A stretch of DNA of 64,000 nucleotides from Candidatus Eiseniibacteriota bacterium (GTDB lineage Bacteria; Eisenbacteria; RBG-16-71-46; JABDJR01). The position numbers were made by a program, and so were the translations under genes. How positions within the stretch are numbered: the stretch's first letter is position 1; every line of letters begins with the position of its first letter. The notes below the pieces were generated by a model, which worked only from the letters and a program-made list of their open reading frames with translations, searched no databases and was not told the DNA's origin. Of the stretch, positions 1 to 64,000 are shown piece after piece. The stretch covers positions 768,001 through 832,000 of the forward strand of contig CAVXKA010000001.1 in NCBI GenBank assembly GCA_963762255.1. Reading direction: 5' to 3'.

Positions 1-973
1 CGTCGCGAAGCGCCGGATTGGTCGCGAAGGCGACGTAGGTGAGGGCGCGGGACGCCTGGTACAGGTTGGCGTCCTTGGGGGCGCCGACCCCCACGATGAC
101 CGAGTCGAACGGCTCCCGTCCGACGGGCGCCCACGTGAACGGCGCGAGTCGTGTCGAAAGATCTTGCAGGACGTCCGCCGGCGCACCCGCCGCCGCCCCC
201 ACCAGACGCCCCTCACCGTCGAGCGCGACGTTCAACACGAACTGTAGCCGCGCGCGCCGCGCGATCGCATCGAGCGCCGCGTGAAGCGGGTTTCCTTCCA
301 GGCGCCCGAGGCGAGTCCCCGCATGCTCGAGGAAGGCAATCCCGTGGAGCGCGCGGATGGTCTCTTCCGCCGCGCACCCGATCGCCACCGTCTTTCGCCC
401 GCCGGAGAAGCCCGCGTATTGATGCGGCTCCACGATGCCGGTGGAGATCAGGAGATCGCACTCGATCGCGCGCCGGTGCAGGCGCACGGGAACCGCTGCA
501 GGAAGCGGCGTGGGCGCTGTGTCCTCGGGGGCGAGGGCGCCCATATCCCGGTATTCATCGCGCGAGGCGCCCTGAGCGTCTTCGACTCGAAGCGATTCGG
601 CCCAAGTCCCGAGCTTCTGCGTCCGCTCGCCCGCGGTGGAATGCCGGTGCATGCCGAGGGCAATGAGCACCGTGATGTCCTCGTGGCGCACGCCGCCCGC
701 GCGCAGTTCCTCGATGAGGAGCGGGACGAGGATGTGGTCCGGACAGGGCCGTGTCGCGTCGGTGATGGCGATCGTCACGGTGGAACCCGGGCGCGCGAGA
801 TCGCGCAGGCGGGGACCGGCTTTGGGTGTGGAGAGCGCATCTCGAGCCGCGCCCTCCACCGAACGGGTCTCTGCCGGAAGCGCCGGATCCGCGCGCCGGA
901 CATCCCAGGTTCCGGGAAGAGAGAAGACGAGGCTGCCGGTGCCGTAGGGAATCTCCACGCGGTGCTCGGCCAT
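1..973 (-). CDS. larA: LarA-family nickel-pincer-dependent lactate racemase / 2-hydroxyacid epimerase (runs off the left window edge)
   Basis: Not in the ORF track. Manual minus-strand translation from ATG at 973 gives MAEHRVEIPYG...ITDATRPCP...ALGMHR...IVEPHQYAGFSGGRK...NLYQA, matching the LarA motifs DxTRP, GxHR and PHxxAGFSGGxK. Confidence 0.85.
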   Translation of the reverse strand, partial: MAEHRVEIPYGTGSLVFSLPGTWDVRRADPALPAETRSVEGAARDALSTPKAGPRLRDLARPGSTVTIAITDATRPCPDHILVPLLIEELRAGGVRHEDITVLIALGMHRHSTAGERTQKLGTWAESLRVEDAQGASRDEYRDMGALAPEDTAPTPLPAAVPVRLHRRAIECDLLISTGIVEPHQYAGFSGGRKTVAIGCAAEETIRALHGIAFLEHAGTRLGRLEGNPLHAALDAIARRARLQFVLNVALDGEGRLVGAAAGAPADVLQDLSTRLAPFTWAPVGREPFDSVIVGVGAPKDANLYQASRALTYVAFATNPALRD

Positions 974-1069
974 GGGGTCGAGGGTACCATGCGCGACCGA
1001 GTGGGAGCATAATGCGGCGCACGAGGCACGGCTCGGCCCCCGCCGTGTCTCCAACAAGGAAACGCAGTC

Positions 1070-1978
1070 ATGATGGATGTCACTCCCGCCGACCGCGCGC
1101 ATCTCGCCGTCAAGCGCGACCGCGAGGTCAACGGCGTACTGTGGAAAGTACTCTTCCTCAACCTGCTGGTCGCCGTGCTGAAGCTCATCTTCGGGTTCCT
1201 CTCCGGCGCCATCAGCATGGTCGCGGACGGGTTCCATTCCGCCCTCGATGCTTCGAGCAACGTCGTCGGCCTGGTCGGGATGAAGCTGGCGGCCAAGGAA
1301 GCCGACCCCGAACACCCCTACGGCCACCGCAAGTTCGAAGCTCTGGCCGCGCTGGCCATCGCGCTCTTTCTCTTCATCACCTGCTACGAGATCCTCTCTC
1401 GCGTGATCGATCAGTTCCATGGCGCGCACGACGTCGATCCCAGGCTGATCACGTTCCTGGTGATGGTCCTCACCATGGGCGTGAACTTCGGCGTCTCGCG
1501 CTACGAGCGGCGTCAGGGGGTTCGGCTTCGCAGCCTCATCCTGGCGGCGGACTCGCGACACACGCAGAGCGACATCTTCGCGAGCTTCGGCGTGCTGGTC
1601 TCCCTTGCCGCAGCGTTGCTCGGGTTCCCCGTGCTGGACCTCGTGGTGGCGGTCGCGATCGCGGGCTTCATCGCCTTCTCGGGATACCGGATCGTGAGCC
1701 AGGCGTTCACCTCTCTCGCCGACGCGCAGATGGTGGAGCCCAGCGTGGTGGCGGACATCGTGCGCAGCGTGGACGGAGTGACCGACGTGCACCGCGTTCG
1801 TAGTCGGGGCCTCCCCGATGACATTCACATCGACCTCCACGTGCACGTCTCTCCCCAGATGAGCATCGCCGAGGCCCACGAGTTGGCCCACGCGGCGTCG
1901 GAGCGCATCCGCACGGAGATCACGGGGACGACGGACGTGGTTATCCACATGGAGCCGGAGGGGGAGCACGAGGAGTAG
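1070..1978 (+). CDS. Cation diffusion facilitator (CDF, FieF/MamM-like) metal transporter
   Basis: ADGFHSALD, HPYGHRKFE and ADSRHTQSD motifs; about 6 TM segments; C-terminal DLHVHV...EAHELA...IHMEP dimerisation domain. Confidence 0.93.
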   Translation: MMDVTPADRAHLAVKRDREVNGVLWKVLFLNLLVAVLKLIFGFLSGAISMVADGFHSALDASSNVVGLVGMKLAAKEADPEHPYGHRKFEALAALAIALFLFITCYEILSRVIDQFHGAHDVDPRLITFLVMVLTMGVNFGVSRYERRQGVRLRSLILAADSRHTQSDIFASFGVLVSLAAALLGFPVLDLVVAVAIAGFIAFSGYRIVSQAFTSLADAQMVEPSVVADIVRSVDGVTDVHRVRSRGLPDDIHIDLHVHVSPQMSIAEAHELAHAASERIRTEITGTTDVVIHMEPEGEHEE

Positions 1979-2181
1979 CTGGCTACAATCGATTGGACGG
2001 CAATCAATTGGGGTCTGCGGCGTCCGCCGCCGCTCCCCAGCGAAAAATCCTGGAACATTCCTTCCCGGACCGCTGTAGTAGCAGTCACGCACCGCGAGTA
2101 AAGCACCCGCGGATCGCCGGATCGGTTTGGGGGCCTACCCTGTGGCATTGGTGCCCTCCGGATGGCGTCCTTTTAGCTGGC

Positions 2182-2330
2182 GCCGTTAAGTCCGGTAGGC
2201 CACGGTGCAGATGGGGGCGGGACCCCCCTTGTTTCCCCAGGTGCGAGCCTGGATGTCAGAGAAGCGCGAGACCTCCATCACCTCCGTTCGAGTCAGGGAC
2301 AGCAGAGAAGAGCAGCCGGCCGACAGCGGC
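2182..2330 (+). ncRNA. Candidate structured non-coding RNA with a 6S-like rod architecture; family unassigned
   Basis: Ends pair (GCCGTT/AGCGGC, GTC/GAC, CCGGT/GCCGG). Inner stem GATGGGGG/CCTCCATC, apical hairpin CCAGGT-GCGA-GCCTGG with a GNRA loop, and a large asymmetric bubble. Directly followed by an intrinsic terminator; no credible ORF here. Confidence 0.4.
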
Positions 2331-2338
2331 CGGCGAGG

Positions 2339-2375
2339 GAAAGCCCGCCAGGGACCGGCGGGCTTTCTCTTTTCT
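2339..2375 (+). terminator. Rho-independent terminator, possibly bidirectional
   Basis: Stem GAAAGCCCGCC/GGCGGGCTTTC followed by TCTTTTCT. Confidence 0.75.
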
Positions 2376-2420
2376 ATCCGTTTCGCGCGGTTTCGGAGTC
2401 TGTGATCCGGACGGTGGCGC

Positions 2421-3266
2421 CTAGACCGCGCCGAGGCTTGTCTGAAACCAGGAGATCGTCCGCTCGATGGCGCGATGCAGTGCGGGAGGAGTTCCGGAGA
2501 ACGGGTGCGTTGCCCCGAAGGTGTGGTTCGCCCCCTCGATGAGGGCCTGACGCGTGAGGCCGGGATCCGACACGCGGGCCAGCTTGGCCGCCTCCTCAAC
2601 CGGCACCGATTCATCACGCGTGCCGTGCACGATCAGGTAAGGGATGCGCAAGCGGCGCGCAGCGAGCACCGGATCGTAGGCATCGGCGTGTGCGTCGAGA
2701 TCGTCGAGAAACCCCACGCCGAGCTTGAAGACCTGATGCGTGCGCGCGTTCTCGATCTCCACATAACCCTGCTCGCGCCAGAGCTGTCTGGCCGCATCGT
2801 CGAATCGCTGGAAACTGGCCACGGCGGCCCATGTCGCGATCGAGCGCACGCGCGGATCGCGGCCCGCCCGCACGATCGCCACCCCGCCGCCCCGACTATG
2901 GCCGAGAAGACCGAGTCGCCGGACGTCCACGCTCCCCACAGGGATCTCGCGATGACCCACCGCCTCCAGTACGCAGCCGAGATCGTCCAGCTCCTTGCCG
3001 ATCGTGTTGGCCTCGAAGCGAGCCGGCTCCGTGAAGTTCTGAAAGTCCTCGCCGATCCCCGACCCTGAGAAGTTGAAGGTCACGAGCGCGAGCTTGCTCT
3101 CGGCGAATCGCTTCCCGACTTCCGGCCAGAAGCCCCAATTCTTGAAGCCCTTGAATCCGTGGCAGGCGACGATGATCGGCGCGGCTCGAGGCTCCGGGGG
3201 GAGATAGATGTCACCGCAGAGATCGCCATGGGGACCGTCGAGAATCCGGAACGGAGTGGGTGTCAT
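2421..3266 (-). CDS. Alpha/beta-hydrolase (S9/dienelactone hydrolase-like)
   Basis: HGFKGFK oxyanion segment, GHSRGG nucleophile elbow, HGTRDESVP and GANHTF catalytic Asp/His. Confidence 0.9.
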   Translation of the reverse strand: MTPTPFRILDGPHGDLCGDIYLPPEPRAAPIIVACHGFKGFKNWGFWPEVGKRFAESKLALVTFNFSGSGIGEDFQNFTEPARFEANTIGKELDDLGCVLEAVGHREIPVGSVDVRRLGLLGHSRGGGVAIVRAGRDPRVRSIATWAAVASFQRFDDAARQLWREQGYVEIENARTHQVFKLGVGFLDDLDAHADAYDPVLAARRLRIPYLIVHGTRDESVPVEEAAKLARVSDPGLTRQALIEGANHTFGATHPFSGTPPALHRAIERTISWFQTSLGAV

Positions 3267-3478
3267 GAGCGAGGATCTTGAGGGAGAGACGGGGTGGCGA
3301 CAAGGCGTGCGGCCGGACAGAGAAACGCCGCCACTGCAAGCATGCTGGCCGCTATAGCAAGCCTGCCCGGCGGACGGGGATCCGACGGTGTGGCGGCTGC
3401 AGAAACTCTAGAGCGCGCCCGGCGCCCAGGTCAAGAGATGAGCTAAAAATTAAGGATTAGGCTGGGGGCGGGCTGCGG

Positions 3479-5179
3479 TCAGGCAGGCCAGCGGGCCGCG
3501 ATGGGCATCCGCCGCCCGGAGCCGAAAGCTACAGGGGAGATCTTGAGGCCCGGCGCGGCCTGCCGCCGCTTGTACTCCGCCCGGGCAACCATCTTGAGGA
3601 CTCGCCGAACCAGTTCCTCGGGGAGGCCCTCCGCCACCAGCGACTCCACGCCCAGATCCTCCTCCACCGCGCCTTCGAGAATCCGGTCGAGAAGATCGTA
3701 CGGGGGGAGGGTGTCCTGGTCGGTCTGATCCGGCTTCAGCTCGGCCGACGGGGGCTTGTCCATGGTGCTGCGGGGGATGATCTCGCGATCCCGATTCAGC
3801 CGTTGAGCCACCGCGTATACCGTGGTCTTGGGAAGATCGCTGATCACAGCCAGACCGCCGGCCATGTCGCCGTAGAGGGTGCAGTAGCCGACCGCGAGTT
3901 CGCTCTGGTTGCCGGTCGCCAGGAGCAGGTGGCCGAACTTGTTCGAGAGCGCCATGAGCAGAACGGCGCGCGCGCGGGCCTGCAGGTTCTCCTCCGTGAG
4001 GCCGGGCGTCGTGTCGTGGAACAGGCGGTCGAGGGACTGGAGCGACGCGGCGAAGACGGGCTCGATGGAGATGTTTTCGAAGTGGATGCCGAGGTTCTTC
4101 GCCACGGCTTCGGCGTCGCTCACGCTTCCCGGGCTGGAGTAGCGGCTGGGAAGCGCGATCCCCCAGACGTTCTCCGGGCCGAGCGCCTCGGCGGCGATCG
4201 CGGCGGTGAGAGCCGAATCGATGCCGCCCGAGAGCCCGAGCACGGCGGACTGGAACCCGCACTTGTGCGCGTAGTCTCGCAGACCGAGGGTGAGCGCTCG
4301 CCGGATCGACTCGATCTCGTCCAACTCCGGCCGCGCCGCCGCCGGCCAGGGGCTCACGTGCGGACGGCTGGGGTCGAGCGAGACGAGCGGCGCCACCGGG
4401 CGCGGCGATCCTTCGCCCACCTCGGCAAAGAGCATCTCCTCTTCGAAAGGCCGCCCGCAGGCGACCAATTCTCCGGAGGCGTCAAACACGTAGCCCTCGC
4501 CGTCGAAGATCAGCTCGTCGTTGCCCCCCACCTGATTCGTGTAGAGGAACGGCAATCCGTGGCGCGCGGCGTGGCTGGCGAACATCGAGCGGCGCAGCTC
4601 CATCTTCTTCGCGTGGAACGGCGACGAGGAGATGTTGAGGAGCACTTCCGCGCCCGCCTGGGCGAGTTCCTCGACGGGGTCCCGCAGATACAGACGCCTG
4701 GGCCAGAAGCCCGCCTCGTTCCAGGCGTCCTCGCAGATGTGGAGTCCCCAGCGGACGCCGCCGAACTCCACCGGGCGCGCGGGAGATTCGTCGGCTTCGA
4801 AGTAGCGTCCCTCGTCGAACACGTCGTAGGAGGGAAGGAGCTTCTTGCGCACCTCGGCCAGCACGCGCCCCTCCGCGCAGAGGAGGGCACCGTTGCTGAG
4901 CGGTTTGCCTTCGCGGGCCGGATTGGTGAGGGGCGTCCCGAAGATGAGTCCCGCCCGCCCGGTCGCCGCGGCCAGCGAGCCGGCGGTGCGCCCGGCGGCG
5001 GCGACGAACTCGGCCTGGCGAAGGAGATCCCTTGGCGGGTAGCCCGTGAGCGCGAGTTCGGGGAACACCACGAGGTCCGCCCCGCGCGCCACCGCCAGGT
5101 CGTACCAGGCACGGATGCGGGCGGCATTGCCCTCGAGATCGCCCACCACGGGATTGATCTGGCTCAGCGCCACGCGCAT
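3479..5179 (-). CDS. nadE: Glutamine-dependent NAD+ synthetase
   Basis: N-terminal nitrilase domain (FPELALTGYPP, ICEDAW) plus synthetase domain (GLSGGIDS, ENLQARAR, YCTLYGDM, KPPSAEL). Confidence 0.97.
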   Translation of the reverse strand: MRVALSQINPVVGDLEGNAARIRAWYDLAVARGADLVVFPELALTGYPPRDLLRQAEFVAAAGRTAGSLAAATGRAGLIFGTPLTNPAREGKPLSNGALLCAEGRVLAEVRKKLLPSYDVFDEGRYFEADESPARPVEFGGVRWGLHICEDAWNEAGFWPRRLYLRDPVEELAQAGAEVLLNISSSPFHAKKMELRRSMFASHAARHGLPFLYTNQVGGNDELIFDGEGYVFDASGELVACGRPFEEEMLFAEVGEGSPRPVAPLVSLDPSRPHVSPWPAAARPELDEIESIRRALTLGLRDYAHKCGFQSAVLGLSGGIDSALTAAIAAEALGPENVWGIALPSRYSSPGSVSDAEAVAKNLGIHFENISIEPVFAASLQSLDRLFHDTTPGLTEENLQARARAVLLMALSNKFGHLLLATGNQSELAVGYCTLYGDMAGGLAVISDLPKTTVYAVAQRLNRDREIIPRSTMDKPPSAELKPDQTDQDTLPPYDLLDRILEGAVEEDLGVESLVAEGLPEELVRRVLKMVARAEYKRRQAAPGLKISPVAFGSGRRMPIAARWPA

Positions 5180-5268
5180 GAACGCGGCCCTCCTTGAGCG
5201 GCACAGTCTAGCACCGACCGCGCGGTGTGCCGGTTGGCGCGACCGATGCGGGGTGCTAGTTTCGTCTC

Positions 5269-6306
5269 ATGCTTCGCAGGCCAACCGAGCCGACACGACC
5301 CGCCGCCCCCGAGCACGATCCGGCGGGAGGCGAGTCGGCGCCCCTAGAACACGAGGTCGTGCACCGGCGCATCCTTGCCGTGCTGAACCCGGTGGCGGGT
5401 CCGCGCGCCATCCCGCGCCCGACCAAGGAACTGCGCCGCTGGGCGGAGCGGCTCGGAGTGCACCTCGACATCGTGGAGACGCGCCCTGACCTGAACGGTG
5501 AGGCGGCGGTGGAGTCCGTGGGGAGCGAGTACGACTGCCTGCTCGCCGTGGGCGGAGATGGAACGGTGATGGAGGTCGCGGGCGCGGCGATGAAGCTGGG
5601 AATCCCGCTGGCCATCCTCCCGCGCGGAACCGCGAACGCGGTGGCGTGGCGCTTCGGCATCCCCTTCGACGTGGGCCAGGCACTCAAGGTGGCGGCTCAC
5701 GGGCGGTCGGTGTGCATCGACGTCGCCCGAACCCCGCATCGCGACTTTCTGATCATGGCGGGGTTGGGCTACGACGCCGCCGTGATCCGCGGCGCCACGC
5801 GAAGCCTGAAGCGCAGGCTCGGGTTCCTGGCGTACCTCTATTCTGCGCTGCGCAATCTCCGCCGGCGCCCCTATCACTTCCGTGTCTTTCTGGACGACCG
5901 CCCCCCTTTCCGTATCCGCGGAGCCACCGCGGTGATCGCTGATATCGGAACCCTTGCCGGCAACATCCGCCTGGTCAAAGAAGTCGACCCTCAGGACGGG
6001 GTGCTCGATCTCGTCGTGATCGCCCCCGAAAACTTCCGCGACTTCTTCCGCCTCGTATTCTGGGGAGTGTTGGGCCGGCTCGCTGAAGACCCCCGCGTGC
6101 GCACCTACCGCGCGTCGAAGATCAAGCTCGAGTGCCGACCGCTGGCGCCTCTGCAGGTGGACGGTGACGACATTCAAGGCCGTCACCGCGAGCTGGAGGC
6201 CGAGGTGCTCCCCAAGGCACTCATGCTGATGGTGCCCCACGAGGCCAAGCGCTTCCCGTGGATGCCCGAGGTCAAGTGGGAGCAGGGGAAGTTGAGGCGG
6301 CAGTAG
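5269..6306 (+). CDS. Diacylglycerol/lipid kinase family protein (YegS/DAGK-like)
   Basis: NPVAG, GGDGT, LPRGTAN, GLGYDA and QVDGD motifs. Confidence 0.92.
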   Translation: MLRRPTEPTRPAAPEHDPAGGESAPLEHEVVHRRILAVLNPVAGPRAIPRPTKELRRWAERLGVHLDIVETRPDLNGEAAVESVGSEYDCLLAVGGDGTVMEVAGAAMKLGIPLAILPRGTANAVAWRFGIPFDVGQALKVAAHGRSVCIDVARTPHRDFLIMAGLGYDAAVIRGATRSLKRRLGFLAYLYSALRNLRRRPYHFRVFLDDRPPFRIRGATAVIADIGTLAGNIRLVKEVDPQDGVLDLVVIAPENFRDFFRLVFWGVLGRLAEDPRVRTYRASKIKLECRPLAPLQVDGDDIQGRHRELEAEVLPKALMLMVPHEAKRFPWMPEVKWEQGKLRRQ

Positions 6307-6336
6307 ACGACGGTCGTTGGGGGTCGGCGGCTCCGC

Positions 6337-7170
6337 CTAGGCGTACTCCACGCGCACCGGCCCGGGAAGGAGCCCCTTCTCGAAGCCCTCCGTGAGCAGG
6401 AGGTGAACGGCCTGGCGGCCGCGCTCCCCGTAGTCCACGGTGAGGTCGTTGACGTACATCCCCACGAAACGGTCCGTGAGATCCTCGGTCATGTCGCGCC
6501 CATATCGCATGGAGTGGTGCAGAGCATCGCCCCGATGTTCGAGCCCGTAGACGATGGACCGGCGCAGGATGTCCGAGACCGTTGCGATCAACTCGGGGCC
6601 CAGGGAGCGGCGGATGGCGTTCCCTCCAAGCGGCAACGGCAGGCCGTCGGTGCGATCGCGCCACCAGAGGCCGAGGTTCAGGATCTCGACGAGGCCGAGG
6701 TTGTGATACGTGAGTTGGCCCTCATGGATGATGAGCCCGGCGTCGGCGCGGCCCGCCGCCACTTCTTCGAGGATGCGATCGAAGGGGACCACGCGGAATC
6801 GGAAGTTCCCGATGGCGAGCTTGAGGTGCAAGAACGCGCTGGTCATCACGCCCGGCACCGCGATCAGCCTGGAAGGGAGATCGGCCGGCGCGATGGGCTC
6901 GCGAGCCACCACCATGGGGCCGTATCCGTCTCCCATGCTCGCGCCATGAGGGAGGAGCATGTAGCGGTCCTGGAGGTAGGCGTAGGCGTGGATGCTCACC
7001 GCGGTGATGTCGAGTTCCTCCCGCATCGCCCTCCAGTTGAGGGTCTCGATGTCCTGGAGGATGTGCTCGAAGCGGAGCCCCTCCGTGTCGATCTTGTTCG
7101 CGGCGAGGGCGTAGAACATGAAGGCGTCGTCGGGATCGGGGCTGTGCCCCAGGGTCAAGGTGCGGGCCAT
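6337..7170 (-). CDS. mqnD: 1,4-dihydroxy-6-naphthoate synthase (futalosine menaquinone pathway)
   Basis: GHSPDPDDAFMFYAL, GLIIHEGQLTY, LPLPLGGN and MYVN motifs; start placed at ATG 7170. Confidence 0.92.
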   Translation of the reverse strand: MARTLTLGHSPDPDDAFMFYALAANKIDTEGLRFEHILQDIETLNWRAMREELDITAVSIHAYAYLQDRYMLLPHGASMGDGYGPMVVAREPIAPADLPSRLIAVPGVMTSAFLHLKLAIGNFRFRVVPFDRILEEVAAGRADAGLIIHEGQLTYHNLGLVEILNLGLWWRDRTDGLPLPLGGNAIRRSLGPELIATVSDILRRSIVYGLEHRGDALHHSMRYGRDMTEDLTDRFVGMYVNDLTVDYGERGRQAVHLLLTEGFEKGLLPGPVRVEYA

Positions 7171-7206
7171 GGAAATCCTCCCGCGCCAGCCTATCACGGT
7201 CGACGC

Positions 7207-7278
7207 CCCCCTTCACCCGGCGCTTGACGCTGCCCTTCACCGAGCGCCTACGTCCCCCTTCACCCGGCGCTTGACGCT
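7207..7278. repeat. Three tandem ~24-bp direct repeats in the divergent intergenic region between mqnD and the 7336 gene
   Basis: CCCCTTCACCCGGCGCTTGACGCT occurs twice, with a degenerate middle copy GCCCTTCACCGAGCGCCTACGT. Confidence 0.85.
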
Positions 7279-7299
7279 CCAGCCCGTACCCTCTTTAAT
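7271..7299 (+). promoter_or_regulatory. Sigma70-type promoter candidate
   Basis: TTGACG-N17-TTTAAT upstream of the AAGGAGG RBS and ATG 7336. Confidence 0.55.
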
Positions 7300-7335
7300 G
7301 CGCTGGATATCGTCCCGCGAACAAGGAGGGTTCTC

Positions 7336-8151
7336 ATGCGCGCACGTGTGTTGGGGGCGCGAGCGATCGTTCGGCCGGTCATGGCCCTCGCGATTCTGGC
7401 CGGGCTGGCGTCGCAGGCCGCCGCCGAGGCGCCGTTCTTCTACGACGATCTGTCCGTCGCCGCTTCCTACGACCCCAGCTTCGATCCCTCGGCCCGGTCG
7501 GTCGGGACGCTGACCGTGCTCGCACAGGCGTGGTCCCTCCCGCCGGCGGACGATCCTGGCCAAGGCGTCTCGGACCAGGACTACACGCAGCAGTACCGGG
7601 CGCAGTGGAACTTCACGCTGGATGACCGGTCGGCCATCTCCGTCGAGCTGAAGGGCGCGTCCAAAGGAATGGTGGTCGGCGACGACTACTTCATGAAGAG
7701 CGAGTACATCTACAAGGGCGCGCGGGCGCCGCTGTGGGCGTACGGCGGCATCCGCGTTCCGAACGAGACCGATTTCGTGGTGTACGGCGGCGTCGAGACC
7801 ATGTCGTACCGGCTGGGCGATCTGTTCACGAACATGGCCAGCGACCTTCCGCTGGCCTACAAGGGATACGTCGAGATCCGGCACGACCTCGACGATAAGA
7901 ACCCGGCGCTTCGACTCATGCTCCTCGGGCACACCATCCCCGACTGGCTGGTGCCGCGGTTGACCCTGGGCGCCGGTCTGGACACGTATTTCCGCGAGGG
8001 GATGGATCCGAAGTGGTACGTCCAGGGCCATGCCGATTACCTGATCCGGCAGGGCTTCGGCCGGCTGAGCGCCGTTGCCGGATACGCCGTCGATCTGGAC
8101 AGCGACGGGGAGCAGCGGCTGAGCCTGGGCGTCTCCGTGGGGCTTTTCTAG
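7336..8151 (+). CDS. Exported hypothetical protein, probable outer-membrane beta-barrel
   Basis: Signal peptide ending AAAEA, alternating aromatic/hydrophobic strands, C-terminal LSLGVSVGLF (terminal Phe), strong RBS. Confidence 0.65.
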   Translation: MRARVLGARAIVRPVMALAILAGLASQAAAEAPFFYDDLSVAASYDPSFDPSARSVGTLTVLAQAWSLPPADDPGQGVSDQDYTQQYRAQWNFTLDDRSAISVELKGASKGMVVGDDYFMKSEYIYKGARAPLWAYGGIRVPNETDFVVYGGVETMSYRLGDLFTNMASDLPLAYKGYVEIRHDLDDKNPALRLMLLGHTIPDWLVPRLTLGAGLDTYFREGMDPKWYVQGHADYLIRQGFGRLSAVAGYAVDLDSDGEQRLSLGVSVGLF

Positions 8152-8257
8152 GGCGGGGAAGGCCCCGGGGGCTGACGGGGTAGAAGGACCGTGTTCACAA
8201 GGCGGCCCGGCTCGGGACGCCCCCGCGATGGTCAGACCCCCGGTGAGGTTTCTTGCG

Positions 8258-8821
8258 ATGAAGAAGACGATCCTGCTCTGGATAGCGTGCGTTCTGGTTC
8301 TCGTGCCGGCTCTTGCCGAGGCCGCGCCGGCCGGCCTCGAAGTCATCAAGATCACCCCGGCTTCGGCCCCCGAAAACACCAAATCTGCCATCAAACTGCT
8401 CGAGAAGATGCCGGGTTTCGCAAAGGCAGAGTGGGACGCGGAAGCGGGCCTGTTCACGGTCACCGTCGAGGACAGCGCCCACTTCGAACCGCGCGGCCTG
8501 GTTGAGGCGCTGCGGGGCGAGAGGGTCGAGGTCACGCGCCTCTCCATGCACTTCGAGGAAGTCCACGCGCGAACCGAGAACAGCGCCGGGATCATTTACT
8601 CCCCTCCCAACCGGCTCTCCTTTCCAGCGGTGTTCACCTGGAGCGGCCAGCGTTTCTGGGGCTTCTGGGGCAACAACCCCCGCGGGCAGAGCGCGGCGTT
8701 TCGCATGGACCTCGATATCCATCTCGGCGCGGTGGGCGCCGACGGCAAGGCCGCGCCCGATTCGGTAGAGATCATCCGCTTTGAACTGACCAAGCCATAC
8801 TACAAGGGTCAGGAGAACTGA
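8258..8821 (+). CDS. Exported hypothetical protein with an HMA-like ferredoxin-fold N-terminal part lacking CxxC
   Basis: Signal peptide MKKTILLWIACVLVLVPALAEA; LLEKMPGFAKAEWDAEAGLFTVT resembles HMA-fold strands. Confidence 0.6.
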   Translation: MKKTILLWIACVLVLVPALAEAAPAGLEVIKITPASAPENTKSAIKLLEKMPGFAKAEWDAEAGLFTVTVEDSAHFEPRGLVEALRGERVEVTRLSMHFEEVHARTENSAGIIYSPPNRLSFPAVFTWSGQRFWGFWGNNPRGQSAAFRMDLDIHLGAVGADGKAAPDSVEIIRFELTKPYYKGQEN

Positions 8822-8838
8822 CCGGCAAGGAGATCGGC

Positions 8839-9252
8839 GTGACCTTCGAAGCACAGCTTCCTTCCGGGAACGATCCGGAGCGTCTCGCCGAGGCACGGGG
8901 TCTGGGGTGGAATTGGGGCGGGTTCTTCCTCCCCTATTGGTGGCTCCTGGGACACGGCCAGCCTGGCGTGGGGCTTCTGCTTCTGGTGAGCGTCTATATC
9001 CCTTTCGTGAGCATGATCCACCTGCTCCTCTACCCGATCACCGGCATCTACCTGGGGCTGAACGGGTACGAGATGGCCTGGAAGCACAGCCCGTATCACT
9101 CGGTGGCGCAGCTTCAGGACCGCGAGCGACCCTGGGCGTGGTGGGGACTCGCAGGAGTGATTCTGTTCATGGGCTTCGGGCTTCTTGTCCTCGCGTTTTG
9201 GGCCTCGATCGCCGCAAGCCTTCGCGAAGCGCTCCAGGGGCTGCCGGGCTGA
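8839..9252 (+). CDS. Small membrane protein with a WNWGxF motif
   Basis: GTG start with AAGGAG RBS; WNWGGFF...GLNGYEMAWK...W; about 3 TM segments. Confidence 0.7.
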   Translation: MTFEAQLPSGNDPERLAEARGLGWNWGGFFLPYWWLLGHGQPGVGLLLLVSVYIPFVSMIHLLLYPITGIYLGLNGYEMAWKHSPYHSVAQLQDRERPWAWWGLAGVILFMGFGLLVLAFWASIAASLREALQGLPG

Positions 9253-9362
9253 GGGCCTTCGGGTTTGTGACCTCCGCGCGGGTGGTGTGACCGTCGCGCT
9301 GGTGGCGTGACCCTCGCCGGGAACTTGCGTCCTACCGGGTGGAGACCAAACCCGGAGGAAAC

Positions 9363-9998
9363 ATGATCCCTGACCGAGACAAACCCAAAGTTCGCGAGAA
9401 GCTGTCCCGCATGGACAAGCCCGTCACTATTGTTTACTTCACCCAGGAAGACGAGTGCCTCTACTGTCGGGAGACCCACGAACTTCTGGAGGATCTCGCG
9501 GCGCTATCCGAGCACATCAAGCTCGAGGTCTACGATTTCGTTGCGGACGCCGAGAAGGCTCGTGAGTACGGCGTGACCAAGATCCCGGCCATGGTGCTCC
9601 TGGGCGACAAGGATCACGGCATTCGCTACTTCGGCGTGCCGGCGGGATACGAGTTCGCGGGCCTGCTCGAGGATCTGGTCATGGTCTCGAACCGCGACTC
9701 GGGATTGTCCAAGACGTCGCGCGCGCGGCTCAAGGCGCTGAATCAGCCGCTGCACTTGCAAGTATTTGTCACGCCAACGTGTCCGTATTGTCCGGGCGTG
9801 GTGCGGCTGGCGCATCAGTTCGCGCTGGAGAGCGATCACGTGACGAGCGACATGGTGGAGGCCACCGAGTTCCCCGAGTTGAGCAATCGCTATGCGGTGA
9901 TGGGGGTGCCCAAGACGGTGGTGAACGAAATCCCCGCCATGGAAGGGATGGTCGGCGAGGAAGAGTTTCTGGACGCCGTGTTGACGGCAGTGGAGTGA
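9363..9998 (+). CDS. Protein disulfide oxidoreductase (double thioredoxin fold, PDO/AhpF N-terminal-like)
   Basis: Two CxxC motifs (CLYC, CPYC), GVPAGYEF and MGVPK; GGAGG RBS. Confidence 0.92.
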   Translation: MIPDRDKPKVREKLSRMDKPVTIVYFTQEDECLYCRETHELLEDLAALSEHIKLEVYDFVADAEKAREYGVTKIPAMVLLGDKDHGIRYFGVPAGYEFAGLLEDLVMVSNRDSGLSKTSRARLKALNQPLHLQVFVTPTCPYCPGVVRLAHQFALESDHVTSDMVEATEFPELSNRYAVMGVPKTVVNEIPAMEGMVGEEEFLDAVLTAVE

Positions 9999-10041
9999 GG
10001 AGAGCGCGACAGTGTGCGCTGGCGGCGGTCGCGAGCCGCCG

Positions 10042-11181
10042 TCAGCCCAGCACGCGCTTGAAGTAATCGAGAAGATTCTGCCCCAGGAACCCGGTGAGTT
10101 CCTCTTCGCGCCAGCCGCGCTCGAGGAGGCGGGCGGTGAGGTTAGGGAGCAGGCCCACGTGCTCGAGCCCCATCGGGAAGCGGCGCGCGCCGTCGAAGTC
10201 GGAGCCCAGCCCCACTGCGCCGGTGCCCATCACGCGTAGCGCGTGCTCGACGTGGTCCGCAGCGTCGTCGAGGGTGGCTAGCGACACGTTGCGGCAGTAG
10301 GTGTCGTAGTCCACGTCCGGGACCGCTCCCCAGAGCCGGTCTTCCAGTGGTGTGCCGGGTGGCGTGTAGCCGGTCTCCTGCTTCGCCCGTTCCCACCGTC
10401 CCGCCTCATCCACCAGAAACGGACTGACGAGGCAAACGCTCATCACCCCGCCCTTGTCCGCCAACGCGCGCATCTGCGCGTCGTCCAGGTTCCGGCGATG
10501 GTGATTGATGGCCTTCACCGAGGAGTGGCTCGCGAAGGGGGGCTTCTCGCCGTGGTCGAGCACGTCCCAGAAGGTGGCAGGAGCCACGTGCGAGACGTCC
10601 ACCGCCATGCCGATCTCCTCCATCGTTCCCAGCACGCGGCGGCCCAGGTCGTTGAGCCCTCCGTGCTGGGGGAGCTTCGGGTCCATCGGGCCGCAGCCAT
10701 CCGCCCAGTTGTTGGTGTTGTTCCATGTCAGCGTCATCGCACGGATGCCGCGGGCGTGGAAGCGGCGGAGCGTGTCGAGGGAGTCTTCAATGGCGTGGCC
10801 GCCCTCGATGCTCAGCATTCCGCCGAAGCGGCCGGCGCGCCAGGCGGCTTCGAGATCGCTCCCGCTCTTGCACGCGACGAGGCGGTCGGGGAATCGGCGC
10901 GTTTCCTCTTCGAACCGGTCGATCAGGCGATCCACTTCCGCTGCGGCGCGATCCGGGATGAACTTGGGCGAGACGTAGCAGGCGAAGACCTGCGCCTTGA
11001 GGCCGCCGGTCGCGATCTTCTCCCAGGAGAGGTGGACGTCGTCGGGGGCGCTCCCGAGATCGTAGCCGCGGTCAGCCATCTCGGAGACGGTGTCCACGTG
11101 GGAATCCAAAATGAAGGCGCGGGCGTGAAGCGCCCGCGCTCTCTCTATCGCCTGCTGGCTGGGGGGCTCTGCCGTTGTCAT
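10042..11181 (-). CDS. Membrane/renal dipeptidase family (peptidase M19)
   Basis: DSHVD, SIEGGH, LTWN, VDVSH, ASHSS, RNLDD and GLGSDFDG motifs. Confidence 0.93.
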   Translation of the reverse strand: MTTAEPPSQQAIERARALHARAFILDSHVDTVSEMADRGYDLGSAPDDVHLSWEKIATGGLKAQVFACYVSPKFIPDRAAAEVDRLIDRFEEETRRFPDRLVACKSGSDLEAAWRAGRFGGMLSIEGGHAIEDSLDTLRRFHARGIRAMTLTWNNTNNWADGCGPMDPKLPQHGGLNDLGRRVLGTMEEIGMAVDVSHVAPATFWDVLDHGEKPPFASHSSVKAINHHRRNLDDAQMRALADKGGVMSVCLVSPFLVDEAGRWERAKQETGYTPPGTPLEDRLWGAVPDVDYDTYCRNVSLATLDDAADHVEHALRVMGTGAVGLGSDFDGARRFPMGLEHVGLLPNLTARLLERGWREEELTGFLGQNLLDYFKRVLG

Positions 11182-11206
11182 CGCCCCATGTTAATCGGCG
11201 GCGCGG

Positions 11207-11875
11207 TCAGTCGTCGAGATAGTAGCCGTCGAGCACGATCACCGTGAGGGCGTTCGGGTGTCGGTGATACCGCAAGTGCTGGTGGTATTCGGACACCGAC
11301 CAGAACTCCATGTCGCAGTATGGGTCGTAGAACACGAATCCCTCGGGCGGGGCGTCGCCGAGTTCCAGGCGCAGGGCGAGGCCACCGAGGTAGATGCCCA
11401 GCCCGGCGTGGAAGTAGAACGGGTCGTCATGCACGTAGATCCGTTGGACGTCGCGATACCAGGGACGGACGACGTAACGAGGCGGCGGGCAGGCGCGCAG
11501 GTCGCGATGGCGCACGACGACGCGTTGCCGGCGATCGTAACGGCCGTGGTCGCGATCGTTGTCGCGGTCACGGATGACGATGCGATCGCGGTCTCTGTCG
11601 CGGTCGTTGTCCCGGCCGCGCACGGAGCGGTCGTCTTCGCGGCCTCGAACCGCGCGGTCGTCGCGGCGGTCTTTGCTGCGGTCGTTACTGCGGACGGCCC
11701 GGTCGCTCTTGCGCGCGCGTTCCGGCTTCTTGACGGTGCGCTCCTGGCGTTGGTCATTTTTCCGGCTGCGGCTGTTGTCGGCAGCCTGCGCCGCAGTCGT
11801 GCCGACAGTGCCGGCCAGGACCGCGAGGGCAATAGCGGTGAGCGCGACGCGTTTCAATGAGCTGGGGGTTTTCAT
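11207..11875 (-). CDS. Secreted protein with an Arg/Asp-rich low-complexity region and a C-terminal zinc-finger-like motif
   Basis: Start MKTPSSLKRVALTAIALAVLAG (signal peptide) after a GGAGA RBS; RD-rich repeats; C-terminal DPYCDMEFWSVSEYHQHLRYH. Confidence 0.7.
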   Translation of the reverse strand: MKTPSSLKRVALTAIALAVLAGTVGTTAAQAADNSRSRKNDQRQERTVKKPERARKSDRAVRSNDRSKDRRDDRAVRGREDDRSVRGRDNDRDRDRDRIVIRDRDNDRDHGRYDRRQRVVVRHRDLRACPPPRYVVRPWYRDVQRIYVHDDPFYFHAGLGIYLGGLALRLELGDAPPEGFVFYDPYCDMEFWSVSEYHQHLRYHRHPNALTVIVLDGYYLDD

Positions 11876-11967
11876 GGCTCTGTCTCCTCTTCCGGGGCGC
11901 GCTTTGGCCGATGTGCGTGCTTGCCGGGCTTCGCGCGCCGGCCGGTGATGCAACGCAGGGCGTATAG

Positions 11968-11983
11968 AGCAGGAGACGTGCCA
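11968..11983 (-). promoter_or_regulatory. Sigma54 (-24/-12) promoter candidate
   Basis: Minus strand TGGCACGTCTCCTGCT versus consensus TGGCAC-N5-TTGC; GG and GC correctly spaced; about 90 bp upstream of ATG 11875. Confidence 0.6.
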
Positions 11984-11991
11984 GTGGGGCG

Positions 11992-12021
11992 TGCTCACCC
12001 GGGTGATCACCCGGGTGAGCA
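11992..12021. repeat. Perfect 30-bp palindrome made of two tandem 12-bp palindromes
   Basis: TGC-TCACCCGGGTGA-TCACCCGGGTGA-GCA equals its own reverse complement. Confidence 0.9.
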
Positions 12022-12254
12022 GGGGAAGTCCTTGTTTTGGTTGGACCTATGGGAGGCGGGGTGACGACTTTACCCGGGGAAAGTGGAGGGCGCCGCAGGC
12101 CTCCTGGTGTGTCGCGAGGGGAACAGGGTGGGGCGAGGGAGATCGGCCATGGTCCCTCATGCTCGTCCGGGCCTTCACGCGTTTCCATTCCGAGGCGATC
12201 GTCGCGCCTGCCGTCGCACGGCGTCCCCATCGCGTTACACGGACCCCGCTCGCA

Positions 12255-12399
12255 GGCTAACACCCGAGGCTGTCATCGCGAATCACCGGAGACGCCGGTG
12301 ACCCGAGAGGGGGGCGGGCGCGGCTATACTGGGCAGGAAGACAGCCCTGAGCGGAGCGATTCGCGGGTCAATGGGGCGTTAGCGCCTGGATAGTTAGGA
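12255..12399 (+). mobile_element. attC-like (or attI-like) integron recombination site
   Basis: GGCTAAC (12255) and GTTAGCG (12378) are complementary ends, with inner pairing TCGCGAATC/GATTCGCGG. A second core-like GTTAGGA lies at 12393, just before the VOC gene. Confidence 0.45.
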
Positions 12400-12407
12400 G
12401 GGCAACG

Positions 12408-12812
12408 ATGGCCAGGATTACCGGAGTCGGCGGCGTATTCTTCAAGAGCAAAGGCGACAGCGCTGCACTGGCAGCGTGGTATCGGAAGCACCTGGGCATG
12501 TCGCTGGAAGACTTTGGTGGCGCCATTCTCAGATGGCCGGACGACAAGGCCGAGGACCGAGGCCTTACTGTGTGGCATGTCGCGGAGAAAGACAGCCAGT
12601 GGTTCAGCCCAAGCAATTCTTCCTTCATGATCAACTACCGGGTCGACAACCTCGGCGAGCTGCTGGAGCAGCTGCGCGCGGGAGGTGTGGAAATCATCCA
12701 AGGACCCGAATCGCACGAGAACGGCAAGTTTGCGTGGATCATGGATCCAGACGACAATAAGGTCGAGCTCTGGGAGCCGAAGGTCTGGGACGACAAGAAC
12801 AAAGGTGTCTGA
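12408..12812 (+). CDS. VOC/glyoxalase family protein, probable gene cassette
   Basis: MARITGVGGVFFKS, WYRKHLG, FMINYRVDNL and GKFAWIMDPDDNKVELWEP; flanked by attC-like sites. Confidence 0.93.
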   Translation: MARITGVGGVFFKSKGDSAALAAWYRKHLGMSLEDFGGAILRWPDDKAEDRGLTVWHVAEKDSQWFSPSNSSFMINYRVDNLGELLEQLRAGGVEIIQGPESHENGKFAWIMDPDDNKVELWEPKVWDDKNKGV

Positions 12813-12819
12813 GAGCGCC

Positions 12820-12883
12820 GCCTAACAGCCGGTTGCAGCGGACGGTCCGCTGCGCGGCCCGTCGCTGGGCCGGAGCGTTACCT
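12820..12883 (+). mobile_element. attC site with a degenerate R' end
   Basis: GCCTAAC-AGCCGGTTGCAGCGGACGG-TCCGCTGCGCGG-CCCGTCGCTGGGCCGGAGC-GTTACCT is a 64-bp imperfect palindrome just after the VOC stop, with an RYYYAAC inverse core. Confidence 0.7.
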
Positions 12884-12949
12884 AGCCCGACTTCTGCGTC
12901 GCGACCTCGTGCGGGCTGCGCACCAGCAGTTGGTGAGCGAGAGGCGGCA

Positions 12950-12991
12950 CCATCGGTCATCTGCACGCTAGAGGAGTTGACGGAGGAGTAG
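12950..12991 (+). pseudogene. C-terminal remnant of a PIN-domain (VapC-like) protein
   Basis: Translates PSVICTLEELTEE*, matching the PxICTPEEL C-terminus of a PIN family usually followed by a DPIVEEVR partner; no recognisable upstream PIN sequence. Confidence 0.5.
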
Positions 12992-12993
12992 CC

Positions 12994-13179
12994 CTGCGCC
13001 GAGATCCTATCGTCGAAGAAGTCCGCGTCATCCGCGACGAACTTGCCAAGCGTCACGGCTACGACATCGGCGCCATCGTCCGGGCCCTGCAGAAGGCGTC
13101 CGTGGACGATGGCCGGGAGCTGGTCTCGCTTCCGCTGAGGCCCTTGGCGGAAGAGAACGACGACCGCAAAGCAGGCTAG
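12994..13179 (+). CDS. Small DPIVEEVR-type protein, a PIN-associated putative antitoxin; CTG start, possibly pseudogenised
   Basis: Not in the ORF track. GGAGGAG RBS then CTG, giving (M)RRDPIVEEVRVIRDELAKRHGYDIGAIVRALQ...RKAG*. Confidence 0.6.
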   Translation: MRRDPIVEEVRVIRDELAKRHGYDIGAIVRALQKASVDDGRELVSLPLRPLAEENDDRKAG

Positions 13180-13310
13180 CGATCGCAGCCGGCCATTCGC
13201 GGTGGGCCTTGGGCCAAGGAGGCGGCGGCCTGACTTCCCGTCGGTTAGTAGGGTGTTCGCCGGACGTTTCCCTCGCGCCGACGCGGTTGCGATGAAAGGG
13301 GGCAAGAGCC

Positions 13311-13640
13311 ATGCAGTTCGGGACTCTGCCATTCACGACGACAGACTGGAAGGCGATGCCGACAACTGAGCACCCCGGGGAATCGGGGGTAGCTCTCTGG
13401 CGGACCGTCGAAGCGGGAGACTTGCGTGTTCGCATGGTGGACTACAGCCCGGGCTATGTGGCGGACCACTGGTGCAGCCGCGGGCATGTTCTCCTCGTGC
13501 TCGAGGGGGAATTGACCACTGAGCTGCAGGACGGCCGGGTTGTCACGCTCACTCCCGGCATGAGCTACCAAGTGGCTCACGATACCGCGCCTCACAAGTC
13601 GCGGACCGAGGTCGGAGCAAAGCTGTTCATAGTTGACTGA
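13311..13640 (+). CDS. DHCW-motif cupin fold protein
   Basis: EHPGESGVALWRT, YSPGYVADHWCSRGH and KLFIVD. Confidence 0.88.
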   Translation: MQFGTLPFTTTDWKAMPTTEHPGESGVALWRTVEAGDLRVRMVDYSPGYVADHWCSRGHVLLVLEGELTTELQDGRVVTLTPGMSYQVAHDTAPHKSRTEVGAKLFIVD

Positions 13641-13677
13641 TGAGGGGCAATTCGCTCGCGTTCAGGGGGTCCGGCCA

Positions 13678-14049
13678 ATGCCAAAGGTTGTCAACATCGA
13701 CGACTGCTTCAAAAGATTCGCGGACACGTTCTCACCCAAGATCGTGGCCGACCTGAATGGCCAGCACGTCAAGCTCGCACGGCTGGAGGGCGACAAGGTC
13801 CCGTGGCACACGCACGCGAAGGAAGACGAACTGTTCTACGTTCTGGACGGCACGCTCGACATCCAGGACGAGGGCGACATGTTCACGGTGCGCGCGGGCG
13901 AGTTCTACATCGTCCTCCGCGGGAGGAAGCACCGTATTGTTCCCCGCGGACACGTGAAGCTGATGCTGTTCGAGCCGGCGGGCATCGCTCACACCGGCGA
14001 CGCGCGGGCCGAGATCACGCGCGATTCGTGCGATCGGCTGGAGTTGTGA
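13678..14049 (+). CDS. Cupin domain protein
   Basis: FSPKIVADLNGQHVKLA, WHTHAKEDELF, GEFYIV...H and LFEPAG...TGD. Confidence 0.88.
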   Translation: MPKVVNIDDCFKRFADTFSPKIVADLNGQHVKLARLEGDKVPWHTHAKEDELFYVLDGTLDIQDEGDMFTVRAGEFYIVLRGRKHRIVPRGHVKLMLFEPAGIAHTGDARAEITRDSCDRLEL

Positions 14050-14083
14050 GGCGGGGGGCCTGGTGCCGCCCGGGAGATCAACG

Positions 14084-14407
14084 ATGCCCAAGACAAAGCT
14101 ACCGCCTGTGACCCCCGGTGAACTCCTGCTCGAGGAGTTCCTGAAGCCTATGGGGATCTCACGGTACCGACTGGCCAAGGAGATCGGGGTGCCTGCCCAG
14201 CGAATCGGTGAGATTGTTGCGGGCAGGCGGTCGATCACCGCAGACACCGACCTGCGCTTGTGCCGGTTCTTCGGCTTGTCGAACGGATACTGGCTTCGCG
14301 CTCAGGCCGCCTACGACACAGAAGTCGCAGCAGACGCGCTCTCGGATACGCTGAGGAAGATCAAGCCCTGGGCTGGTCCTGGTCGGCGGGCGGGTCACGC
14401 GGCTTGA
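14084..14407 (+). CDS. higA: HigA-family addiction module antidote (XRE HTH); no higB upstream
   Basis: PVTPGELLLEEFLKPMGISRYRLAKEIGVP...ITADTDLRLCRFFGLS..YWLRAQAAYD. Confidence 0.92.
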   Translation: MPKTKLPPVTPGELLLEEFLKPMGISRYRLAKEIGVPAQRIGEIVAGRRSITADTDLRLCRFFGLSNGYWLRAQAAYDTEVAADALSDTLRKIKPWAGPGRRAGHAA

Positions 14408-14712
14408 CTGTGTAGACTTCGGGGAGTTCGGGGCTGCTCTATGTCCTCAAGAAGTGGTGCGGTCCAGAAGCGACATCGGGACCGGGGGCATGGGCCGGGG
14501 CCGCCCCACAACCAGCTCTGAAGCCTTGTCCTCCCAATCGCTCCTGACTAGATTTCCGAGTCACGGACTTGATGGAGACCCTCTTGGCGTTTCGCCCAAG
14601 GCGATGCTCTTGACGAAAGGCCTGAACCGGACTTTAACTCGGAAGCCATCGACTTCCGAGTAGCTTCTGAGTTGGTTGGCGAGCTTCGACCATCGGGTGA
14701 TCGGAGGTTCCC

Positions 14713-14946
14713 GTGCAGAAGTCGCAGATGCTGGCGAGCGTCGCGATCATACTGGGCGCACTGGCGCTGCTGCTGAGCTGGGGCGCGACGCTTGCCCTCC
14801 TCGATATCGTGCAGGGAAGAGAGCCCGACCTGTCACTCGAGTGGACCGTCGTCTGGATCGCCTTGCCGGTGATAACTCTGGCACAGGTCGTCTCCATCGC
14901 GGCGCTCGTGACGATGCAGGCATGCCGCACGAGGTCAACCAAATGA
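14713..14946 (+). CDS. Small two-TM membrane protein
   Basis: GGAGG RBS, GTG start, two hydrophobic segments; stop overlaps the next ATG (ATGA). Confidence 0.55.
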   Translation: MQKSQMLASVAIILGALALLLSWGATLALLDIVQGREPDLSLEWTVVWIALPVITLAQVVSIAALVTMQACRTRSTK

Positions 14947-15449
14947 GTGTGACGATCTCCCTTTCACAGGTAGTGGCGGGCCTTGAGATGGTCTCCACCG
15001 AATGCACCAGCTATCTCAATCGCCTGACCGGAGAGGTCATCTCCTGTTCGGATGATGAACTTGATGCGGCCGAGGACGAGTCGATGGAGGATGACGCGGA
15101 GCGTCCCGACTGGGAGCAGGGGCTGATCGAGCAAGCACGGGCGGTCATCGCTTCGGACGATTGGGTCGCCCTTCCCGATAGCTTCGAGATCCACGAACAC
15201 CGGATCATGGAGGATTTCGCCGAGTCCCAGTCCGGCAGCCTCCGGGACGAGCTGTTGCGAGCGCTTCGGGGAGCCGGTACCTTCCGCCGGTTCAAGAACG
15301 AGCTTGAGCGCCTGGGAATCCGTGACGAGTGGTTTCGTTATCGTCGGCAGGCCTTCGGGGGAATCGCACGGGATTGGCTGGAAGCCAACGAACTTCCGTT
15401 CGATCCGACGGACGATCCGGACGCGGATGGGGCGCCGGAGGGTAAGTAA
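14943..15449 (+). CDS. UPF0158 family protein
   Basis: SYLNRLTGEV, LPDSFEIHEHRIMEDFA, ALRGAGTFRRFK, WFRYR and WLEAN. Confidence 0.88.
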   Translation: MSVTISLSQVVAGLEMVSTECTSYLNRLTGEVISCSDDELDAAEDESMEDDAERPDWEQGLIEQARAVIASDDWVALPDSFEIHEHRIMEDFAESQSGSLRDELLRALRGAGTFRRFKNELERLGIRDEWFRYRRQAFGGIARDWLEANELPFDPTDDPDADGAPEGK

Positions 15450-15488
15450 GGCGATCCGTGCTGTCCCCTCACCCTGGGAGGTTTCACC

Positions 15489-16317
15489 ATGAATCGTGTG
15501 AGCGTGTCGATCGGTGCCATCCTGCTCTCACTTGCGACCCTCCCGATGCGGGCCGGCGCGCAGGAGCCCCCCAAGTCCCATCGTGACCTGGACTGGCAGG
15601 CGCCGCGCCGATGGGTGCACGTGGACAACGTCGACGCGCAGAAGGCATCGCTGTTCGTGGACGCCCGCCTGAGCTGGCTGGCAAAGTTGCGCACCGACGA
15701 CGGGCTCCTCGCCGACGGCAGGCCGCTCTTCTGGCATGCGCGATCTTCGAAGGCCGGCGAGACGTTCTTCTCGTTCTACCCCTTCCGCACATGGACGGAC
15801 CTCGACGCGCGCGGGCAAATGGCCACCGAGACGGTCAAGGTGGTCGGGGAAGACGCCTTGAAGGCATACGACTCGGGTGACGAAGCGCTGGTCTCCCCGC
15901 ATTACTCGCAGATCTGGTCGCGCGTGGCGGAGTACGACATCGCCGTGCCGGCCACCGAGTCCTTGACCGAACTCAGCGCGACGGCGGGCAGGCTCGAAGT
16001 TCATTCGGTAGACATAACCCGGTGGGAACGTCTTCGAGCAGTCGTGGAAGCAGATCACGGACGCGCTTGTCGCCGCCGAGTACCCCCTGGCCTGCCGCGC
16101 CTTCAGGAGCACCTACGGGAAGGGCGAGTACATGATCTGGTGGTTGGCGCCGGACTCCGCCGCGTACATGAGCGCCCCATCGATCCAGGATGTTCTCGAC
16201 GAGCAACTCGGCCCGCAGAAGAGCGCGGAACTCCGCGGGGCCCTCGATGCGGTCTTCCCCGTCGAGGAGTTCTATGAGGTCGAGCGCCGCGCGGACTTGT
16301 CCAACTTGGGCAGGTAA
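15489..16317 (+). pseudogene. Exported hypothetical protein split by a single-base frameshift near 16024
   Basis: Signal peptide and GGAGG RBS. Removing one G from TGGGAAC joins frames into ...RWNVFEQSWKQITDAL...EVERRADLSNLGR* (stop 16317). Confidence 0.65.
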
Positions 16318-16350
16318 CGCGACCCGCCGCGAGGCAGAAAGGAGATAACG

Positions 16351-16764
16351 ATGATGGAGACCGTCGAGGAAGGGATCCTGAGGCGCGTTAGGGAATTCGA
16401 AGCGGCCTACAACGCGGGAGATGCCGACGCTCTGGCGGCCATCTACGCCGTCGACGGTACGCACACCTATGCGCTTGGCTTCACGCACCGCGGACGGACG
16501 GAGATCGGGAAAGGGCTCAAGGAGCAGTTCGCCGGGCCGTTCAAGGGCACGAAGATGGCCATCACACCGCTCCGTATTCGCGCGCTTTCATCGAGCATTG
16601 GGGTCGAAGAGGCGTCCTTCACCCTCTCGGGTCTCAAGGGCGCGGATGGCGCGGTACTGCCGCCATTCGGCGGATTCTGTCTGGTCGTCTACCAGAAGGA
16701 CGGCGACACCTGGTACGTCGCCGCAGCTCAGTGCATGGTGCCGCCGCCGATGCCGCAGCAGTAG
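16351..16764 (+). CDS. SnoaL/NTF2-like protein (DUF4440, SgcJ/EcaC family)
   Basis: FEAAYNAGDADALAAIY, GRTEI and YQKDGDTWYV; AAGGAG RBS. Confidence 0.85.
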   Translation: MMETVEEGILRRVREFEAAYNAGDADALAAIYAVDGTHTYALGFTHRGRTEIGKGLKEQFAGPFKGTKMAITPLRIRALSSSIGVEEASFTLSGLKGADGAVLPPFGGFCLVVYQKDGDTWYVAAAQCMVPPPMPQQ

Positions 16765-16824
16765 CGATTCCAGGCAGGCCGGATTTGCCGACGGGTGGAT
16801 GTGGTCTTGATTCCCACCTCCGGC

Positions 16825-17235
16825 TCACTTCGCCGGATAGGGCACGAGATGGAGTTTGAGCCACTTCGCCAAGGCCGCCTCGGAAAGGTCGCCCGCCGCG
16901 AGCTTGAGCATCACCGCCACGACTTCGGTCTCCGGGGCCTCAAGGTCGTAATCATTCAGCCCTAGGAAAACGAGCATCGTCAGAAACGCGACTCTCTTGT
17001 TGCCGTCGCGATAGGGGTGATTCCGGGCCAGGCCGAAACCGTGGGTTGCCGCGAGGGTGGCTATGGACGCGTTGCGTCCGTAGACCCAGCGGTGCCGCGG
17101 CCGGGCGAGCGCGGATTCCAGAGCGTTCTCATCCCGGACCCCGAGAAGTCCGCCGTGCGTGCGGATGAGGTCCAAGCGGATAGCGTCCACGATCACTCGA
17201 TCCACCCACACCGGCTCGCGCCGCCCCTTGGGCAT
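16825..17235 (-). CDS. doc: Death-on-curing (Fic/Doc) toxin
   Basis: HGGLLGVRDENALESALARP and the Fic/Doc motif NHPYRDGNKR. Confidence 0.93.
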   Translation of the reverse strand: MPKGRREPVWVDRVIVDAIRLDLIRTHGGLLGVRDENALESALARPRHRWVYGRNASIATLAATHGFGLARNHPYRDGNKRVAFLTMLVFLGLNDYDLEAPETEVVAVMLKLAAGDLSEAALAKWLKLHLVPYPAK

Positions 17236-17238
17236 GAT

Positions 17239-17466
17239 CTACTTCGCCAACTCCCGCAAGGCGTTCCGATACTTGCGTGCCCCTCGGGCCGCGATGGCCA
17301 GCGCCTTCTCGACCGTGGGGTCGTAGGGAGTCAGAAGGATGCCGCGGTCCGTCTCGATGGCGATGACGCGATCCCCCACCGCGAGGTGGAGTCGGTCCGC
17401 CATTTCCTTGGGCAGGGTGGCGCCTATGGACCCACCGACCTGACGCAGGACGACGTCTCGAGTCAT
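17239..17466 (-). CDS. AbrB/MazE-family antitoxin paired with Doc
   Basis: LRQVGGSIGATLPKE...GDRV...GILLTPYDP...YRNALRELAK; 3 bp upstream of doc. Confidence 0.92.
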   Translation of the reverse strand: MTRDVVLRQVGGSIGATLPKEMADRLHLAVGDRVIAIETDRGILLTPYDPTVEKALAIAARGARKYRNALRELAK

Positions 17467-17503
17467 GCTTCCTCCGGGTTTGCCAGCACAGCCGCCGAAG
17501 GTG

Positions 17504-17532
17504 ACAGTAGCACCAGAGTGCTACATCTGCAA
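17504..17532 (-). promoter_or_regulatory. Sigma70 promoter with an overlapping palindromic operator for the AbrB-Doc operon
   Basis: Minus strand TTGCAG-N17-TACTGT; palindrome GTAGCAC-CAGA-GTGCTAC (17507-17524) lies across the spacer and the -10. Confidence 0.65.
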
Positions 17533-17542
17533 GCTCCAAGGT

Positions 17543-17694
17543 CTACAGCCGCGTGATCCGCACCTCGTCCTGGCCGTCGCGCACGTGCACGAGGTCGCCT
17601 CGGGGGGCGTGACGCAGTGCCTTGATGAGTCCCGTGGTGGAGAACCCCTCGCGGTCATGCGCGGCCAGGATCCGCGCCACCGACTTCACGGGCA
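17543..17694 (-). repeat. Diverged 152-bp copy of the 3' end of the 21638-22156 gene (displaced gene end, att-like direct repeat)
   Basis: Aligns without gaps to 21638-21789 with about 13 mismatches by manual count; encodes PVKSVARILAAHDREGFSTTGLIKALRHAPRGDLVHVRDGQDEVRITRL*. Confidence 0.92.
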
Positions 17695-17744
17695 TCTAGG
17701 TACATTAGCGATACCCGTTCAGGTTGCGGCTCTGCATGCGCCCC

Positions 17745-20700
17745 TCACTTTCCCGACTCAGGCGGGTTCGCCCCTCCCGCAAGCCTCACGCCTGCAGGTA
17801 CGGGCACTGGTATTGGGGGCGTGGAGTCGCCAGTGAGCAGCCTCCAGTTAGCGGCGGCACAGCGATGCAACCAATCGAGCATCCATGTGTTCAGTCGCTG
17901 GTGATTCGGGTTCGGTGAGTCGTTGGTCTCCCACCGCGCCAAGACTCGATCACCAATCTCACGACGGATAGTCATGCGCTTCCTGTGGTGCTCGACCAAG
18001 ACGCGGAGGCCGACAAAGAACAGTACCTGGTGGGCCGATAGGTGTCCGTCCCCGAGATCACCGGCAAGCTCACGCATGATGCCGTCGATCTGGGACTGTG
18101 CTGGCCAAAAACAAGAAGTCTGTGTCGCATCCAATCCGAGGAGAGCGCATGACCCGCACAGCTCCAAACGGCAGATCGCGCCTTCATCGTTATCGCAGCG
18201 AGAAAGGAAACGAATTAGCCCAGATGCCCTATGAACCAAAGCTTCAGAAGGGAAGTACTCGTGGACGAAGGCGGGCGTCCACGCCCACAGAGAGAATAGG
18301 GCAATTGCGATGTCGCGCGGCGGAAGCCTGATGTAGTTTCTCTCCAGCCACTCTCGGGAGGCAACCCTGTCCAGAAACTGACGGAGATCAGCCTCCGGCG
18401 TCGGTTCGATACTACGAAGAACAGTCGAGACGAGGCCCAATGAAAGCGACTGAGATCTCCATGCGGCGTCCGCGTCCTCCTGAATGAGTAAACATGACAG
18501 CTCCGATAGTATTTCCTGACAGTCACAGCTCCTGAGGAGCCCAGCGATGCGCGGAAACAACCTCGCGTCGCGCAGCACAGGCTCCAAGCGAGGGTGGTGG
18601 ACACCTTGAGCTCGAAATTCAACGGCGATTGTGTGGCGCACCAGATCTGCAAGTTCAGGAAACACGTCGACCGCGTACTGGAGGAATCCGTTGAGGCTAC
18701 CAGATTCAGTGTCCGACGCCGTTCGGACGACTTTGGCGCAGCTCCTATCGGCGGTCAATCCGTGACGGATTGCCTCAAATGTCTCGGGGAGCGCGATCGC
18801 TGCGTATTCTGCAAAATTTTGCAGATCACCGAGTCTCGAGTCTACCGCGGTCTGCACCAACTTCCCTTGGTTCGCCTCCACCAAGAACGCTGCGCGGATC
18901 GCCTCGAAGGCCGTCGGCATTTGCACTTCGGCGTACTCCAAGAAGTTGCGGAGAGCATGCAGGGGCGAGGCCACCGCCGTCTCTACCAATCGTCTCTGAT
19001 TGTCCGCCACAGAGAAGGCTACTCGAATCGCATCGAACGCCTCCGGCATCTTGACTTCCGCGTACTCCAAGAAGTTCCGGAGGGTATGCAGAGGCGAGGC
19101 CACCGTTGTCTCTACCAATCGCTTCTGATTGTCCGTCACGGAGAAGGCCGCTCGAATCGCACCGAACGCCTCCGGCATATTGGCTTCCACGTACTCCACG
19201 AAGTTCCGGAGAAAATGCAGCGGGGTCTCCAAGATGGCTTGGACGAGTCGTTCTTGGTTCTCCGCCAGTAAGAACGCAGCACTGATCGCATCGAACGCTT
19301 CCGGAATCTTGACTTCCACGTACTCCATGAAGTTCCGGAGAAAATGCAGCGGTGTTTCCAGGACAGCGCGGGCCAGCGCTTTCCGATTGGCCTCGGCGGA
19401 TAACGCGTCGGTGATTGAAGCATACGCTGCGGGTAGTCTAGCTTCAGCGTATTCCAAGAAATTGGGCAGGTATCCCAGGTGCGAATCCAACGCAGCCTGC
19501 CCGAGCTTTGGCAGGCGGGCCTCATCCGAGAGCGCGGTTATGATCACTTCATACGTTTTCGGCAAGTGGACTTCTGTGTATTCCAGGAGGTCCCGCATCT
19601 CTCCAAGTGGGATGTCGAACACCGCCTGAGCCAAGTTGGCGGACCCACTCAAACGCCGGTCCAACGCCGTTTGCGAGAGCACCGATAACTCCAGTAACTG
19701 TTGACACTCGTCGTGCAGATGAGACACCCCGAATGTGATGAGGCGACCGAATGCGTCCTCGGCGTTGAATGCCGCCAAGAGGATGCGCTTGGCCGCGTCA
19801 GCGTCACCCTGCACGCGGCGCACGCGACTGGCCATGAGACAGGCGAAGCGCGGATTGCGCCGGCCGACTTCACATTTGTGGTCAAGGGAGGACGTGGTCG
19901 GTGTGGCCGCCGCCCACAAGAGTCGTCCCATGCCAGGATGATGGAAGCAGTAGCGGTGGAATTGACCATCACGGCCGTGGGCGGAATGCCAGACAAGTCC
20001 ATGTTGCACGCTCATCTCGAACTGGTCGGGATAAGGCAGTGCCTCCGTGGGAACGTGCAACTCCAAGTCGGCGCACGCCGCCAGGGCAATCAGGTTCTCG
20101 CGCTCTCGAGCGTCAAGCGGATACCCAGGTCGGTCGAGGTACTCCTCGCGAATGTAGTCGGCAGCGTCTGCTTCTGCCAGTCCATACTCGCCGCGCAGGA
20201 TTCTGGAAAGCTTGCGACGCGCGGCGAGGCTAAACGCCACCAGATCCCCGCCAAAGACTCTGAGCCACGTGTCCAGCACAGAGTCAGGGAGCAGTGGTCG
20301 CGACGGTACGCCCCCCCCCCGCCGCGCGATCAGTCGCTGAAGCACTCCGACCAAGTCGGCTGACTCTACCTCGAGCGTCAAAGCTGTGCGGCGCAAATCT
20401 GCGAGTGGTGATTGTCGACCGCGCCGATCCGGTCCCTTCTCTGTCAATCGTCCTTGAAACAGGAGGCGGACGGGGCAGCCGTGGTCTCGCCACGCGAGGT
20501 AGATGCTTGCGGCAAGTCGCTCGGCGACGTGGATATTGTCTATGATTACGAGCGTCTCCCTCCCGCTCAATTGAGCGACTGCGGCCAGAGCAGCCTGGCA
20601 GGACACAGCCGTCTCCGGGTCATCGTCGGCCTCAGCGAGGTCGCAATAGAATGCTCGACTGGGACCGAGCTCCGAGTCGAAGGCGAGTAGGAACGCAAGG

Positions 20701-21374
20701 GTGGTCTTACCCGATGCCCCCTTACCAAGAACGCAGGCGAATCGGCCTGTCTTCAGCGCTGTCTCCACCGAACTTGCAAGCGAGGGTCGGTGAACCCGGT
20801 GTTCCCTGTATTCCCGCTGCGATGGGCTGAAGGCATTTGGGTCACTATCATCGCCGAAACGATGCGATGCGTCTAAGACACGGATGAACGGACTGATGGC
20901 CTGGGCCGCAGGCGAACGTCTCCTGAGAAGCCAATTGTGAAGATCAGTGGCAAGGCATGTCGCTAACTGATCGGGCGTGCTGAAATCGGTGACTGTGAGA
21001 TTGCTACGGAGCTCTTCCTTCAATGCAGCGAGCCGCTGCGCCTTGTTCGGATCGAACTCTCGTTGCTCGGGGGTGATAGCCGCATCCAGCTTGATGTAGA
21101 TATAGCAGGGCAGCCCCATCTTCCTCGCGCGCCGGTACTCCTGCTCAGTGATGCCGGAACTGTAACTGCCGCCGAAAATGCCTACGTAGAGCTGGCTGCA
21201 ATCGACCTCATCTAGAGATGTCTGGGATGTGTCACCTCCGCGGCTGCCAAAGTACTCCATACCGTGGAACTTGGTCTCATGAAATCGCTGCAGGACCTTC
21301 TCGACCGCTAGACGCTCCGCCTGGAGCTCCCGCCAGGTCGAGCTGACGAAGACACGAATGTCAACCTGAGCCAT
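17745..21374 (-). CDS. DUF4062 + STAND-type P-loop NTPase + 43-aa helical repeat protein (NLR-like, putative defence)
   Basis: IRVFVSST...ERLAV...GMEYF...SLDEV...YVGIFG..Y...ITEQEY (DUF4062); Walker A GKGASGKTT; Walker B LVIIDN; tandem repeats. Start placed at MAQVD; codon usage visibly less GC-skewed than the flanks. Confidence 0.85.
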   Translation of the reverse strand: MAQVDIRVFVSSTWRELQAERLAVEKVLQRFHETKFHGMEYFGSRGGDTSQTSLDEVDCSQLYVGIFGGSYSSGITEQEYRRARKMGLPCYIYIKLDAAITPEQREFDPNKAQRLAALKEELRSNLTVTDFSTPDQLATCLATDLHNWLLRRRSPAAQAISPFIRVLDASHRFGDDSDPNAFSPSQREYREHRVHRPSLASSVETALKTGRFACVLGKGASGKTTLAFLLAFDSELGPSRAFYCDLAEADDDPETAVSCQAALAAVAQLSGRETLVIIDNIHVAERLAASIYLAWRDHGCPVRLLFQGRLTEKGPDRRGRQSPLADLRRTALTLEVESADLVGVLQRLIARRGGGVPSRPLLPDSVLDTWLRVFGGDLVAFSLAARRKLSRILRGEYGLAEADAADYIREEYLDRPGYPLDARERENLIALAACADLELHVPTEALPYPDQFEMSVQHGLVWHSAHGRDGQFHRYCFHHPGMGRLLWAAATPTTSSLDHKCEVGRRNPRFACLMASRVRRVQGDADAAKRILLAAFNAEDAFGRLITFGVSHLHDECQQLLELSVLSQTALDRRLSGSANLAQAVFDIPLGEMRDLLEYTEVHLPKTYEVIITALSDEARLPKLGQAALDSHLGYLPNFLEYAEARLPAAYASITDALSAEANRKALARAVLETPLHFLRNFMEYVEVKIPEAFDAISAAFLLAENQERLVQAILETPLHFLRNFVEYVEANMPEAFGAIRAAFSVTDNQKRLVETTVASPLHTLRNFLEYAEVKMPEAFDAIRVAFSVADNQRRLVETAVASPLHALRNFLEYAEVQMPTAFEAIRAAFLVEANQGKLVQTAVDSRLGDLQNFAEYAAIALPETFEAIRHGLTADRSCAKVVRTASDTESGSLNGFLQYAVDVFPELADLVRHTIAVEFRAQGVHHPRLEPVLRDARLFPRIAGLLRSCDCQEILSELSCLLIQEDADAAWRSQSLSLGLVSTVLRSIEPTPEADLRQFLDRVASREWLERNYIRLPPRDIAIALFSLWAWTPAFVHEYFPSEALVHRASGLIRFLSRCDNDEGAICRLELCGSCALLGLDATQTSCFWPAQSQIDGIMRELAGDLGDGHLSAHQVLFFVGLRVLVEHHRKRMTIRREIGDRVLARWETNDSPNPNHQRLNTWMLDWLHRCAAANWRLLTGDSTPPIPVPVPAGVRLAGGANPPESGK
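18630..19610 (-). repeat. Eight intragenic 129-bp (43-aa) tandem repeats, the last one degenerate
   Basis: Unit PLHxLRNFxEYxEVxMPEAFxAIRAAFxxxxNQxRLVxTAVxS; unit starts at 19610 through 18707 are exactly 7 x 129 bp apart. Confidence 0.92.
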
Positions 21375-21637
21375 GCACTCCACCGATCTCCTCACCGCGC
21401 ACCGCATGGTGATAGTAATAACTGAAGATCGCTTCGCGCGCACGCCTGCCGCGACAGCGCATCCGCATGACGGTCAGAGCGTCAGCAAATTGTACCGTAT
21501 CACACATTTTTGCGCAGCCGCGTGATGAAGCGCCACCACGCGGAGCGCCAGCGAAGTGCCACCGCGGCAGGAGAATTCGGGACCGGCGGCAGCTCCCGGG
21601 GTGATCTCGCCCGTGAGCCGATCCGCGAGCCTCGGCG

Positions 21638-22156
21638 CTACAACCTCGTGATGCGCACCTCGTCCTGGCCGTCGCGCACGTGCACGAGGTCGCCTCGGGG
21701 GGCGTGACGCAGTGCCTTGATCACTTCCATGGTGGAGAACCCCTGGCCGTCATGGGCGGCCAGGATCCGCGCCACCGACTTGAGCGGCACGCGGCAGTGC
21801 ACCTGCTCCTCCCCCTCCTTCACGTCGACGGTGATGCACTTGCCCTCCTTGCGCACCAACACCGACTCGTCGCCCTCCACGACCTCGGCGATGACGAAGT
21901 CGGGGCAGCGCGAGAGTTCCTCGGCGAGGCGCACCCCGATCTCCTGATACTGGCCGAGATCCTCGCACTTCACGTAGCGTGCCTCGTCGGGCGCGAGCGA
22001 CAGCGCGGCCTGGGCCACGATCAGCGGGACCGGGATCACGATGTGCGTCCCGTCAGGCCCACCCTCGCGCACATCTACGAGCAGAACGCCGGTGGCGCCC
22101 AGGAAGAGCGCGGAGGCGAGGAACGGCGTGGCTATGATGGCTCCGACCTTCAGCAT
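21638..22156 (-). CDS. Membrane-anchored or exported hypothetical protein, distantly paralogous to the upstream gene
   Basis: N-terminal hydrophobic segment; internal duplication (IVIPVPL / VHCRVPL); V.VxDGxDxVxI motifs shared with the 22192-22749 protein. Confidence 0.75.
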   Translation of the reverse strand: MLKVGAIIATPFLASALFLGATGVLLVDVREGGPDGTHIVIPVPLIVAQAALSLAPDEARYVKCEDLGQYQEIGVRLAEELSRCPDFVIAEVVEGDESVLVRKEGKCITVDVKEGEEQVHCRVPLKSVARILAAHDGQGFSTMEVIKALRHAPRGDLVHVRDGQDEVRITRL

Positions 22157-22191
22157 GACATGCCCCCACTTCTACGGCCCCGAAGCCGCGA

Positions 22192-22749
22192 TCAGTCGAT
22201 CCAGATGCGGACTGTGTCGTCGCCGTCTTCGACGCGAACGATCTCGCCCTTTTTCATATCCTTCATCTTGCCGACGGCGGCTGCGACGTCCAGCTCGTTG
22301 CCCTCGCCGCTCAGGAGCGCGTCCACCACGGCGACCGGCAGCTCGATGCGCACCTTCTCGCCCTCGTCGCCGTCCACGTTCACGAACACGCTCTCGCCCC
22401 TGCGGGAGACGCTCACCGTCTCGTCGCCGTCCTTGACGGTCACGAACTCGGCGTCGCCCGCGCGGCGGACCTCGGCCCACATCTCGCGCATGTCCTCGAG
22501 GGTGAAGTCCTCGTCCTCGACGCGGAAGTGCGAGTGGCCGCCCGACTTCTCTTGGGCCATCTTGAGCGCGACGTCGGCCAGGGAGATGGGCAGGTTCACG
22601 TTCACGGTGGCCCCGTCACCGTCGTGCTCGCGCACTTCGATGTGGATCCAGGGACCGTTGGAGGCCTCGTCCTTCTGCCCCGCGAACGCGAGGGCGGGAA
22701 GGGCCAGGGCCAGGGTCAGGAATGCGATGCAGAGGATTCTCTTGTTCAT
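22192..22749 (-). CDS. Exported hypothetical protein with an internal duplication
   Basis: Signal peptide MNKRILCIAFLTLALALPALAFA; VNVNLPISLA / VRIELPVAVV repeats. Confidence 0.8.
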   Translation of the reverse strand: MNKRILCIAFLTLALALPALAFAGQKDEASNGPWIHIEVREHDGDGATVNVNLPISLADVALKMAQEKSGGHSHFRVEDEDFTLEDMREMWAEVRRAGDAEFVTVKDGDETVSVSRRGESVFVNVDGDEGEKVRIELPVAVVDALLSGEGNELDVAAAVGKMKDMKKGEIVRVEDGDDTVRIWID

Positions 22750-22929
22750 GGCCGGCTCCCGTTGAGGTAGACCCCCACCGGCCCGCGAGGGGTTGCAGGG
22801 CGCGGTGCGTTTTCTGAGGATGGCTCCCGGGTCTACGCAGAGGGACCGGCCCGGGTTGCAGGGGGTTCGAGGGGAGCCGGCCGACGGGGGGTTGCTGGGG
22901 GTTCGGCTGGGACCGGCCGGCCGGGGGGC

Positions 22930-23373
22930 CTATGCGCCCAGCAGGGTCCTCACCGCCGCCTGGACGTCCTTTCCGTCCACGCGGGAGCCGTGCTCGCCCA
23001 TGACTACCTTCATGACCTTGCCCATATCCTTTGCCGAGGTCGCGCCGGTCGTCTCGATGGCCTCCTTCACGATCTCCAGGAGCGCGGGGCCCGAGAGCAT
23101 CTGGGGCAGGTAGACGCTCAGCATCTCGGCTTCCTTGGCTTCGGTGTCTGCCAGGTCGGCCCGGTTGCCCGCTCGGTACGCCTCGACCGCCTCTTCGCGC
23201 TTCTTCACCGCTTTGCGCAGAACCTGGACCACGTCCTCGTCGGTCAGGTCGCGCATCTTCTCGATGCGGACGTTCTTGATCTCGGACAGCGTCATGCGCA
23301 ATACGCTCAGGCGCAGCGTGTCGCGGGCTTTCATGGCGGTCTTGACGTCTTCGTTGAGGCGGTCGATCAGCAT
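22930..23373 (-). CDS. yqeY: GatB/YqeY domain protein
   Basis: KTAMKARD..RLSVLR, KKREEA.E.Y...R.DLA, YLPQML and KDMGKVM. Confidence 0.95.
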   Translation of the reverse strand: MLIDRLNEDVKTAMKARDTLRLSVLRMTLSEIKNVRIEKMRDLTDEDVVQVLRKAVKKREEAVEAYRAGNRADLADTEAKEAEMLSVYLPQMLSGPALLEIVKEAIETTGATSAKDMGKVMKVVMGEHGSRVDGKDVQAAVRTLLGA

Positions 23374-23479
23374 GGCGACTCCGTTTCACTTGGGTCGGGG
23401 ACGGGGGCCGAGGCCGCTCAACGCTACCAGAGAGGCGTGGCCGGGGACAATCCGCACGAGCCGGTGCTAGTCTCGCGGC

Positions 23480-24019
23480 ATGACACGCGAGCGCAATTTC
23501 GGCGAGAAGCGATTGGTCGTGATGCCGGGCGACATCACCGAGCAGCGCGTGGACGCGATCGTCAACGCCGCCAACGAGTGGCTCGTCCACGGGGGCGGGG
23601 TCGCAGGCGCGATCTCCCGCGCTGCCGGGCCGCGGCTCCAGGAAGAGTCGAGCCCGAAGGCGCCCATTCGCGCCGGCGAGGCGGTGGCTACCTCTGGCTG
23701 GCGGCTGCCTGCGAAGCACGTGATCCACACCGTGGGGCCGCGAGGCGGGGACGAGGACGGCGACGTCGTGCTTTTGAGCGCGGTCGAGAGTTCGTTGCGC
23801 GTGGCGGAGGAGAACGGCGTGCGCTCGATCGCGTTCCCTGCGATCTCGGCAGGCATCTTCGGATACCCGCTCGAATCGGTGGCGCGGATTCTGGTGGGAG
23901 CGGCCGCGGCGTGGCTTCGCGATCCCGCGCACGCGATCGAGGAGATCCGATTCGTGCTCTTCGATGCGCGCACGTTGCGCGCCTTCGAGGCGGCGCTGGA
24001 CGCGGAAACCGCGGACTGA
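23480..24019 (+). CDS. Macrodomain ADP-ribose hydrolase (YmdB-like)
   Basis: GDIT, DAIVNAAN, GGGVAGAI, VIHTVGP and FPAISAGIFGYP. Confidence 0.95.
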   Translation: MTRERNFGEKRLVVMPGDITEQRVDAIVNAANEWLVHGGGVAGAISRAAGPRLQEESSPKAPIRAGEAVATSGWRLPAKHVIHTVGPRGGDEDGDVVLLSAVESSLRVAEENGVRSIAFPAISAGIFGYPLESVARILVGAAAAWLRDPAHAIEEIRFVLFDARTLRAFEAALDAETAD

Positions 24020-24061
24020 CACGAGCCCGGCTGACACGCGCCCGGCCCCGTGCGGGCTGAT

Positions 24062-24682
24062 CTATAGGAACGGCTCCGGGTCGCCTTTCCCCTCGCGCAG
24101 GACCCGCGGCGTTTCCTCGGTGAGGTCCACCACCGTGGTCGGATCGGCCGGGCAGAACCCGCCGTCGATGATGAGATCCACCTGGTTCTCGAGATGCGTG
24201 CGGATCTCGATGGCCTCGGAGAGCGGCTGCTCCTCGCCGGGCAGGATGAGCGTCGTGCTCATCATTGGCTCGTCGAGCTCCGCCAGGAGCGCCAGCGTGA
24301 TGCGGTGATCGGGCACGCGGAGCCCGATCGTCTTGCGCTTGGGGTGCAAGAGCCGGCGCGGCACTTCCTTGGTCGCGCGCAGGATGAACGTATAGGAGCC
24401 CGGCGTGTTCGAGCGCAGGATGCGATAGATACGGTCGTCGAAGTTCGCGTAGGTGGCCGATTCCGAGAGATCGCGGCAGATCAACGTGAAGTTGTGATCG
24501 GGGCCGAGCGAGCGGATGCGGCGGATGCGCTCGAGGCCCTCCTTGTTACCGATCGAGCAGCCAAGCGCGTAACCCGAATCGGTGGGATACGCGACGACGC
24601 CTCCATCGTGAACGATGTCCACCGCCTGCCGAATCAGGCGGTCCTGCGGGTTCTGGGGATGGATCTCGAGTTGAAGCGTCAT
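24062..24682 (-). CDS. yciO: Sua5/YciO/YrdC-family protein (YciO-like)
   Basis: EIHPQNPQ.RLIRQA, YPTDSGYALGC, HNFTLICRDLSE and KRKTIGLRVPD. Confidence 0.9.
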   Translation of the reverse strand: MTLQLEIHPQNPQDRLIRQAVDIVHDGGVVAYPTDSGYALGCSIGNKEGLERIRRIRSLGPDHNFTLICRDLSESATYANFDDRIYRILRSNTPGSYTFILRATKEVPRRLLHPKRKTIGLRVPDHRITLALLAELDEPMMSTTLILPGEEQPLSEAIEIRTHLENQVDLIIDGGFCPADPTTVVDLTEETPRVLREGKGDPEPFL

Positions 24683-24693
24683 CGCGTGTCCGC

Positions 24694-25392
24694 CTACCCC
24701 CCGATCCAGCGGGCGATGAAATACGCGGCGGCCGCGGCGACCCCGCCGATCAGCGTGGTCTGCACGGCGCTGCGCAGCACGCGCGTTCCGGTGAAGTGCC
24801 CTTTGATCCCGCCGAACACAGCGAGGGCCGCCAGGGTGAGCACGACCGAGATGGGGAGTGCCCGCTGCGGCGAGCCGAGCGCGATGTAGGGCGAGAGCGG
24901 GATCAAACCGCCCACGATGTAAGCGCCGCCGATCGTGAGCGCCGAGCGCAGCGCGCGACGCGGGTCGGGCTCTTCCAGCCCCAACTCGAAACGCATCATG
25001 AAGTCGACCCATCGGGTCGGATTCCGCCGAAGCGCGGCAACTACCGGCGCGCTCTCCTCGGGCGGGATGCTGTAGCCCTCGAAGATCTCCACGATCTCCG
25101 CGCTTTCCGTGTCGGGGACCTCATCGATCTCCCGCTCCTCGCGCGCCCGCTCGCTCGCGTAGTGCTCCATGTCCCCGCGCGCGGCGAGGAACCCGCCGAG
25201 ACCCATCGCGATCGCACCCGCAGCGATCTCGGCGGCGCCCGCGGTGACGATGATCCTGGCCGAGTCGATGGCCCCGGTGAGACCGGCGGCCAGGGCGAAC
25301 GGGACGGTGAGGCCGTCGGCCATGCCGATGACGATGTCGCGCACGGACTCGCCTGCGGTGAAGTGCTTTTCGAGGTGAGGCGTTGTCGGCAT
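24694..25392 (-). CDS. VIT1/CCC1 iron/manganese transporter
   Basis: RDIVIGMADGLTVPFALAAG, AEIAAGAIAMGLGG and DFMMRFELGLEEP. Confidence 0.93.
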   Translation of the reverse strand: MPTTPHLEKHFTAGESVRDIVIGMADGLTVPFALAAGLTGAIDSARIIVTAGAAEIAAGAIAMGLGGFLAARGDMEHYASERAREEREIDEVPDTESAEIVEIFEGYSIPPEESAPVVAALRRNPTRWVDFMMRFELGLEEPDPRRALRSALTIGGAYIVGGLIPLSPYIALGSPQRALPISVVLTLAALAVFGGIKGHFTGTRVLRSAVQTTLIGGVAAAAAYFIARWIGG

Positions 25393-25417
25393 CGACTTCC
25401 CTCTTCCGGCCCGCGGC

Positions 25418-26455
25418 CTAACGCGCCTGCCGAAACTCGGCGAGCAGGTCGCGCGGGCGTATCTCGGCGGCGGCGAGCAGCACCTCGGGGAGGATGGACG
25501 CGGTGGGATAGCAGAGATAGCGCGTCTCCCACTCCGGATGGAACTTACGCTTGAACGCATGGAGTCCGGCGAACCGGTACCGGCCGTGCGCGTGGCGGAA
25601 GACCCAGTCGAGGCCGCGCTCCATCCAACCCGCGTGCGGGCCCGTTCCAAGTCCGGAGAGAGGAGAGAGCCCCAGGTTGAGCCACGCGCGCCCTTCCCGG
25701 CGGTAGAGGTGCGCGATCCCGGTGAGGAGCGCGTCCATGCTGCCCGGCGGCATGCCCGCGCGGTGCCTCATGAGATCGACCGCCCCTTCATCCGAGCGGT
25801 ATCCCTCGAGGAGGCTGACGAACGCCATCGTTCTGCCGCGCCGGTCGTGCAACACCCCGAGGCGGTGGCGATCGAGATGACGCGGATCGAACCAACCCGA
25901 GCCGAACCGACGCTCCGGCACGCCGCGAGAGCGAAGCCACCGGTCGGAGATATCGCTGACTGCGGCGAGGCGATCGTCGCCGTGAGGCGGCGTCCAGACC
26001 TCGACGCGCACCCCGTCCCGCACCGCGCGCCGCACGCTCTTGCGCAGCGAGCGGAAACGGCTCTCGTCCAGATTCAACTCCTGCACCGACACGCGCGCCT
26101 CGAGGCCGATAGGCAGGATGCGGAAGCCCTCTTCCAGGAAAAGCCCGAGGCGCTCCCCCGAAACGGGCACCCACGCCGGGTGAAGCCCGCGCACGCGGCA
26201 GTGCTCGCTGAACGCGCGCACGGCGCCGCGCAGCGCGGAAGGCGGCCCCGCCGGTTCGTCGAGGGCCAGTGCGATCCGGCCCGAGCGCATGTAAGAAACC
26301 ACCGCGCCCGCCACGAGGTGATCGTAGTTGGGCAGGAGCGCCACCCTCGAGTACTGGGTGGTTCCCCATTCTTCCACCAGCGCGTGTACCCGTCCGGGTA
26401 TCTCGTGCGACGTGCGCGTGCGCGCCGGCTGCGCCTGCGGAATCCCGTGACTCAT
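25418..26455 (-). CDS. Stand-alone MprF-type aminoacyl-phosphatidylglycerol synthase catalytic domain (DUF2156)
   Basis: IGLEARV, ISDRWL, ERRFGSGWF, VDLMRH...PPGSMDAL, LGLSPL and GLHAFKRKFHPEWETRYL; no TM region. Confidence 0.85.
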   Translation of the reverse strand: MSHGIPQAQPARTRTSHEIPGRVHALVEEWGTTQYSRVALLPNYDHLVAGAVVSYMRSGRIALALDEPAGPPSALRGAVRAFSEHCRVRGLHPAWVPVSGERLGLFLEEGFRILPIGLEARVSVQELNLDESRFRSLRKSVRRAVRDGVRVEVWTPPHGDDRLAAVSDISDRWLRSRGVPERRFGSGWFDPRHLDRHRLGVLHDRRGRTMAFVSLLEGYRSDEGAVDLMRHRAGMPPGSMDALLTGIAHLYRREGRAWLNLGLSPLSGLGTGPHAGWMERGLDWVFRHAHGRYRFAGLHAFKRKFHPEWETRYLCYPTASILPEVLLAAAEIRPRDLLAEFRQAR

Positions 26456-27684
26456 GAGCGGGCGAGCCAGCGGCGCGCCGCCTCGGTGAGAACGGCGACG
26501 GCGGTTTCGAGCACGTCCTCGTCGGGGTTGAAGCGCGGGTGATGGTGGGGGAACACCTCGCCCTTGGGCGGGGCCGATCCGATGAAGAAATAGCAGCCGG
26601 GCGCGAGTTCCTGGTACGCGGAGAAATCCTCGCCGCCCATCGACGGTTCGGCGTCGATCACGTTCGTTTTGCCCAACACGTCTCGCGCCACTTCACGCAC
26701 GAAGGCAGCCATGGCGGCGTCGTTGACCACCGCGCCGTGTTCGCGCGAGTACTGGATCTCCGCGGTCGCGCCCATGGCCCGGGCCACGCCGGTCACGATT
26801 TCCTTGAAGCGCTTCGGGATTGTGCGCCCGGCTTCCTTGGAGAAGGTGCGCACCGTGCCCTCGAGGACGACCTGCGGCGGGATGATGTTGAACGCGCTTC
26901 CGCCTTCGATGCGGCCCACCGTGACCACCCCGGTATCGATGGGGCTCACGTTGCGCGCGACGATGCTCTGGAGCGCGGTCACGATCTGCGCGGCGGCGAC
27001 GATGGGATCCACCGAGAGGTGCGGATACGCGGCGTGCCCTCCCTTGCCGCGCACCGTCACCACGAACCGGTCCACCGCTGCCATGCAGGGCCCGGTCACC
27101 ACGCCCACCTTCCCCAACGGGACCTGCTGCCAGATGTGGTAGCCAAGCACCGCGTCCACCTTGGGGCTCTCCATGATGCCGGCCTTGATCATGGCCCCCG
27201 CGCCGTTCAGTCCTTCCTCCGCGGGCTGAAAGTTGAGCTTCACCCGCCCGCGCGCCGGGCGCTCCTGCACCAGTACCTTGGCGGTGCCGAGCATGATCGC
27301 GGTGTGGAAGTCGTGCCCGCATGCGTGCATGACCCCGGGGTTCTCGCTCTTGAACGCGAAGTCGTTCTCCTCTGCGATGGGGAGCGCGTCGAGGTCGCAG
27401 CGCAGCATGAGCGTCTTGCCCGGGGATGAGCCCTCGATGAGCGCCGTCACGCCGGTGCCGGCCAGGGTCTTCGGCTTGAGGCCGAGCGCCTCGAGGTGCG
27501 CTCGCACGAGAGCCGATGTGCGCGTCTCGGTGAAGGCGACCTCCGGGTGGCGGTGGATGTCGCGGCGCAGCGCGATCAGCTCCTCGCGGGTGATCGATCG
27601 TGACGGATGCATGAGCAGAGCCGGCGTGCCGGCCGGGGCCTTGCCCGGCTTCGACGGGGTCTGGGGTTTGCGGGTCTCGCTCAT
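26452..27684 (-). CDS. M20 family amidohydrolase
   Basis: RRDIHRHPE, LRCDLDALP, MHACGHD, FQPAEEG, GKGGHAA, GGEDFS and HHPRF. Confidence 0.95.
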   Translation of the reverse strand: MSETRKPQTPSKPGKAPAGTPALLMHPSRSITREELIALRRDIHRHPEVAFTETRTSALVRAHLEALGLKPKTLAGTGVTALIEGSSPGKTLMLRCDLDALPIAEENDFAFKSENPGVMHACGHDFHTAIMLGTAKVLVQERPARGRVKLNFQPAEEGLNGAGAMIKAGIMESPKVDAVLGYHIWQQVPLGKVGVVTGPCMAAVDRFVVTVRGKGGHAAYPHLSVDPIVAAAQIVTALQSIVARNVSPIDTGVVTVGRIEGGSAFNIIPPQVVLEGTVRTFSKEAGRTIPKRFKEIVTGVARAMGATAEIQYSREHGAVVNDAAMAAFVREVARDVLGKTNVIDAEPSMGGEDFSAYQELAPGCYFFIGSAPPKGEVFPHHHPRFNPDEDVLETAVAVLTEAARRWLARS

Positions 27685-27940
27685 TCATCCTCCGCCGGCT
27701 GGGGCGCGGTTCCGTTGCCCGTCGCCGATCGGGTGCAGGGGAAAACCGATATAGAGTACCACCGATCCGGTGCCCTTCCGCCATCGGACCGTCACAAACA
27801 CGACATCCCCTTGCCTCCGACCCGCCATCTGTTCGCCCCCTCCGGCGCGCATTCTCCCCCGCGTCACCCGGCTCAGCGTGACGACACGGACCGTTGCCCG
27901 GTCCGCTAGGCCCTCAACCAACTGTCCAGGAGGTGAATGG

Positions 27941-28561
27941 ATGACTTGGAGCAACCGTGCCCTTGCGGTCGCGCTCATCGCCGGGGCCATTTTCGCGGGC
28001 ACGGCTGCCGCGGGTATCCCGGACCCCGGACTCAGCGTGGTCCCGAACGTCGTGATGTCGCCGGGCGGCGACATCGAGTACGTGGTGACCGTCAACGGTT
28101 CGCAGGGACCGGTGGTGGACTCGATCGTGCAGATCGTGTTCTCGTCCGAGGCGGACGCCTTGGTCTGCTGGTGCGCGGGCCAGGCCCATCCGGCGGTCAC
28201 GGCGACGACCGACGCGGCCGGCCAGGCCCGGTTCTTCATCGCGGCCGGTGGGTGCATCGACCCGGGCCTCGTCGCCTCCCCGCCCGCAGTCTCGGTCTAC
28301 GCCAACGGCATCAGGCTTCGGGAAGTGGGCGCCGTCGGCCCCGACGCCGTCGACGGCGCAGGCTTGGTCCCGACTCTCGGTTGGAACCCCGGCACCTCGT
28401 GCGAAGTCAGCCTCTCGGACGCAGCTCTCCACAGCACTCCCATCAAGGACGGCAGCTATTCCTTCTGCTCGGACATGAACTCGGACCTCCAAGTCGACCT
28501 GACCGACGCGGTCGTGCTCTCCGCGGCCATCAAGTCCGGCCCGACCTGTCCTAGGCAATAG
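27941..28561 (+). CDS. Exported Cys-rich protein with an Ig-like part and dockerin/EF-hand-like C-terminal motifs
   Basis: AGGAGG RBS, signal peptide, ATTDAAGQARF; CSDMNSDLQVDLTDAVVL Ca-loop-like motif. Confidence 0.7.
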   Translation: MTWSNRALAVALIAGAIFAGTAAAGIPDPGLSVVPNVVMSPGGDIEYVVTVNGSQGPVVDSIVQIVFSSEADALVCWCAGQAHPAVTATTDAAGQARFFIAAGGCIDPGLVASPPAVSVYANGIRLREVGAVGPDAVDGAGLVPTLGWNPGTSCEVSLSDAALHSTPIKDGSYSFCSDMNSDLQVDLTDAVVLSAAIKSGPTCPRQ

Positions 28562-28621
28562 GTCGATGCGACACGCGCCACCCGGATGTCCAAGCACACC
28601 TTTCACGGAGGAAACCACGAA

Positions 28622-30367
28622 ATGAAACTTAAGATCGCGATCGGCCGGCTCCTCGGGGGGCTCTTCTTGAGCGGCTTCGCGTTGATCGCCGCCGTCCCCG
28701 CAACCGCACAAGACACGACGCTCGTCATCGACGGGAACCTCTTCTGGGATAACGACGGAGGCTCCTACCAGGCGCGTAGCGGCGGCCTCACCTGCCCCGG
28801 CGGCATCTACACCGTGACGCAGTTGGCGACGGTGAAGTTCGTACACAACCAGACCGCCAACCCGCTCTTGAACGCACAGGTCTACAACGACACGAACCCG
28901 CGCTGGGATCCGCAGGTTTCGAGCCCGGCCCTGGCCGGCAACTCGGGATCCATGGTGCTCAAGGCCTCGGACCTCGACCCCTGGTTTCAGGATGTCTGCT
29001 ATGCCGGCGCCGTGCCCTACACGGGCGGAGTCGACGCCAATGACTGGACCGCCGGGTGGACCTATTACAACCTGGACGGCGGCCTCGGTCGCACCGACAT
29101 CGACACGACGAAGACGGTCGTGACGGTCAACACCGACATCAACGCAAGCACCACCTGGACGAGCAACAACAACTATCTCCTGGTGGGACGTATCAGTGTG
29201 AACCCCCCCGCGACCCTAACCATCGAGCCGGGAACTGTGATCCTGGGAAGCGGGGTGGGTTCCTATCTCGTGATTCGGCAGGGTGCCACGATTGACGCGC
29301 AGGGGACCCGAGCCCTGCCGATCATCTTTACGAGCGGCGCTCGCTGGCAGGAAGGCCAGCAGGCGCCGGCCGACTGGGGTGGAGTCGTGATCCTCGGCGC
29401 CGCCCAGGCCAATTGCGCGCCCAACGGCTCCAACCCGCCCGTCAACTGCGCGGTGACCACCGCGCTCAAGAAGTGCGTGAGCGAAGGCGACGCGACGCTG
29501 GTCTTCGGCGGCGCCAACGACGACGACAACAGCGGGATCATGCGGTACTGCCGCATCGAGTACTCCGGCTTCGAGGTGGCCCCCAACAACGAGCTGAACT
29601 GCCTGACCATGGACGCGGTCGGTCGCGGCACCACGATGGAGTACATCCAGTGCCACGCCGGCAGCGACGACCTCTTCGAGTGGTTCGGCGGCACCGCCAC
29701 CCTGCGCTACGCCGTCGCGACCGCCGGGCAGGACGACAGCTACGACTGGCAGATGGGCTTCCGCGGCAAGGTGCAGTTCGCGGTTTGCCGGCAGGTCAGC
29801 GGACTCACCGGCATCGACAAGGGGATCGAAGCGGACAACAACGAGTTCAACTTCGACTGCCCGCTCCAGTCGAGCCCGATGCTGGCCAACCTCACGCTGG
29901 TGGGCACCGGTCCCGCCATCGATGGTGCCAGGGGGATTCACCTGCGCCGCGGAACCGGCGGCAAGGTGATCAACTCGATCGTTGCCGGCTGGCATGGCAC
30001 CGGGCTCGACGTCGAGAACGAGCAGACCTTCGCGAACTGCGCCGGGACGGGCCCCTCGTTGCTCAACTGCGACGTGTTGGCTGTCCACGAGCCGGCGGCC
30101 GGCTTCGGTCAGCTTCTCGTGAAGGCATCCCCGAATCCGATCCTCGGCGCGACCCGCCTGTCGTTCTCGCTTTCCCGAGACCAGGACGTGCGCGTGGAGA
30201 TCTACGACATCGCGGGACGACTCGTGCAGAGCCTGGCGGACGAATTCATGGGAGCCGGCTATCACGAGATGGAGTGGGACGCACAGCGCCGCCCGGCGGG
30301 GCTGTACTTCTACCGCGTGCGCACGTCGGAGGGCGAGACGACCGGGAAGCTTGTGGTGGCTCGGTAG
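28622..30367 (+). CDS. Secreted beta-helix-like protein with a C-terminal FlgD-Ig/T9SS-type sorting-like domain
   Basis: Signal peptide; LTIEPGT, DWGGVVILG, DDNSG.MRY.RIEY, NELN.LT and DDLFEWFGG motifs of a TonB-receptor-associated family; PNP...IYDIAGRLV...GLYFYRV tail. Confidence 0.8.
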   Translation: MKLKIAIGRLLGGLFLSGFALIAAVPATAQDTTLVIDGNLFWDNDGGSYQARSGGLTCPGGIYTVTQLATVKFVHNQTANPLLNAQVYNDTNPRWDPQVSSPALAGNSGSMVLKASDLDPWFQDVCYAGAVPYTGGVDANDWTAGWTYYNLDGGLGRTDIDTTKTVVTVNTDINASTTWTSNNNYLLVGRISVNPPATLTIEPGTVILGSGVGSYLVIRQGATIDAQGTRALPIIFTSGARWQEGQQAPADWGGVVILGAAQANCAPNGSNPPVNCAVTTALKKCVSEGDATLVFGGANDDDNSGIMRYCRIEYSGFEVAPNNELNCLTMDAVGRGTTMEYIQCHAGSDDLFEWFGGTATLRYAVATAGQDDSYDWQMGFRGKVQFAVCRQVSGLTGIDKGIEADNNEFNFDCPLQSSPMLANLTLVGTGPAIDGARGIHLRRGTGGKVINSIVAGWHGTGLDVENEQTFANCAGTGPSLLNCDVLAVHEPAAGFGQLLVKASPNPILGATRLSFSLSRDQDVRVEIYDIAGRLVQSLADEFMGAGYHEMEWDAQRRPAGLYFYRVRTSEGETTGKLVVAR

Positions 30368-30433
30368 CCGATCCGCCTCATCCACGTTTTCCGGCGAAGA
30401 GCACGCCGCGATTCGAAGGAAGGAGATCACGAG

Positions 30434-33322
30434 ATGAACCCGCGCTCCTTGATGGTTAGGGCGGCGGGGATGTTCCCGGCTGTCGCAATCCTTGTGTTCG
30501 CATCGATCATCCCGGCTCGGGCACAGGCCCAGACACAGACTCAACCCGCTCCCAAGGGGACGCTCTCCGGCCGCGTGACCGACGCCCAGACGCTGGAACC
30601 GCTCTCCTTCGCGAACGTCGTGGCCTTCCGCACGACGCCCGATGACACGCTCGGCGTGGTCGCCGCCGGCGGCGCAACCGGCGACGACGGCAGCTACGCG
30701 CTCAAGGTCGCCCCCGGCACCTACCGGGTCGTCTTCTCCTATGTCACCTATCAATCGCATGTTCGTCGGGACGTCACGGTCGCCGCGGGCCAGACCCTCG
30801 CGCTCAACGCCGCGCTCCGATCCGGTGCGGTCGAAGTGCAGACGTTCAAAGTGGAGGCTGCGGTGATCCGCAGCGCGGAAGGATCGATGATCTCCTCCCT
30901 GCGCAAGGGATCGACGGTGGCCGACGCCGTTACCTCGCAGGAAATGGCGCGAACCACAGACGGCAACGCCGCCGAGGCCATGCAGCGGGTGACCGGCGTC
31001 TCGGTGGTGGACGGCCGGTACGTCTTCGTGAGAGGGCTCGGCGAGCGCTACAGCGCGACCACCGTCAACGGCGCCGGCGTCGGCTCGCCGGAACCGAACA
31101 AGCGGGTCGTGCCGCTCGACATCTTCCCCACCGGCGTGATCGACAACATGGTCGTCCAGAAGACCTACGCGCCGGACATGGACGGAGACTTCGGCGGGAG
31201 CGTCATCAACATCAGCACGCGCGATTTCTCGGCGGGGCACTCCTTGCGGCAGAGCCTCTCCATCGGATCCTCGGAGGGGACGACTGGCGACGCGTTCATG
31301 ACCTACGACGGCGGCAAGTACGACTTCCTGGGCATCGACGACGGCACGCGCTCCCTGCCCGACTTGGTCGGGAGGCTGGGCAAGGACCGGCGGATCAGCA
31401 CCCAGAACTTCTCGACCCAGGAACTGGCGGAGATGGGGCAGTCCTTCAACAATACGTGGACGCCGCGGCGGAAAGAGGCGGCGCCCAACTACGGATATGC
31501 CGGTGTGCTGTCCCAGGGTACGCGACTCTTCGGGCGGGAGCTCGGGATCCTCGCCTCCGCATCGCTGAGCAACAGCCGCCGAAACGTCGATCGCGCCGAC
31601 AACGCCTACCTGGGGGGCGCGGACGCCCCGCCGCTCTATCAATACGAGGTGAAGGAGTCGACGACCTCCGTGCTGGGCGGCCTGACGGGCAACGTCGCGT
31701 ACAAATTGAGCGACACCGACAAGGTGAAACTCAACCTGCTCTACACGCGCAGCTCCAACGACAAGACCCGCCTCTCCGAAGGTCCGAACTCCGACCGCGG
31801 GTCCACCCTGCGCGTCACGCAGCTCTCGTTCGTCGAGCAGTGGCTCTTCTCCGGCGTGCTCCAGGGCAGCCACGACCTCGGGTTCCACGGCTCCCGCGTG
31901 GACTGGAACGCAGGATACTCCGAGGCCTCCCGCCACGAACCCGACCGCCGCACCAGCATCTACGAGCAGCGCGACGCGGATCAGCCGTTCCAGCTTGGGG
32001 GTTCGTCCAATTACCCCCTGACCCGCATCTTCGGTCTGAGCCACGATACGGACCGATCGCAGCGCCTCGACTGGACGGTTCCCTTGAACGGCGAGCCGGA
32101 CGGCGTCGCGAAGGCGAAGGTCGGGGTGGCGCACCGGACCAAGGACCGCGGTTCCGACTTTCGGCGATTCGGCTATCGAAAGATCGGGCGCGAGAAGGTG
32201 GATCTCGCGCTATCTCCGGAGGAAATTCTCAGCGAGTCGAACCTCGACAAGGGGATCTACCGCTTCGAGGAGCTCACGCAGGCGAACGATGCCTACACTG
32301 CCGACCAGAGCATCGACGCCGCGTACTTCATGGTGGATATCCCGCTCGCCTCGCGGATCCGTCTCGTCACCGGCGCGCGGTACGAAAGCGCCGTCCAACA
32401 CGTGGATGCCGCCAGCAGGTTCGTCAGCGTCTCGTCGCCCCCCATCGTGGTGGAGCAGCGGGACCATGGCTGGCTTCCGTCGCTGAGCCTGGCGGTAAAG
32501 CCGCACATCGACATGAACCTGCGGTTCGCCTATTCGCAGACGCTCAACCGGCCCGAACTGCGCGAGCTGAGTCCATTCTCCATGTATAACTTCGAGAGCG
32601 GCTACTCCGAGACGGGGGATACGTCGCTCGTCACCGCGAGACTGAACAACTACGACTTCCGCTGGGAGGTGTTCCCCGCCCCCGGCGAGTTCTTCGCGCT
32701 GGCCGGCTTCTACAAGCGATTCGATCACCCGATCCAGCAGTTCGTCTTCCCCACGACCGGCACCTACGAGTTGCGGCCGCTCAACGGCGACCGGGCCGAT
32801 CTCTACGGCTGGGAGGCGGAGTGCCGTCTCTCGGCGGTGAACCTTTGGAAGGCGCTCGACTGGGCGGTCGACCTCGGCGAGGTTCCCGCAGCCATGCTCC
32901 GCTGGAGCGTCATGGCCAATTACAGCCGCGTGACCTCCGAGGTGCGCCTCGATTCGGTGTCGGGCACGCGGGTGAAGATCCCGTTCACGGGGCAGTCACC
33001 CTACTCGGCCAACCTGGGGCTGTTCTACGCGAGCAAGCGCGGGAAGTTCGAGAGCGGGCTTCTCTACAAGACGTTCGGGAGGCGGCTCGACGCCTACGGC
33101 TCCAACGTGCTCGGCAACATCTACGAGTATCCACCCCGGTCGCTCGACTGCACCCTGAGCTACGGCCTGAGCCGCTCGAGTCGGATCAAGTTCTCGGCGG
33201 AGAACCTGCTGGATAGCCCCACCGAGTTCCGCCAGAGCGGCTTCATCACGCAGAGGTACAACGAGGGCACCACCGTCGGGCTTGCCGTCAGCTATCAACC
33301 CGCCGAGCCCGAAGAGGAGTAA
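30434..33322 (+). CDS. TonB-dependent receptor with an N-terminal carboxypeptidase-regulatory-like domain
   Basis: GTLSGRVTD..T.EPL..ANV; plug motif RVTGVSVVDGRYVFVRGLGERY and VPLDIFP; barrel motifs RPELREL and ENLLD. Confidence 0.93.
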   Translation: MNPRSLMVRAAGMFPAVAILVFASIIPARAQAQTQTQPAPKGTLSGRVTDAQTLEPLSFANVVAFRTTPDDTLGVVAAGGATGDDGSYALKVAPGTYRVVFSYVTYQSHVRRDVTVAAGQTLALNAALRSGAVEVQTFKVEAAVIRSAEGSMISSLRKGSTVADAVTSQEMARTTDGNAAEAMQRVTGVSVVDGRYVFVRGLGERYSATTVNGAGVGSPEPNKRVVPLDIFPTGVIDNMVVQKTYAPDMDGDFGGSVINISTRDFSAGHSLRQSLSIGSSEGTTGDAFMTYDGGKYDFLGIDDGTRSLPDLVGRLGKDRRISTQNFSTQELAEMGQSFNNTWTPRRKEAAPNYGYAGVLSQGTRLFGRELGILASASLSNSRRNVDRADNAYLGGADAPPLYQYEVKESTTSVLGGLTGNVAYKLSDTDKVKLNLLYTRSSNDKTRLSEGPNSDRGSTLRVTQLSFVEQWLFSGVLQGSHDLGFHGSRVDWNAGYSEASRHEPDRRTSIYEQRDADQPFQLGGSSNYPLTRIFGLSHDTDRSQRLDWTVPLNGEPDGVAKAKVGVAHRTKDRGSDFRRFGYRKIGREKVDLALSPEEILSESNLDKGIYRFEELTQANDAYTADQSIDAAYFMVDIPLASRIRLVTGARYESAVQHVDAASRFVSVSSPPIVVEQRDHGWLPSLSLAVKPHIDMNLRFAYSQTLNRPELRELSPFSMYNFESGYSETGDTSLVTARLNNYDFRWEVFPAPGEFFALAGFYKRFDHPIQQFVFPTTGTYELRPLNGDRADLYGWEAECRLSAVNLWKALDWAVDLGEVPAAMLRWSVMANYSRVTSEVRLDSVSGTRVKIPFTGQSPYSANLGLFYASKRGKFESGLLYKTFGRRLDAYGSNVLGNIYEYPPRSLDCTLSYGLSRSSRIKFSAENLLDSPTEFRQSGFITQRYNEGTTVGLAVSYQPAEPEEE

Positions 33323-33328
33323 TCACCC

Positions 33329-34126
33329 ATGGCAGAGTTCACACGCGAATGCGCCTTCGACCACCGCCCCGACCCGCCGGCCCTACAGGCCTGGAAGGGA
33401 GATTGGATCGGCGGCGTGGCCGCGTTCGTTCTGCTGCTGGCCATGCTGCTGGTTGCCTACTCGGTGCATGTGAGGGATCGGTCGCAGGGCACGACGCCAT
33501 CGCCGGCGGCGGGACCGTCGAACACATCCGAGTTCCGAGTTCCCGCCCCCAGGGATGCCGAGTACGCCGACTACCAGGAGATGCTCAAGCAACCGATGTT
33601 TCGCTCTTCGCTGGAGAACTCGCCCGGCTTCGCGCCCCCGTACGATCCGGAATGGCGCTCGGTATTGACGGGGCGCCGGAACGCCGGGCCCGTCGACCTC
33701 GACTTCGTCAACGGCGCGGGATCGCTCGAAGAGCTGGGCCGGTTCGTGATGCTCGCCGCGCTGGACGGCGACGGGCAGGCACTCGTGGGGCTCGCGGTCA
33801 ACAAGGACGAGTTCGAGTTGATCCTCTGGCCGGAGTTCCCGCAGAGCCGCCCGTATCTCCATATCCCCTCCGGGGAAGGTTGGAGCTTCCATTATTCGGA
33901 TCTGACCAAGGGCATATCGAGGGGCGGTCTCGCCCTCATCGGCAAGCCCTACACCTTCGTCGGCATCCGCTCGGGAAGCGCCCGCGAGTATGCGAATTTC
34001 CGCTTCCTGGAGGACGTGGTCCTCATCTGCCGCGATGAGAGCACGGGCGCCACCGAGGAGTTCGGCTTCGTAGGCACGGTGGCGGAGCGCGATGGCCGCT
34101 TCAAGGTGTACCTGTACGAGGAGTGA
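33329..34126 (+). CDS. Membrane-anchored hypothetical protein
   Basis: Starts 6 bp after the receptor stop, one TM segment, host-like codon bias. Confidence 0.7.
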   Translation: MAEFTRECAFDHRPDPPALQAWKGDWIGGVAAFVLLLAMLLVAYSVHVRDRSQGTTPSPAAGPSNTSEFRVPAPRDAEYADYQEMLKQPMFRSSLENSPGFAPPYDPEWRSVLTGRRNAGPVDLDFVNGAGSLEELGRFVMLAALDGDGQALVGLAVNKDEFELILWPEFPQSRPYLHIPSGEGWSFHYSDLTKGISRGGLALIGKPYTFVGIRSGSAREYANFRFLEDVVLICRDESTGATEEFGFVGTVAERDGRFKVYLYEE

Positions 34127-35399
34127 TCCCACCCGACGGCAGCGTGTGCCGCGCCAGCCAGAACCCCAGCGCGGCCAGGAGACCGATCGACGCGATCGCG
34201 CTCCAGAGGATCGCCGGCGAGCCGCTCCACCGATCGTAGAGAACCCCGCCGATGAACGGCCCCGCCGACCATCCGAACGACGCGGTGAGGCCGTGCACGC
34301 CCATGTACCGCCCTACCCGATCCGGCGGCGCGAGGAGCGAGACCAGGGCGATCGACGGCGGCGAGACGATCAGCTCCCCCAGCGTCAGCGCGGCCATGAT
34401 CATGAGCAGATGCCAGTAGGTGCCGGTGAACGCCACCATGAAGAAGGCGCCCGCGTACACGAGCGATCCCAGCACGAGCGCCGAGGGAAGGCGCAGGCGG
34501 CGAAGCGATCGCGTCACGACGAGCTGCAAGGTCACCACCATGAACCCGTTCAAGCCGAACATCACGCCGAGCTGCGCGGTGGTGACGTGCAGCCGGTCGG
34601 CCGCGTCCACGGCCAGCGTGGAAAGCCACTGCGACATCGTGACGAAGATCAAGAGCGACAGCCCGCAGAAGAGCAGGAAGCGGCGATCGTGGCGGATCTC
34701 GAAGATGTCCATCCACTGCGGGCGGCGGCGCCTCGGCGGGTCATCCGCCGGGACGGCGCGCGCGAAATCCGTGGGCCGGGACGCAGCCATGGTCTCGGGC
34801 ACGAACCGCCGCACCAGCCAGGCGGAGAAGAGGCTCGTGATCGCTCCCAATAGGAAGAGCCATGCGTAGCCCACTTCGGCCACCACGCCGCCGAGCATCG
34901 GCCCGACCCCCCAGCCGAGGTTATGCGCCATGCGCATGAGCGCGTAGGCCTCGAGACGCTTCTCGGGCGGCGCGAGATCGTTGACGGCGGCGTAGGCGAC
35001 GGGTTGATAGAACGCCCCAGCGACATAGGAGACGACCAGAATCGACGACGCGGCCCAGAAATTGAGATGCCGGTAGACGGCCAGCGCCATGACGGCGAAG
35101 CACAATGCTCTCGCCGCCTGCCCCCACACCATGATGCGCACGCGGCCCACGCGGTCCGAGAGATCCCCCGCGTACCCCTGGAACGCGGCGCGGACCACGG
35201 CGGTGACCAGGAAGAAGGTGCCCACCAGCGACATGGACACGCCGAGTTCCTCGTGAAAGTAGAGGCTCACGAAAGGGACGATCATGGCGAAGCCCATCGC
35301 CGAGGCGATGAACCCGCCGTAGAGCACCCAGAGCCGCCGGTCGTAGCCGCGAAAGACGGCGCGGGTGCCGAGAAGCCAACTCTGGACGCCTTCTCTCAA
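34101..35399 (-). CDS. MFS transporter (MdtH-like)
   Basis: About 12 TM segments, GDLSDRVGR motif A, APPDRVGRYMG; TTG start inferred from a GGAG RBS. Confidence 0.88.
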   Translation of the reverse strand: MREGVQSWLLGTRAVFRGYDRRLWVLYGGFIASAMGFAMIVPFVSLYFHEELGVSMSLVGTFFLVTAVVRAAFQGYAGDLSDRVGRVRIMVWGQAARALCFAVMALAVYRHLNFWAASSILVVSYVAGAFYQPVAYAAVNDLAPPEKRLEAYALMRMAHNLGWGVGPMLGGVVAEVGYAWLFLLGAITSLFSAWLVRRFVPETMAASRPTDFARAVPADDPPRRRRPQWMDIFEIRHDRRFLLFCGLSLLIFVTMSQWLSTLAVDAADRLHVTTAQLGVMFGLNGFMVVTLQLVVTRSLRRLRLPSALVLGSLVYAGAFFMVAFTGTYWHLLMIMAALTLGELIVSPPSIALVSLLAPPDRVGRYMGVHGLTASFGWSAGPFIGGVLYDRWSGSPAILWSAIASIGLLAALGFWLARHTLPSGGITPRTGTP

Positions 35400-35498
35400 G
35401 AGGACATTCTCCCGGGCCGGAGCCTGTCCCCGGCGCGCGTTATAGTTTACCCTCGGTGGCGGTTGAACTGCGATCATCGCCCCCGGAGGTCGACGCCC

Positions 35499-36095
35499 GT
35501 GCACCACGTACCCAAGGACATCGGCTGGATCGAGGTCATCTGCGGCAGTATGTTCTCGGGCAAAACCGAGGAGCTGATCCGCAGAGTGCGCCGCGCTCAG
35601 TACGCGCGCCAGAAGGTCCAGCTCTTCAAGCCGGGGATCGACACCCGCTATGCCAGCGCGAGCATCGCATCCCACGATCAACGCATGCTGGAGTGCGTCC
35701 CGCTGGAGCGAATCGCCGACATCCACCGCCATCTGGAGGCGGACACCGAGGTGGTGGCGCTCGACGAGGCGCAGTTCTTCGACGAGGAACTGGTCGCGGT
35801 GTGCGAAGAGATGGCCAACCGCGGGCTGCGGGTCATCGTGGCCGCGCTCGACCAGGACTACCTGGGCCGGCCCTTCGGCGCGATCCCGCGGCTTCTGTGC
35901 GTGGCCGAGTACGTGACCAAGAGCCTCGCCATCTGCGTGCGCTGCGGGAACCCGGCCAATCGCTCGCAGCGCCTGCGCGGAAGCCACGAGACGATCCAGG
36001 TGGGCGCGGGCGACGCTTACGAGCCCCGCTGTCGGAGCTGCTTCCGGCCCGAGGTGATCGGGCAGGAAGAGCTGGGGATGGACGAGAGCGGCTGA
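35499..36095 (+). CDS. tdk: Thymidine kinase
   Basis: GWIEVICGSMFSGKTEEL, DEAQFF, CVRCG...SQR and YEPRCRSC; GGAGG RBS plus GTG start. Confidence 0.96.
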   Translation: MHHVPKDIGWIEVICGSMFSGKTEELIRRVRRAQYARQKVQLFKPGIDTRYASASIASHDQRMLECVPLERIADIHRHLEADTEVVALDEAQFFDEELVAVCEEMANRGLRVIVAALDQDYLGRPFGAIPRLLCVAEYVTKSLAICVRCGNPANRSQRLRGSHETIQVGAGDAYEPRCRSCFRPEVIGQEELGMDESG

Positions 36096-36123
36096 GCGAC
36101 GCAAGCGCGCTGAGGAGCAGGGT

Positions 36124-38469
36124 GTGTCCACTGCCGAGGTTCTCACTCCGCGACGATCCGTAGCCGCCGACCTTCGGGCGGTCGCGCGGCGCGTTCCGTT
36201 CACGCTCTTCATGGTCGCCGGCATCCTGCTGGTGACCACCGCCAGTCGCTCCCTGCTCCACCCCCTGCGTCCCGAACTCCTCGACCGTTGGGGATTCGGT
36301 TTGAACGCGCTCCGCAGCCTGGAGCTCTACCGGCTCCTGACCGCGCCGTTCGAGGTCTATCGCCCTTACATGGTGATCACGATCTCGGCCAGCTTGCTCC
36401 TGGCGGTGGGGGCGTGCGAGGTCGTGCTGGGCACGCGCCGCACCGCGCTCGCGGCCTGGGGGAGCATCCTCGCCGGATACGCTGGCACCTACCTCCTCTT
36501 GTGGCCGGCGACTTCCTTCGGGTGGGAGTGGGCCGGCGAGATGACCCGGCACGCAGATGTGGGGGCTTCGGCGATGATCTTCGGCGCGCTCGGCGCGCTC
36601 GTCCCCAACCTCCCCCTCGCCTACCGCCAGCGCGCGTTCTGGGCGGTGTGGATCTATCTCGTGGGGATGCTCGCGTTGGAGTTCAAGGTCTGGGACATCA
36701 ACCACCTGCTCGCGTACCCGATCGGGCTTCTCGCCGGCCGAAGCCGCCTGCGCGGGCGCGGCGAGACCTGGTTGCCGACCATGCCCTCGATCCGGGTGGG
36801 CCGCCGCGAGCGCCCGGCGGTGACGGCCTGGCTGGTCGGGGTTATGGGCTTTCTGACCGTGCTCTCCTCGCTGACCGCGCCTCGTTACCCGCTCTTGCGC
36901 TGGGCGGAAGAGAGCATTCCGATCGAGCTGGAGCATGCAGGCCGCCACGCCAACCTCGTGCTCGGCTTCGCGCTCCTATTGTTGGCGCGAGGCCTGAGTC
37001 GTCGGCGTCGCCAGGCATGGAGTCTCGCGATGGTCGCGGTCGGTTCCGCCATCGTCCTGCACCTGGTGAAGGGGGTCGACTGGCCCGAAGCCACGCTCGG
37101 ACTCGCGCTCCTCGCCCTGCTCGTTCTCTGGCGCGGCGAGTTCACCGCGTCCTCGGATCCTCCCAGCGTGCGCGACGGCTACATCGGGCTGGCGGTTGTC
37201 GTGCTCCTCTTGCCGTTCTACACGTTGCTCGGCCTCCACCTCTTCCGCATTCATCCCGCCGAAGGGATCACGCCGTTCGTCCTATTGCGGGAGACGGGAT
37301 GGCGGATCCTCTTCGCCGACGCCACCGGGGTTGTGGCCGGAAGCCATCATCAGGCGTGGTTCTTGAATTCAGTTTCGGTATTGGGGTGGGCCGGCGTGCT
37401 CTACGCGGTAGTGATGACCGCGCGCGGGGCGGCGGCGCCGCCGCGCACGCTTACCGATCTCGAAACGGAGCGGCGGCTGGTCGCGCTTCACGGACGCACC
37501 GGCACCGACTACATGGCGCTCTGGCCCGGCAACAGCGCCTTCTTCGCTCCCGACCGCGGCGCGTTCATCGCCTACCGCCAGTCCGCCGACGCGGCGCTGG
37601 CCCTCGGCGACCCCATAGGCGCTCCCGCCGGATGCTCGGCCGCGATCGCGGGGTTCCGGGAGTTCACACAGCGGGCGGGAGCGTCCCACGCGTTCTTCGC
37701 CGCCACGGAGGCCATGCTTCCGCGCTATCAGGAACTCGGCTACCAGAGCATCAAGATCGGCGAAGAGGCGGTGGTGCCGCTGGCCGGGTTGGAGTTCAAG
37801 GGCAAGGAATGGCAGACGACGCGCACCGCGATCCATCGCGCCGCGCGCGAGGGGATGACCTTCCAGATGTTCGAGGGGGGCTCGGTGCCGCCCGGCCTGC
37901 GGACGCAGATGGAGGAGATCGCCGACGCCTGGCAGCAGGAGAAGAAGCTCCCGCCGATGGGTTTCACGCTGGGTCGCGTCGAGGATCTCGACGACCCGAA
38001 CGTCTACGTGGCGGCGGTGCTGGACGCGCAGGGAGAAGTGCAGGCTTTCGCCGATTGGCTTCCGGTGCCGGCCACCCGCGGCTGGGTGATCGATCTCATG
38101 CGCCGTCGCGCAGAGAGCATGAACGGGGTGATGGAGTTCCTGATCGCCTCGTCGCTGCTCTTCTTCAAGGCCCGCGGAGACCGGGAGGCGAGCCTCGGAA
38201 CCGCCCCGCTGGCCGATCTCGTGCCGGGCGAACGCGATTCCCTCTTCGAGAAAGTGATGGGGGTCGTCTACGAGCACGGCGGGGCGCTCTACCAGTTCCG
38301 CACGCTCTTCGAGTACAAGGCGAAATTCCGGCCGGAATGGCGGGGAACCTACCTCGTCTACGAGCACGCCGGCGATCTGCCCCGAGTCCTGCTCGCGCTC
38401 TTGCGCGCGTACTTTCCCGATCTCAGTCCCAAGGTGCTGGGCGAGATGATAGGTGCCGCTCTCTTCTAG
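36124..38469 (+). CDS. Rhomboid-like membrane domain fused to an MprF/LysX-type aminoacyl-PG synthase (DUF2156)
   Basis: YRLLTAPF, DVGASA and INHLLA in the N-terminal TMs; LARGLSRRRRQAW, HLVKG, ALGDPIG, KIGEEA, IDLMRR and YKAKFRPEW. Confidence 0.88.
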   Translation: MSTAEVLTPRRSVAADLRAVARRVPFTLFMVAGILLVTTASRSLLHPLRPELLDRWGFGLNALRSLELYRLLTAPFEVYRPYMVITISASLLLAVGACEVVLGTRRTALAAWGSILAGYAGTYLLLWPATSFGWEWAGEMTRHADVGASAMIFGALGALVPNLPLAYRQRAFWAVWIYLVGMLALEFKVWDINHLLAYPIGLLAGRSRLRGRGETWLPTMPSIRVGRRERPAVTAWLVGVMGFLTVLSSLTAPRYPLLRWAEESIPIELEHAGRHANLVLGFALLLLARGLSRRRRQAWSLAMVAVGSAIVLHLVKGVDWPEATLGLALLALLVLWRGEFTASSDPPSVRDGYIGLAVVVLLLPFYTLLGLHLFRIHPAEGITPFVLLRETGWRILFADATGVVAGSHHQAWFLNSVSVLGWAGVLYAVVMTARGAAAPPRTLTDLETERRLVALHGRTGTDYMALWPGNSAFFAPDRGAFIAYRQSADAALALGDPIGAPAGCSAAIAGFREFTQRAGASHAFFAATEAMLPRYQELGYQSIKIGEEAVVPLAGLEFKGKEWQTTRTAIHRAAREGMTFQMFEGGSVPPGLRTQMEEIADAWQQEKKLPPMGFTLGRVEDLDDPNVYVAAVLDAQGEVQAFADWLPVPATRGWVIDLMRRRAESMNGVMEFLIASSLLFFKARGDREASLGTAPLADLVPGERDSLFEKVMGVVYEHGGALYQFRTLFEYKAKFRPEWRGTYLVYEHAGDLPRVLLALLRAYFPDLSPKVLGEMIGAALF

Positions 38470-39368
38470 GGTCGCTCGGGTGCGGCCGGCCCGCCGAGGC
38501 TCGCCAATCGCTCGCGGAACGGAACGCACGCGAAGCGCGCTGCGATGTCCGCAAACGTCGTCTCCAGGAGCGCAAGCTTCTCGTCGAGGTTCCGCGCCAT
38601 ACCGGGATGCCGGGTGAGCCGGGCATCGACGCCGTCCTCGGCGAGCCCGAGGGCGTCCACCGCGTGGAGCGTGTAGGACAGGGGCACATCGTGTCGCGCG
38701 AAATGGTCGAGGTGACGCAGGAAGACGTCGCGGGAGAGCCAGTAGCGCGAAGTGTGATACAGCGGAAACCGGAACGCGCCGGTGACCGCGAGCGGAAACT
38801 CGATCAGGCCTTCACGACGATGCGGCCGGCGATCCAGCGTGAACGGCCACATCCGCAATCGCAGTACGGCGCGGGGATCGCCGCTCTTCATCGCGAGTGC
38901 GAGCCGAGCGGGGATCAGCCAGGGTGTCGGATAGCCGGAAGCGTCGTAGCAGTAGCCGGCCTCGCGCAATGCCCGCAGCACGCGACCATCCACGTCAAAG
39001 TTAGGGGCTCGAAAGCCTAGAACCTCGACGCCGGTCGCGCGCCCGATCTCCTCCCGGCTCCCGGCGATCTCCTCGTGCAGCGCATCCTCATCCAGCCGCG
39101 AGAGGGACATCGCGTGCGAGCGCGAATGACTGGCCACCTCATGACCCGCCTCGATCAGCGCGCGCAATGCCGGCGCCTGTTCGGCGGCGTCGCGGCCCAC
39201 CACGAAGAACGTGGCCCGCACTCCCGTCTTGGCGAGGATGCCCGCAATGCGTGGAAGTGCGCGGGAGTAGACGAGCGGGTCGGGCGCGAGATGCCGGTGG
39301 CCGTAGCCGAGAAGGTGGAGATCGACGGGGTCGACGTCCACGTTGACGGTGGCGGGGGGACGGCGCAT
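38466..39368 (-). CDS. Polysaccharide deacetylase (CE4/NodB)
   Basis: VNVDVD, ATFFVVG, GHEVASHSRSH, GFRAPNF and YDAS. Confidence 0.9.
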   Translation of the reverse strand: MRRPPATVNVDVDPVDLHLLGYGHRHLAPDPLVYSRALPRIAGILAKTGVRATFFVVGRDAAEQAPALRALIEAGHEVASHSRSHAMSLSRLDEDALHEEIAGSREEIGRATGVEVLGFRAPNFDVDGRVLRALREAGYCYDASGYPTPWLIPARLALAMKSGDPRAVLRLRMWPFTLDRRPHRREGLIEFPLAVTGAFRFPLYHTSRYWLSRDVFLRHLDHFARHDVPLSYTLHAVDALGLAEDGVDARLTRHPGMARNLDEKLALLETTFADIAARFACVPFRERLASLGGPAAPERP

Positions 39369-39651
39369 CGGGGATTCCCTTCGACCCTCGGCGCTTGCCC
39401 GTCCTTGGGAAGCGCCGCAACGGCCGAGGCGGAGCTTAGGGCAGCGCTTACCGAAGCGGCAACAACCATGCGCCGGGCCTGCGGGCGGCCCCCAACCCGG
39501 CCCCGCCGGCGGTCCGTGACGGATTCCGACCCTGTCCCGCTCCAGAGCGCGAAAAGGCGGCCGATAACGACCGATGAGGTGCCCCATGTCGGGGGACACC
39601 TTCGATTTCGCGCGAGTCCCGGCGCGAAAGCGCAGCGAACGACCATCCGGC

Positions 39652-40986
39652 ATGGAAGCGCCCATGACCCTGGAAGCAGCGGTGATCGGAGGCGGGATCT
39701 CCGGCCTCGCCAGCGCATATCGCGTGGCGGGACTAGGGCATCGCGTCACCCTGTTCGAGAGCGAGGACTCTCTTGGGGGCCTCGGGGCGTCGTTCCCCTA
39801 CCGCGACCGGCATCTCGAACGCTTCTACCACTGCATTCTTCCCGACGACCACGCGTTGCTGAGGCTCATCGGCGAGGTCGGACTCGCCGGCGATCTCGAG
39901 TGGAAACGGGTCGACATGGGCTTCATGTACCGGGGGAAGCTCTACCCACTCAACACCGCGATCGACTTGCTTCGCTTCACGCCGCTTTCGCTGGTGGAGC
40001 GCGTCCGAATGGGGTTGATGGGGCTGCGCATACGATCCCAGGGTCTGCGACCGGAACTCGACGACGTCACCGCCGCCGATTGGGTGCGCAAGCAGGTCGG
40101 CGAGCGCGCCTTCGACGTGTTATGGAAACCGCTTCTCTCCGCGAAGATCGGCGACGAGTACCTCGGGCTGCCCGCGCTGTGGCTCACCACCCGGATGAAC
40201 CGCGAGAAAAACACCAAGCTCGAGGTGAAGGGCTGTCTCAAGAACGGCTACCGGTCGCTCATCGACTCGCTGGGGGATGCCTTGCGAGCGCGCGGCGTGG
40301 ACATTCGTCTTCGCACCCGCGTGGAGGGAATCGCGGATGACGGAGACGGGCTGCGGCTCCGACTCGCCGGCGGCGCATCGCCCCGCTTCGACTTCGTCGT
40401 TTCCACGTCGCCCATCTCCGCGTTTCAGCAGATGTCGAAGGGGCTTCCGCTGCCCGCGAAGGTGTCCGATCTCCAACTCGACTATCAGGGCGTGATCAGC
40501 GGCGTCTTCCTGATGGAGCAGCCGCTGACCCGCTATTACTGGATGCCGTGGGTCGACAGCGGCACCACCGCGCAGGGCGCGGTGGAGATGTCGAACCTGG
40601 TGCCGCTCGACCGCGCGCACGGGCTTCACGTGACTTATCTCGTCAACTACACGCATCGCGACAGCGCGCTGTACCAGAAGGGCGACGCGGAGCTCCTCGA
40701 TCTCTACCGCGCCGACCTGGAGCGTCTCTACCCGAAGGCCGCGGCTACGGTTCGCGATCAGTTCTTGTTCCGGGCGCCGTTCGTGGAACCGATCTGGACC
40801 GTGGGCTACAACGCGCTACGGCCCCCGACATCTCTACTACCGGGGCGCCTCTACCTCGCCAGCACCGCCCAGGTCTACCCCCGCGTCAACTCCTGGAATT
40901 CCTGTTGTCAGGTCGTGGACGAGATGATGCCGGCGCTGGAGGCGGAGACCGCCGCGCGGCCGGCCGATCGGATGTTGCGAGCATGA
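39652..40986 (+). CDS. FAD-dependent oxidoreductase (protoporphyrinogen/amine oxidase-like, glycan-cluster type)
   Basis: VIGGGISGLASA, LFE...LGGL, ERFYH and QVYP. Confidence 0.88.
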   Translation: MEAPMTLEAAVIGGGISGLASAYRVAGLGHRVTLFESEDSLGGLGASFPYRDRHLERFYHCILPDDHALLRLIGEVGLAGDLEWKRVDMGFMYRGKLYPLNTAIDLLRFTPLSLVERVRMGLMGLRIRSQGLRPELDDVTAADWVRKQVGERAFDVLWKPLLSAKIGDEYLGLPALWLTTRMNREKNTKLEVKGCLKNGYRSLIDSLGDALRARGVDIRLRTRVEGIADDGDGLRLRLAGGASPRFDFVVSTSPISAFQQMSKGLPLPAKVSDLQLDYQGVISGVFLMEQPLTRYYWMPWVDSGTTAQGAVEMSNLVPLDRAHGLHVTYLVNYTHRDSALYQKGDAELLDLYRADLERLYPKAAATVRDQFLFRAPFVEPIWTVGYNALRPPTSLLPGRLYLASTAQVYPRVNSWNSCCQVVDEMMPALEAETAARPADRMLRA

Positions 40987-41804
40987 TCTACGTGATCTTT
41001 CCGGCATGGAACGAGGAGCGGACCATTCGTTCGACCCTGCTCGCTCTCTGGCGCGCCATGCCGGGGCGGGAATCGGAGTATCGGGCGGTGCTCGTGAACG
41101 ACGGAAGCACGGACCGCACCGTGGCCGAAGCGGAAGCAGCGGTGCGAGAGAGCGGCGGCGCGTTGCCGCTCACCGTGATCGGGCACGAGACAAACCGAGG
41201 CCTCGGCGCCGGTCTCTGCACGGGCATTACCTGGTGTCTCGATCACGCCGCCGACGGCGACGTGGTGGTTACCCTCGATGCGGACAACACACATCCGCCC
41301 GCGACCATTCCCGCGCTGGTGGAGAAGCTCGACGAGGGCTACGACATCGTCATCGCCTCGCGCTACCGCCCGACCTCCGTGGTGCGCGGTGTGCCCGGTC
41401 ATCGGCTGATGATCTCGGATAGCGCCCGGATCCTGTTTCGCGTCCTCTACCCGATCGCCGGTGTGCGCGACTACACCTGCTGTTTCCGCGCCTTCCGCGT
41501 GGGCCTGCTGCGACGCGCGTGCGACCTCTACAACGATGAGCTCTGCACCGCGCCCGGGTTCGAAGCGGTGATGGATCTGCTGTTGCGCCTCGCCGCGCTC
41601 CATCCCCGAGTGGCCGAGATCGGCTTCACGCTCGACTACGGCGGCCGCGTCGGTTTCAGCAAGATGAAGGTCGCGAAGACCGCCCGCTCCACGGTGGGGT
41701 TGCTCCTGAGACGACGCTGGGAGCGCATGACCCCCCAGCGGCGCCGTCCCGCGAGCGTGCGCCGCGCCGAGGCGTCCGCGCGCCGACGAGCGATCATACC
41801 TTGA
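40983..41804 (+). CDS. GT2 glycosyltransferase (polyprenol-phosphate glycosyltransferase-like)
   Basis: PAWNEE, VNDGSTD, NRGLG, TLDADNTH, IASRY and RDYTCCFRA; ATGA overlap with the upstream gene. Confidence 0.92.
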   Translation: MIYVIFPAWNEERTIRSTLLALWRAMPGRESEYRAVLVNDGSTDRTVAEAEAAVRESGGALPLTVIGHETNRGLGAGLCTGITWCLDHAADGDVVVTLDADNTHPPATIPALVEKLDEGYDIVIASRYRPTSVVRGVPGHRLMISDSARILFRVLYPIAGVRDYTCCFRAFRVGLLRRACDLYNDELCTAPGFEAVMDLLLRLAALHPRVAEIGFTLDYGGRVGFSKMKVAKTARSTVGLLLRRRWERMTPQRRRPASVRRAEASARRRAIIP

Positions 41805-42874
41805 TGATCGCGGTTGTGGTGGGCACGCGGCCAGAGATCGTCAAGATGGCGCCCGTGATCCGCGCCGCGCGCGATCGGCGTGTGCCCTGCCGCGTGCTTC
41901 ACACCGGACAGCATTACTCGTTCTCAATGGACGGGGTGTTCTTCGAGGAACTGGGGCTGCCGCCGCCCGACATCAACCTTGAGGTCGGCTCGGGAAGCCA
42001 CGTTCGCCAGATCGGAACGATCCTGGAGCGCTTGGAGCCCGTGCTTGCGAGCGAGCGACCGGACTGGGTGCTGGTCGAGGGGGACACGAATTCCGTGTTT
42101 GCCGCGGCGCTAGCCGCGCAGAAAGCGGGCATGCGGGTGGGGCACGTCGAGGCGGGTCTGCGATCCAACGATCGCCGCATGCCCGAGGAGATCAATCGGA
42201 TCCTCACCGACCATCTCTCCGAGCTGCTCTTCGCCCCCACGGAGACCGCGCGTCACACGTTGCTGGGCGAGGGCGTGCCCGAAGCCCGCATCCGCGTCAC
42301 CGGCAACACCGTGGTCGACGAGCTGGAGAGACAGCGCGGGCGCGCCGAGGCCGCCGGCGTCCCCGAACGCTTCGGCGTCGCGCGCGGGCACTACGCGGTG
42401 GCCACGGTGCATCGCGGCCGGAACGTGGACGATCCGACGCGGCTGCGGGGGATCCTCGACGGGTTGTCCGCGGTGTCGCGCGTCCTGGATCTTCCGGTGC
42501 TGGCCGCGCTTCACCCGCGCACGACTGCGCGCATGGAGGCGGAGGGGCTTGTCGCCGGTGCCGGCGTGCGGACGCTGCCGCCGCTCTCCTATCTCGACTT
42601 CCTCGGGCTGCACGCCGCCGCGGCGCTCACGCTCACCGACTCGGGCGGACTGCAGGAGGAGGCGTGCTGCCTGCGGGTCCCCTGCGTCGTCCTCCGCGAC
42701 AACACCGAGCGGCCGGAGGCGATCGAAGTCGGCGCCGGCATGCTGGCCGGGGCCGACCCCGCCGCGATCGTCGACTGCGCGCGCACTATGGTGGCGCGGC
42801 CGCGCGATTGGCCCAACCCGTTCGGCGACGGGCACGCCGCCGAACGCATCCTCGACGCGCTCCTGGCTTCCTAG
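41804..42874 (+). CDS. wecB: UDP-N-acetylglucosamine 2-epimerase (non-hydrolysing)
   Basis: GTRPEIVK, HTGQHY, GDTNS, HVEAGLRS, PEEINR, TDSGGLQEEA and TERPE. Confidence 0.96.
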   Translation: MIAVVVGTRPEIVKMAPVIRAARDRRVPCRVLHTGQHYSFSMDGVFFEELGLPPPDINLEVGSGSHVRQIGTILERLEPVLASERPDWVLVEGDTNSVFAAALAAQKAGMRVGHVEAGLRSNDRRMPEEINRILTDHLSELLFAPTETARHTLLGEGVPEARIRVTGNTVVDELERQRGRAEAAGVPERFGVARGHYAVATVHRGRNVDDPTRLRGILDGLSAVSRVLDLPVLAALHPRTTARMEAEGLVAGAGVRTLPPLSYLDFLGLHAAAALTLTDSGGLQEEACCLRVPCVVLRDNTERPEAIEVGAGMLAGADPAAIVDCARTMVARPRDWPNPFGDGHAAERILDALLAS

Positions 42875-42875
42875 A

Positions 42876-42913
42876 CGTTTGCCGCGCCGTCCTGGCCGCC
42901 GGCGCGGCAAACG
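42876..42913. terminator. Inverted repeat between the convergent wecB and hflC genes
   Basis: Perfect 14-bp stem CGTTTGCCGCGCCG/CGGCGCGGCAAACG; no strong U-tract. Confidence 0.5.
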
Positions 42914-42922
42914 CGAAGCCGC

Positions 42923-43861
42923 CTAATTCCCCGAGGCGTTCTTCAACTGCCGGTAAAACTCGCCCTTCGTGGATAGGATGAGCCACGTGTCGTCGTCGAG
43001 CGTGGTCTGGTACGTCTCCATCGTCTTGAGGAACCCGTAGAACGCGCGCGCGTCCGCGGAACGGTTGTAGGCCTTGGCCGAGATCTCGGTGGCGCGGGCG
43101 TCGGCGCGGCCGATGATCTCGCGCGCCTGCTTGTAGGCCTCGGACTGGATGCGCTTGAGTTCCCGCTCCCGCTCGCCGCTGATGCGCGACGCCTCGCCTT
43201 CGCCCTCGGAGCGGAACCGCGATGCGATGCGCTGGCGCTCGGCGATCATCCGCTCGTAGACCTTCTTGCGCACTTCCTCCACGTAGTTGATGCGCTTGAA
43301 CTCGAAGTCGAGGATTTCGATGCCGAGGTCTGTGATGCGTCCCTGCGACGCAAGGAGGATCTCCTCACGGATCTTCTCGCGCCCGATCACGATCGGCTCG
43401 AGCTGGACCTCGTCCTCGGCGACGGTCTCCCCGCGCTGAGGCTCCCGGTTCGTGCTGCGGATGAGCTCCACGAGGTCGTGCTTGGCGATCGCGTTGCGGG
43501 TCTCGCCGTCCAGGATGTCGTCCAGGCGCGTCTGCGCGCCGCGCTCGTTCTGCAGGCGCTGGAAGAAGAGCAGCGGGTCGCTGATGCGCCAGCGCGCGTA
43601 GGTGTCCACGTAGATGAACCGCTTGTCGCGGGTGGGAAGTTGATTCGAGTCCCCTTCCCACTCCAGGAATCGCCGGTCGAAGCGGTGGACGCGCTGGATG
43701 AACGGGGTTTTCGCCTTGAGTCCGGGCGTGTTGATGAGATCGCGGACGGGCTTCCCGAACTCGGTGAGGATCACCTGCTCGTACTCGCTGACCACGAAGA
43801 GCGTGTTGGCGATGACGAGCAGGACGACGAAGCCCAGAACCATGGCGCCGATGCGGATCAT
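42923..43861 (-). CDS. hflC: FtsH protease modulator HflC
   Basis: TEFGKP, PGLK.KTPF, WRISDPL.F and VYERMIAER..IA..FRSEG; adjacent to hflK. Confidence 0.95.
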   Translation of the reverse strand: MIRIGAMVLGFVVLLVIANTLFVVSEYEQVILTEFGKPVRDLINTPGLKAKTPFIQRVHRFDRRFLEWEGDSNQLPTRDKRFIYVDTYARWRISDPLLFFQRLQNERGAQTRLDDILDGETRNAIAKHDLVELIRSTNREPQRGETVAEDEVQLEPIVIGREKIREEILLASQGRITDLGIEILDFEFKRINYVEEVRKKVYERMIAERQRIASRFRSEGEGEASRISGERERELKRIQSEAYKQAREIIGRADARATEISAKAYNRSADARAFYGFLKTMETYQTTLDDDTWLILSTKGEFYRQLKNASGN

Positions 43862-44853
43862 GGCGCCTCCTTTCGGGGCGTCGTGCTCCCATCCAGGTTG
43901 AGCAAGGGCAGGAGCCCCTTCAGATCCTCGTCCACCACGATCTTGCGGGAGACCTTGGGCAGCACGTCGTTCATGGTCTCGAGGTAGATGCGCTTACGGG
44001 TAACCTCGGGGGCGGTCCGGTAGGCCTCGAAGAGGGCCACGAAACGCGCCGAGTCGCCCTGGGCGCGATTCACGCGGTCGAGCGCGTACCCTTCGGCTTC
44101 CTGAATCGCCTTGAGCGCCTCACCTTCGGCGCGAGGAACGACCCGGTTGTACTCCGATTGCGCCTCGTTGATGAGCTTCTCCCGCTCCTGCTGCGCCTGG
44201 TTCACCTCGTTGAAGGAGGGCTTGACCGGATCGGGCGGGTTCACGTCCTGCAGCACCACCTGCTCCACCTTGAGCCCGGTTTCGTAGCGATCGCAGAGAC
44301 CCTGAAGCTGCTGCTCGGCCAGATCGGCGACTTCCTCGCGGCCCACGGTGAGCACCTCGTTCACCGTTCGGTCGCCGACTACCTTCTGCATCACCGCTTC
44401 GCTCATGTCCCGAAACGTCTCCTGCACGTTCCGCACGCGGAACAGGAACTTGTATGGATCCACCACGCGGTACTGCACGACCCACTCCACCTGGGCCGCG
44501 TTCAGATCGCCGGTGAGCATGTTCGCCTCGGGCTCGAAGCCTTGCGTGGAGAACTCGGAGCGCACCTTCGCGACGGTCGTGCGGAAGCCGAACTCCTGCT
44601 TGAGCTGGCGCTGCACCGGCACCTTGGTCACCGTTTCGATCCCGAGGGGGATTCGGAACTGGAGACCGGGATCGGTCGTGCGCACGTACCTCCCGAAGCG
44701 CTGAACCACGCCGACCTGCTCCGGGCCGACGGTGTAGACGCTGGAGAGGATGAAGACGACGGCGATGACGGGAAGTACGAGGCCGCGCAAGAGCCGGATG
44801 GGAATGCGGGGCGGTCGAATGTCGATCGGCCCGCGGGGTCCGCCAAGATTCAT
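43858..44853 (-). CDS. hflK: FtsH protease modulator HflK
   Basis: GVVQRFG, MLTGDLN, QDVNPP.PV..SFNEV and APEVTRKRIYLETM. Confidence 0.95.
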   Translation of the reverse strand: MNLGGPRGPIDIRPPRIPIRLLRGLVLPVIAVVFILSSVYTVGPEQVGVVQRFGRYVRTTDPGLQFRIPLGIETVTKVPVQRQLKQEFGFRTTVAKVRSEFSTQGFEPEANMLTGDLNAAQVEWVVQYRVVDPYKFLFRVRNVQETFRDMSEAVMQKVVGDRTVNEVLTVGREEVADLAEQQLQGLCDRYETGLKVEQVVLQDVNPPDPVKPSFNEVNQAQQEREKLINEAQSEYNRVVPRAEGEALKAIQEAEGYALDRVNRAQGDSARFVALFEAYRTAPEVTRKRIYLETMNDVLPKVSRKIVVDEDLKGLLPLLNLDGSTTPRKEAP

Positions 44854-45047
44854 CGGTGGGCCCTCCTTTCGGACGGGGTAACAGCGTGTGTCCGGCAATC
44901 ATAGGGGGTGTGGGACAGCCTGAATACCCGCTTCCCCCCAGACGCCTTAAAGTACAAAATCCAAATTACGGATCGCGCGGCACCCGTCGCGGGGCCCTAA
45001 GCTAGACGCTGTCTTGGTGCGTCCCAAAGGATTTGAAGGGAGTTTTC

Positions 45048-47369
45048 ATGAGCGTAACCGACAAGCAGGCCCTCGAGTACCACTCGCAAGGGCGTAAGGG
45101 CAAGATCGAGGTCGTTTCCACCAAGCCGTGCAGCACGCAGCACGAGCTGTCCCTCGCCTACACGCCTGGCGTGGCCGTTCCCTGTCTGGCGATCGAGAAA
45201 GATCCCGACCTCGCCTTCGAGTACACCGCGAGAGGGAACCTGGTAGCGGTCGTCACCGACGGCACCGCGGTCCTGGGGCTGGGCAACATCGGCGCTCTGG
45301 CCGGCAAGCCGGTCATGGAGGGCAAGGCCGTCCTCTTCAAGCGCTTTGCCGACATCGACGTCTTCGACATCGAACTCGCCACCACCGACCCCAAGGAGAT
45401 CATCCGCACGGTGCAGCTTCTCGAGCCCACCTTCGGCGGGATCAACCTGGAAGACATCAAAGCTCCCGAGTGCTTCGTGATCGAGGAAGAGCTGCGCAAG
45501 ACGATGCAGATCCCGGTCTTCCACGACGACCAGCACGGGACCGCCATCATCTCCGGCGCCGCGCTCATGAACGCGATGCTCATCACCAACCGCAAGTGGG
45601 CGGACGCGAAGGTCGTGGTGAGTGGAGCCGGGGCCAGCGGCATGGCCTGCGCCGCGCACTACCTCGCGCTGGGCATCAAGCGAGAGAACGTCATCCTCGT
45701 CGACACCAAGGGCGTCGTCTACAAGGGCCGCAAGGATGGCATGAACGTCTACAAGGAGCGCTGGGCGGTCGACACCGAGGCGCGCACCCTGGCCGACGCC
45801 ATCAAGGGCGCCGACATCTTCCTGGGCTGCTCCGCGAAGGGGCTTCTCACCAAGGAGATGGTGCGGTCGATGGCCGACAAGCCGATCGTCTTCGCGATGG
45901 CCAACCCCGATCCCGAGATCTCCTACGACGACGCCAAGGCGGCGCGCGACGACGTTCTCATCGCGACCGGGCGTTCGGACTATCCGAACCAGGTGAACAA
46001 CGTGCTCGGGTTCCCCTTCATCTTCCGCGGCGCCCTCGACGTGCGTGCCCGCCAGATCACCGAGGGGATGAAGGTCGCGGCCAGCCACGCGCTCGCCAAC
46101 CTGACCCGCGAGGACGTGCCGGACGAAGTGGCGCGGGCCTACGGCCTCAGCCGTCTCCACTTCGGCGCCGACTACATCATCCCCAAGCCGTTCGATCATC
46201 GCGTTCTCATCTGGGAGGCGGCGGCGGTCGCGGAAGCTGCGATGAAGGACGGTGTCGCCCGGCTCAAAATCGACATCGAGGAGTACAAGGAGAAGCTCGA
46301 AGCGCGTCTCGGCCGGACCCGGGCGGTGGTGCGTGTCCTCATCACCAAGGCCAAGAAGGCCAAGGAGCGGATCGTTTACCCGGAGGGCGAGAACCTCACC
46401 ATCATCCGCGCGGCGCGGTCGGTGGCCGATCAGGGGATCGGGCAGCCGATTCTGCTCGGCAAGCCCGCCGAGATCCAGCGGATCACCAAAGAAGAAGGCA
46501 TCTCGCTCGACGGCATCACCGTTCTTAACCCGATCGAGTTCGACCGGCTCGATGCCTACACCAAGGCGTTCTTCGAACTGCGCCAGCGCAAGGGCGAGAC
46601 CATGGCCACCGCGCGGCGCCATGTCCTGCGCCCGCAGTACTTCGGCCCGATGATGGTGCGGATGGGCGACGCCGACGCGCTCATCAACGGCATCGGGCTC
46701 CACTACCCGGAGGCGCTCAAGCCCGCGCTCGAGATCATCGGGACTCGGCCGGGGGTCAAAAAGATCGCCGGGATGACGCTGGTGCTCACGCGCGACGACG
46801 TGTACGTGTTTGCCGATACCACGGTGAACATCGACCCGACGGCGGAGGAGCTGGCTGACATCGCGGCGCTGGTCGCTGAAGAGGCGCGTATCTTCGACAT
46901 CGAGCCCAAGGTGGCGCTGCTGTCGTTCTCGAACTTCGGAAGCGTCCGGCATCCGCTGTCGCAGAAGGTCGCCGAGGCGGCCAGAATCCTGCGCAAGCGT
47001 CATCCGGAGCTGGTGTGCGACGGCGAGGTACAGGCCGACACCGCGGTGGTGCCTGAGATTCTGGCCGAGAACTACGGGTTCTCACCGCTTCAGGGCGGGG
47101 CCAACGTGCTGATCTTCCCCGGCCTGGAGGCGGGCAACATCGCCTACAAGCTCGTCCAGCGTCTCGGCCACGCTGAGATCCTGGGCCCCATTCTGGTGGG
47201 GATGGCCAGCCCGGTCCTGATCGCCCAGCACTCCGGGTTCACCGCGGCCGACGTGGTCAACATGTCGGCGATCGCTGCGGCGGACTCGGCGAGGCGCCGC
47301 GCCAAGGAAGAGGCGGCGAAGCAGCCGGCCAAGAAGGCCGCGGCGCCGGTGGGGGCGTCGCGACGCTAG
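45048..47369 (+). CDS. maeB: NADP-dependent malic enzyme with a phosphotransacetylase-like domain
   Basis: [43 protein letters not shown] and [12 protein letters not shown]; PTA domain DGEVQAD...GNIAYKL. Confidence 0.97.
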
Positions 47370-47396
47370 CCACCGCATCGACCTGATCGAACGAGG

Positions 47397-47428
47397 GAGG
47401 GCCGCTCGCAAGGGCGGCCCTTCGATTT
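47397..47428 (+). terminator. Intrinsic terminator candidate after maeB
   Basis: GGGCCGCTC-GCAA-GGGCGGCCC followed by TTCGATTT. Confidence 0.6.
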
Positions 47429-47516
47429 CCCCCCCCCCCCCGTTGCGACAGGGGCCGCATGATACAATGTGAGCTACTCTTAAGGGCTGCCTTCCAACTT
47501 TTTGAGGGGGTGGGCG

Positions 47517-50132
47517 ATGGCTCGATTCGCGATTGCGACCCGACCCGGTGGTTCGAAGTCCTTCCGGTGTCTCCCCCGCGTTGTCGTTCCCGTCGTCTTC
47601 ATGGCAATGATGGGGATCCTGTCCTGGACCGCGGGAGAAGTGCTGAGCGCGTCACCGGTGAACGTGGCGCCTTCGGTCGAGTTCGTCACGACCCCGCTGG
47701 GTGGGGCGATCGTGCCGGCGCGCATCTCGATCGCATGGGGCGGCACCGATCCCGACGGCCTCATCGATCACTACGAGTATTCGGTGGACGTACAGGAGTG
47801 GGTCGCGACTCCGGACACGATCGTGAGCTTCGTGTTCTCGACCCCCGAAGCTGAATCCACGATGGCCGGCAGCGTAAAACTGCCGCTCGCGTACTTCCGG
47901 GGCGCTCACACCCTGCGGGTTCGGGCTGTGGACAACGAGGGTGCCACCTCCGTTCCTGCGAGCGCGACCTTCACGACGCGCACGCAAACACCGGAGGCGA
48001 TGATCACGAAGCCGAATATCGAAGCGTCGATTCTCGCCTTGGGTCCCACCATACGGATAGCGTGGGACGGGGTGGATCCAGACGGACCTCCGGAGCACCT
48101 GCGGCCGGTCGGCTATTACTACAAGTTTCTGCGCCTGGACACGCTCACCCCGCCATTCCCCATCCTCCGAGCCTCCGCCCAGATCCTCTACCAGATGGGT
48201 GGCGATTGGCTCTACTCGAGCGCGGACTCCCTGGAGCACGTGTTCTCCCTGGGGGTGCCGGGGCAGTACGTGGTTGGCGTGAGGGCGGTGGATGAATCGG
48301 GGGCGGTCGAACCGTTTCTCCGGTTCGACCGGAACGCCTTCAGGTTCCAAGCCGGGGCAGATTGGGGCAAGCCGAACCTCACCCTTCAGGAGCCGATTCT
48401 GGGCGAGTGGTCGTGTTACCAGCCCGACACGTTCGACGTGAAAGCGCCGATGTTCAGACCCCTGCGTTTCACGGTTTCCTGCGACGCGAGTGCTCAAGGA
48501 GAGACGTGCCCAGACATGCGATGGGGACTCGACCTCGCCGATCCCGCCCAGCCCGCCGGCTGGTCGGAGTGGCTTCCGGTCGGAGCCCTTCCTCCGCTCA
48601 CGTTCTTCGACCCGGCGGTGCATCGCCTATTCGTTCAGGTTCGCGATTCTTACGATGCGGTCACGACCGGGCTCCTGCGCATTGAGGTCATCGAGTTCCC
48701 CTTCGACCGTGAGGTCCTTTGGGTCGACGATTGCCGCGATGCGACCTATCCGAGAGACACCCAGCACGATGCGTTCTGGGCCTCGCTCTTCCGGGACTCC
48801 GGCCGGTTCGGGGGGGATTGGACCACGAGCACTCAGGTCTTCCGATACGAAACCTTCGGCCCCAACGATACCGGCACGACGACACCCAACCCGCCGAGCT
48901 TGGCCGAACTGGCGCACTATCGACTCGTCATCTGGGAGACCAACGGGTCCGGATACAATGGGTACTCCGGGTTGCTTGCTTCGGCTTCGGCCAGCCGCGA
49001 CCTGGCGACGTATCTCGCTGCCGGAGGAAACCTCTGGGTGGGCGGCGCACTCACCCTTGTAGCCCTGCTCCCTCCCACACCGGCCGGGCAGGCCGACTTC
49101 GTCTACCCCAAGGACGTGGCCCAACAGCCCAACAGCTTCGCCTATCGATTCATGAAGCTGGCCTCGTCTCAAATCATGAACGCGAAGGGGACCGTTCCCA
49201 ACAGTAATCTGGTCGGTGCCCTGGTGTTCCCCGGCAAGTCGCCCGTCTATCCTGCCATGCAACAGGACGTCGCCAAGGTGAGTCCTTACAAGATGTCCGT
49301 ATCTCACTGCGATGCCATCTTCGGCCCCATCTTCGCGCACGACGCGGGACTCCTCGGCGTGATCGACTCCCTCTACGCGTATCAGGCCAAAGTCACGACG
49401 AGCACCTATCATAACCGGCTTGTCGCCTTGCGCTGGCACGACCCGTCGCCTGCGCCCTTCCACGGGCGCGTACAGTGGTTCGGCTTCCCGCTCTACTACA
49501 TGAAGCAGGCGCAGGCCCAGGAGACCTTCAACCGCTCGATCGACTGGTTCCGCGATGGGGGCGCGATTCCGGTGACGATGGTCTACTTCACCGCCGACCG
49601 TCAGGATGACCGAGTGGTCCTGGCGTGGGCCGTCGCCGAGGCCTCGGATCACGTCGGGTTCCATGTCTACCGCGAGGTTCCGGGCGGCGAACGCGAACAA
49701 CTCACCGGGGAATTTCTGGCTGGCCGCGATGCCTACACCTTCACGGACCCGAACCCGCCCTCCCGAACGGTGGACTACTGGTTAGCCGAGCACGGCCGGG
49801 CGGGTGGTGTGACCTGGTTCGGTCCGGTTCGTGTAGAGGAGGCAATGCCAATCCCCGCCCTCGTGCTGGGGGCGCCGCTTCCCAACCCCTTCGCCGATGG
49901 GACGCGCATCTCATACTCGCTCCCCGCGGCGAGTCGAGTGCGGCTAAGCGTTTTCGACATCCTCGGGCGTCGCGTGATCGACCTTGTCGATGAACTCCGG
50001 CCCTCGGGGACGCACACGGCGGTCTGGAGCGGATCGGGGGAAGACGGGCGCAAGGTCGCGGCCGGCTTCTACCTCGTGCGCCTGCAGGCGGGAGATGAGA
50101 TTCGGGTGCGGAAGGTGGCTCTGATCCGCTGA
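47517..50132 (+). CDS. Large secreted protein with repeated Ig/FN3-like segments and a C-terminal FlgD-Ig/T9SS-type tail
   Basis: WxGxDPDG...VRAVDxxGA repeated twice; PNPF...ISYSLP...VFDILGRRV..LVD...GFYLVRL tail; start uncertain. Confidence 0.8.
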   Translation: MARFAIATRPGGSKSFRCLPRVVVPVVFMAMMGILSWTAGEVLSASPVNVAPSVEFVTTPLGGAIVPARISIAWGGTDPDGLIDHYEYSVDVQEWVATPDTIVSFVFSTPEAESTMAGSVKLPLAYFRGAHTLRVRAVDNEGATSVPASATFTTRTQTPEAMITKPNIEASILALGPTIRIAWDGVDPDGPPEHLRPVGYYYKFLRLDTLTPPFPILRASAQILYQMGGDWLYSSADSLEHVFSLGVPGQYVVGVRAVDESGAVEPFLRFDRNAFRFQAGADWGKPNLTLQEPILGEWSCYQPDTFDVKAPMFRPLRFTVSCDASAQGETCPDMRWGLDLADPAQPAGWSEWLPVGALPPLTFFDPAVHRLFVQVRDSYDAVTTGLLRIEVIEFPFDREVLWVDDCRDATYPRDTQHDAFWASLFRDSGRFGGDWTTSTQVFRYETFGPNDTGTTTPNPPSLAELAHYRLVIWETNGSGYNGYSGLLASASASRDLATYLAAGGNLWVGGALTLVALLPPTPAGQADFVYPKDVAQQPNSFAYRFMKLASSQIMNAKGTVPNSNLVGALVFPGKSPVYPAMQQDVAKVSPYKMSVSHCDAIFGPIFAHDAGLLGVIDSLYAYQAKVTTSTYHNRLVALRWHDPSPAPFHGRVQWFGFPLYYMKQAQAQETFNRSIDWFRDGGAIPVTMVYFTADRQDDRVVLAWAVAEASDHVGFHVYREVPGGEREQLTGEFLAGRDAYTFTDPNPPSRTVDYWLAEHGRAGGVTWFGPVRVEEAMPIPALVLGAPLPNPFADGTRISYSLPAASRVRLSVFDILGRRVIDLVDELRPSGTHTAVWSGSGEDGRKVAAGFYLVRLQAGDEIRVRKVALIR

Positions 50133-50163
50133 TGACAAGACGATCACCAGGGTCGGATCGGGA

Positions 50164-50763
50164 CTAGCCCTCCGGCACCCAGCAGTTCTGCGCGAAGTCG
50201 TACCGATATCGTGCGAGGCCTCCGGTCGGTCTGGCGTTGACGTCGTTCGCGCCGTAGACGGGGTGGCTTCGGTGCAGCTCTCCGTTCAGGATGCTGAAGG
50301 TGTCCTGTCCACGGTGACCGCGCGCGCCGGCATCGTCGATGGGCGCTATCTCCCGCTTCACGATCCCCGCTTCTGTGAGCGAGTAGACCGCCACCGACCC
50401 GTACGAGCCGCTCCCCGCGGATGTGGTGGCGACGATCAGGTCGAGCGCTCCATCCCAGCCCAGATCGCGCAGCCAGACGTTGGCGATGGTGCCGTCGCGC
50501 TCTCCCTGGACCTGCAGGGTGCTGCTGTCCGGGAAAGAGATCTCGGCCTGCCAGGTGCCCGCCGAGGCGCTCTCCCCGGCCGGCACCCAGATCCGCGCCG
50601 TCACCTCGCCGTCCCGCGCGGTGGCGGCGTAGCTGTAGGCCTGCTTCGCAGCGGCCCGCTCGGTCTTGTCGAGAGGCTTCAGCTCCTCTGGCTCCTTCGT
50701 GTCCATACAGGCGGAGAGCGCGAGCAGGCAGGCGATGCCGGTCGCAAGGGAGAGCTTTCGCAT
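50164..50763 (-). CDS. Lipoprotein resembling PliI-family lysozyme inhibitors
   Basis: Lipobox LSAC after MRKLSLATGIACLLA, AGGAGG RBS; DGTI...DLGWDG..DL...TSAGSGSYG and D.NA.PTGG motifs. Confidence 0.65.
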   Translation of the reverse strand: MRKLSLATGIACLLALSACMDTKEPEELKPLDKTERAAAKQAYSYAATARDGEVTARIWVPAGESASAGTWQAEISFPDSSTLQVQGERDGTIANVWLRDLGWDGALDLIVATTSAGSGSYGSVAVYSLTEAGIVKREIAPIDDAGARGHRGQDTFSILNGELHRSHPVYGANDVNARPTGGLARYRYDFAQNCWVPEG

Positions 50764-50935
50764 CAGATTCCTCCTCCCCCGGCGGGGGGCCGAGGCCATT
50801 TTGCCTCTTTCAGCTTGCGCGGCGCTACATGTGTCGTGTTCCCCGCGAGGCTTCAACTCGGCCGCCCACCGGCCGATAACTTCTCCAGGACCGGCGGGCG
50901 GGGCCCGCGTCAACACGACCCGGAGAAAGATCGCC

Positions 50936-51931
50936 ATGACCGACAACGCCGCTTCCCTGCCGCCATTGGCCACCCTTCTGGAGAGCATCTTTCGCGATGC
51001 TCCGGAGCACTTCGTCGTCCTCGATCCCGACCTCAAGGTCTGCATCGCGGGCGAGACATTTCGGCGGTCGGTTGGGCTCGAACGTCGCCGCGACGTGAGC
51101 TTCCTCGAGACCGTCGAGCGATTCTCGCTGGGCAAGACGCGTGAGACCTTCGAGGCGCTGCGCCAAGGCAGCGGCGAACACCGCGCGCTCGAGGTCTACC
51201 ATCGACGGGCCGGCGGCGAGGCATTTCCGGTGGCGTACTCCTGGGTGTCGTGCATGGACGAAAGCGGCGCCTGCCGGGCGTTCATCGGCATCGGCCGCGA
51301 ATCGTCCGCTGAAGCACCCACTTCGACTCAGGAAGTGAAAGGCCTGCGCGCCGAACTCGAGAAGACACGGGTCGACATGGAGCGGCGGTCCAAGGAGATC
51401 GCGCGCCTGCGCGAGGAGCTGCAGAACCATAGCGCGCTCGACGAGGCGACCGGGCTCGCCAACCGGCGCACCGCGCTGGCGCGTCTCGAGATCGAAGTGC
51501 CGCGCGCGATACGCTACGGCGAGCCGCTGACACTCATGCTCGTCGACATCGATCATCTCGATTCCGTCAACGAAACCTACGGACATGAAAAGGGTGACGA
51601 GGTCGTGGTCCAGGTGGCAGCCCTCGTCCGCGAGCAGATCCGTACCACCGATCTCGCCGCACGCTACGACGGCGAGGAGTTCCTGGTCATCTGCCCGCAC
51701 ACCGACCGAGCGAGCGCGCAGTTCCTGGCCGAGCGGCTGCGACGGCGGATCGCCGAAATGTCGTTCCAGGCGGACGGGGAAGAGTTCGGCGTGACGATCT
51801 CGGCCGGACTCGTGAGCGTCAGCGGGGGGAACGAGTTCGACGTCGACGCGGTGCTGCGCGCGGTCGATCAGGCGCTGGAGTCGGCCAAGAACGGCGGGCG
51901 GAACCGCGTGCGGCTCGCCGAGGTCAGCTAG
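50936..51931 (+). CDS. PAS + coiled coil + GGDEF-domain protein with a degenerate DGEEF site
   Basis: DEATGLANRR, DIDH...VNETYGH.KGD, RTTD I-site, RYDGEEF and AKNGGRNRV. Confidence 0.9.
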   Translation: MTDNAASLPPLATLLESIFRDAPEHFVVLDPDLKVCIAGETFRRSVGLERRRDVSFLETVERFSLGKTRETFEALRQGSGEHRALEVYHRRAGGEAFPVAYSWVSCMDESGACRAFIGIGRESSAEAPTSTQEVKGLRAELEKTRVDMERRSKEIARLREELQNHSALDEATGLANRRTALARLEIEVPRAIRYGEPLTLMLVDIDHLDSVNETYGHEKGDEVVVQVAALVREQIRTTDLAARYDGEEFLVICPHTDRASAQFLAERLRRRIAEMSFQADGEEFGVTISAGLVSVSGGNEFDVDAVLRAVDQALESAKNGGRNRVRLAEVS

Positions 51932-51952
51932 GCGCCCGTCTGCGGATGTCCG

Positions 51953-54772
51953 CTAAGGGCCGAGCAGTTCGACTCTAGCGAGGTGGATGGGCTCGAAGAC
52001 CGGAGCAGTCTCCTGCCCCGATGCCCCGGTCGTCTCTCCTTGTAGCACCGCTGCCGCAACCTCATCCGGCCGCGCGTGCGCCGGCGCGTTGAGCAGCGTG
52101 CGCACCATGAGATAGCGTGCGCCGGGGCGCAGGAAGCCGAGGGCCGCAAGTCCCTCCGGCTCTTCGATCCAGCGCACGTCGAGGACCGCGGGTCGGATAT
52201 TCACCCGACGCGGCTCCCCCTTACGCGTCGTATCCCAGAGCACTTCATCGCGAACCAAGAAGCGCTGCGGGGCGGCGTCCAGGTCCGGCACCCCGGGACG
52301 CACGTGCTCCGGCTCCACCCGCACCACGTACTCGGCGGCATGGATCACCCGGGTGAGCTTCTTGGCGCCGGGTTCGAGGCGCGTGACCGCCGTGAACGAG
52401 AGCCCGTCGGGCACCACCGCGTTCAAACGCGCCATGAGATCCTCGGCTTCGAGGCGATCGACCAGTGCGATGTCCACCAGCTCGCCGGCGCTCACAACGC
52501 CCAACGGCAACGGCGGAGGAAACTCCATCACCGGTTTGGGGTGGAAGCCCTCGCTGTAGTAGGAGTTCAAGCCGGCGCGACGCAGAACGCGAGGCAGGGC
52601 CCGCACGAAATCGAGGTGCCCTGTCAGCGCGGTCACGCCGCTCACCGTAAAGCGTAGGCGATAGCGCACCGCATCGCCTTGGGCGAAGGTGCGGGGACGT
52701 GCGCCGTTCTTCTGGGCGTCGAACCGAGGCCGCGGCGCAGGCACGGGCGCGACGGGCGCAACGCCGGCGTCCGGGCCCGCGGGCAGCTCCGCCGCCTCCC
52801 CCGGCACAGCTTCGGCCGACGCGCGCCGCAGCGGCTCCAGCGCCCCCAGGCGCTCCAGGAACTCTCCGCGCTCCTCGCGCATCTGGGTGAGATCGCAGGC
52901 TACTCCGCAGTGATAACAGACGAGCGTGCGCGCGTCGGCCTCGTGCTCGGCCAGGTTCGAGTGGTGAACCTGCGCGCCGGCCGGCTTCCCGCACGGAGGC
53001 GAAAGCTTGAACTTCATCGCCCGCTTGTACTCGGTCTCCAGGAACTTCGGCTCGAGCTTCATGTCGAGGTGGTCCCATGGCGTGCGCCCATCCACCGGCA
53101 ACGTACCCAGGAAGAGCTGCACCGGGATCTCGGGGTGGCGACGCAATGCGTCCGTCCACATCGCCCACCGCAGGTGGTCGTCCCACGAATCGAACCGCGC
53201 GCCGGCGCGCCAGACATCTTCCAGCACATCCGCCATGCGCCGATCGCCGCGGCCGAGCACGCATTCGAGAAACGTCGTGCGCGGATCGTGGCGGCGGAAC
53301 TCCAGCCGCCACCGCCTCGCCATGTCCCGCAGCCCGTCCTGCTTGCGCTCGATCTCGTCGAGCGAGTCCATCGCGCACCACTGGAACGGCGTGTGCGGCT
53401 TGGGCACGTGCGAAGAGACGGCCACCGTCACGCCGACCGCCCCCGCCTTGTGGTACTCCATGCCGATCTGACGCATGCGCCGGCCTGTCTCCATGATGCC
53501 GGCCACATCCTCGTCGGTCTCGGTGGGGAGCCCGATCATGAAATAGAGCTTCATGCGCCGCCAGCCGCGGCTGAACACGCGATGCGCGGTGCGGGCGAGA
53601 TCCTCCTCCGAAATGTTCTTGTTGATCACGTCGCGCATGCGTTGCGTACCGGCTTCGGGAGCGAAGGTGAGGCCGGTGGCGCGAACGGTGTTGATCTCGT
53701 CGAGGAGATCCTCGTCGAGGCCGTACGCTCGCAGGGACGCCACGGAGAGCGAGACCTTCTCCGGGCGTAGCCGCTCCATCACGCGCTTGATGAGGGGTGA
53801 GATACACGAGTAGTCGGCGGTGGAGAGCGTGGTGAGGCCGACCTCGTCGTAGCCCCCCTTCTCCACCGCGGAGACGATGGTGTCGACGATCTCCTGCGGA
53901 TCGCGCTCGCGCACCGGGCGATAGATCATGCCCGCCTGGCAGAAGCGACAACCTTCCGTGCAGCCGCGCGCGATCTCGATGGCCATACGGTCGAAGATGG
54001 CTTCCGCAGCGGCGACGGGGGCGTCGTCGGGGAAGGGATAGCGATTCAAGTCCTCGACGATCTGGCGTACCGGGCGCGCGGGTACCCGTGGATCGACCGG
54101 CGCTCCCACCACCAGATAACCCGTGCGGTCGTCGATCGCGGTGTCGTAGAGCGCGGGGCAGTAGAAGCCGCCGAGCTTGGCGATCTCGATGAGGGTGTCG
54201 CGCCTCGTGGCGCCCGCCGCCTTCAGGTCGGCCACGCGGAGCAACACCTCGGGGAGCTTCTCCTCCGCGTCGCCGATCAAGAAGGCGTCGATGAAGGGGG
54301 CCATCGGCTCGGGCTGCGTGGCGACGGGGCCGCCGGCGATGACGAGCGGGTGCGACGCGTCGCGGTCGGCGGCTCGGAAGGGGATGCCCGAGAGGTCGAG
54401 CATGGTGAGGACGTTGGTGAAGGTGAGTTCGTACTGGAGCGAGAACCCCACCACGTCGAAGTCGCGCAACGGCGAGGCCGTCTCCAGAGTGAGCAGCGGG
54501 AGACCGCGCTCGCGCAGCTCCTTCTCCATGTCCACCCACGGACAGAACACGCGCTCGGCGGCGATGTCGACATGGCGGTTCAAGAGTGTGTAGAGGATCT
54601 TGGTGCCGAGGTGGCTCATCCCGATGTCGTAAACGTCGGGGAAGGCCAGCGCCATGCGCACCCGGGTCGTGCCGGCGGCCTTCACGACCTGGTTGTACTC
54701 CCCCCCGACGTACCGGGCGGGCTTCATAACCCGGTGCAGGAAGGAAGAGTAGGGGTGTTGGGCGAGGTTCAA
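51953..54772 (-). CDS. TIGR03960-type radical SAM protein fused to a TIGR03936/DUF2344 domain
   Basis: KPARYVGGE.N, FPDVYDIGMSHLG, RGCTEGCRFCQAG (CxxxCxxC) and FAPEAG; C-terminal HLDF.R...YSEGFHPKP; TTG start inferred. Confidence 0.92.
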   Translation of the reverse strand: MNLAQHPYSSFLHRVMKPARYVGGEYNQVVKAAGTTRVRMALAFPDVYDIGMSHLGTKILYTLLNRHVDIAAERVFCPWVDMEKELRERGLPLLTLETASPLRDFDVVGFSLQYELTFTNVLTMLDLSGIPFRAADRDASHPLVIAGGPVATQPEPMAPFIDAFLIGDAEEKLPEVLLRVADLKAAGATRRDTLIEIAKLGGFYCPALYDTAIDDRTGYLVVGAPVDPRVPARPVRQIVEDLNRYPFPDDAPVAAAEAIFDRMAIEIARGCTEGCRFCQAGMIYRPVRERDPQEIVDTIVSAVEKGGYDEVGLTTLSTADYSCISPLIKRVMERLRPEKVSLSVASLRAYGLDEDLLDEINTVRATGLTFAPEAGTQRMRDVINKNISEEDLARTAHRVFSRGWRRMKLYFMIGLPTETDEDVAGIMETGRRMRQIGMEYHKAGAVGVTVAVSSHVPKPHTPFQWCAMDSLDEIERKQDGLRDMARRWRLEFRRHDPRTTFLECVLGRGDRRMADVLEDVWRAGARFDSWDDHLRWAMWTDALRRHPEIPVQLFLGTLPVDGRTPWDHLDMKLEPKFLETEYKRAMKFKLSPPCGKPAGAQVHHSNLAEHEADARTLVCYHCGVACDLTQMREERGEFLERLGALEPLRRASAEAVPGEAAELPAGPDAGVAPVAPVPAPRPRFDAQKNGARPRTFAQGDAVRYRLRFTVSGVTALTGHLDFVRALPRVLRRAGLNSYYSEGFHPKPVMEFPPPLPLGVVSAGELVDIALVDRLEAEDLMARLNAVVPDGLSFTAVTRLEPGAKKLTRVIHAAEYVVRVEPEHVRPGVPDLDAAPQRFLVRDEVLWDTTRKGEPRRVNIRPAVLDVRWIEEPEGLAALGFLRPGARYLMVRTLLNAPAHARPDEVAAAVLQGETTGASGQETAPVFEPIHLARVELLGP

Positions 54773-54941
54773 GGGATGCTCCTGTGGGCGTGCGTGCGAG
54801 ACCCCGGGGGCGAGGTGGGAGAAGAGGATAGCAGAGACCGGAGGGCGGACCTTGGGTGCACACGCGGAGGCAGAAGAAGTAGGATGACCCGATGCCGCGC
54901 GTTCACAGACCGTTCGCCAGCCGAGAAAGCAGGGTTTGCCC

Positions 54942-56747
54942 GTGAGCGATGCCGCGCCTGGATTCGGAGCCCAGATCAAGAGTTACCCCAAGGCGTTCTG
55001 GGTGGCCAACACCATGGAGATTTTCGAGCGGATGTCCTGGTATGGCTGGTTCACGGTCATGGCCGTCTACGTGACCGGGAGCGTGGCCACCGGCGGTCTC
55101 GGTTTTTCGACCGAGCTTCGTGGCACGCTGCAGGCGATCATCCCCTTCTTCCTCTACCTCCTGCCGGTCCTCACCGGGGCGTTGGCCGATCGGTATGGCT
55201 TCAAGCGGATGTTCGTCATCGCGTTCCTGATCATGATCGTCTCGTATTACCTGCTTGGCCGGTTCCACTCCCTTCCGGGTTTCGTCATGGCGTTCACCTT
55301 CGTGGCCATTGGTGCCGCCATCTTCAAACCGGTGGTGGTGGGCACGGTGGCCCGAGTGACCAACGAGGGGAACTCCGCCACCGCGTTCGGCATCTTCTAC
55401 ATGATGGTCAACATCGGCGGGTTCCTGGGACCGATCGTGGCCGGACTCGTTCGCGGCTGGGGATGGCAGTATGTCTTCGTCGCTTGCAGCGGCTGGGCGC
55501 TCGTCAACCTGGTTCTCGTGCTGGTCTTCTACAAGGAGCCTCCGTCCACGAACGACAAGCGGACCCTCCGGGCCGTCCTCGACGGCCTGGTCGAGGTTCT
55601 GGGAAATATCCGGTTCTTCATCACGGTGGGTGTGGTTCTCGTCGGGTTGGTCCTGGCCAGCGTGTTCGCCAGCCTGGGTTTCCCCTGGTTCTCCTGGGGC
55701 TGGGCGTGGATCGTGCTCCTGATCTGGGTGGTGGCGAACGTCGTGTACGACCGGCTCCTCCCCTCCGGAAGCGGGCGCCCGGACTGGAGCGGTCCCAAGC
55801 GGAATCCGCTGGCGCGGAGGATGCATTGCAGCAACTGGCGTTTCGCGCTCTTCCTCTTGATCATGTCCGGCTTCTGGACGAGCTTCAATCAGATCTTCTA
55901 CACCATGCCCGAGTACATCCGCGACTTCACCGAGACGCGGCCCGCGATCACCTTTGCCGAGAAGCTCTTTGGTGAGAGCGACCCGATCGACCGGAAGGCG
56001 GGAATCGCCAGCAAGATGGCTACCATCAACGACGCCGAGTACGGAGAGGTCGTTCGCGTTGTCGGGGAACTCGCGGCGGGGCCGATGGCGCAGACGGATC
56101 TGGAGACCACCTCCAGAGCGCTTCTCCTGAGCAAGGTGCGCCTGTCCCCCGAGAGGATCCGGGCGATCCTCGATCGGGAGGGAGGAGACCCGGCGAAGGC
56201 GGCCAACCAGATGGTCATCCAGGGCCGGCAAGTGAATCCCGAGTTCATCGTCAACATCGATGCCCTGGGCATCGTTCTGTTCCAGGTCCTCGTGTCATAT
56301 CTGATGGCCAAGTTCCATCGCTTTACCACCATGATCGTGGGGATGCTGGTGGCCGCGGTGGGGATCGGCTTTGCGGCGATGGCGGGAGGGCACGGAATGA
56401 CCGGTCTCGGCGGACTCGTGTGGATCGTGGCCGGAGGGATCTTCATCTTCGCGATCGGTGAGATGATGGCGAGCCCCACTAGCCAGGAGTACGTGGGCCG
56501 GATCGCCCCCTCCAACCGCAAGGCCCTCTACATGGGCTACTACTTCGTGGCCATCGCCCTCGGAAACCTGTTCGGCGGAATCCTGTCGGGACAGCTCTAC
56601 GGCAAGCTGGCTCGCGACATGCAGCGGCCCGATCTGATGTGGCTTGCCTTCGGGGCCATTATGCTGTTCACGGCGGTCGTGTTCATGCTCTACAACCGGT
56701 TCGCTTTGCCGAAGTCGCAATCGGGCACGTTGACGCCGGGGACGTAG
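54942..56747 (+). CDS. MFS transporter, POT/PTR peptide transporter-like
   Basis: MEIFERMSWYG (ExxERxxYG), GALADRYG, FKP, FYMMVNIG and GEMMASP. Confidence 0.9.
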   Translation: MSDAAPGFGAQIKSYPKAFWVANTMEIFERMSWYGWFTVMAVYVTGSVATGGLGFSTELRGTLQAIIPFFLYLLPVLTGALADRYGFKRMFVIAFLIMIVSYYLLGRFHSLPGFVMAFTFVAIGAAIFKPVVVGTVARVTNEGNSATAFGIFYMMVNIGGFLGPIVAGLVRGWGWQYVFVACSGWALVNLVLVLVFYKEPPSTNDKRTLRAVLDGLVEVLGNIRFFITVGVVLVGLVLASVFASLGFPWFSWGWAWIVLLIWVVANVVYDRLLPSGSGRPDWSGPKRNPLARRMHCSNWRFALFLLIMSGFWTSFNQIFYTMPEYIRDFTETRPAITFAEKLFGESDPIDRKAGIASKMATINDAEYGEVVRVVGELAAGPMAQTDLETTSRALLLSKVRLSPERIRAILDREGGDPAKAANQMVIQGRQVNPEFIVNIDALGIVLFQVLVSYLMAKFHRFTTMIVGMLVAAVGIGFAAMAGGHGMTGLGGLVWIVAGGIFIFAIGEMMASPTSQEYVGRIAPSNRKALYMGYYFVAIALGNLFGGILSGQLYGKLARDMQRPDLMWLAFGAIMLFTAVVFMLYNRFALPKSQSGTLTPGT

Positions 56748-56749
56748 CA

Positions 56750-58438
56750 TTGCCATTGAGCATCAGGTCGTTGGCTCGAACGCTGGGACCGCTCCTTGTC
56801 GCCTTTGCCCTCATGCTCTGGCTTGGCGGGTGGTTTCTGCAGCAGAGCGTTCTGGCCAACTCCGGACGGCTGGTCTACGCCCTCGACGATGCCTACATCC
56901 ACTTGGCCATGGCCAAGAACATCGCGCTGTACGGTACGTGGGGCATCACTCCCCACGAGTTCTCGTCCAGCACGTCCTCGCCTCTCTTCACGCTGGTGCT
57001 CGGTGTTCTCGCACGGTTCGTCGGTCGGATTGAACTGCTGCCGCTGATCCTGAACGGGTTGTTCGCCTCGGCAATCCTGGTTGTCTTCGCCCGCCGGTGG
57101 GCCCCCGTGGGTGGTGGGGCGGCAACGATCCTAGCCGGTCTTCTGCTGCTTCTGTTCTTGACTCCTCTCGTTCCGCTCGCCTTGACGGGCATGGAGCACA
57201 CGCTTCACATACTGCTCTCCCTCCTGTTCTTGGGCGGCTTGTGGGACGTCCTAGACCACCGCCGGCCCGATCGATCCAGCCTTGTCGTCCTGTTCGGAAG
57301 CGCGGCTCTGCTCCCTCCGACCAGGTATGAGGGACTGTTCCTGGTATTCATGGCCTGCCTGGTCCTGCTCCTGCGCGGGAGGTGGAAGCTTTCGTTGGGT
57401 TTGGGCGCGTGCGCTTGGCTGCTCATCGTCCCGTATGGAATCTGGAGCAGGGTTCATGGGTGGTTCTTCCTTCCCAACTCGCTGCTGATCAAGGGAGAAC
57501 TGCCCTCCTTGAACAGTTGGTGGGGTTGGTTGATGGCATTGGGAGGGCGAAGCCTTCTCGTCGTCTCGGCGCAGCCGCACCTCCTGGCTCTGCTCGCCGC
57601 CTCGCTGCTCCTATTGATTTGGAGGAACCAGGGGTTATCCGCGGGCCGAGAAGGGATCGGGGACAACCCGGCCCGTCAGTCGATGTTGATCGTCTTCGCC
57701 GGCACCGTCCTCCTGCACACGCAATTCGCCAAGGTGGGAGCGTTCTATCGGTATGAAGCCTACCTCGTGGCGATGGGCATTTTCGTGCTCGGTCTGGCCA
57801 TCCTTCCGACGCTCAGGAGATCGACGCGGTCTCGATGGCAATGCGCAGGTCTGGCGCTGCTGATCCTCCTCGGGCTGACCCCGATGATGGTGCGAGGCGC
57901 AGCGGCGATGCGCGACACGGTAACCGCAACGCATAACATCTACGAGCAGCAGTACCAGATGGGCCTGTTCGTAGAACGGTTCTTCGACGGCGAGGCGGTC
58001 ATCGTCAACGACATCGGAGCGGTTGCCTTTCTGTCTGAGCCCCGCGTGCTGGATCTGGTCGGTCTGGGCAGCATCAAGGTTGCCCGGGCTCGGCTGGACA
58101 AGACGTTTACCGTGGAGTTCATCGCCGATATGGCGCGGCAAGAACATGCTCAGGTGGCCATCCTCTACCCCAACTGGTTCCCGGATTTGCCCCGCGATTG
58201 GGTGGAAGTGGCCCGCTGGTGGACTCCCGGATGCATTGCGTGCGGGGGCGAGGTGGTGGCGTTCTACGCATTGGATCGGGAGGGGGCGTACCGTCTCATT
58301 GATGGGTTGGTGCAGTTCGAGTCGGAGCTTCCTTCCGGGGTCCGGCGCTGGTTCTCCGCCAGTCTGCCTCCGGAGTTTACAGAGCGGATTCCCCCCCGCG
58401 CTCTTGAGAGCGAGGGCGGCCCCGACGGGGGCAAGTAG
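56750..58438 (+). CDS. Polytopic membrane protein, GT-C-like glycosyltransferase
   Basis: YALDDAYIH..AKN, SSSTSSPL, GMEH, TRYEG, PNS and NDIGA motifs; start uncertain. Confidence 0.75.
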   Translation: MPLSIRSLARTLGPLLVAFALMLWLGGWFLQQSVLANSGRLVYALDDAYIHLAMAKNIALYGTWGITPHEFSSSTSSPLFTLVLGVLARFVGRIELLPLILNGLFASAILVVFARRWAPVGGGAATILAGLLLLLFLTPLVPLALTGMEHTLHILLSLLFLGGLWDVLDHRRPDRSSLVVLFGSAALLPPTRYEGLFLVFMACLVLLLRGRWKLSLGLGACAWLLIVPYGIWSRVHGWFFLPNSLLIKGELPSLNSWWGWLMALGGRSLLVVSAQPHLLALLAASLLLLIWRNQGLSAGREGIGDNPARQSMLIVFAGTVLLHTQFAKVGAFYRYEAYLVAMGIFVLGLAILPTLRRSTRSRWQCAGLALLILLGLTPMMVRGAAAMRDTVTATHNIYEQQYQMGLFVERFFDGEAVIVNDIGAVAFLSEPRVLDLVGLGSIKVARARLDKTFTVEFIADMARQEHAQVAILYPNWFPDLPRDWVEVARWWTPGCIACGGEVVAFYALDREGAYRLIDGLVQFESELPSGVRRWFSASLPPEFTERIPPRALESEGGPDGGK

Positions 58439-58439
58439 G

Positions 58440-60062
58440 TTGATTACCGTGCGCACGCGTGTCTATACCCTCATGGGGTGGGCGCTGCTGATCCCGATCG
58501 TCTATCTGGGGCCGGTATCCCTCGCTCGCTACGCCCCCGGCGCACCGCTTATCGTGGGGATATTCTCCGTGCTCGCGCTCGGGGCGGTCGGGGTCTACGC
58601 GAGGACGAACCTCATGGACCGGGTAGCGGGAAGACTCGGCGGAGCGGCCCCGATTCTGCTGGGGTTCACCGTAGCGCTCTATACCGCGGTCTCCGTGTAC
58701 TTGGCTCATGGCCGCCTCGTCGAGTTCAGTCCGCACCTGAGTCAGTTGGGCATCTTCGCGCAGTCGGCGTGGACGACGCTTCACGGCCATTTCTTCGCCA
58801 ACACCCACGAGACGGTGGACGGTTCGTTGGGGGGGCACTTCGGCATACACTTCTCTCCTACCTTGCTTCTCTTGGTGCCCCTCTATGCCGTCTGGCCGTC
58901 ACCACTCTCGCTGATGGTTGCACAGGCCCTCGCCCTGGCCCTGGCTGTGTTGCCGCTGTACTTGCTCCTGCGTCCGCACGCAGGGTCCCTGGGGGGATCG
59001 CTGCTGGCCGCCGGACTGTTGGGTCTGCCGGTCATGGCTCGGGCCGGCCACAACGACTTCCACGACGCGACCTTTCTGCCCGTCTTGCTCCTGACCGCGG
59101 TTTGGGCTCTGGAGACCGGAAGGAGGAAGGCCTTTCTCCTGGCCGCCGTCGCTGCCCTCGGGGTGCGGGAGGACACAGGCCTGACCCTGGCGGCACTGGG
59201 CCTGTACGCCGGAGTCCGAAGGCTGGGCTGGGGACACGCCATCCGGATCGCCGCCCTGGGTCTGGTGTGGTTCCTGGTGGTGGTGCGGGTGGTCATGCCG
59301 CGGTTCTGGTCGCCCGGACTCTGGATGGACGCGCAGACATTCCTGGGATACCACTTCGGGAAGTGGGGGGATGCCCCGATCGACGTCACCGTCGCCATGC
59401 TCACGCACCCCGTGGAGCTGATTCGCCAAGCCATGGCTCGTGACCGGCTGCACTATGTCTACGGCCTTCTCCAGCCCATGCTGCTTCTTCCAGTCCTGGG
59501 AAGCCCGGCTTGGATTGTTGGGATTCCGGCGTTGGCAGTGAACGTCCTCTCCAACCACCAGTGGATGCGACAGGGCCTGAAGTACTACTCGATCATCCCC
59601 ATTCTCTTTGCCTACTTGGCGACGGCTAGAACGGCAGCCAAGCTGGCTCGATGCCCGACGGAGCTTCCCAGGCCGGCTAACGGTTTGGTGGTAGGGCTGG
59701 TAGTGATCGCGGGCCTTCTCCCCGCCCTGTTTCTCAATAGCCCCCCGGTGCCTCGACCCTCACCGCCTGCGGCGCCCACGCGGGCCGTATTGGAACGCAT
59801 TCCGCCGGATGTCGGCGTGTACGCTCCCATCGGGATGTATCCGCACTTGGTCAACCGCGAGTACGCCGCCTGTTGGGAGAGTCTGGGAAGACGGATTCAG
59901 GAACCCGGCATCCTCGGGCGCTACGATTGGATCGTGCTCTGGCCGGACGGCGATCCGCCGGATGAGTCGCGGGACGCCTGGGTGGCCGAGTGGATGGCTG
60001 GAGAACCGGAGTTCCAACGGGTGGACGGGTTCTCGCCGTTCTTGGTCTACACGCGGCGGTGA
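58440..60062 (+). CDS. DUF2079-family membrane protein (GT-C-like)
   Basis: LGIFAQ..W, HFGIHFSP.L, L..AQA, DFH and VRED motifs; start uncertain (TTG 58440 or GTG 58449). Confidence 0.8.
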   Translation: MITVRTRVYTLMGWALLIPIVYLGPVSLARYAPGAPLIVGIFSVLALGAVGVYARTNLMDRVAGRLGGAAPILLGFTVALYTAVSVYLAHGRLVEFSPHLSQLGIFAQSAWTTLHGHFFANTHETVDGSLGGHFGIHFSPTLLLLVPLYAVWPSPLSLMVAQALALALAVLPLYLLLRPHAGSLGGSLLAAGLLGLPVMARAGHNDFHDATFLPVLLLTAVWALETGRRKAFLLAAVAALGVREDTGLTLAALGLYAGVRRLGWGHAIRIAALGLVWFLVVVRVVMPRFWSPGLWMDAQTFLGYHFGKWGDAPIDVTVAMLTHPVELIRQAMARDRLHYVYGLLQPMLLLPVLGSPAWIVGIPALAVNVLSNHQWMRQGLKYYSIIPILFAYLATARTAAKLARCPTELPRPANGLVVGLVVIAGLLPALFLNSPPVPRPSPPAAPTRAVLERIPPDVGVYAPIGMYPHLVNREYAACWESLGRRIQEPGILGRYDWIVLWPDGDPPDESRDAWVAEWMAGEPEFQRVDGFSPFLVYTRR

Positions 60063-60164
60063 CCCGACCCCGTGCGCGAACGCTCGGCAAGTCGTCGATC
60101 ACGTTGACGCCGGAGACGCCCGCGTAAGTGGGTCAAAGCCGGGGAGGCCTGCTACGATTCGTGC

Positions 60165-61439
60165 ATGCTGCCACATGTGGTCATCGTCGGGGCCGGTTTC
60201 GGGGGACTGGAGGTGGCGCGCGGGCTCGGCGGCGCCCGCGTGCGCGTCACGGTGCTGGATCGCAGTAACCACCATCTGTTTCAGCCGCTTCTATACCAGG
60301 TGGCAACAGCGGGTCTCTCCCCGGGCGATATCGCATCACCCATCAGGCGCGTGCTTGCCCGGTATGAGAACACGCAGGTGCTGCTGGCAGACGTACAGCG
60401 GGTCGATGTCGCGCATCGCGTGGCGGTGCTGGCCGAGCAGAGAATTCCCTATGACTACCTCGTGCTCGCAACCGGTTCCTCGCATGCGTACTTCGGTCAT
60501 CCGGAGTGGAGTCGCTCGGCACCAGGGCTGAAGACCCTCGATGACGCACTGGACATCCGCCGACGGGTGTTGACTGCTTTCGAGGACGCGGAGCGGCAAC
60601 CGGATGAGGATGAGCGGCAGCGGCTCCTGACGTTCGTGATCGTCGGAGGCGGGCCGACCGGCGTGGAGCTGGCGGGCGCGCTCGCCGAGATCGCGCACCA
60701 CACCCTTGCCCACGAGTTCCGACGGATCGACCCCGCGAGCGCAAAGATCATTCTGGTCGAAGGCGGCCCAACGATCCTATCCGCGTATCCCGAGTCCCTG
60801 CGCACCGCAGCGCGTCGTTCGCTGCGCCGGTTGGGTGTTGAGGTGCGTGAGGGCGCGGTCGTGACCGGCATCGAGTCCGGACTTGTCCGCATGAAGGAGG
60901 AGACGCTGCGGGTCGGCACCGTGCTCTGGGCGGCTGGAGTCGCGGCGTCGTCACTTGGCGCGTCGCTCGGAGTGCCGCTCGATAGGGCGGGCCGCGTTGT
61001 GGTGGAACCGGAGCTCAGCATCCCTGGGTACCCGGAGGTCTTCGTCATCGGCGATCTCGCGTCGTTCACACATGGCGGGGATCAGCCCTTGCCCGGGGTG
61101 GCACCGGTCGCGCAGCAGCAGGGCAGACACGCGGCAGAGAACATCCGGAGCATTGTGCGCGGGGAATCCCCCGAACCGTTCCAATACAAGAACTGGGGAA
61201 ACCTGGCGACGATCGGCCGAGGCTCGGCGATTGCAGACTTCGGGCGCTTACGGCTGTCGGGATATATCGCCTGGCTCGCTTGGCTCTTCATCCACGTCAT
61301 GCGCCTTGTGGGGTTCCGCAACCGCGCGGCCGTGTTCTTCGAGTGGGCCTGGGCGTACGTCACCTACCAGCGGAGCGTTCGGCTCATTACTGCGGCGGGA
61401 GACGAGGCGAGCGGGCAGAATCGCCGAGCGCCCGGGTGA
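60165..61439 (+). CDS. ndh: Type II NADH dehydrogenase
   Basis: VVIVGAGFGG, HLFQPLLYQVATA, APGLKTLDDA, VGGGPTGVELAG, LWAAGV, IGD and LATIGR. Confidence 0.93.
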   Translation: MLPHVVIVGAGFGGLEVARGLGGARVRVTVLDRSNHHLFQPLLYQVATAGLSPGDIASPIRRVLARYENTQVLLADVQRVDVAHRVAVLAEQRIPYDYLVLATGSSHAYFGHPEWSRSAPGLKTLDDALDIRRRVLTAFEDAERQPDEDERQRLLTFVIVGGGPTGVELAGALAEIAHHTLAHEFRRIDPASAKIILVEGGPTILSAYPESLRTAARRSLRRLGVEVREGAVVTGIESGLVRMKEETLRVGTVLWAAGVAASSLGASLGVPLDRAGRVVVEPELSIPGYPEVFVIGDLASFTHGGDQPLPGVAPVAQQQGRHAAENIRSIVRGESPEPFQYKNWGNLATIGRGSAIADFGRLRLSGYIAWLAWLFIHVMRLVGFRNRAAVFFEWAWAYVTYQRSVRLITAAGDEASGQNRRAPG

Positions 61440-61522
61440 GTCCCCGCGGGCTCGCCCCATGGAACTTCGTCGGCCATCGGGGGATGACAGCCCCAACAGG
61501 GTCTACTAGACTGCCCAGCGAA

Positions 61523-63073
61523 ATGGAACGGTATCCCCGTGACCGCGGTGGCATCTCCAGAACCGATCTCATCCCCGGTGCCGTTCTAGTCGCGGCGATC
61601 TGTTCCTCGCTCGCCTTCGCCGGCATGCGTCTCGCGCACCGAAGTCTCTGGCTCGACGAGGCGTACAGCATCTACATTTCCAGCGCGAGTCTCAGCAGCC
61701 TCGTGACCTACCTGGTGAAAGATAACGGCCCGCCTGCCTATTATGTGATCCTCCATTTCTGGATGAACGTCTTTGGATCCAGCGAGGCGGCCACGAGGTC
61801 CCTGTCCGCTTTGTTCTATCTGGCCGGCGGCGTCTCGATCTTCGCCTTGGGGAAGTATCTATTCGGTCGATATGCCGCGCTCTGGTGCAGCGTCCTCTAT
61901 CTTGCGAGTCCACTTGCCATCGTCCATAGCCAGAATGTACGCATGTATGCCATGTTGGGGCTGGCGGTCATTGGCTCGACCTTCTGCCTCTTCAAGCTGG
62001 CGCGCGGGGAAAGCCGTTCTCTCGGTCGGGCCATTGCCTATTCCGCTGTGAGTGCCCTGGGAACGCTGACGCACTATTGGTTCTTCTTCGTTCTCGCCGC
62101 CCATGCCGTCGCGGCATTCGTGCTGGCTTCCCGATCGGGGCGGGTAGGGATCTGGCTCGCCATCGGGCTCGCCATGGCGCCGTTCGTGACGCTCTGGGGC
62201 CCGGTCTTCCTGGTCCAGTTGAACAATGAGTCTACGTACTGGTTCCCCAGAGTTGGAACGGCACGGGCGCTCTGGGATACGTGTTGCGACTTCTTCGGAA
62301 GCCGCGGCGCGGTGCTCATCGTCCTGGCGGTGGGAGTGTCCGTGATCGCCAGCCGGAGGCGACTCAAGTCCGCCGGCGTCTTTGCGGGCCTTCGTAAAGA
62401 CCGAACGCTTCTTGCGCTCGCGGTGATCCTTGCCGTTTCGATCCTGGTGCCCCTGGGTATCTCGCGGGTCAAGCCGATCTACTGTGCGGGGCGGTACATG
62501 ATCGTGGCGTTACCGGTTGCCTGTCTCTTGATGGGTGGACTCCTGGATCGCGTCGGGAACAGGATGGTAGTCTCAGGTCTCTGCTGCGCACTGCTTGTCC
62601 TGGCTTCGGCGCGGGTCTACCGGGATCGGACGGCGGCGGAGATCTGGTCCGATAGAATCGCGGGGGACTATCTGGGCGTGTCGGCCAAGGACGGAGATGT
62701 GATCATCTTCACGAGCCTCTCCCGGTTGCCGGTGGAGTACTACGTCAAGCGCGCGACGGGGGGAAAGAGAATCGAGGTGATCTCCTTTCCTTCGGATCCG
62801 GGTGAGAGCCCTATGGCGTTGAACGTGCGGCACTCGCCGGCTCGTGAGGCGGCTCTCCACGAGGAGTCGGAGGTCCTGGTGAGTCGGCTGACGGAGGCCC
62901 TGGAGGACGGGGCCACCGTGTGGCTTGTCGAGGAGGACGGAGACTTGGCCAGCGAGATCTTGCGTGGAGCGCTCGACGAGGTCGGAAACCCGGCAAACGT
63001 GATTCGGATGAAGGGTTCTTATCACGATGCGCTGCGGGTCTATGCGGGCCGAGGGCGTGGAGCTGCGCGGTGA
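61523..63073 (+). CDS. GT39/ArnT/PMT-family membrane glycosyltransferase
   Basis: SLWLDEAYS, PPAYY.ILH.W, SE...RSLS, SQNVRMYA and THY; alternative start at 61484. Confidence 0.85.
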   Translation: MERYPRDRGGISRTDLIPGAVLVAAICSSLAFAGMRLAHRSLWLDEAYSIYISSASLSSLVTYLVKDNGPPAYYVILHFWMNVFGSSEAATRSLSALFYLAGGVSIFALGKYLFGRYAALWCSVLYLASPLAIVHSQNVRMYAMLGLAVIGSTFCLFKLARGESRSLGRAIAYSAVSALGTLTHYWFFFVLAAHAVAAFVLASRSGRVGIWLAIGLAMAPFVTLWGPVFLVQLNNESTYWFPRVGTARALWDTCCDFFGSRGAVLIVLAVGVSVIASRRRLKSAGVFAGLRKDRTLLALAVILAVSILVPLGISRVKPIYCAGRYMIVALPVACLLMGGLLDRVGNRMVVSGLCCALLVLASARVYRDRTAAEIWSDRIAGDYLGVSAKDGDVIIFTSLSRLPVEYYVKRATGGKRIEVISFPSDPGESPMALNVRHSPAREAALHEESEVLVSRLTEALEDGATVWLVEEDGDLASEILRGALDEVGNPANVIRMKGSYHDALRVYAGRGRGAAR

Positions 63074-63141
63074 CGGTTCCGGGCCTGGGCCGTGATGCAT
63101 GCGTGGAGGGGTGCGGCGCCGGAGGATCGGGAGGCCAAGAC

Positions 63142-63813
63142 ATGCTGTGGACGGCCATCGAGCGCGGGCTCGGACCGCGGCGGACAAAGCCGCTCGAGTT
63201 CGCCCTAGCCCGTGAGATCTTATCGTCCGACTCGGTGCTCGACGTGGGCTGCGGAACCGAGTCCCCCCTGACCGCCCTCCCGGTCCGCCCGTCGCGGCTG
63301 GAGGGGGTGGACGGTCATAGCCCCGCGATCGAGGCGAGCCGCCGTCGCGGCGGCCACGACGCTTTCCATCAGCTCGACCTGCGCAGGCTGGCCGGGGCCT
63401 TCCCCCCCCGCTCCTTCGACGTGGTGGCAGCGCTGGACGTCCTGGAGCACTTCGAGAAGGAGGACGGTGTCCGTTTCCTGGAGGCCCTGGAGACGATCGC
63501 CGCGCGGAAGGTGATTGTCTTCACGCCGAACGGGTTCCTCTTCCAAGGAGAGGTAGGCGGCAACCCTTTCCAGATGCACCGGTCGGGATGGGACGCGGCG
63601 GAGATGGTCGCCCGCGGATACCGGATCACCGGTATCCACGGATGGAAGCCGTTGCGCGGGAGCGAGGCCGGGATCCGCTTCCGCCCGGGCAAACTCTGGA
63701 CCACGATCAGTTGGCTGAGCCAGGGGCTGGTCGAGGCCCGCCCCGCCCATGCCTTCCAGCTCTTCTGCGTCCTCGACCTCGGCGGGGATGCCGGCGCGGC
63801 GTCCGGTGGCTGA
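63142..63813 (+). CDS. Class I SAM-dependent methyltransferase
   Basis: VLDVGCG, FDVV.ALDVLEH, FTPNG and NPFQ.HRSGW. Confidence 0.88.
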   Translation: MLWTAIERGLGPRRTKPLEFALAREILSSDSVLDVGCGTESPLTALPVRPSRLEGVDGHSPAIEASRRRGGHDAFHQLDLRRLAGAFPPRSFDVVAALDVLEHFEKEDGVRFLEALETIAARKVIVFTPNGFLFQGEVGGNPFQMHRSGWDAAEMVARGYRITGIHGWKPLRGSEAGIRFRPGKLWTTISWLSQGLVEARPAHAFQLFCVLDLGGDAGAASGG

Positions 63814-64000
63814 GCGCGGCGATCTTGCCATCGCCTTTCGCGTCTACCCCGGCGTGTCGAAACGGCCGGTCGTCCATGCCGGGGACAAGGCCGCCCTCGT
63901 GCGCCTGGGCCTGGCCTCCCTGCGCCGCGCGCTCGGCGGTCTCCGCGTCCGGGTCCATGCGATCCTCGACGGCTGTCCGCCGGAGTACGAGGACCTGGTT
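63806..64000 (+). CDS. Probable glycosyltransferase (GT-A-like), partial at the right window edge
   Basis: Manual translation from GTG 63806 gives MAERGDLAIAFRVYPGVSKRP...DK..L...SL..ALG.LRVRVHAILDGCPPEYEDL; open to the window end. Confidence 0.55.
   Translation, partial: MAERGDLAIAFRVYPGVSKRPVVHAGDKAALVRLGLASLRRALGGLRVRVHAILDGCPPEYEDLV

Follow-up and report, generated by a model that had tools for sequence, protein, structure and literature searches.

DUF4062 domains (termed “NIR” domains) were described in three preprints of 2026 as TIR-like NADase effectors, that of Avs2 included; the available text of these preprints also places NIR domains in “other NLR-like proteins with various repeats”. 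In PsAvs2, Vulcan, Vesta, Swarozyc, and TEP1, they are reported there to cleave NAD+ into ADPR plus nicotinamide, a reaction that requires a conserved Glu (10.64898/2026.09.04.749371; 10.64898/2026.05.01.722283). A “catalytic E-Y region” in DUF4062 is named in the accessible part of the Evangelion preprint (10.64898/2026.06.25.731849). As summarized in its available text, the STAND catalogue of Lee et al. 2026 (10.64898/2026.01.04.697583) contains 589 clades, 198 of them defense-associated, and 684 sensor clusters; most of the sensors are helical-repeat, and effector exchange was used as a criterion of defense.

The gene considered here lies on the reverse strand of the 64-kb stretch of DNA that was analyzed (“the window”). 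In a first-pass annotation, it had been read as encoding a three-part protein of about 1210 residues, and the ORF list bears this out: the frame spans 17745..21443 (-), and the ATG at 21374 yields an intact ORF of 1209 aa. This start is supported by the NIR homologues, which align with it from residue 1-150 to residue 1-150. The protein collection holds a full-length identical protein (P0002). The order of the parts (N-terminal effector, STAND NTPase, C-terminal sensor) is that of Avs proteins in the broad sense, and the gene probably encodes an immune-receptor-like protein in which a head that destroys NAD and a switch driven by ATP are joined to a helical repeat sensor. This NLR/Avs-like reading is supported by the predicted models, by fold matches, by effector swapping in the family, and by the defense neighborhoods of homologues. 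From the immune-receptor proposal of the annotation, the NLR/Avs-like layout was retained; the sensor as a new fold and the concept as an undescribed one were not. The designation “undescribed Avs-like type” was abandoned, since the 2026 preprints already describe NIR as an NADase effector in Avs2 and other NLR-like proteins, and the kind of protein is thus known. Its STAND family appears to be uncharacterized when compared, by description, with Avs7-21 and the clades of Lee et al. The features of the locus are collected in Table 1.

Table 1. Positions of the gene, its domains and motifs, and the adjoining elements in the window.
Feature	Position	Strand	Remarks
Whole NLR-like gene	17745..21374	-	1209 aa and stop; intact frame
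DUF4062/NIR domain, residues 1-155, TIR-like fold	20910..21374	-	Pfam PF13271 and predicted model
E79-Y80, putative catalytic “E-Y”	21135..21140	-	E79 invariant across 55 NIR domains
STAND-type NTPase module, residues 160-540	19755..20897	-	Nucleotide-binding domain, helical domain, winged helix
Walker A GKGASGKTT, residues 217-225	20700..20726	-	G217, A220, G222, K223 invariant (36/36)
Walker B LVIIDN, residues 275-280	20535..20552	-	D279 and H282 invariant; N280 at least 90% conserved
H479	19938..19940	-	Invariant (36/36); directly precedes helix H480-490, after the winged-helix beta-hairpin
43-aa three-helix repeat array, residues 581-924	18603..19634	-	Seven clear units and one degenerate unit
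C-terminal helical domain, residues 925-1190	17805..18602	-	Conserved; low-confidence tail after it
Direct repeat copy A	17543..17694	-	Orphan duplicate of orf_21638 3' end; 50 nt beyond the NLR stop
Direct repeat copy B	21638..21789	-	Last 50 codons and stop of conserved gene orf_21638
Upstream intergenic region, 263 nt	21375..21637	-	Carried within the insertion
Phd/MazE-type antitoxin (17239-17466) and Doc/Fic toxin (16825-17235)	16825..17466	-	Downstream, same strand

The N-terminal DUF4062 domain that had been proposed was found by Pfam, with PF13271 matching residues 7-83 (E 7.6e-13; 48.9 bits, cutoff 24.7). Strands (E) and helices (H) alternate in the predicted model, as E6-12, H18-30, E34-38, H47-58, and E62-67 in the first half and H75-85, E90-95, H109-125, E128-131, and H134-153 in the second; this five-strand beta/alpha arrangement agrees with the TIR-like fold previously assigned. 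The motif ITEQEY occupies residues 75-80, and its Glu is retained, as had been noted. In the aligned NIR domains, T76 is as constant as E79 (55/55 each), E77 was present in 49/55, and Y80 in 52/55. E79 is the putative catalytic Glu of the domain. In the loop before the catalytic helix, the window protein reads GGSYSS where its relatives have GGRYGS (SYS for RYG): position 70 is S here and R in 52/55 NIR domains, and position 72 is S here and G in 54/55. R is likewise missing from position 70 in two further NIR domains. Because this loop departs from a near-universal motif, NIR catalysis could be weakened or altered.

The same sensor and switch could serve a NIR domain that makes a nucleotide signal or has a different nucleotide or nucleoside as its substrate, an output that was considered very unlikely. 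CMP hydrolase was the original annotation given to the DUF4062 of Avs2, the DUF4062 fold groups with the nucleoside deoxyribosyltransferases, and a nucleotide-signal output has precedent in some TIR domains, but the four bacterial NIR systems covered in the available text of the preprints, and TEP1 with them, all turn NAD+ into ADPR and nicotinamide. Moreover, the 4.1-kb insertion that carries the gene contains no second gene able to read a nucleotide signal. Destruction of NAD+ is the output preferred here.

The central module has the STAND order in the predicted model of residues 1-600 (pLDDT 89.8), i.e. a nucleotide-binding domain, a helical domain, and then a winged helix. The Walker A and Walker B motifs are both intact, in agreement with the annotation; the conservation of these and other residues (Table 1) was counted in a 36-member family alignment. 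The Walker B motif reads DN and not DD or DE, and for this reason ATP hydrolysis may be slow or absent. The winged-helix hairpin (E461-466/E472-477) is followed by helix H480-490 in the predicted model, and H479 is a candidate equivalent of the ADP-sensing histidine of the NLR “MHD” motif. For the P-loop region of the window protein, the highest-scoring Pfam model was nSTAND_NTPase5 (PF25199), at 15.7 bits, which is under the gathering cutoff of 34. This model was weakly matched by 22 of the 36 aligned family members (best E 7.6e-6, 26.2 bits), none of the 36 reaching the 34-bit cutoff; a genomic homologue (L009:9404-12274) passed it with 39.5 bits. A literature search for “nSTAND5” returned unrelated papers only.

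The 43-aa repeat array described in the annotation was recovered as seven units spaced exactly 43 aa apart and a degenerate eighth. At the nucleotide level, TRF reported a period of 129 nt at 18884-19406 (3.6-4.1 copies, 76-81% matches, score 509). The predicted structure of residues 560-1209 is an all-helical solenoid (pLDDT 92.5) in which each 43 aa contribute about three helices. Because every repeat folds as three helices, the sensor is, in this model, an alpha-solenoid of the armadillo/PUF/HEAT kind and not a new fold; at the fold level, tandem three-helix units of ~42 aa stacking into a superhelix, as in armadillo-like proteins, were found. The annotation had called the repeat unfamiliar and had not recognized the sensor as TPR, WD40, ankyrin, or LRR, which is correct for sequence models (none from Pfam or PADLOC applies) but not for the fold. 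Structure searches with the sensor model gave generic solenoid matches only, and a search of the Protein Atlas with the sensor and its cap (residues 581-1190) gave no usable match. The Arm and HEAT models of Pfam did not match the window protein at E <= 1. When profiles were compared to the PDB, weak matches to designed helical and armadillo proteins were obtained, including one of the family profile to the designed armadillo protein 4d4e (E 0.0017); the dominant N-terminal domain of the family (see below) had none.

Beyond the repeats, the C-terminal domain aligns to residue ~1180-1190 in distant homologues (P0035, P0051, P0057, P0067, P0074, and others). Seven of its residues (F1000, W1009, A1023, G1122, W1168, L1169, and W1177) are near-invariant in the 36-member alignment. 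The repeat array of the window protein is acidic (K+R 30, D+E 48, pI 4.9), and that of one homologue is basic (pI 9.4). Matches to PUF and organellar helical-repeat proteins had suggested that the repeats bind RNA or DNA; this is unlikely for the window protein because its array is acidic. Within the family, the repeat copy number runs from 1 to at least 16. Variation among repeats is centered on two adjacent residues, unit positions 11 and 12, and on a single face of the second helix (positions 11, 15, 18, and 22).

The NTPase, the repeats, and the C-terminal domain form the core that defines the family, which is present in several phyla. Heads were surveyed in the 88 members whose N-terminus exceeds 90 aa: 65 share one ~165-aa domain without an assigned family, four have NIR, three form a SIR2 cluster, and singletons also occur. 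Pfam confirmed the heads SIR2_2 (P0085, P0135), Pkinase (P0053), and PNP_UDP_1 (P0079). The dominant head is probably nuclease-like: residues 1-165 of P0051 matched Mrr_cat restriction-endonuclease clusters of the Protein Atlas at 0.91, which is a lead only, and no Mrr family was detected by Pfam at E <= 0.1 in the 36 members. Effector swapping, a hallmark of defense NLRs, is thus seen across this NTPase-repeat-cap family. The NIR domain of the window protein shares 55-65% identity with NIR domains found in unrelated architectures but only 27-29% with those of P0007, P0009, and P0010, the closest relatives in terms of the NTPase; by sequence, it was recruited independently of theirs. No PADLOC model matched the window protein or four homologues from genome loci. 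Types 1-5 of Avs/AVAST (PADLOC-DB 2.0.0) were unmatched, and two matches to other models fell over the P-loop (E 0.025-0.051). An NCBIfam search of the window protein yielded nothing significant. The family was unmatched in the phage collection; the plasmid collection had one core homologue and three matches to DUF4062 alone.

The gene is a foreign insertion of ~4.1 kb, with low GC3, acquired by horizontal transfer. The inserted segment reported in the annotation is evident from a GC dip (0.58-0.62 in windows over 17-22 kb, compared to 0.64-0.69 further out), from a lower GC3 (0.67 for the gene, 0.80-0.92 in flanking core genes), and from a 152-nt direct repeat on both sides. The two copies are 91% identical with a start-to-start spacing of 4095 nt, and the translation of copy A is identical at 43/50 positions to residues 123-172 of orf_21638. 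Identities to a same-genus genome (copy A, 117/154; copy B, 122/153) do not decide which copy is native. The gene was carried by 0/40 relatives, in which the corresponding interval is 2.2-3.5 kb (9.6 kb in the window), and the family was present in 1/206 genomes of the phylum. No tRNA gene was found within the window, and the Pfam matches between 8 and 28 kb included no integrase or transposase.

Toxin-antitoxin modules in the plural had been claimed next to the gene. The Phd/Doc module was confirmed by Pfam (MazE_antitoxin, E 3.4e-10; Fic, E 3.5e-13), and a second module was not. None of the 14 neighbors of the window copy had a PADLOC match, and the remainder of the window is housekeeping. 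The loci of homologues were scanned on the basis of an alignment of 11 closer members. One (L013) has a type II R-M pair, PDC-S06, and SoFic; in another (L012) a TIR protein and a control-protein HTH adjoin the homologue; a third (L011) has a PycC-like cyclase; and a homologue on a Rhizobium plasmid is near AbiH and DUF4238 genes. Defense genes thus lie near homologues at several loci but not at all: three of the seven loci with flanking DNA (L009, L010, and L007, the last with a generic kinase match) had no clear defense gene.

Several homologue loci also carry signaling genes (LuxI/R, GGDEF, adenylate cyclase). These, the window copy's want of a PADLOC-recognized neighbor, and the interspersion of defense and non-defense STAND clades stated in the available text of Lee et al. 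2026 (10.64898/2026.01.04.697583) would suit a non-immune STAND signaling protein, such as a cell-death or regulatory switch in stress or development that responds to an endogenous ligand. The swappable heads, however, are of toxic-effector types (NIR, SIR2, PNP), Pfam detected no DNA-binding output domain in the window protein, the phylum distribution is sparse and the composition foreign, and some homologues reside within R-M/Abi islands; a non-immune role was accordingly judged improbable. There is likewise only a slight chance that the gene is a decaying passenger, i.e. an intact ORF in a now functionless insertion whose effector was disabled by loop substitutions: S70 and S72 and an upstream promoter/terminator scan with no promoter-like site (it covers the sigma-70 consensus only) speak for it, but the 1209-codon frame is uninterrupted, the NTPase motifs and E79/Y80 are all intact, the predicted models of all domains are confident, and the loss of R at position 70 is shared by two other NIR domains.

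The preferred reading is that of a single-chain NLR/Avs-like pattern-recognition protein of an uncharacterized STAND family, and it is likely that the protein works as follows. At rest, the nucleotide-bound NTPase (K223, D279, H479) would keep the protein monomeric and its NIR domain inactive. The acidic solenoid of 43-aa repeats, with its helical cap, would bind a ligand that comes from the invader and is most probably a phage protein. This would lift autoinhibition, leading to nucleotide exchange and oligomerization, and the NADase activity of the assembled NIR domains would deplete NAD+ and give a defense phenotype of abortive infection.

A bolder proposal is doubtful: that this is an undescribed cross-phylum NLR family with a “programmable” array, whose units might read the ligand modularly, by analogy to the codes of TALE and PUF proteins and to the hypervariable repeats of fungal NLRs. 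Under the same proposal, the gene might spread as a minimal single-gene cassette that lacks an integrase and is directed to a conserved host gene, at its 3' end.

The window gene leaves the general picture of bacterial NLR immunity unchanged. If active, it would extend the NLR-like defenses that deplete NAD+, first described in 2026, by a sensor type and an NTPase clade that are both new. NIR, SIR2, PNP, kinase, and probably nuclease-like heads on one chassis provide a clean natural experiment on how effectors are exchanged. The copy-variable repeats, with their local hypervariability, would offer a tractable means of following changes of specificity in a bacterial NLR sensor, and the precisely bounded 4.1-kb insertion shows the route of a single defense gene into a housekeeping neighborhood.

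The following comparisons with described systems are limited to the available text of the sources. The window protein resembles PsAvs2 (Le Mouellic et al. 2026, 10.64898/2026.09.04.749371) in being a single-gene product with a NIR domain and its conserved Glu, a central STAND module, and a C-terminal helical-repeat sensor, and the expected output, NAD+ depletion and abortive infection, would be the same. It differs in having no AVAST/Avs match in PADLOC, in an NTPase that weakly resembles nSTAND5, and in a sensor made of a 43-aa three-helix array and a helical cap, where Avs2 has a terminase-binding TPR-like domain. Vulcan (10.64898/2026.09.04.749371), too, unites a NIR effector and an alpha-solenoid sensor in a single chain, but the fusion there is straight to HEAT without an NTPase, whereas a STAND module of ~380 residues intervenes here. 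Swarozyc (10.64898/2026.05.01.722283) and Evangelion (10.64898/2026.06.25.731849) share the DUF4062 core with E-Y and are single-gene and horizontally mobile, but they are short, with a non-NTPase auxiliary domain and without STAND or a repeat array. The present family fits the description of the STAND catalogue of Lee et al. 2026, with which it was compared by description only. Finally, fungal NLRs (Dyrka et al. 2014, PMC4986451) also have tandem near-identical repeats with copy-number variation and variability at few positions; their repeats are WD40, ANK, or TPR, joined to NACHT or NB-ARC, whereas the protein described here combines a 43-aa three-helix unit with an NTPase of a different clade in a bacterial host.

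The NLR gene proved to be an intact frame encoding one large protein, as the first-pass annotation had claimed, and the start codon adopted was supported by several DUF4062 homologues whose residues 1-150 aligned onto residues 1-150 of the window protein. The N-terminal DUF4062 (NIR) domain claimed there was matched by Pfam on residues 7-83 (E = 7.6e-13; 48.9 bits, cutoff 24.7), and the three motifs quoted were all located. "Novel STAND NTPase 5" was matched below threshold on residues 208-312 (15.7 bits, cutoff 34). Weak matches to nSTAND_NTPase5 were obtained for 22 of 36 family members, and one genomic homologue exceeded the cutoff (39.5 bits). In the alignment of the 36 members, G217, A220, G222, K223, D279, H282 and H479 were invariant, and R309 was nearly so.

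Positions of features in the window and gene content of the homologue loci
Feature	Location	Strand	Remarks
Open frame	17745-21443	-	ORF list
NLR gene, 1209 aa from ATG at 21374	17745-21374	-	Translation
NIR loop ahead of catalytic helix	21153-21167 (residues 70-74)		SYSSG; RYGSG in relatives
ITEQEY	Residues 75-80		Window protein
GKGASGKTT	Residues 217-225		Window protein
LVIIDN	Residues 275-280		Window protein
152-nt direct repeat bracketing NLR gene	17543-17694 (left) and 21638-21789 (right)		Two copies, 91% identical
Pseudomonas locus (L013)			Neighbours: type II methylase and restriction enzyme, PDC-S06, SoFic
Rhizobium plasmid copy			Nearby AbiH-family and DUF4238 genes
L012			Adjoining TIR protein; control-protein HTH
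L011			PycC-like cyclase
L007			Kinase-FGE-sulfatase protein
L010			Mu-type transposase
L009			WD40 protein

Family alignments served as input for two AlphaFold2 models. Residues 1-600 were modelled at a pLDDT of 89.8 and featured a five-strand beta/alpha domain (residues 1-155), followed by a P-loop domain, a helical domain and a beta-hairpin winged helix. H479, which adjoins the helix after the winged-helix hairpin, is a candidate ADP-sensing histidine of the NLR type. The sensor had been described as unfamiliar; this held for its sequence but not for its fold, which is an armadillo/PUF-like three-helix solenoid. Among PDB sequences, the family profile matched only designed proteins of helical or armadillo type, and these weakly (E = 0.0005-0.005). 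A conserved helical cap makes up the C-terminal 265 residues.

The 43-aa repeat noted at first pass was real in both DNA and protein. Tandem Repeats Finder reported a 129-nt period at 18884-19406 (3.6-4.1 copies, 76-81% matches, score 509), and in the protein seven units recur at an interval of exactly 43 residues, followed by an eighth, degenerate one (residues 581-924), with 53-74% pairwise identity among the central units. A small HMM made from the seven units was used to count units in homologues; 1 to 16 were detected in 61 proteins, and the period was 43 in most examples inspected and 41 in one. Variation was concentrated within otherwise near-identical arrays. In the window protein and three homologues (P0003, P0005 and P0027), entropy was at or near its maximum at unit positions 11 and 12; in P0006 and P0007, whose arrays are almost identical, position 12 alone was clearly variable. 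Judging from helical periodicity, positions 11, 15, 18 and 22 would share one face of the second helix. With a pI of 4.9, the window protein's array was acidic, as were those of four of the six homologues compared; this argues for a protein rather than a nucleic acid as the putative ligand. In P0006, an 835-aa metagenome protein, four of the seven detected units were letter-for-letter identical and a fifth differed at position 12 only, which points either to an assembly artefact or to expansion in the very recent past.

When residues 1-1190 were used as the query of an exhaustive HMMER search, 2594 cluster representatives were matched at E <= 0.001, of which 332 reached E <= 1e-30. The NTPase segment was present in 112 of the 167 proteins in hand, 59 of which also had the repeat and C-terminal segments; the DUF4062 part alone was matched by 51 of the 167. 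Full-length matches (25-30% identity) spanned residue about 160 to about 1180, and thus what is conserved as a unit is the NTPase-repeat-cap core, to which different N-termini are joined interchangeably. Among the 88 members in which more than 90 residues precede the core, one unknown domain of ~165 aa was common to 65, DUF4062 was found in four (including the window protein), a SIR2 cluster and a long helical or hydrophobic N-terminus accounted for three each, and another domain was shared by two; the remainder were singletons. By Pfam, P0085 and P0135 carry SIR2_2, P0053 carries a protein kinase and P0079 has a PNP_UDP_1 phosphorylase. The dominant domain matched Mrr_cat restriction-endonuclease clusters in the protein atlas (score 0.91), which is taken as a lead only because Pfam did not detect it. 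The window DUF4062 was 55-65% identical to DUF4062 domains joined to TPR, NB-ARC or other downstream regions, but only 27-29% identical to those of P0007, P0009 and P0010, whose best full-protein alignments to the window protein had about 39-47% identity. Recruitment of the effector to the chassis (the NTPase-repeat-cap core) therefore occurred at least twice.

The NLR gene is foreign to its surroundings. The inserted segment previously claimed was borne out by GC3 (0.67 vs. 0.80-0.92 in flanking core genes), by a fall of the GC profile to 0.58-0.62 across the gene, and by the bracketing 152-nt repeat. On the right, the repeat consists of the final 50 codons of orf_21638, a conserved gene; on the left, 50 nt beyond the NLR stop codon, it is an orphan fragment whose translation was identical to the orf_21638 C-terminus at 43 of 50 positions. 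The ~4.1 kb between the copies holds the NLR gene, 263 nt of upstream sequence and nothing else, and no integrase was found there in the ORF list or by Pfam. The repeat pair looks like the scar of a site-specific or homology-guided insertion of an integrase-less single-gene cassette. From macro-YqeY-orf22192-orf21638 to orf11207-M19 dipeptidase, family-level relatives have 2.2-3.5 kb, compared to 9.6 kb in the window, and their syntenic gap was found to contain none of the island genes seen in the window. Homology to a same-genus genome ended exactly at the orf_21638 stop codon. The NLR gene was not found in the 40 relatives searched (one had a DUF4062-only match), and of the phylum's 206 genomes, the one that contains the window was alone in matching the family profile.

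A Phd/MazE-Doc/Fic pair lies immediately downstream on the same strand; the other window genes were housekeeping. The rest of the variable region (12010-17500), also absent from the relatives' gap, contains genes for a glyoxalase, a SnoaL-like protein, an HTH_3 protein and two cupins, the Phd/Doc pair, and three ORFs that Pfam did not match significantly, one of which had a weak, sub-cutoff UPF0158 match; none of its genes was matched by PADLOC. The insertion target is formed by adjacent minus-strand paralogues without a Pfam family (21638-22156 and 22192-22749; 172 and 185 aa; 28-32% mutual identity in tblastn against relatives), which are kept beside YqeY in family-level relatives. A same-genus contig (L006, G001:C35) ends in a long poly-C (last ~60 nt) right after its orf_21638 homologue; assembly of the variable junction probably produced this run artefactually. 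A macro-domain protein (ADP-ribose-binding or -hydrolysing fold; 23480-24019, +) is encoded 2 kb from the NADase-bearing gene; this proximity is probably coincidental, since NLR-less relatives (G004 and G007) also have it. At 28586-33322, a type IX secretion sorting domain protein (Por_Secre_tail) and a CarboxypepD_reg-type TonB-dependent receptor hint at the host lineage.

Homologues were located in several phyla, in Verrucomicrobiaceae, Pseudomonadota, Sphingomonadales, Rhodobacter, an alphaproteobacterium, Solirubrobacterales and Pseudomonas (seven genomic loci) and on one plasmid. L008, a 4.1-kb contig without flanking DNA, was left out of the neighbourhood scan, leaving seven loci, plasmid included. 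Three of these were clear defence islands, two were suggestive and two were uninformative. Neither PADLOC-DB 2.0.0 nor NCBIfam gave a significant match to the window protein, and PADLOC matched 0 of its gene's 14 neighbours, a caveat on the defence role. No relatives were found in phage records. Alongside the Sphingomonadales homologue, an 882-aa WD40 protein (L009:6579-9227) and a 1147-aa protein without a Pfam family (L009:2194-5637) may be further NLR-like genes. In L013, a single PADLOC PDC-S06 model was matched by two adjacent ORFs, its N-terminal part by 5496-7313 (E = 2e-194) and its C-terminal part by 7319-8080 (E = 2.6e-119), and the gene appears to be split or frameshifted in this Pseudomonas genome.

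Taken as a whole, the analysis confirmed the first-pass observation and gives good support to the NLR-like reading. By analogy to Avs proteins and NIR systems, the repeat-plus-cap sensor would most likely bind a ligand, nucleotide-dependent oligomerisation would follow, and the NIR domains would cluster and hydrolyse NAD+, resulting in abortive infection. Three caveats attach to this scheme: the gene copy in the window lacks defence neighbours, Walker B reads DN, not DD/DE, and the NIR loop reads GGSYSS, whereas the GGRYGS positions are kept in 52 to 54 of 55 relatives (G72 is substituted in the window protein alone among 55 NIR sequences).

The proposal of an undescribed Avs-like type was altered by three 2026 preprints. 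DUF4062 is described as a TIR-like NADase with a catalytic Glu that acts within Swarozyc, a defence system switched on by phage portal protein (Osinski et al., 10.64898/2026.05.01.722283). Le Mouellic et al. (10.64898/2026.09.04.749371) renamed it NIR, described Vulcan (NIR-HEAT) and Vesta, and reported NAD+ depletion by an NIR-bearing Avs2 protein upon terminase sensing. The class is therefore already described. The NTPase-sensor family appears uncharacterised in the libraries searched; the catalogue of Lee et al. (10.64898/2026.01.04.697583; 589 prokaryotic STAND clades, 684 sensor clusters) could place it. The putatively catalytic E79-Y80 of the window protein matches the "catalytic E-Y region" that Ibarra-Chavez et al. 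(10.64898/2026.06.25.731849) described together with Evangelion.
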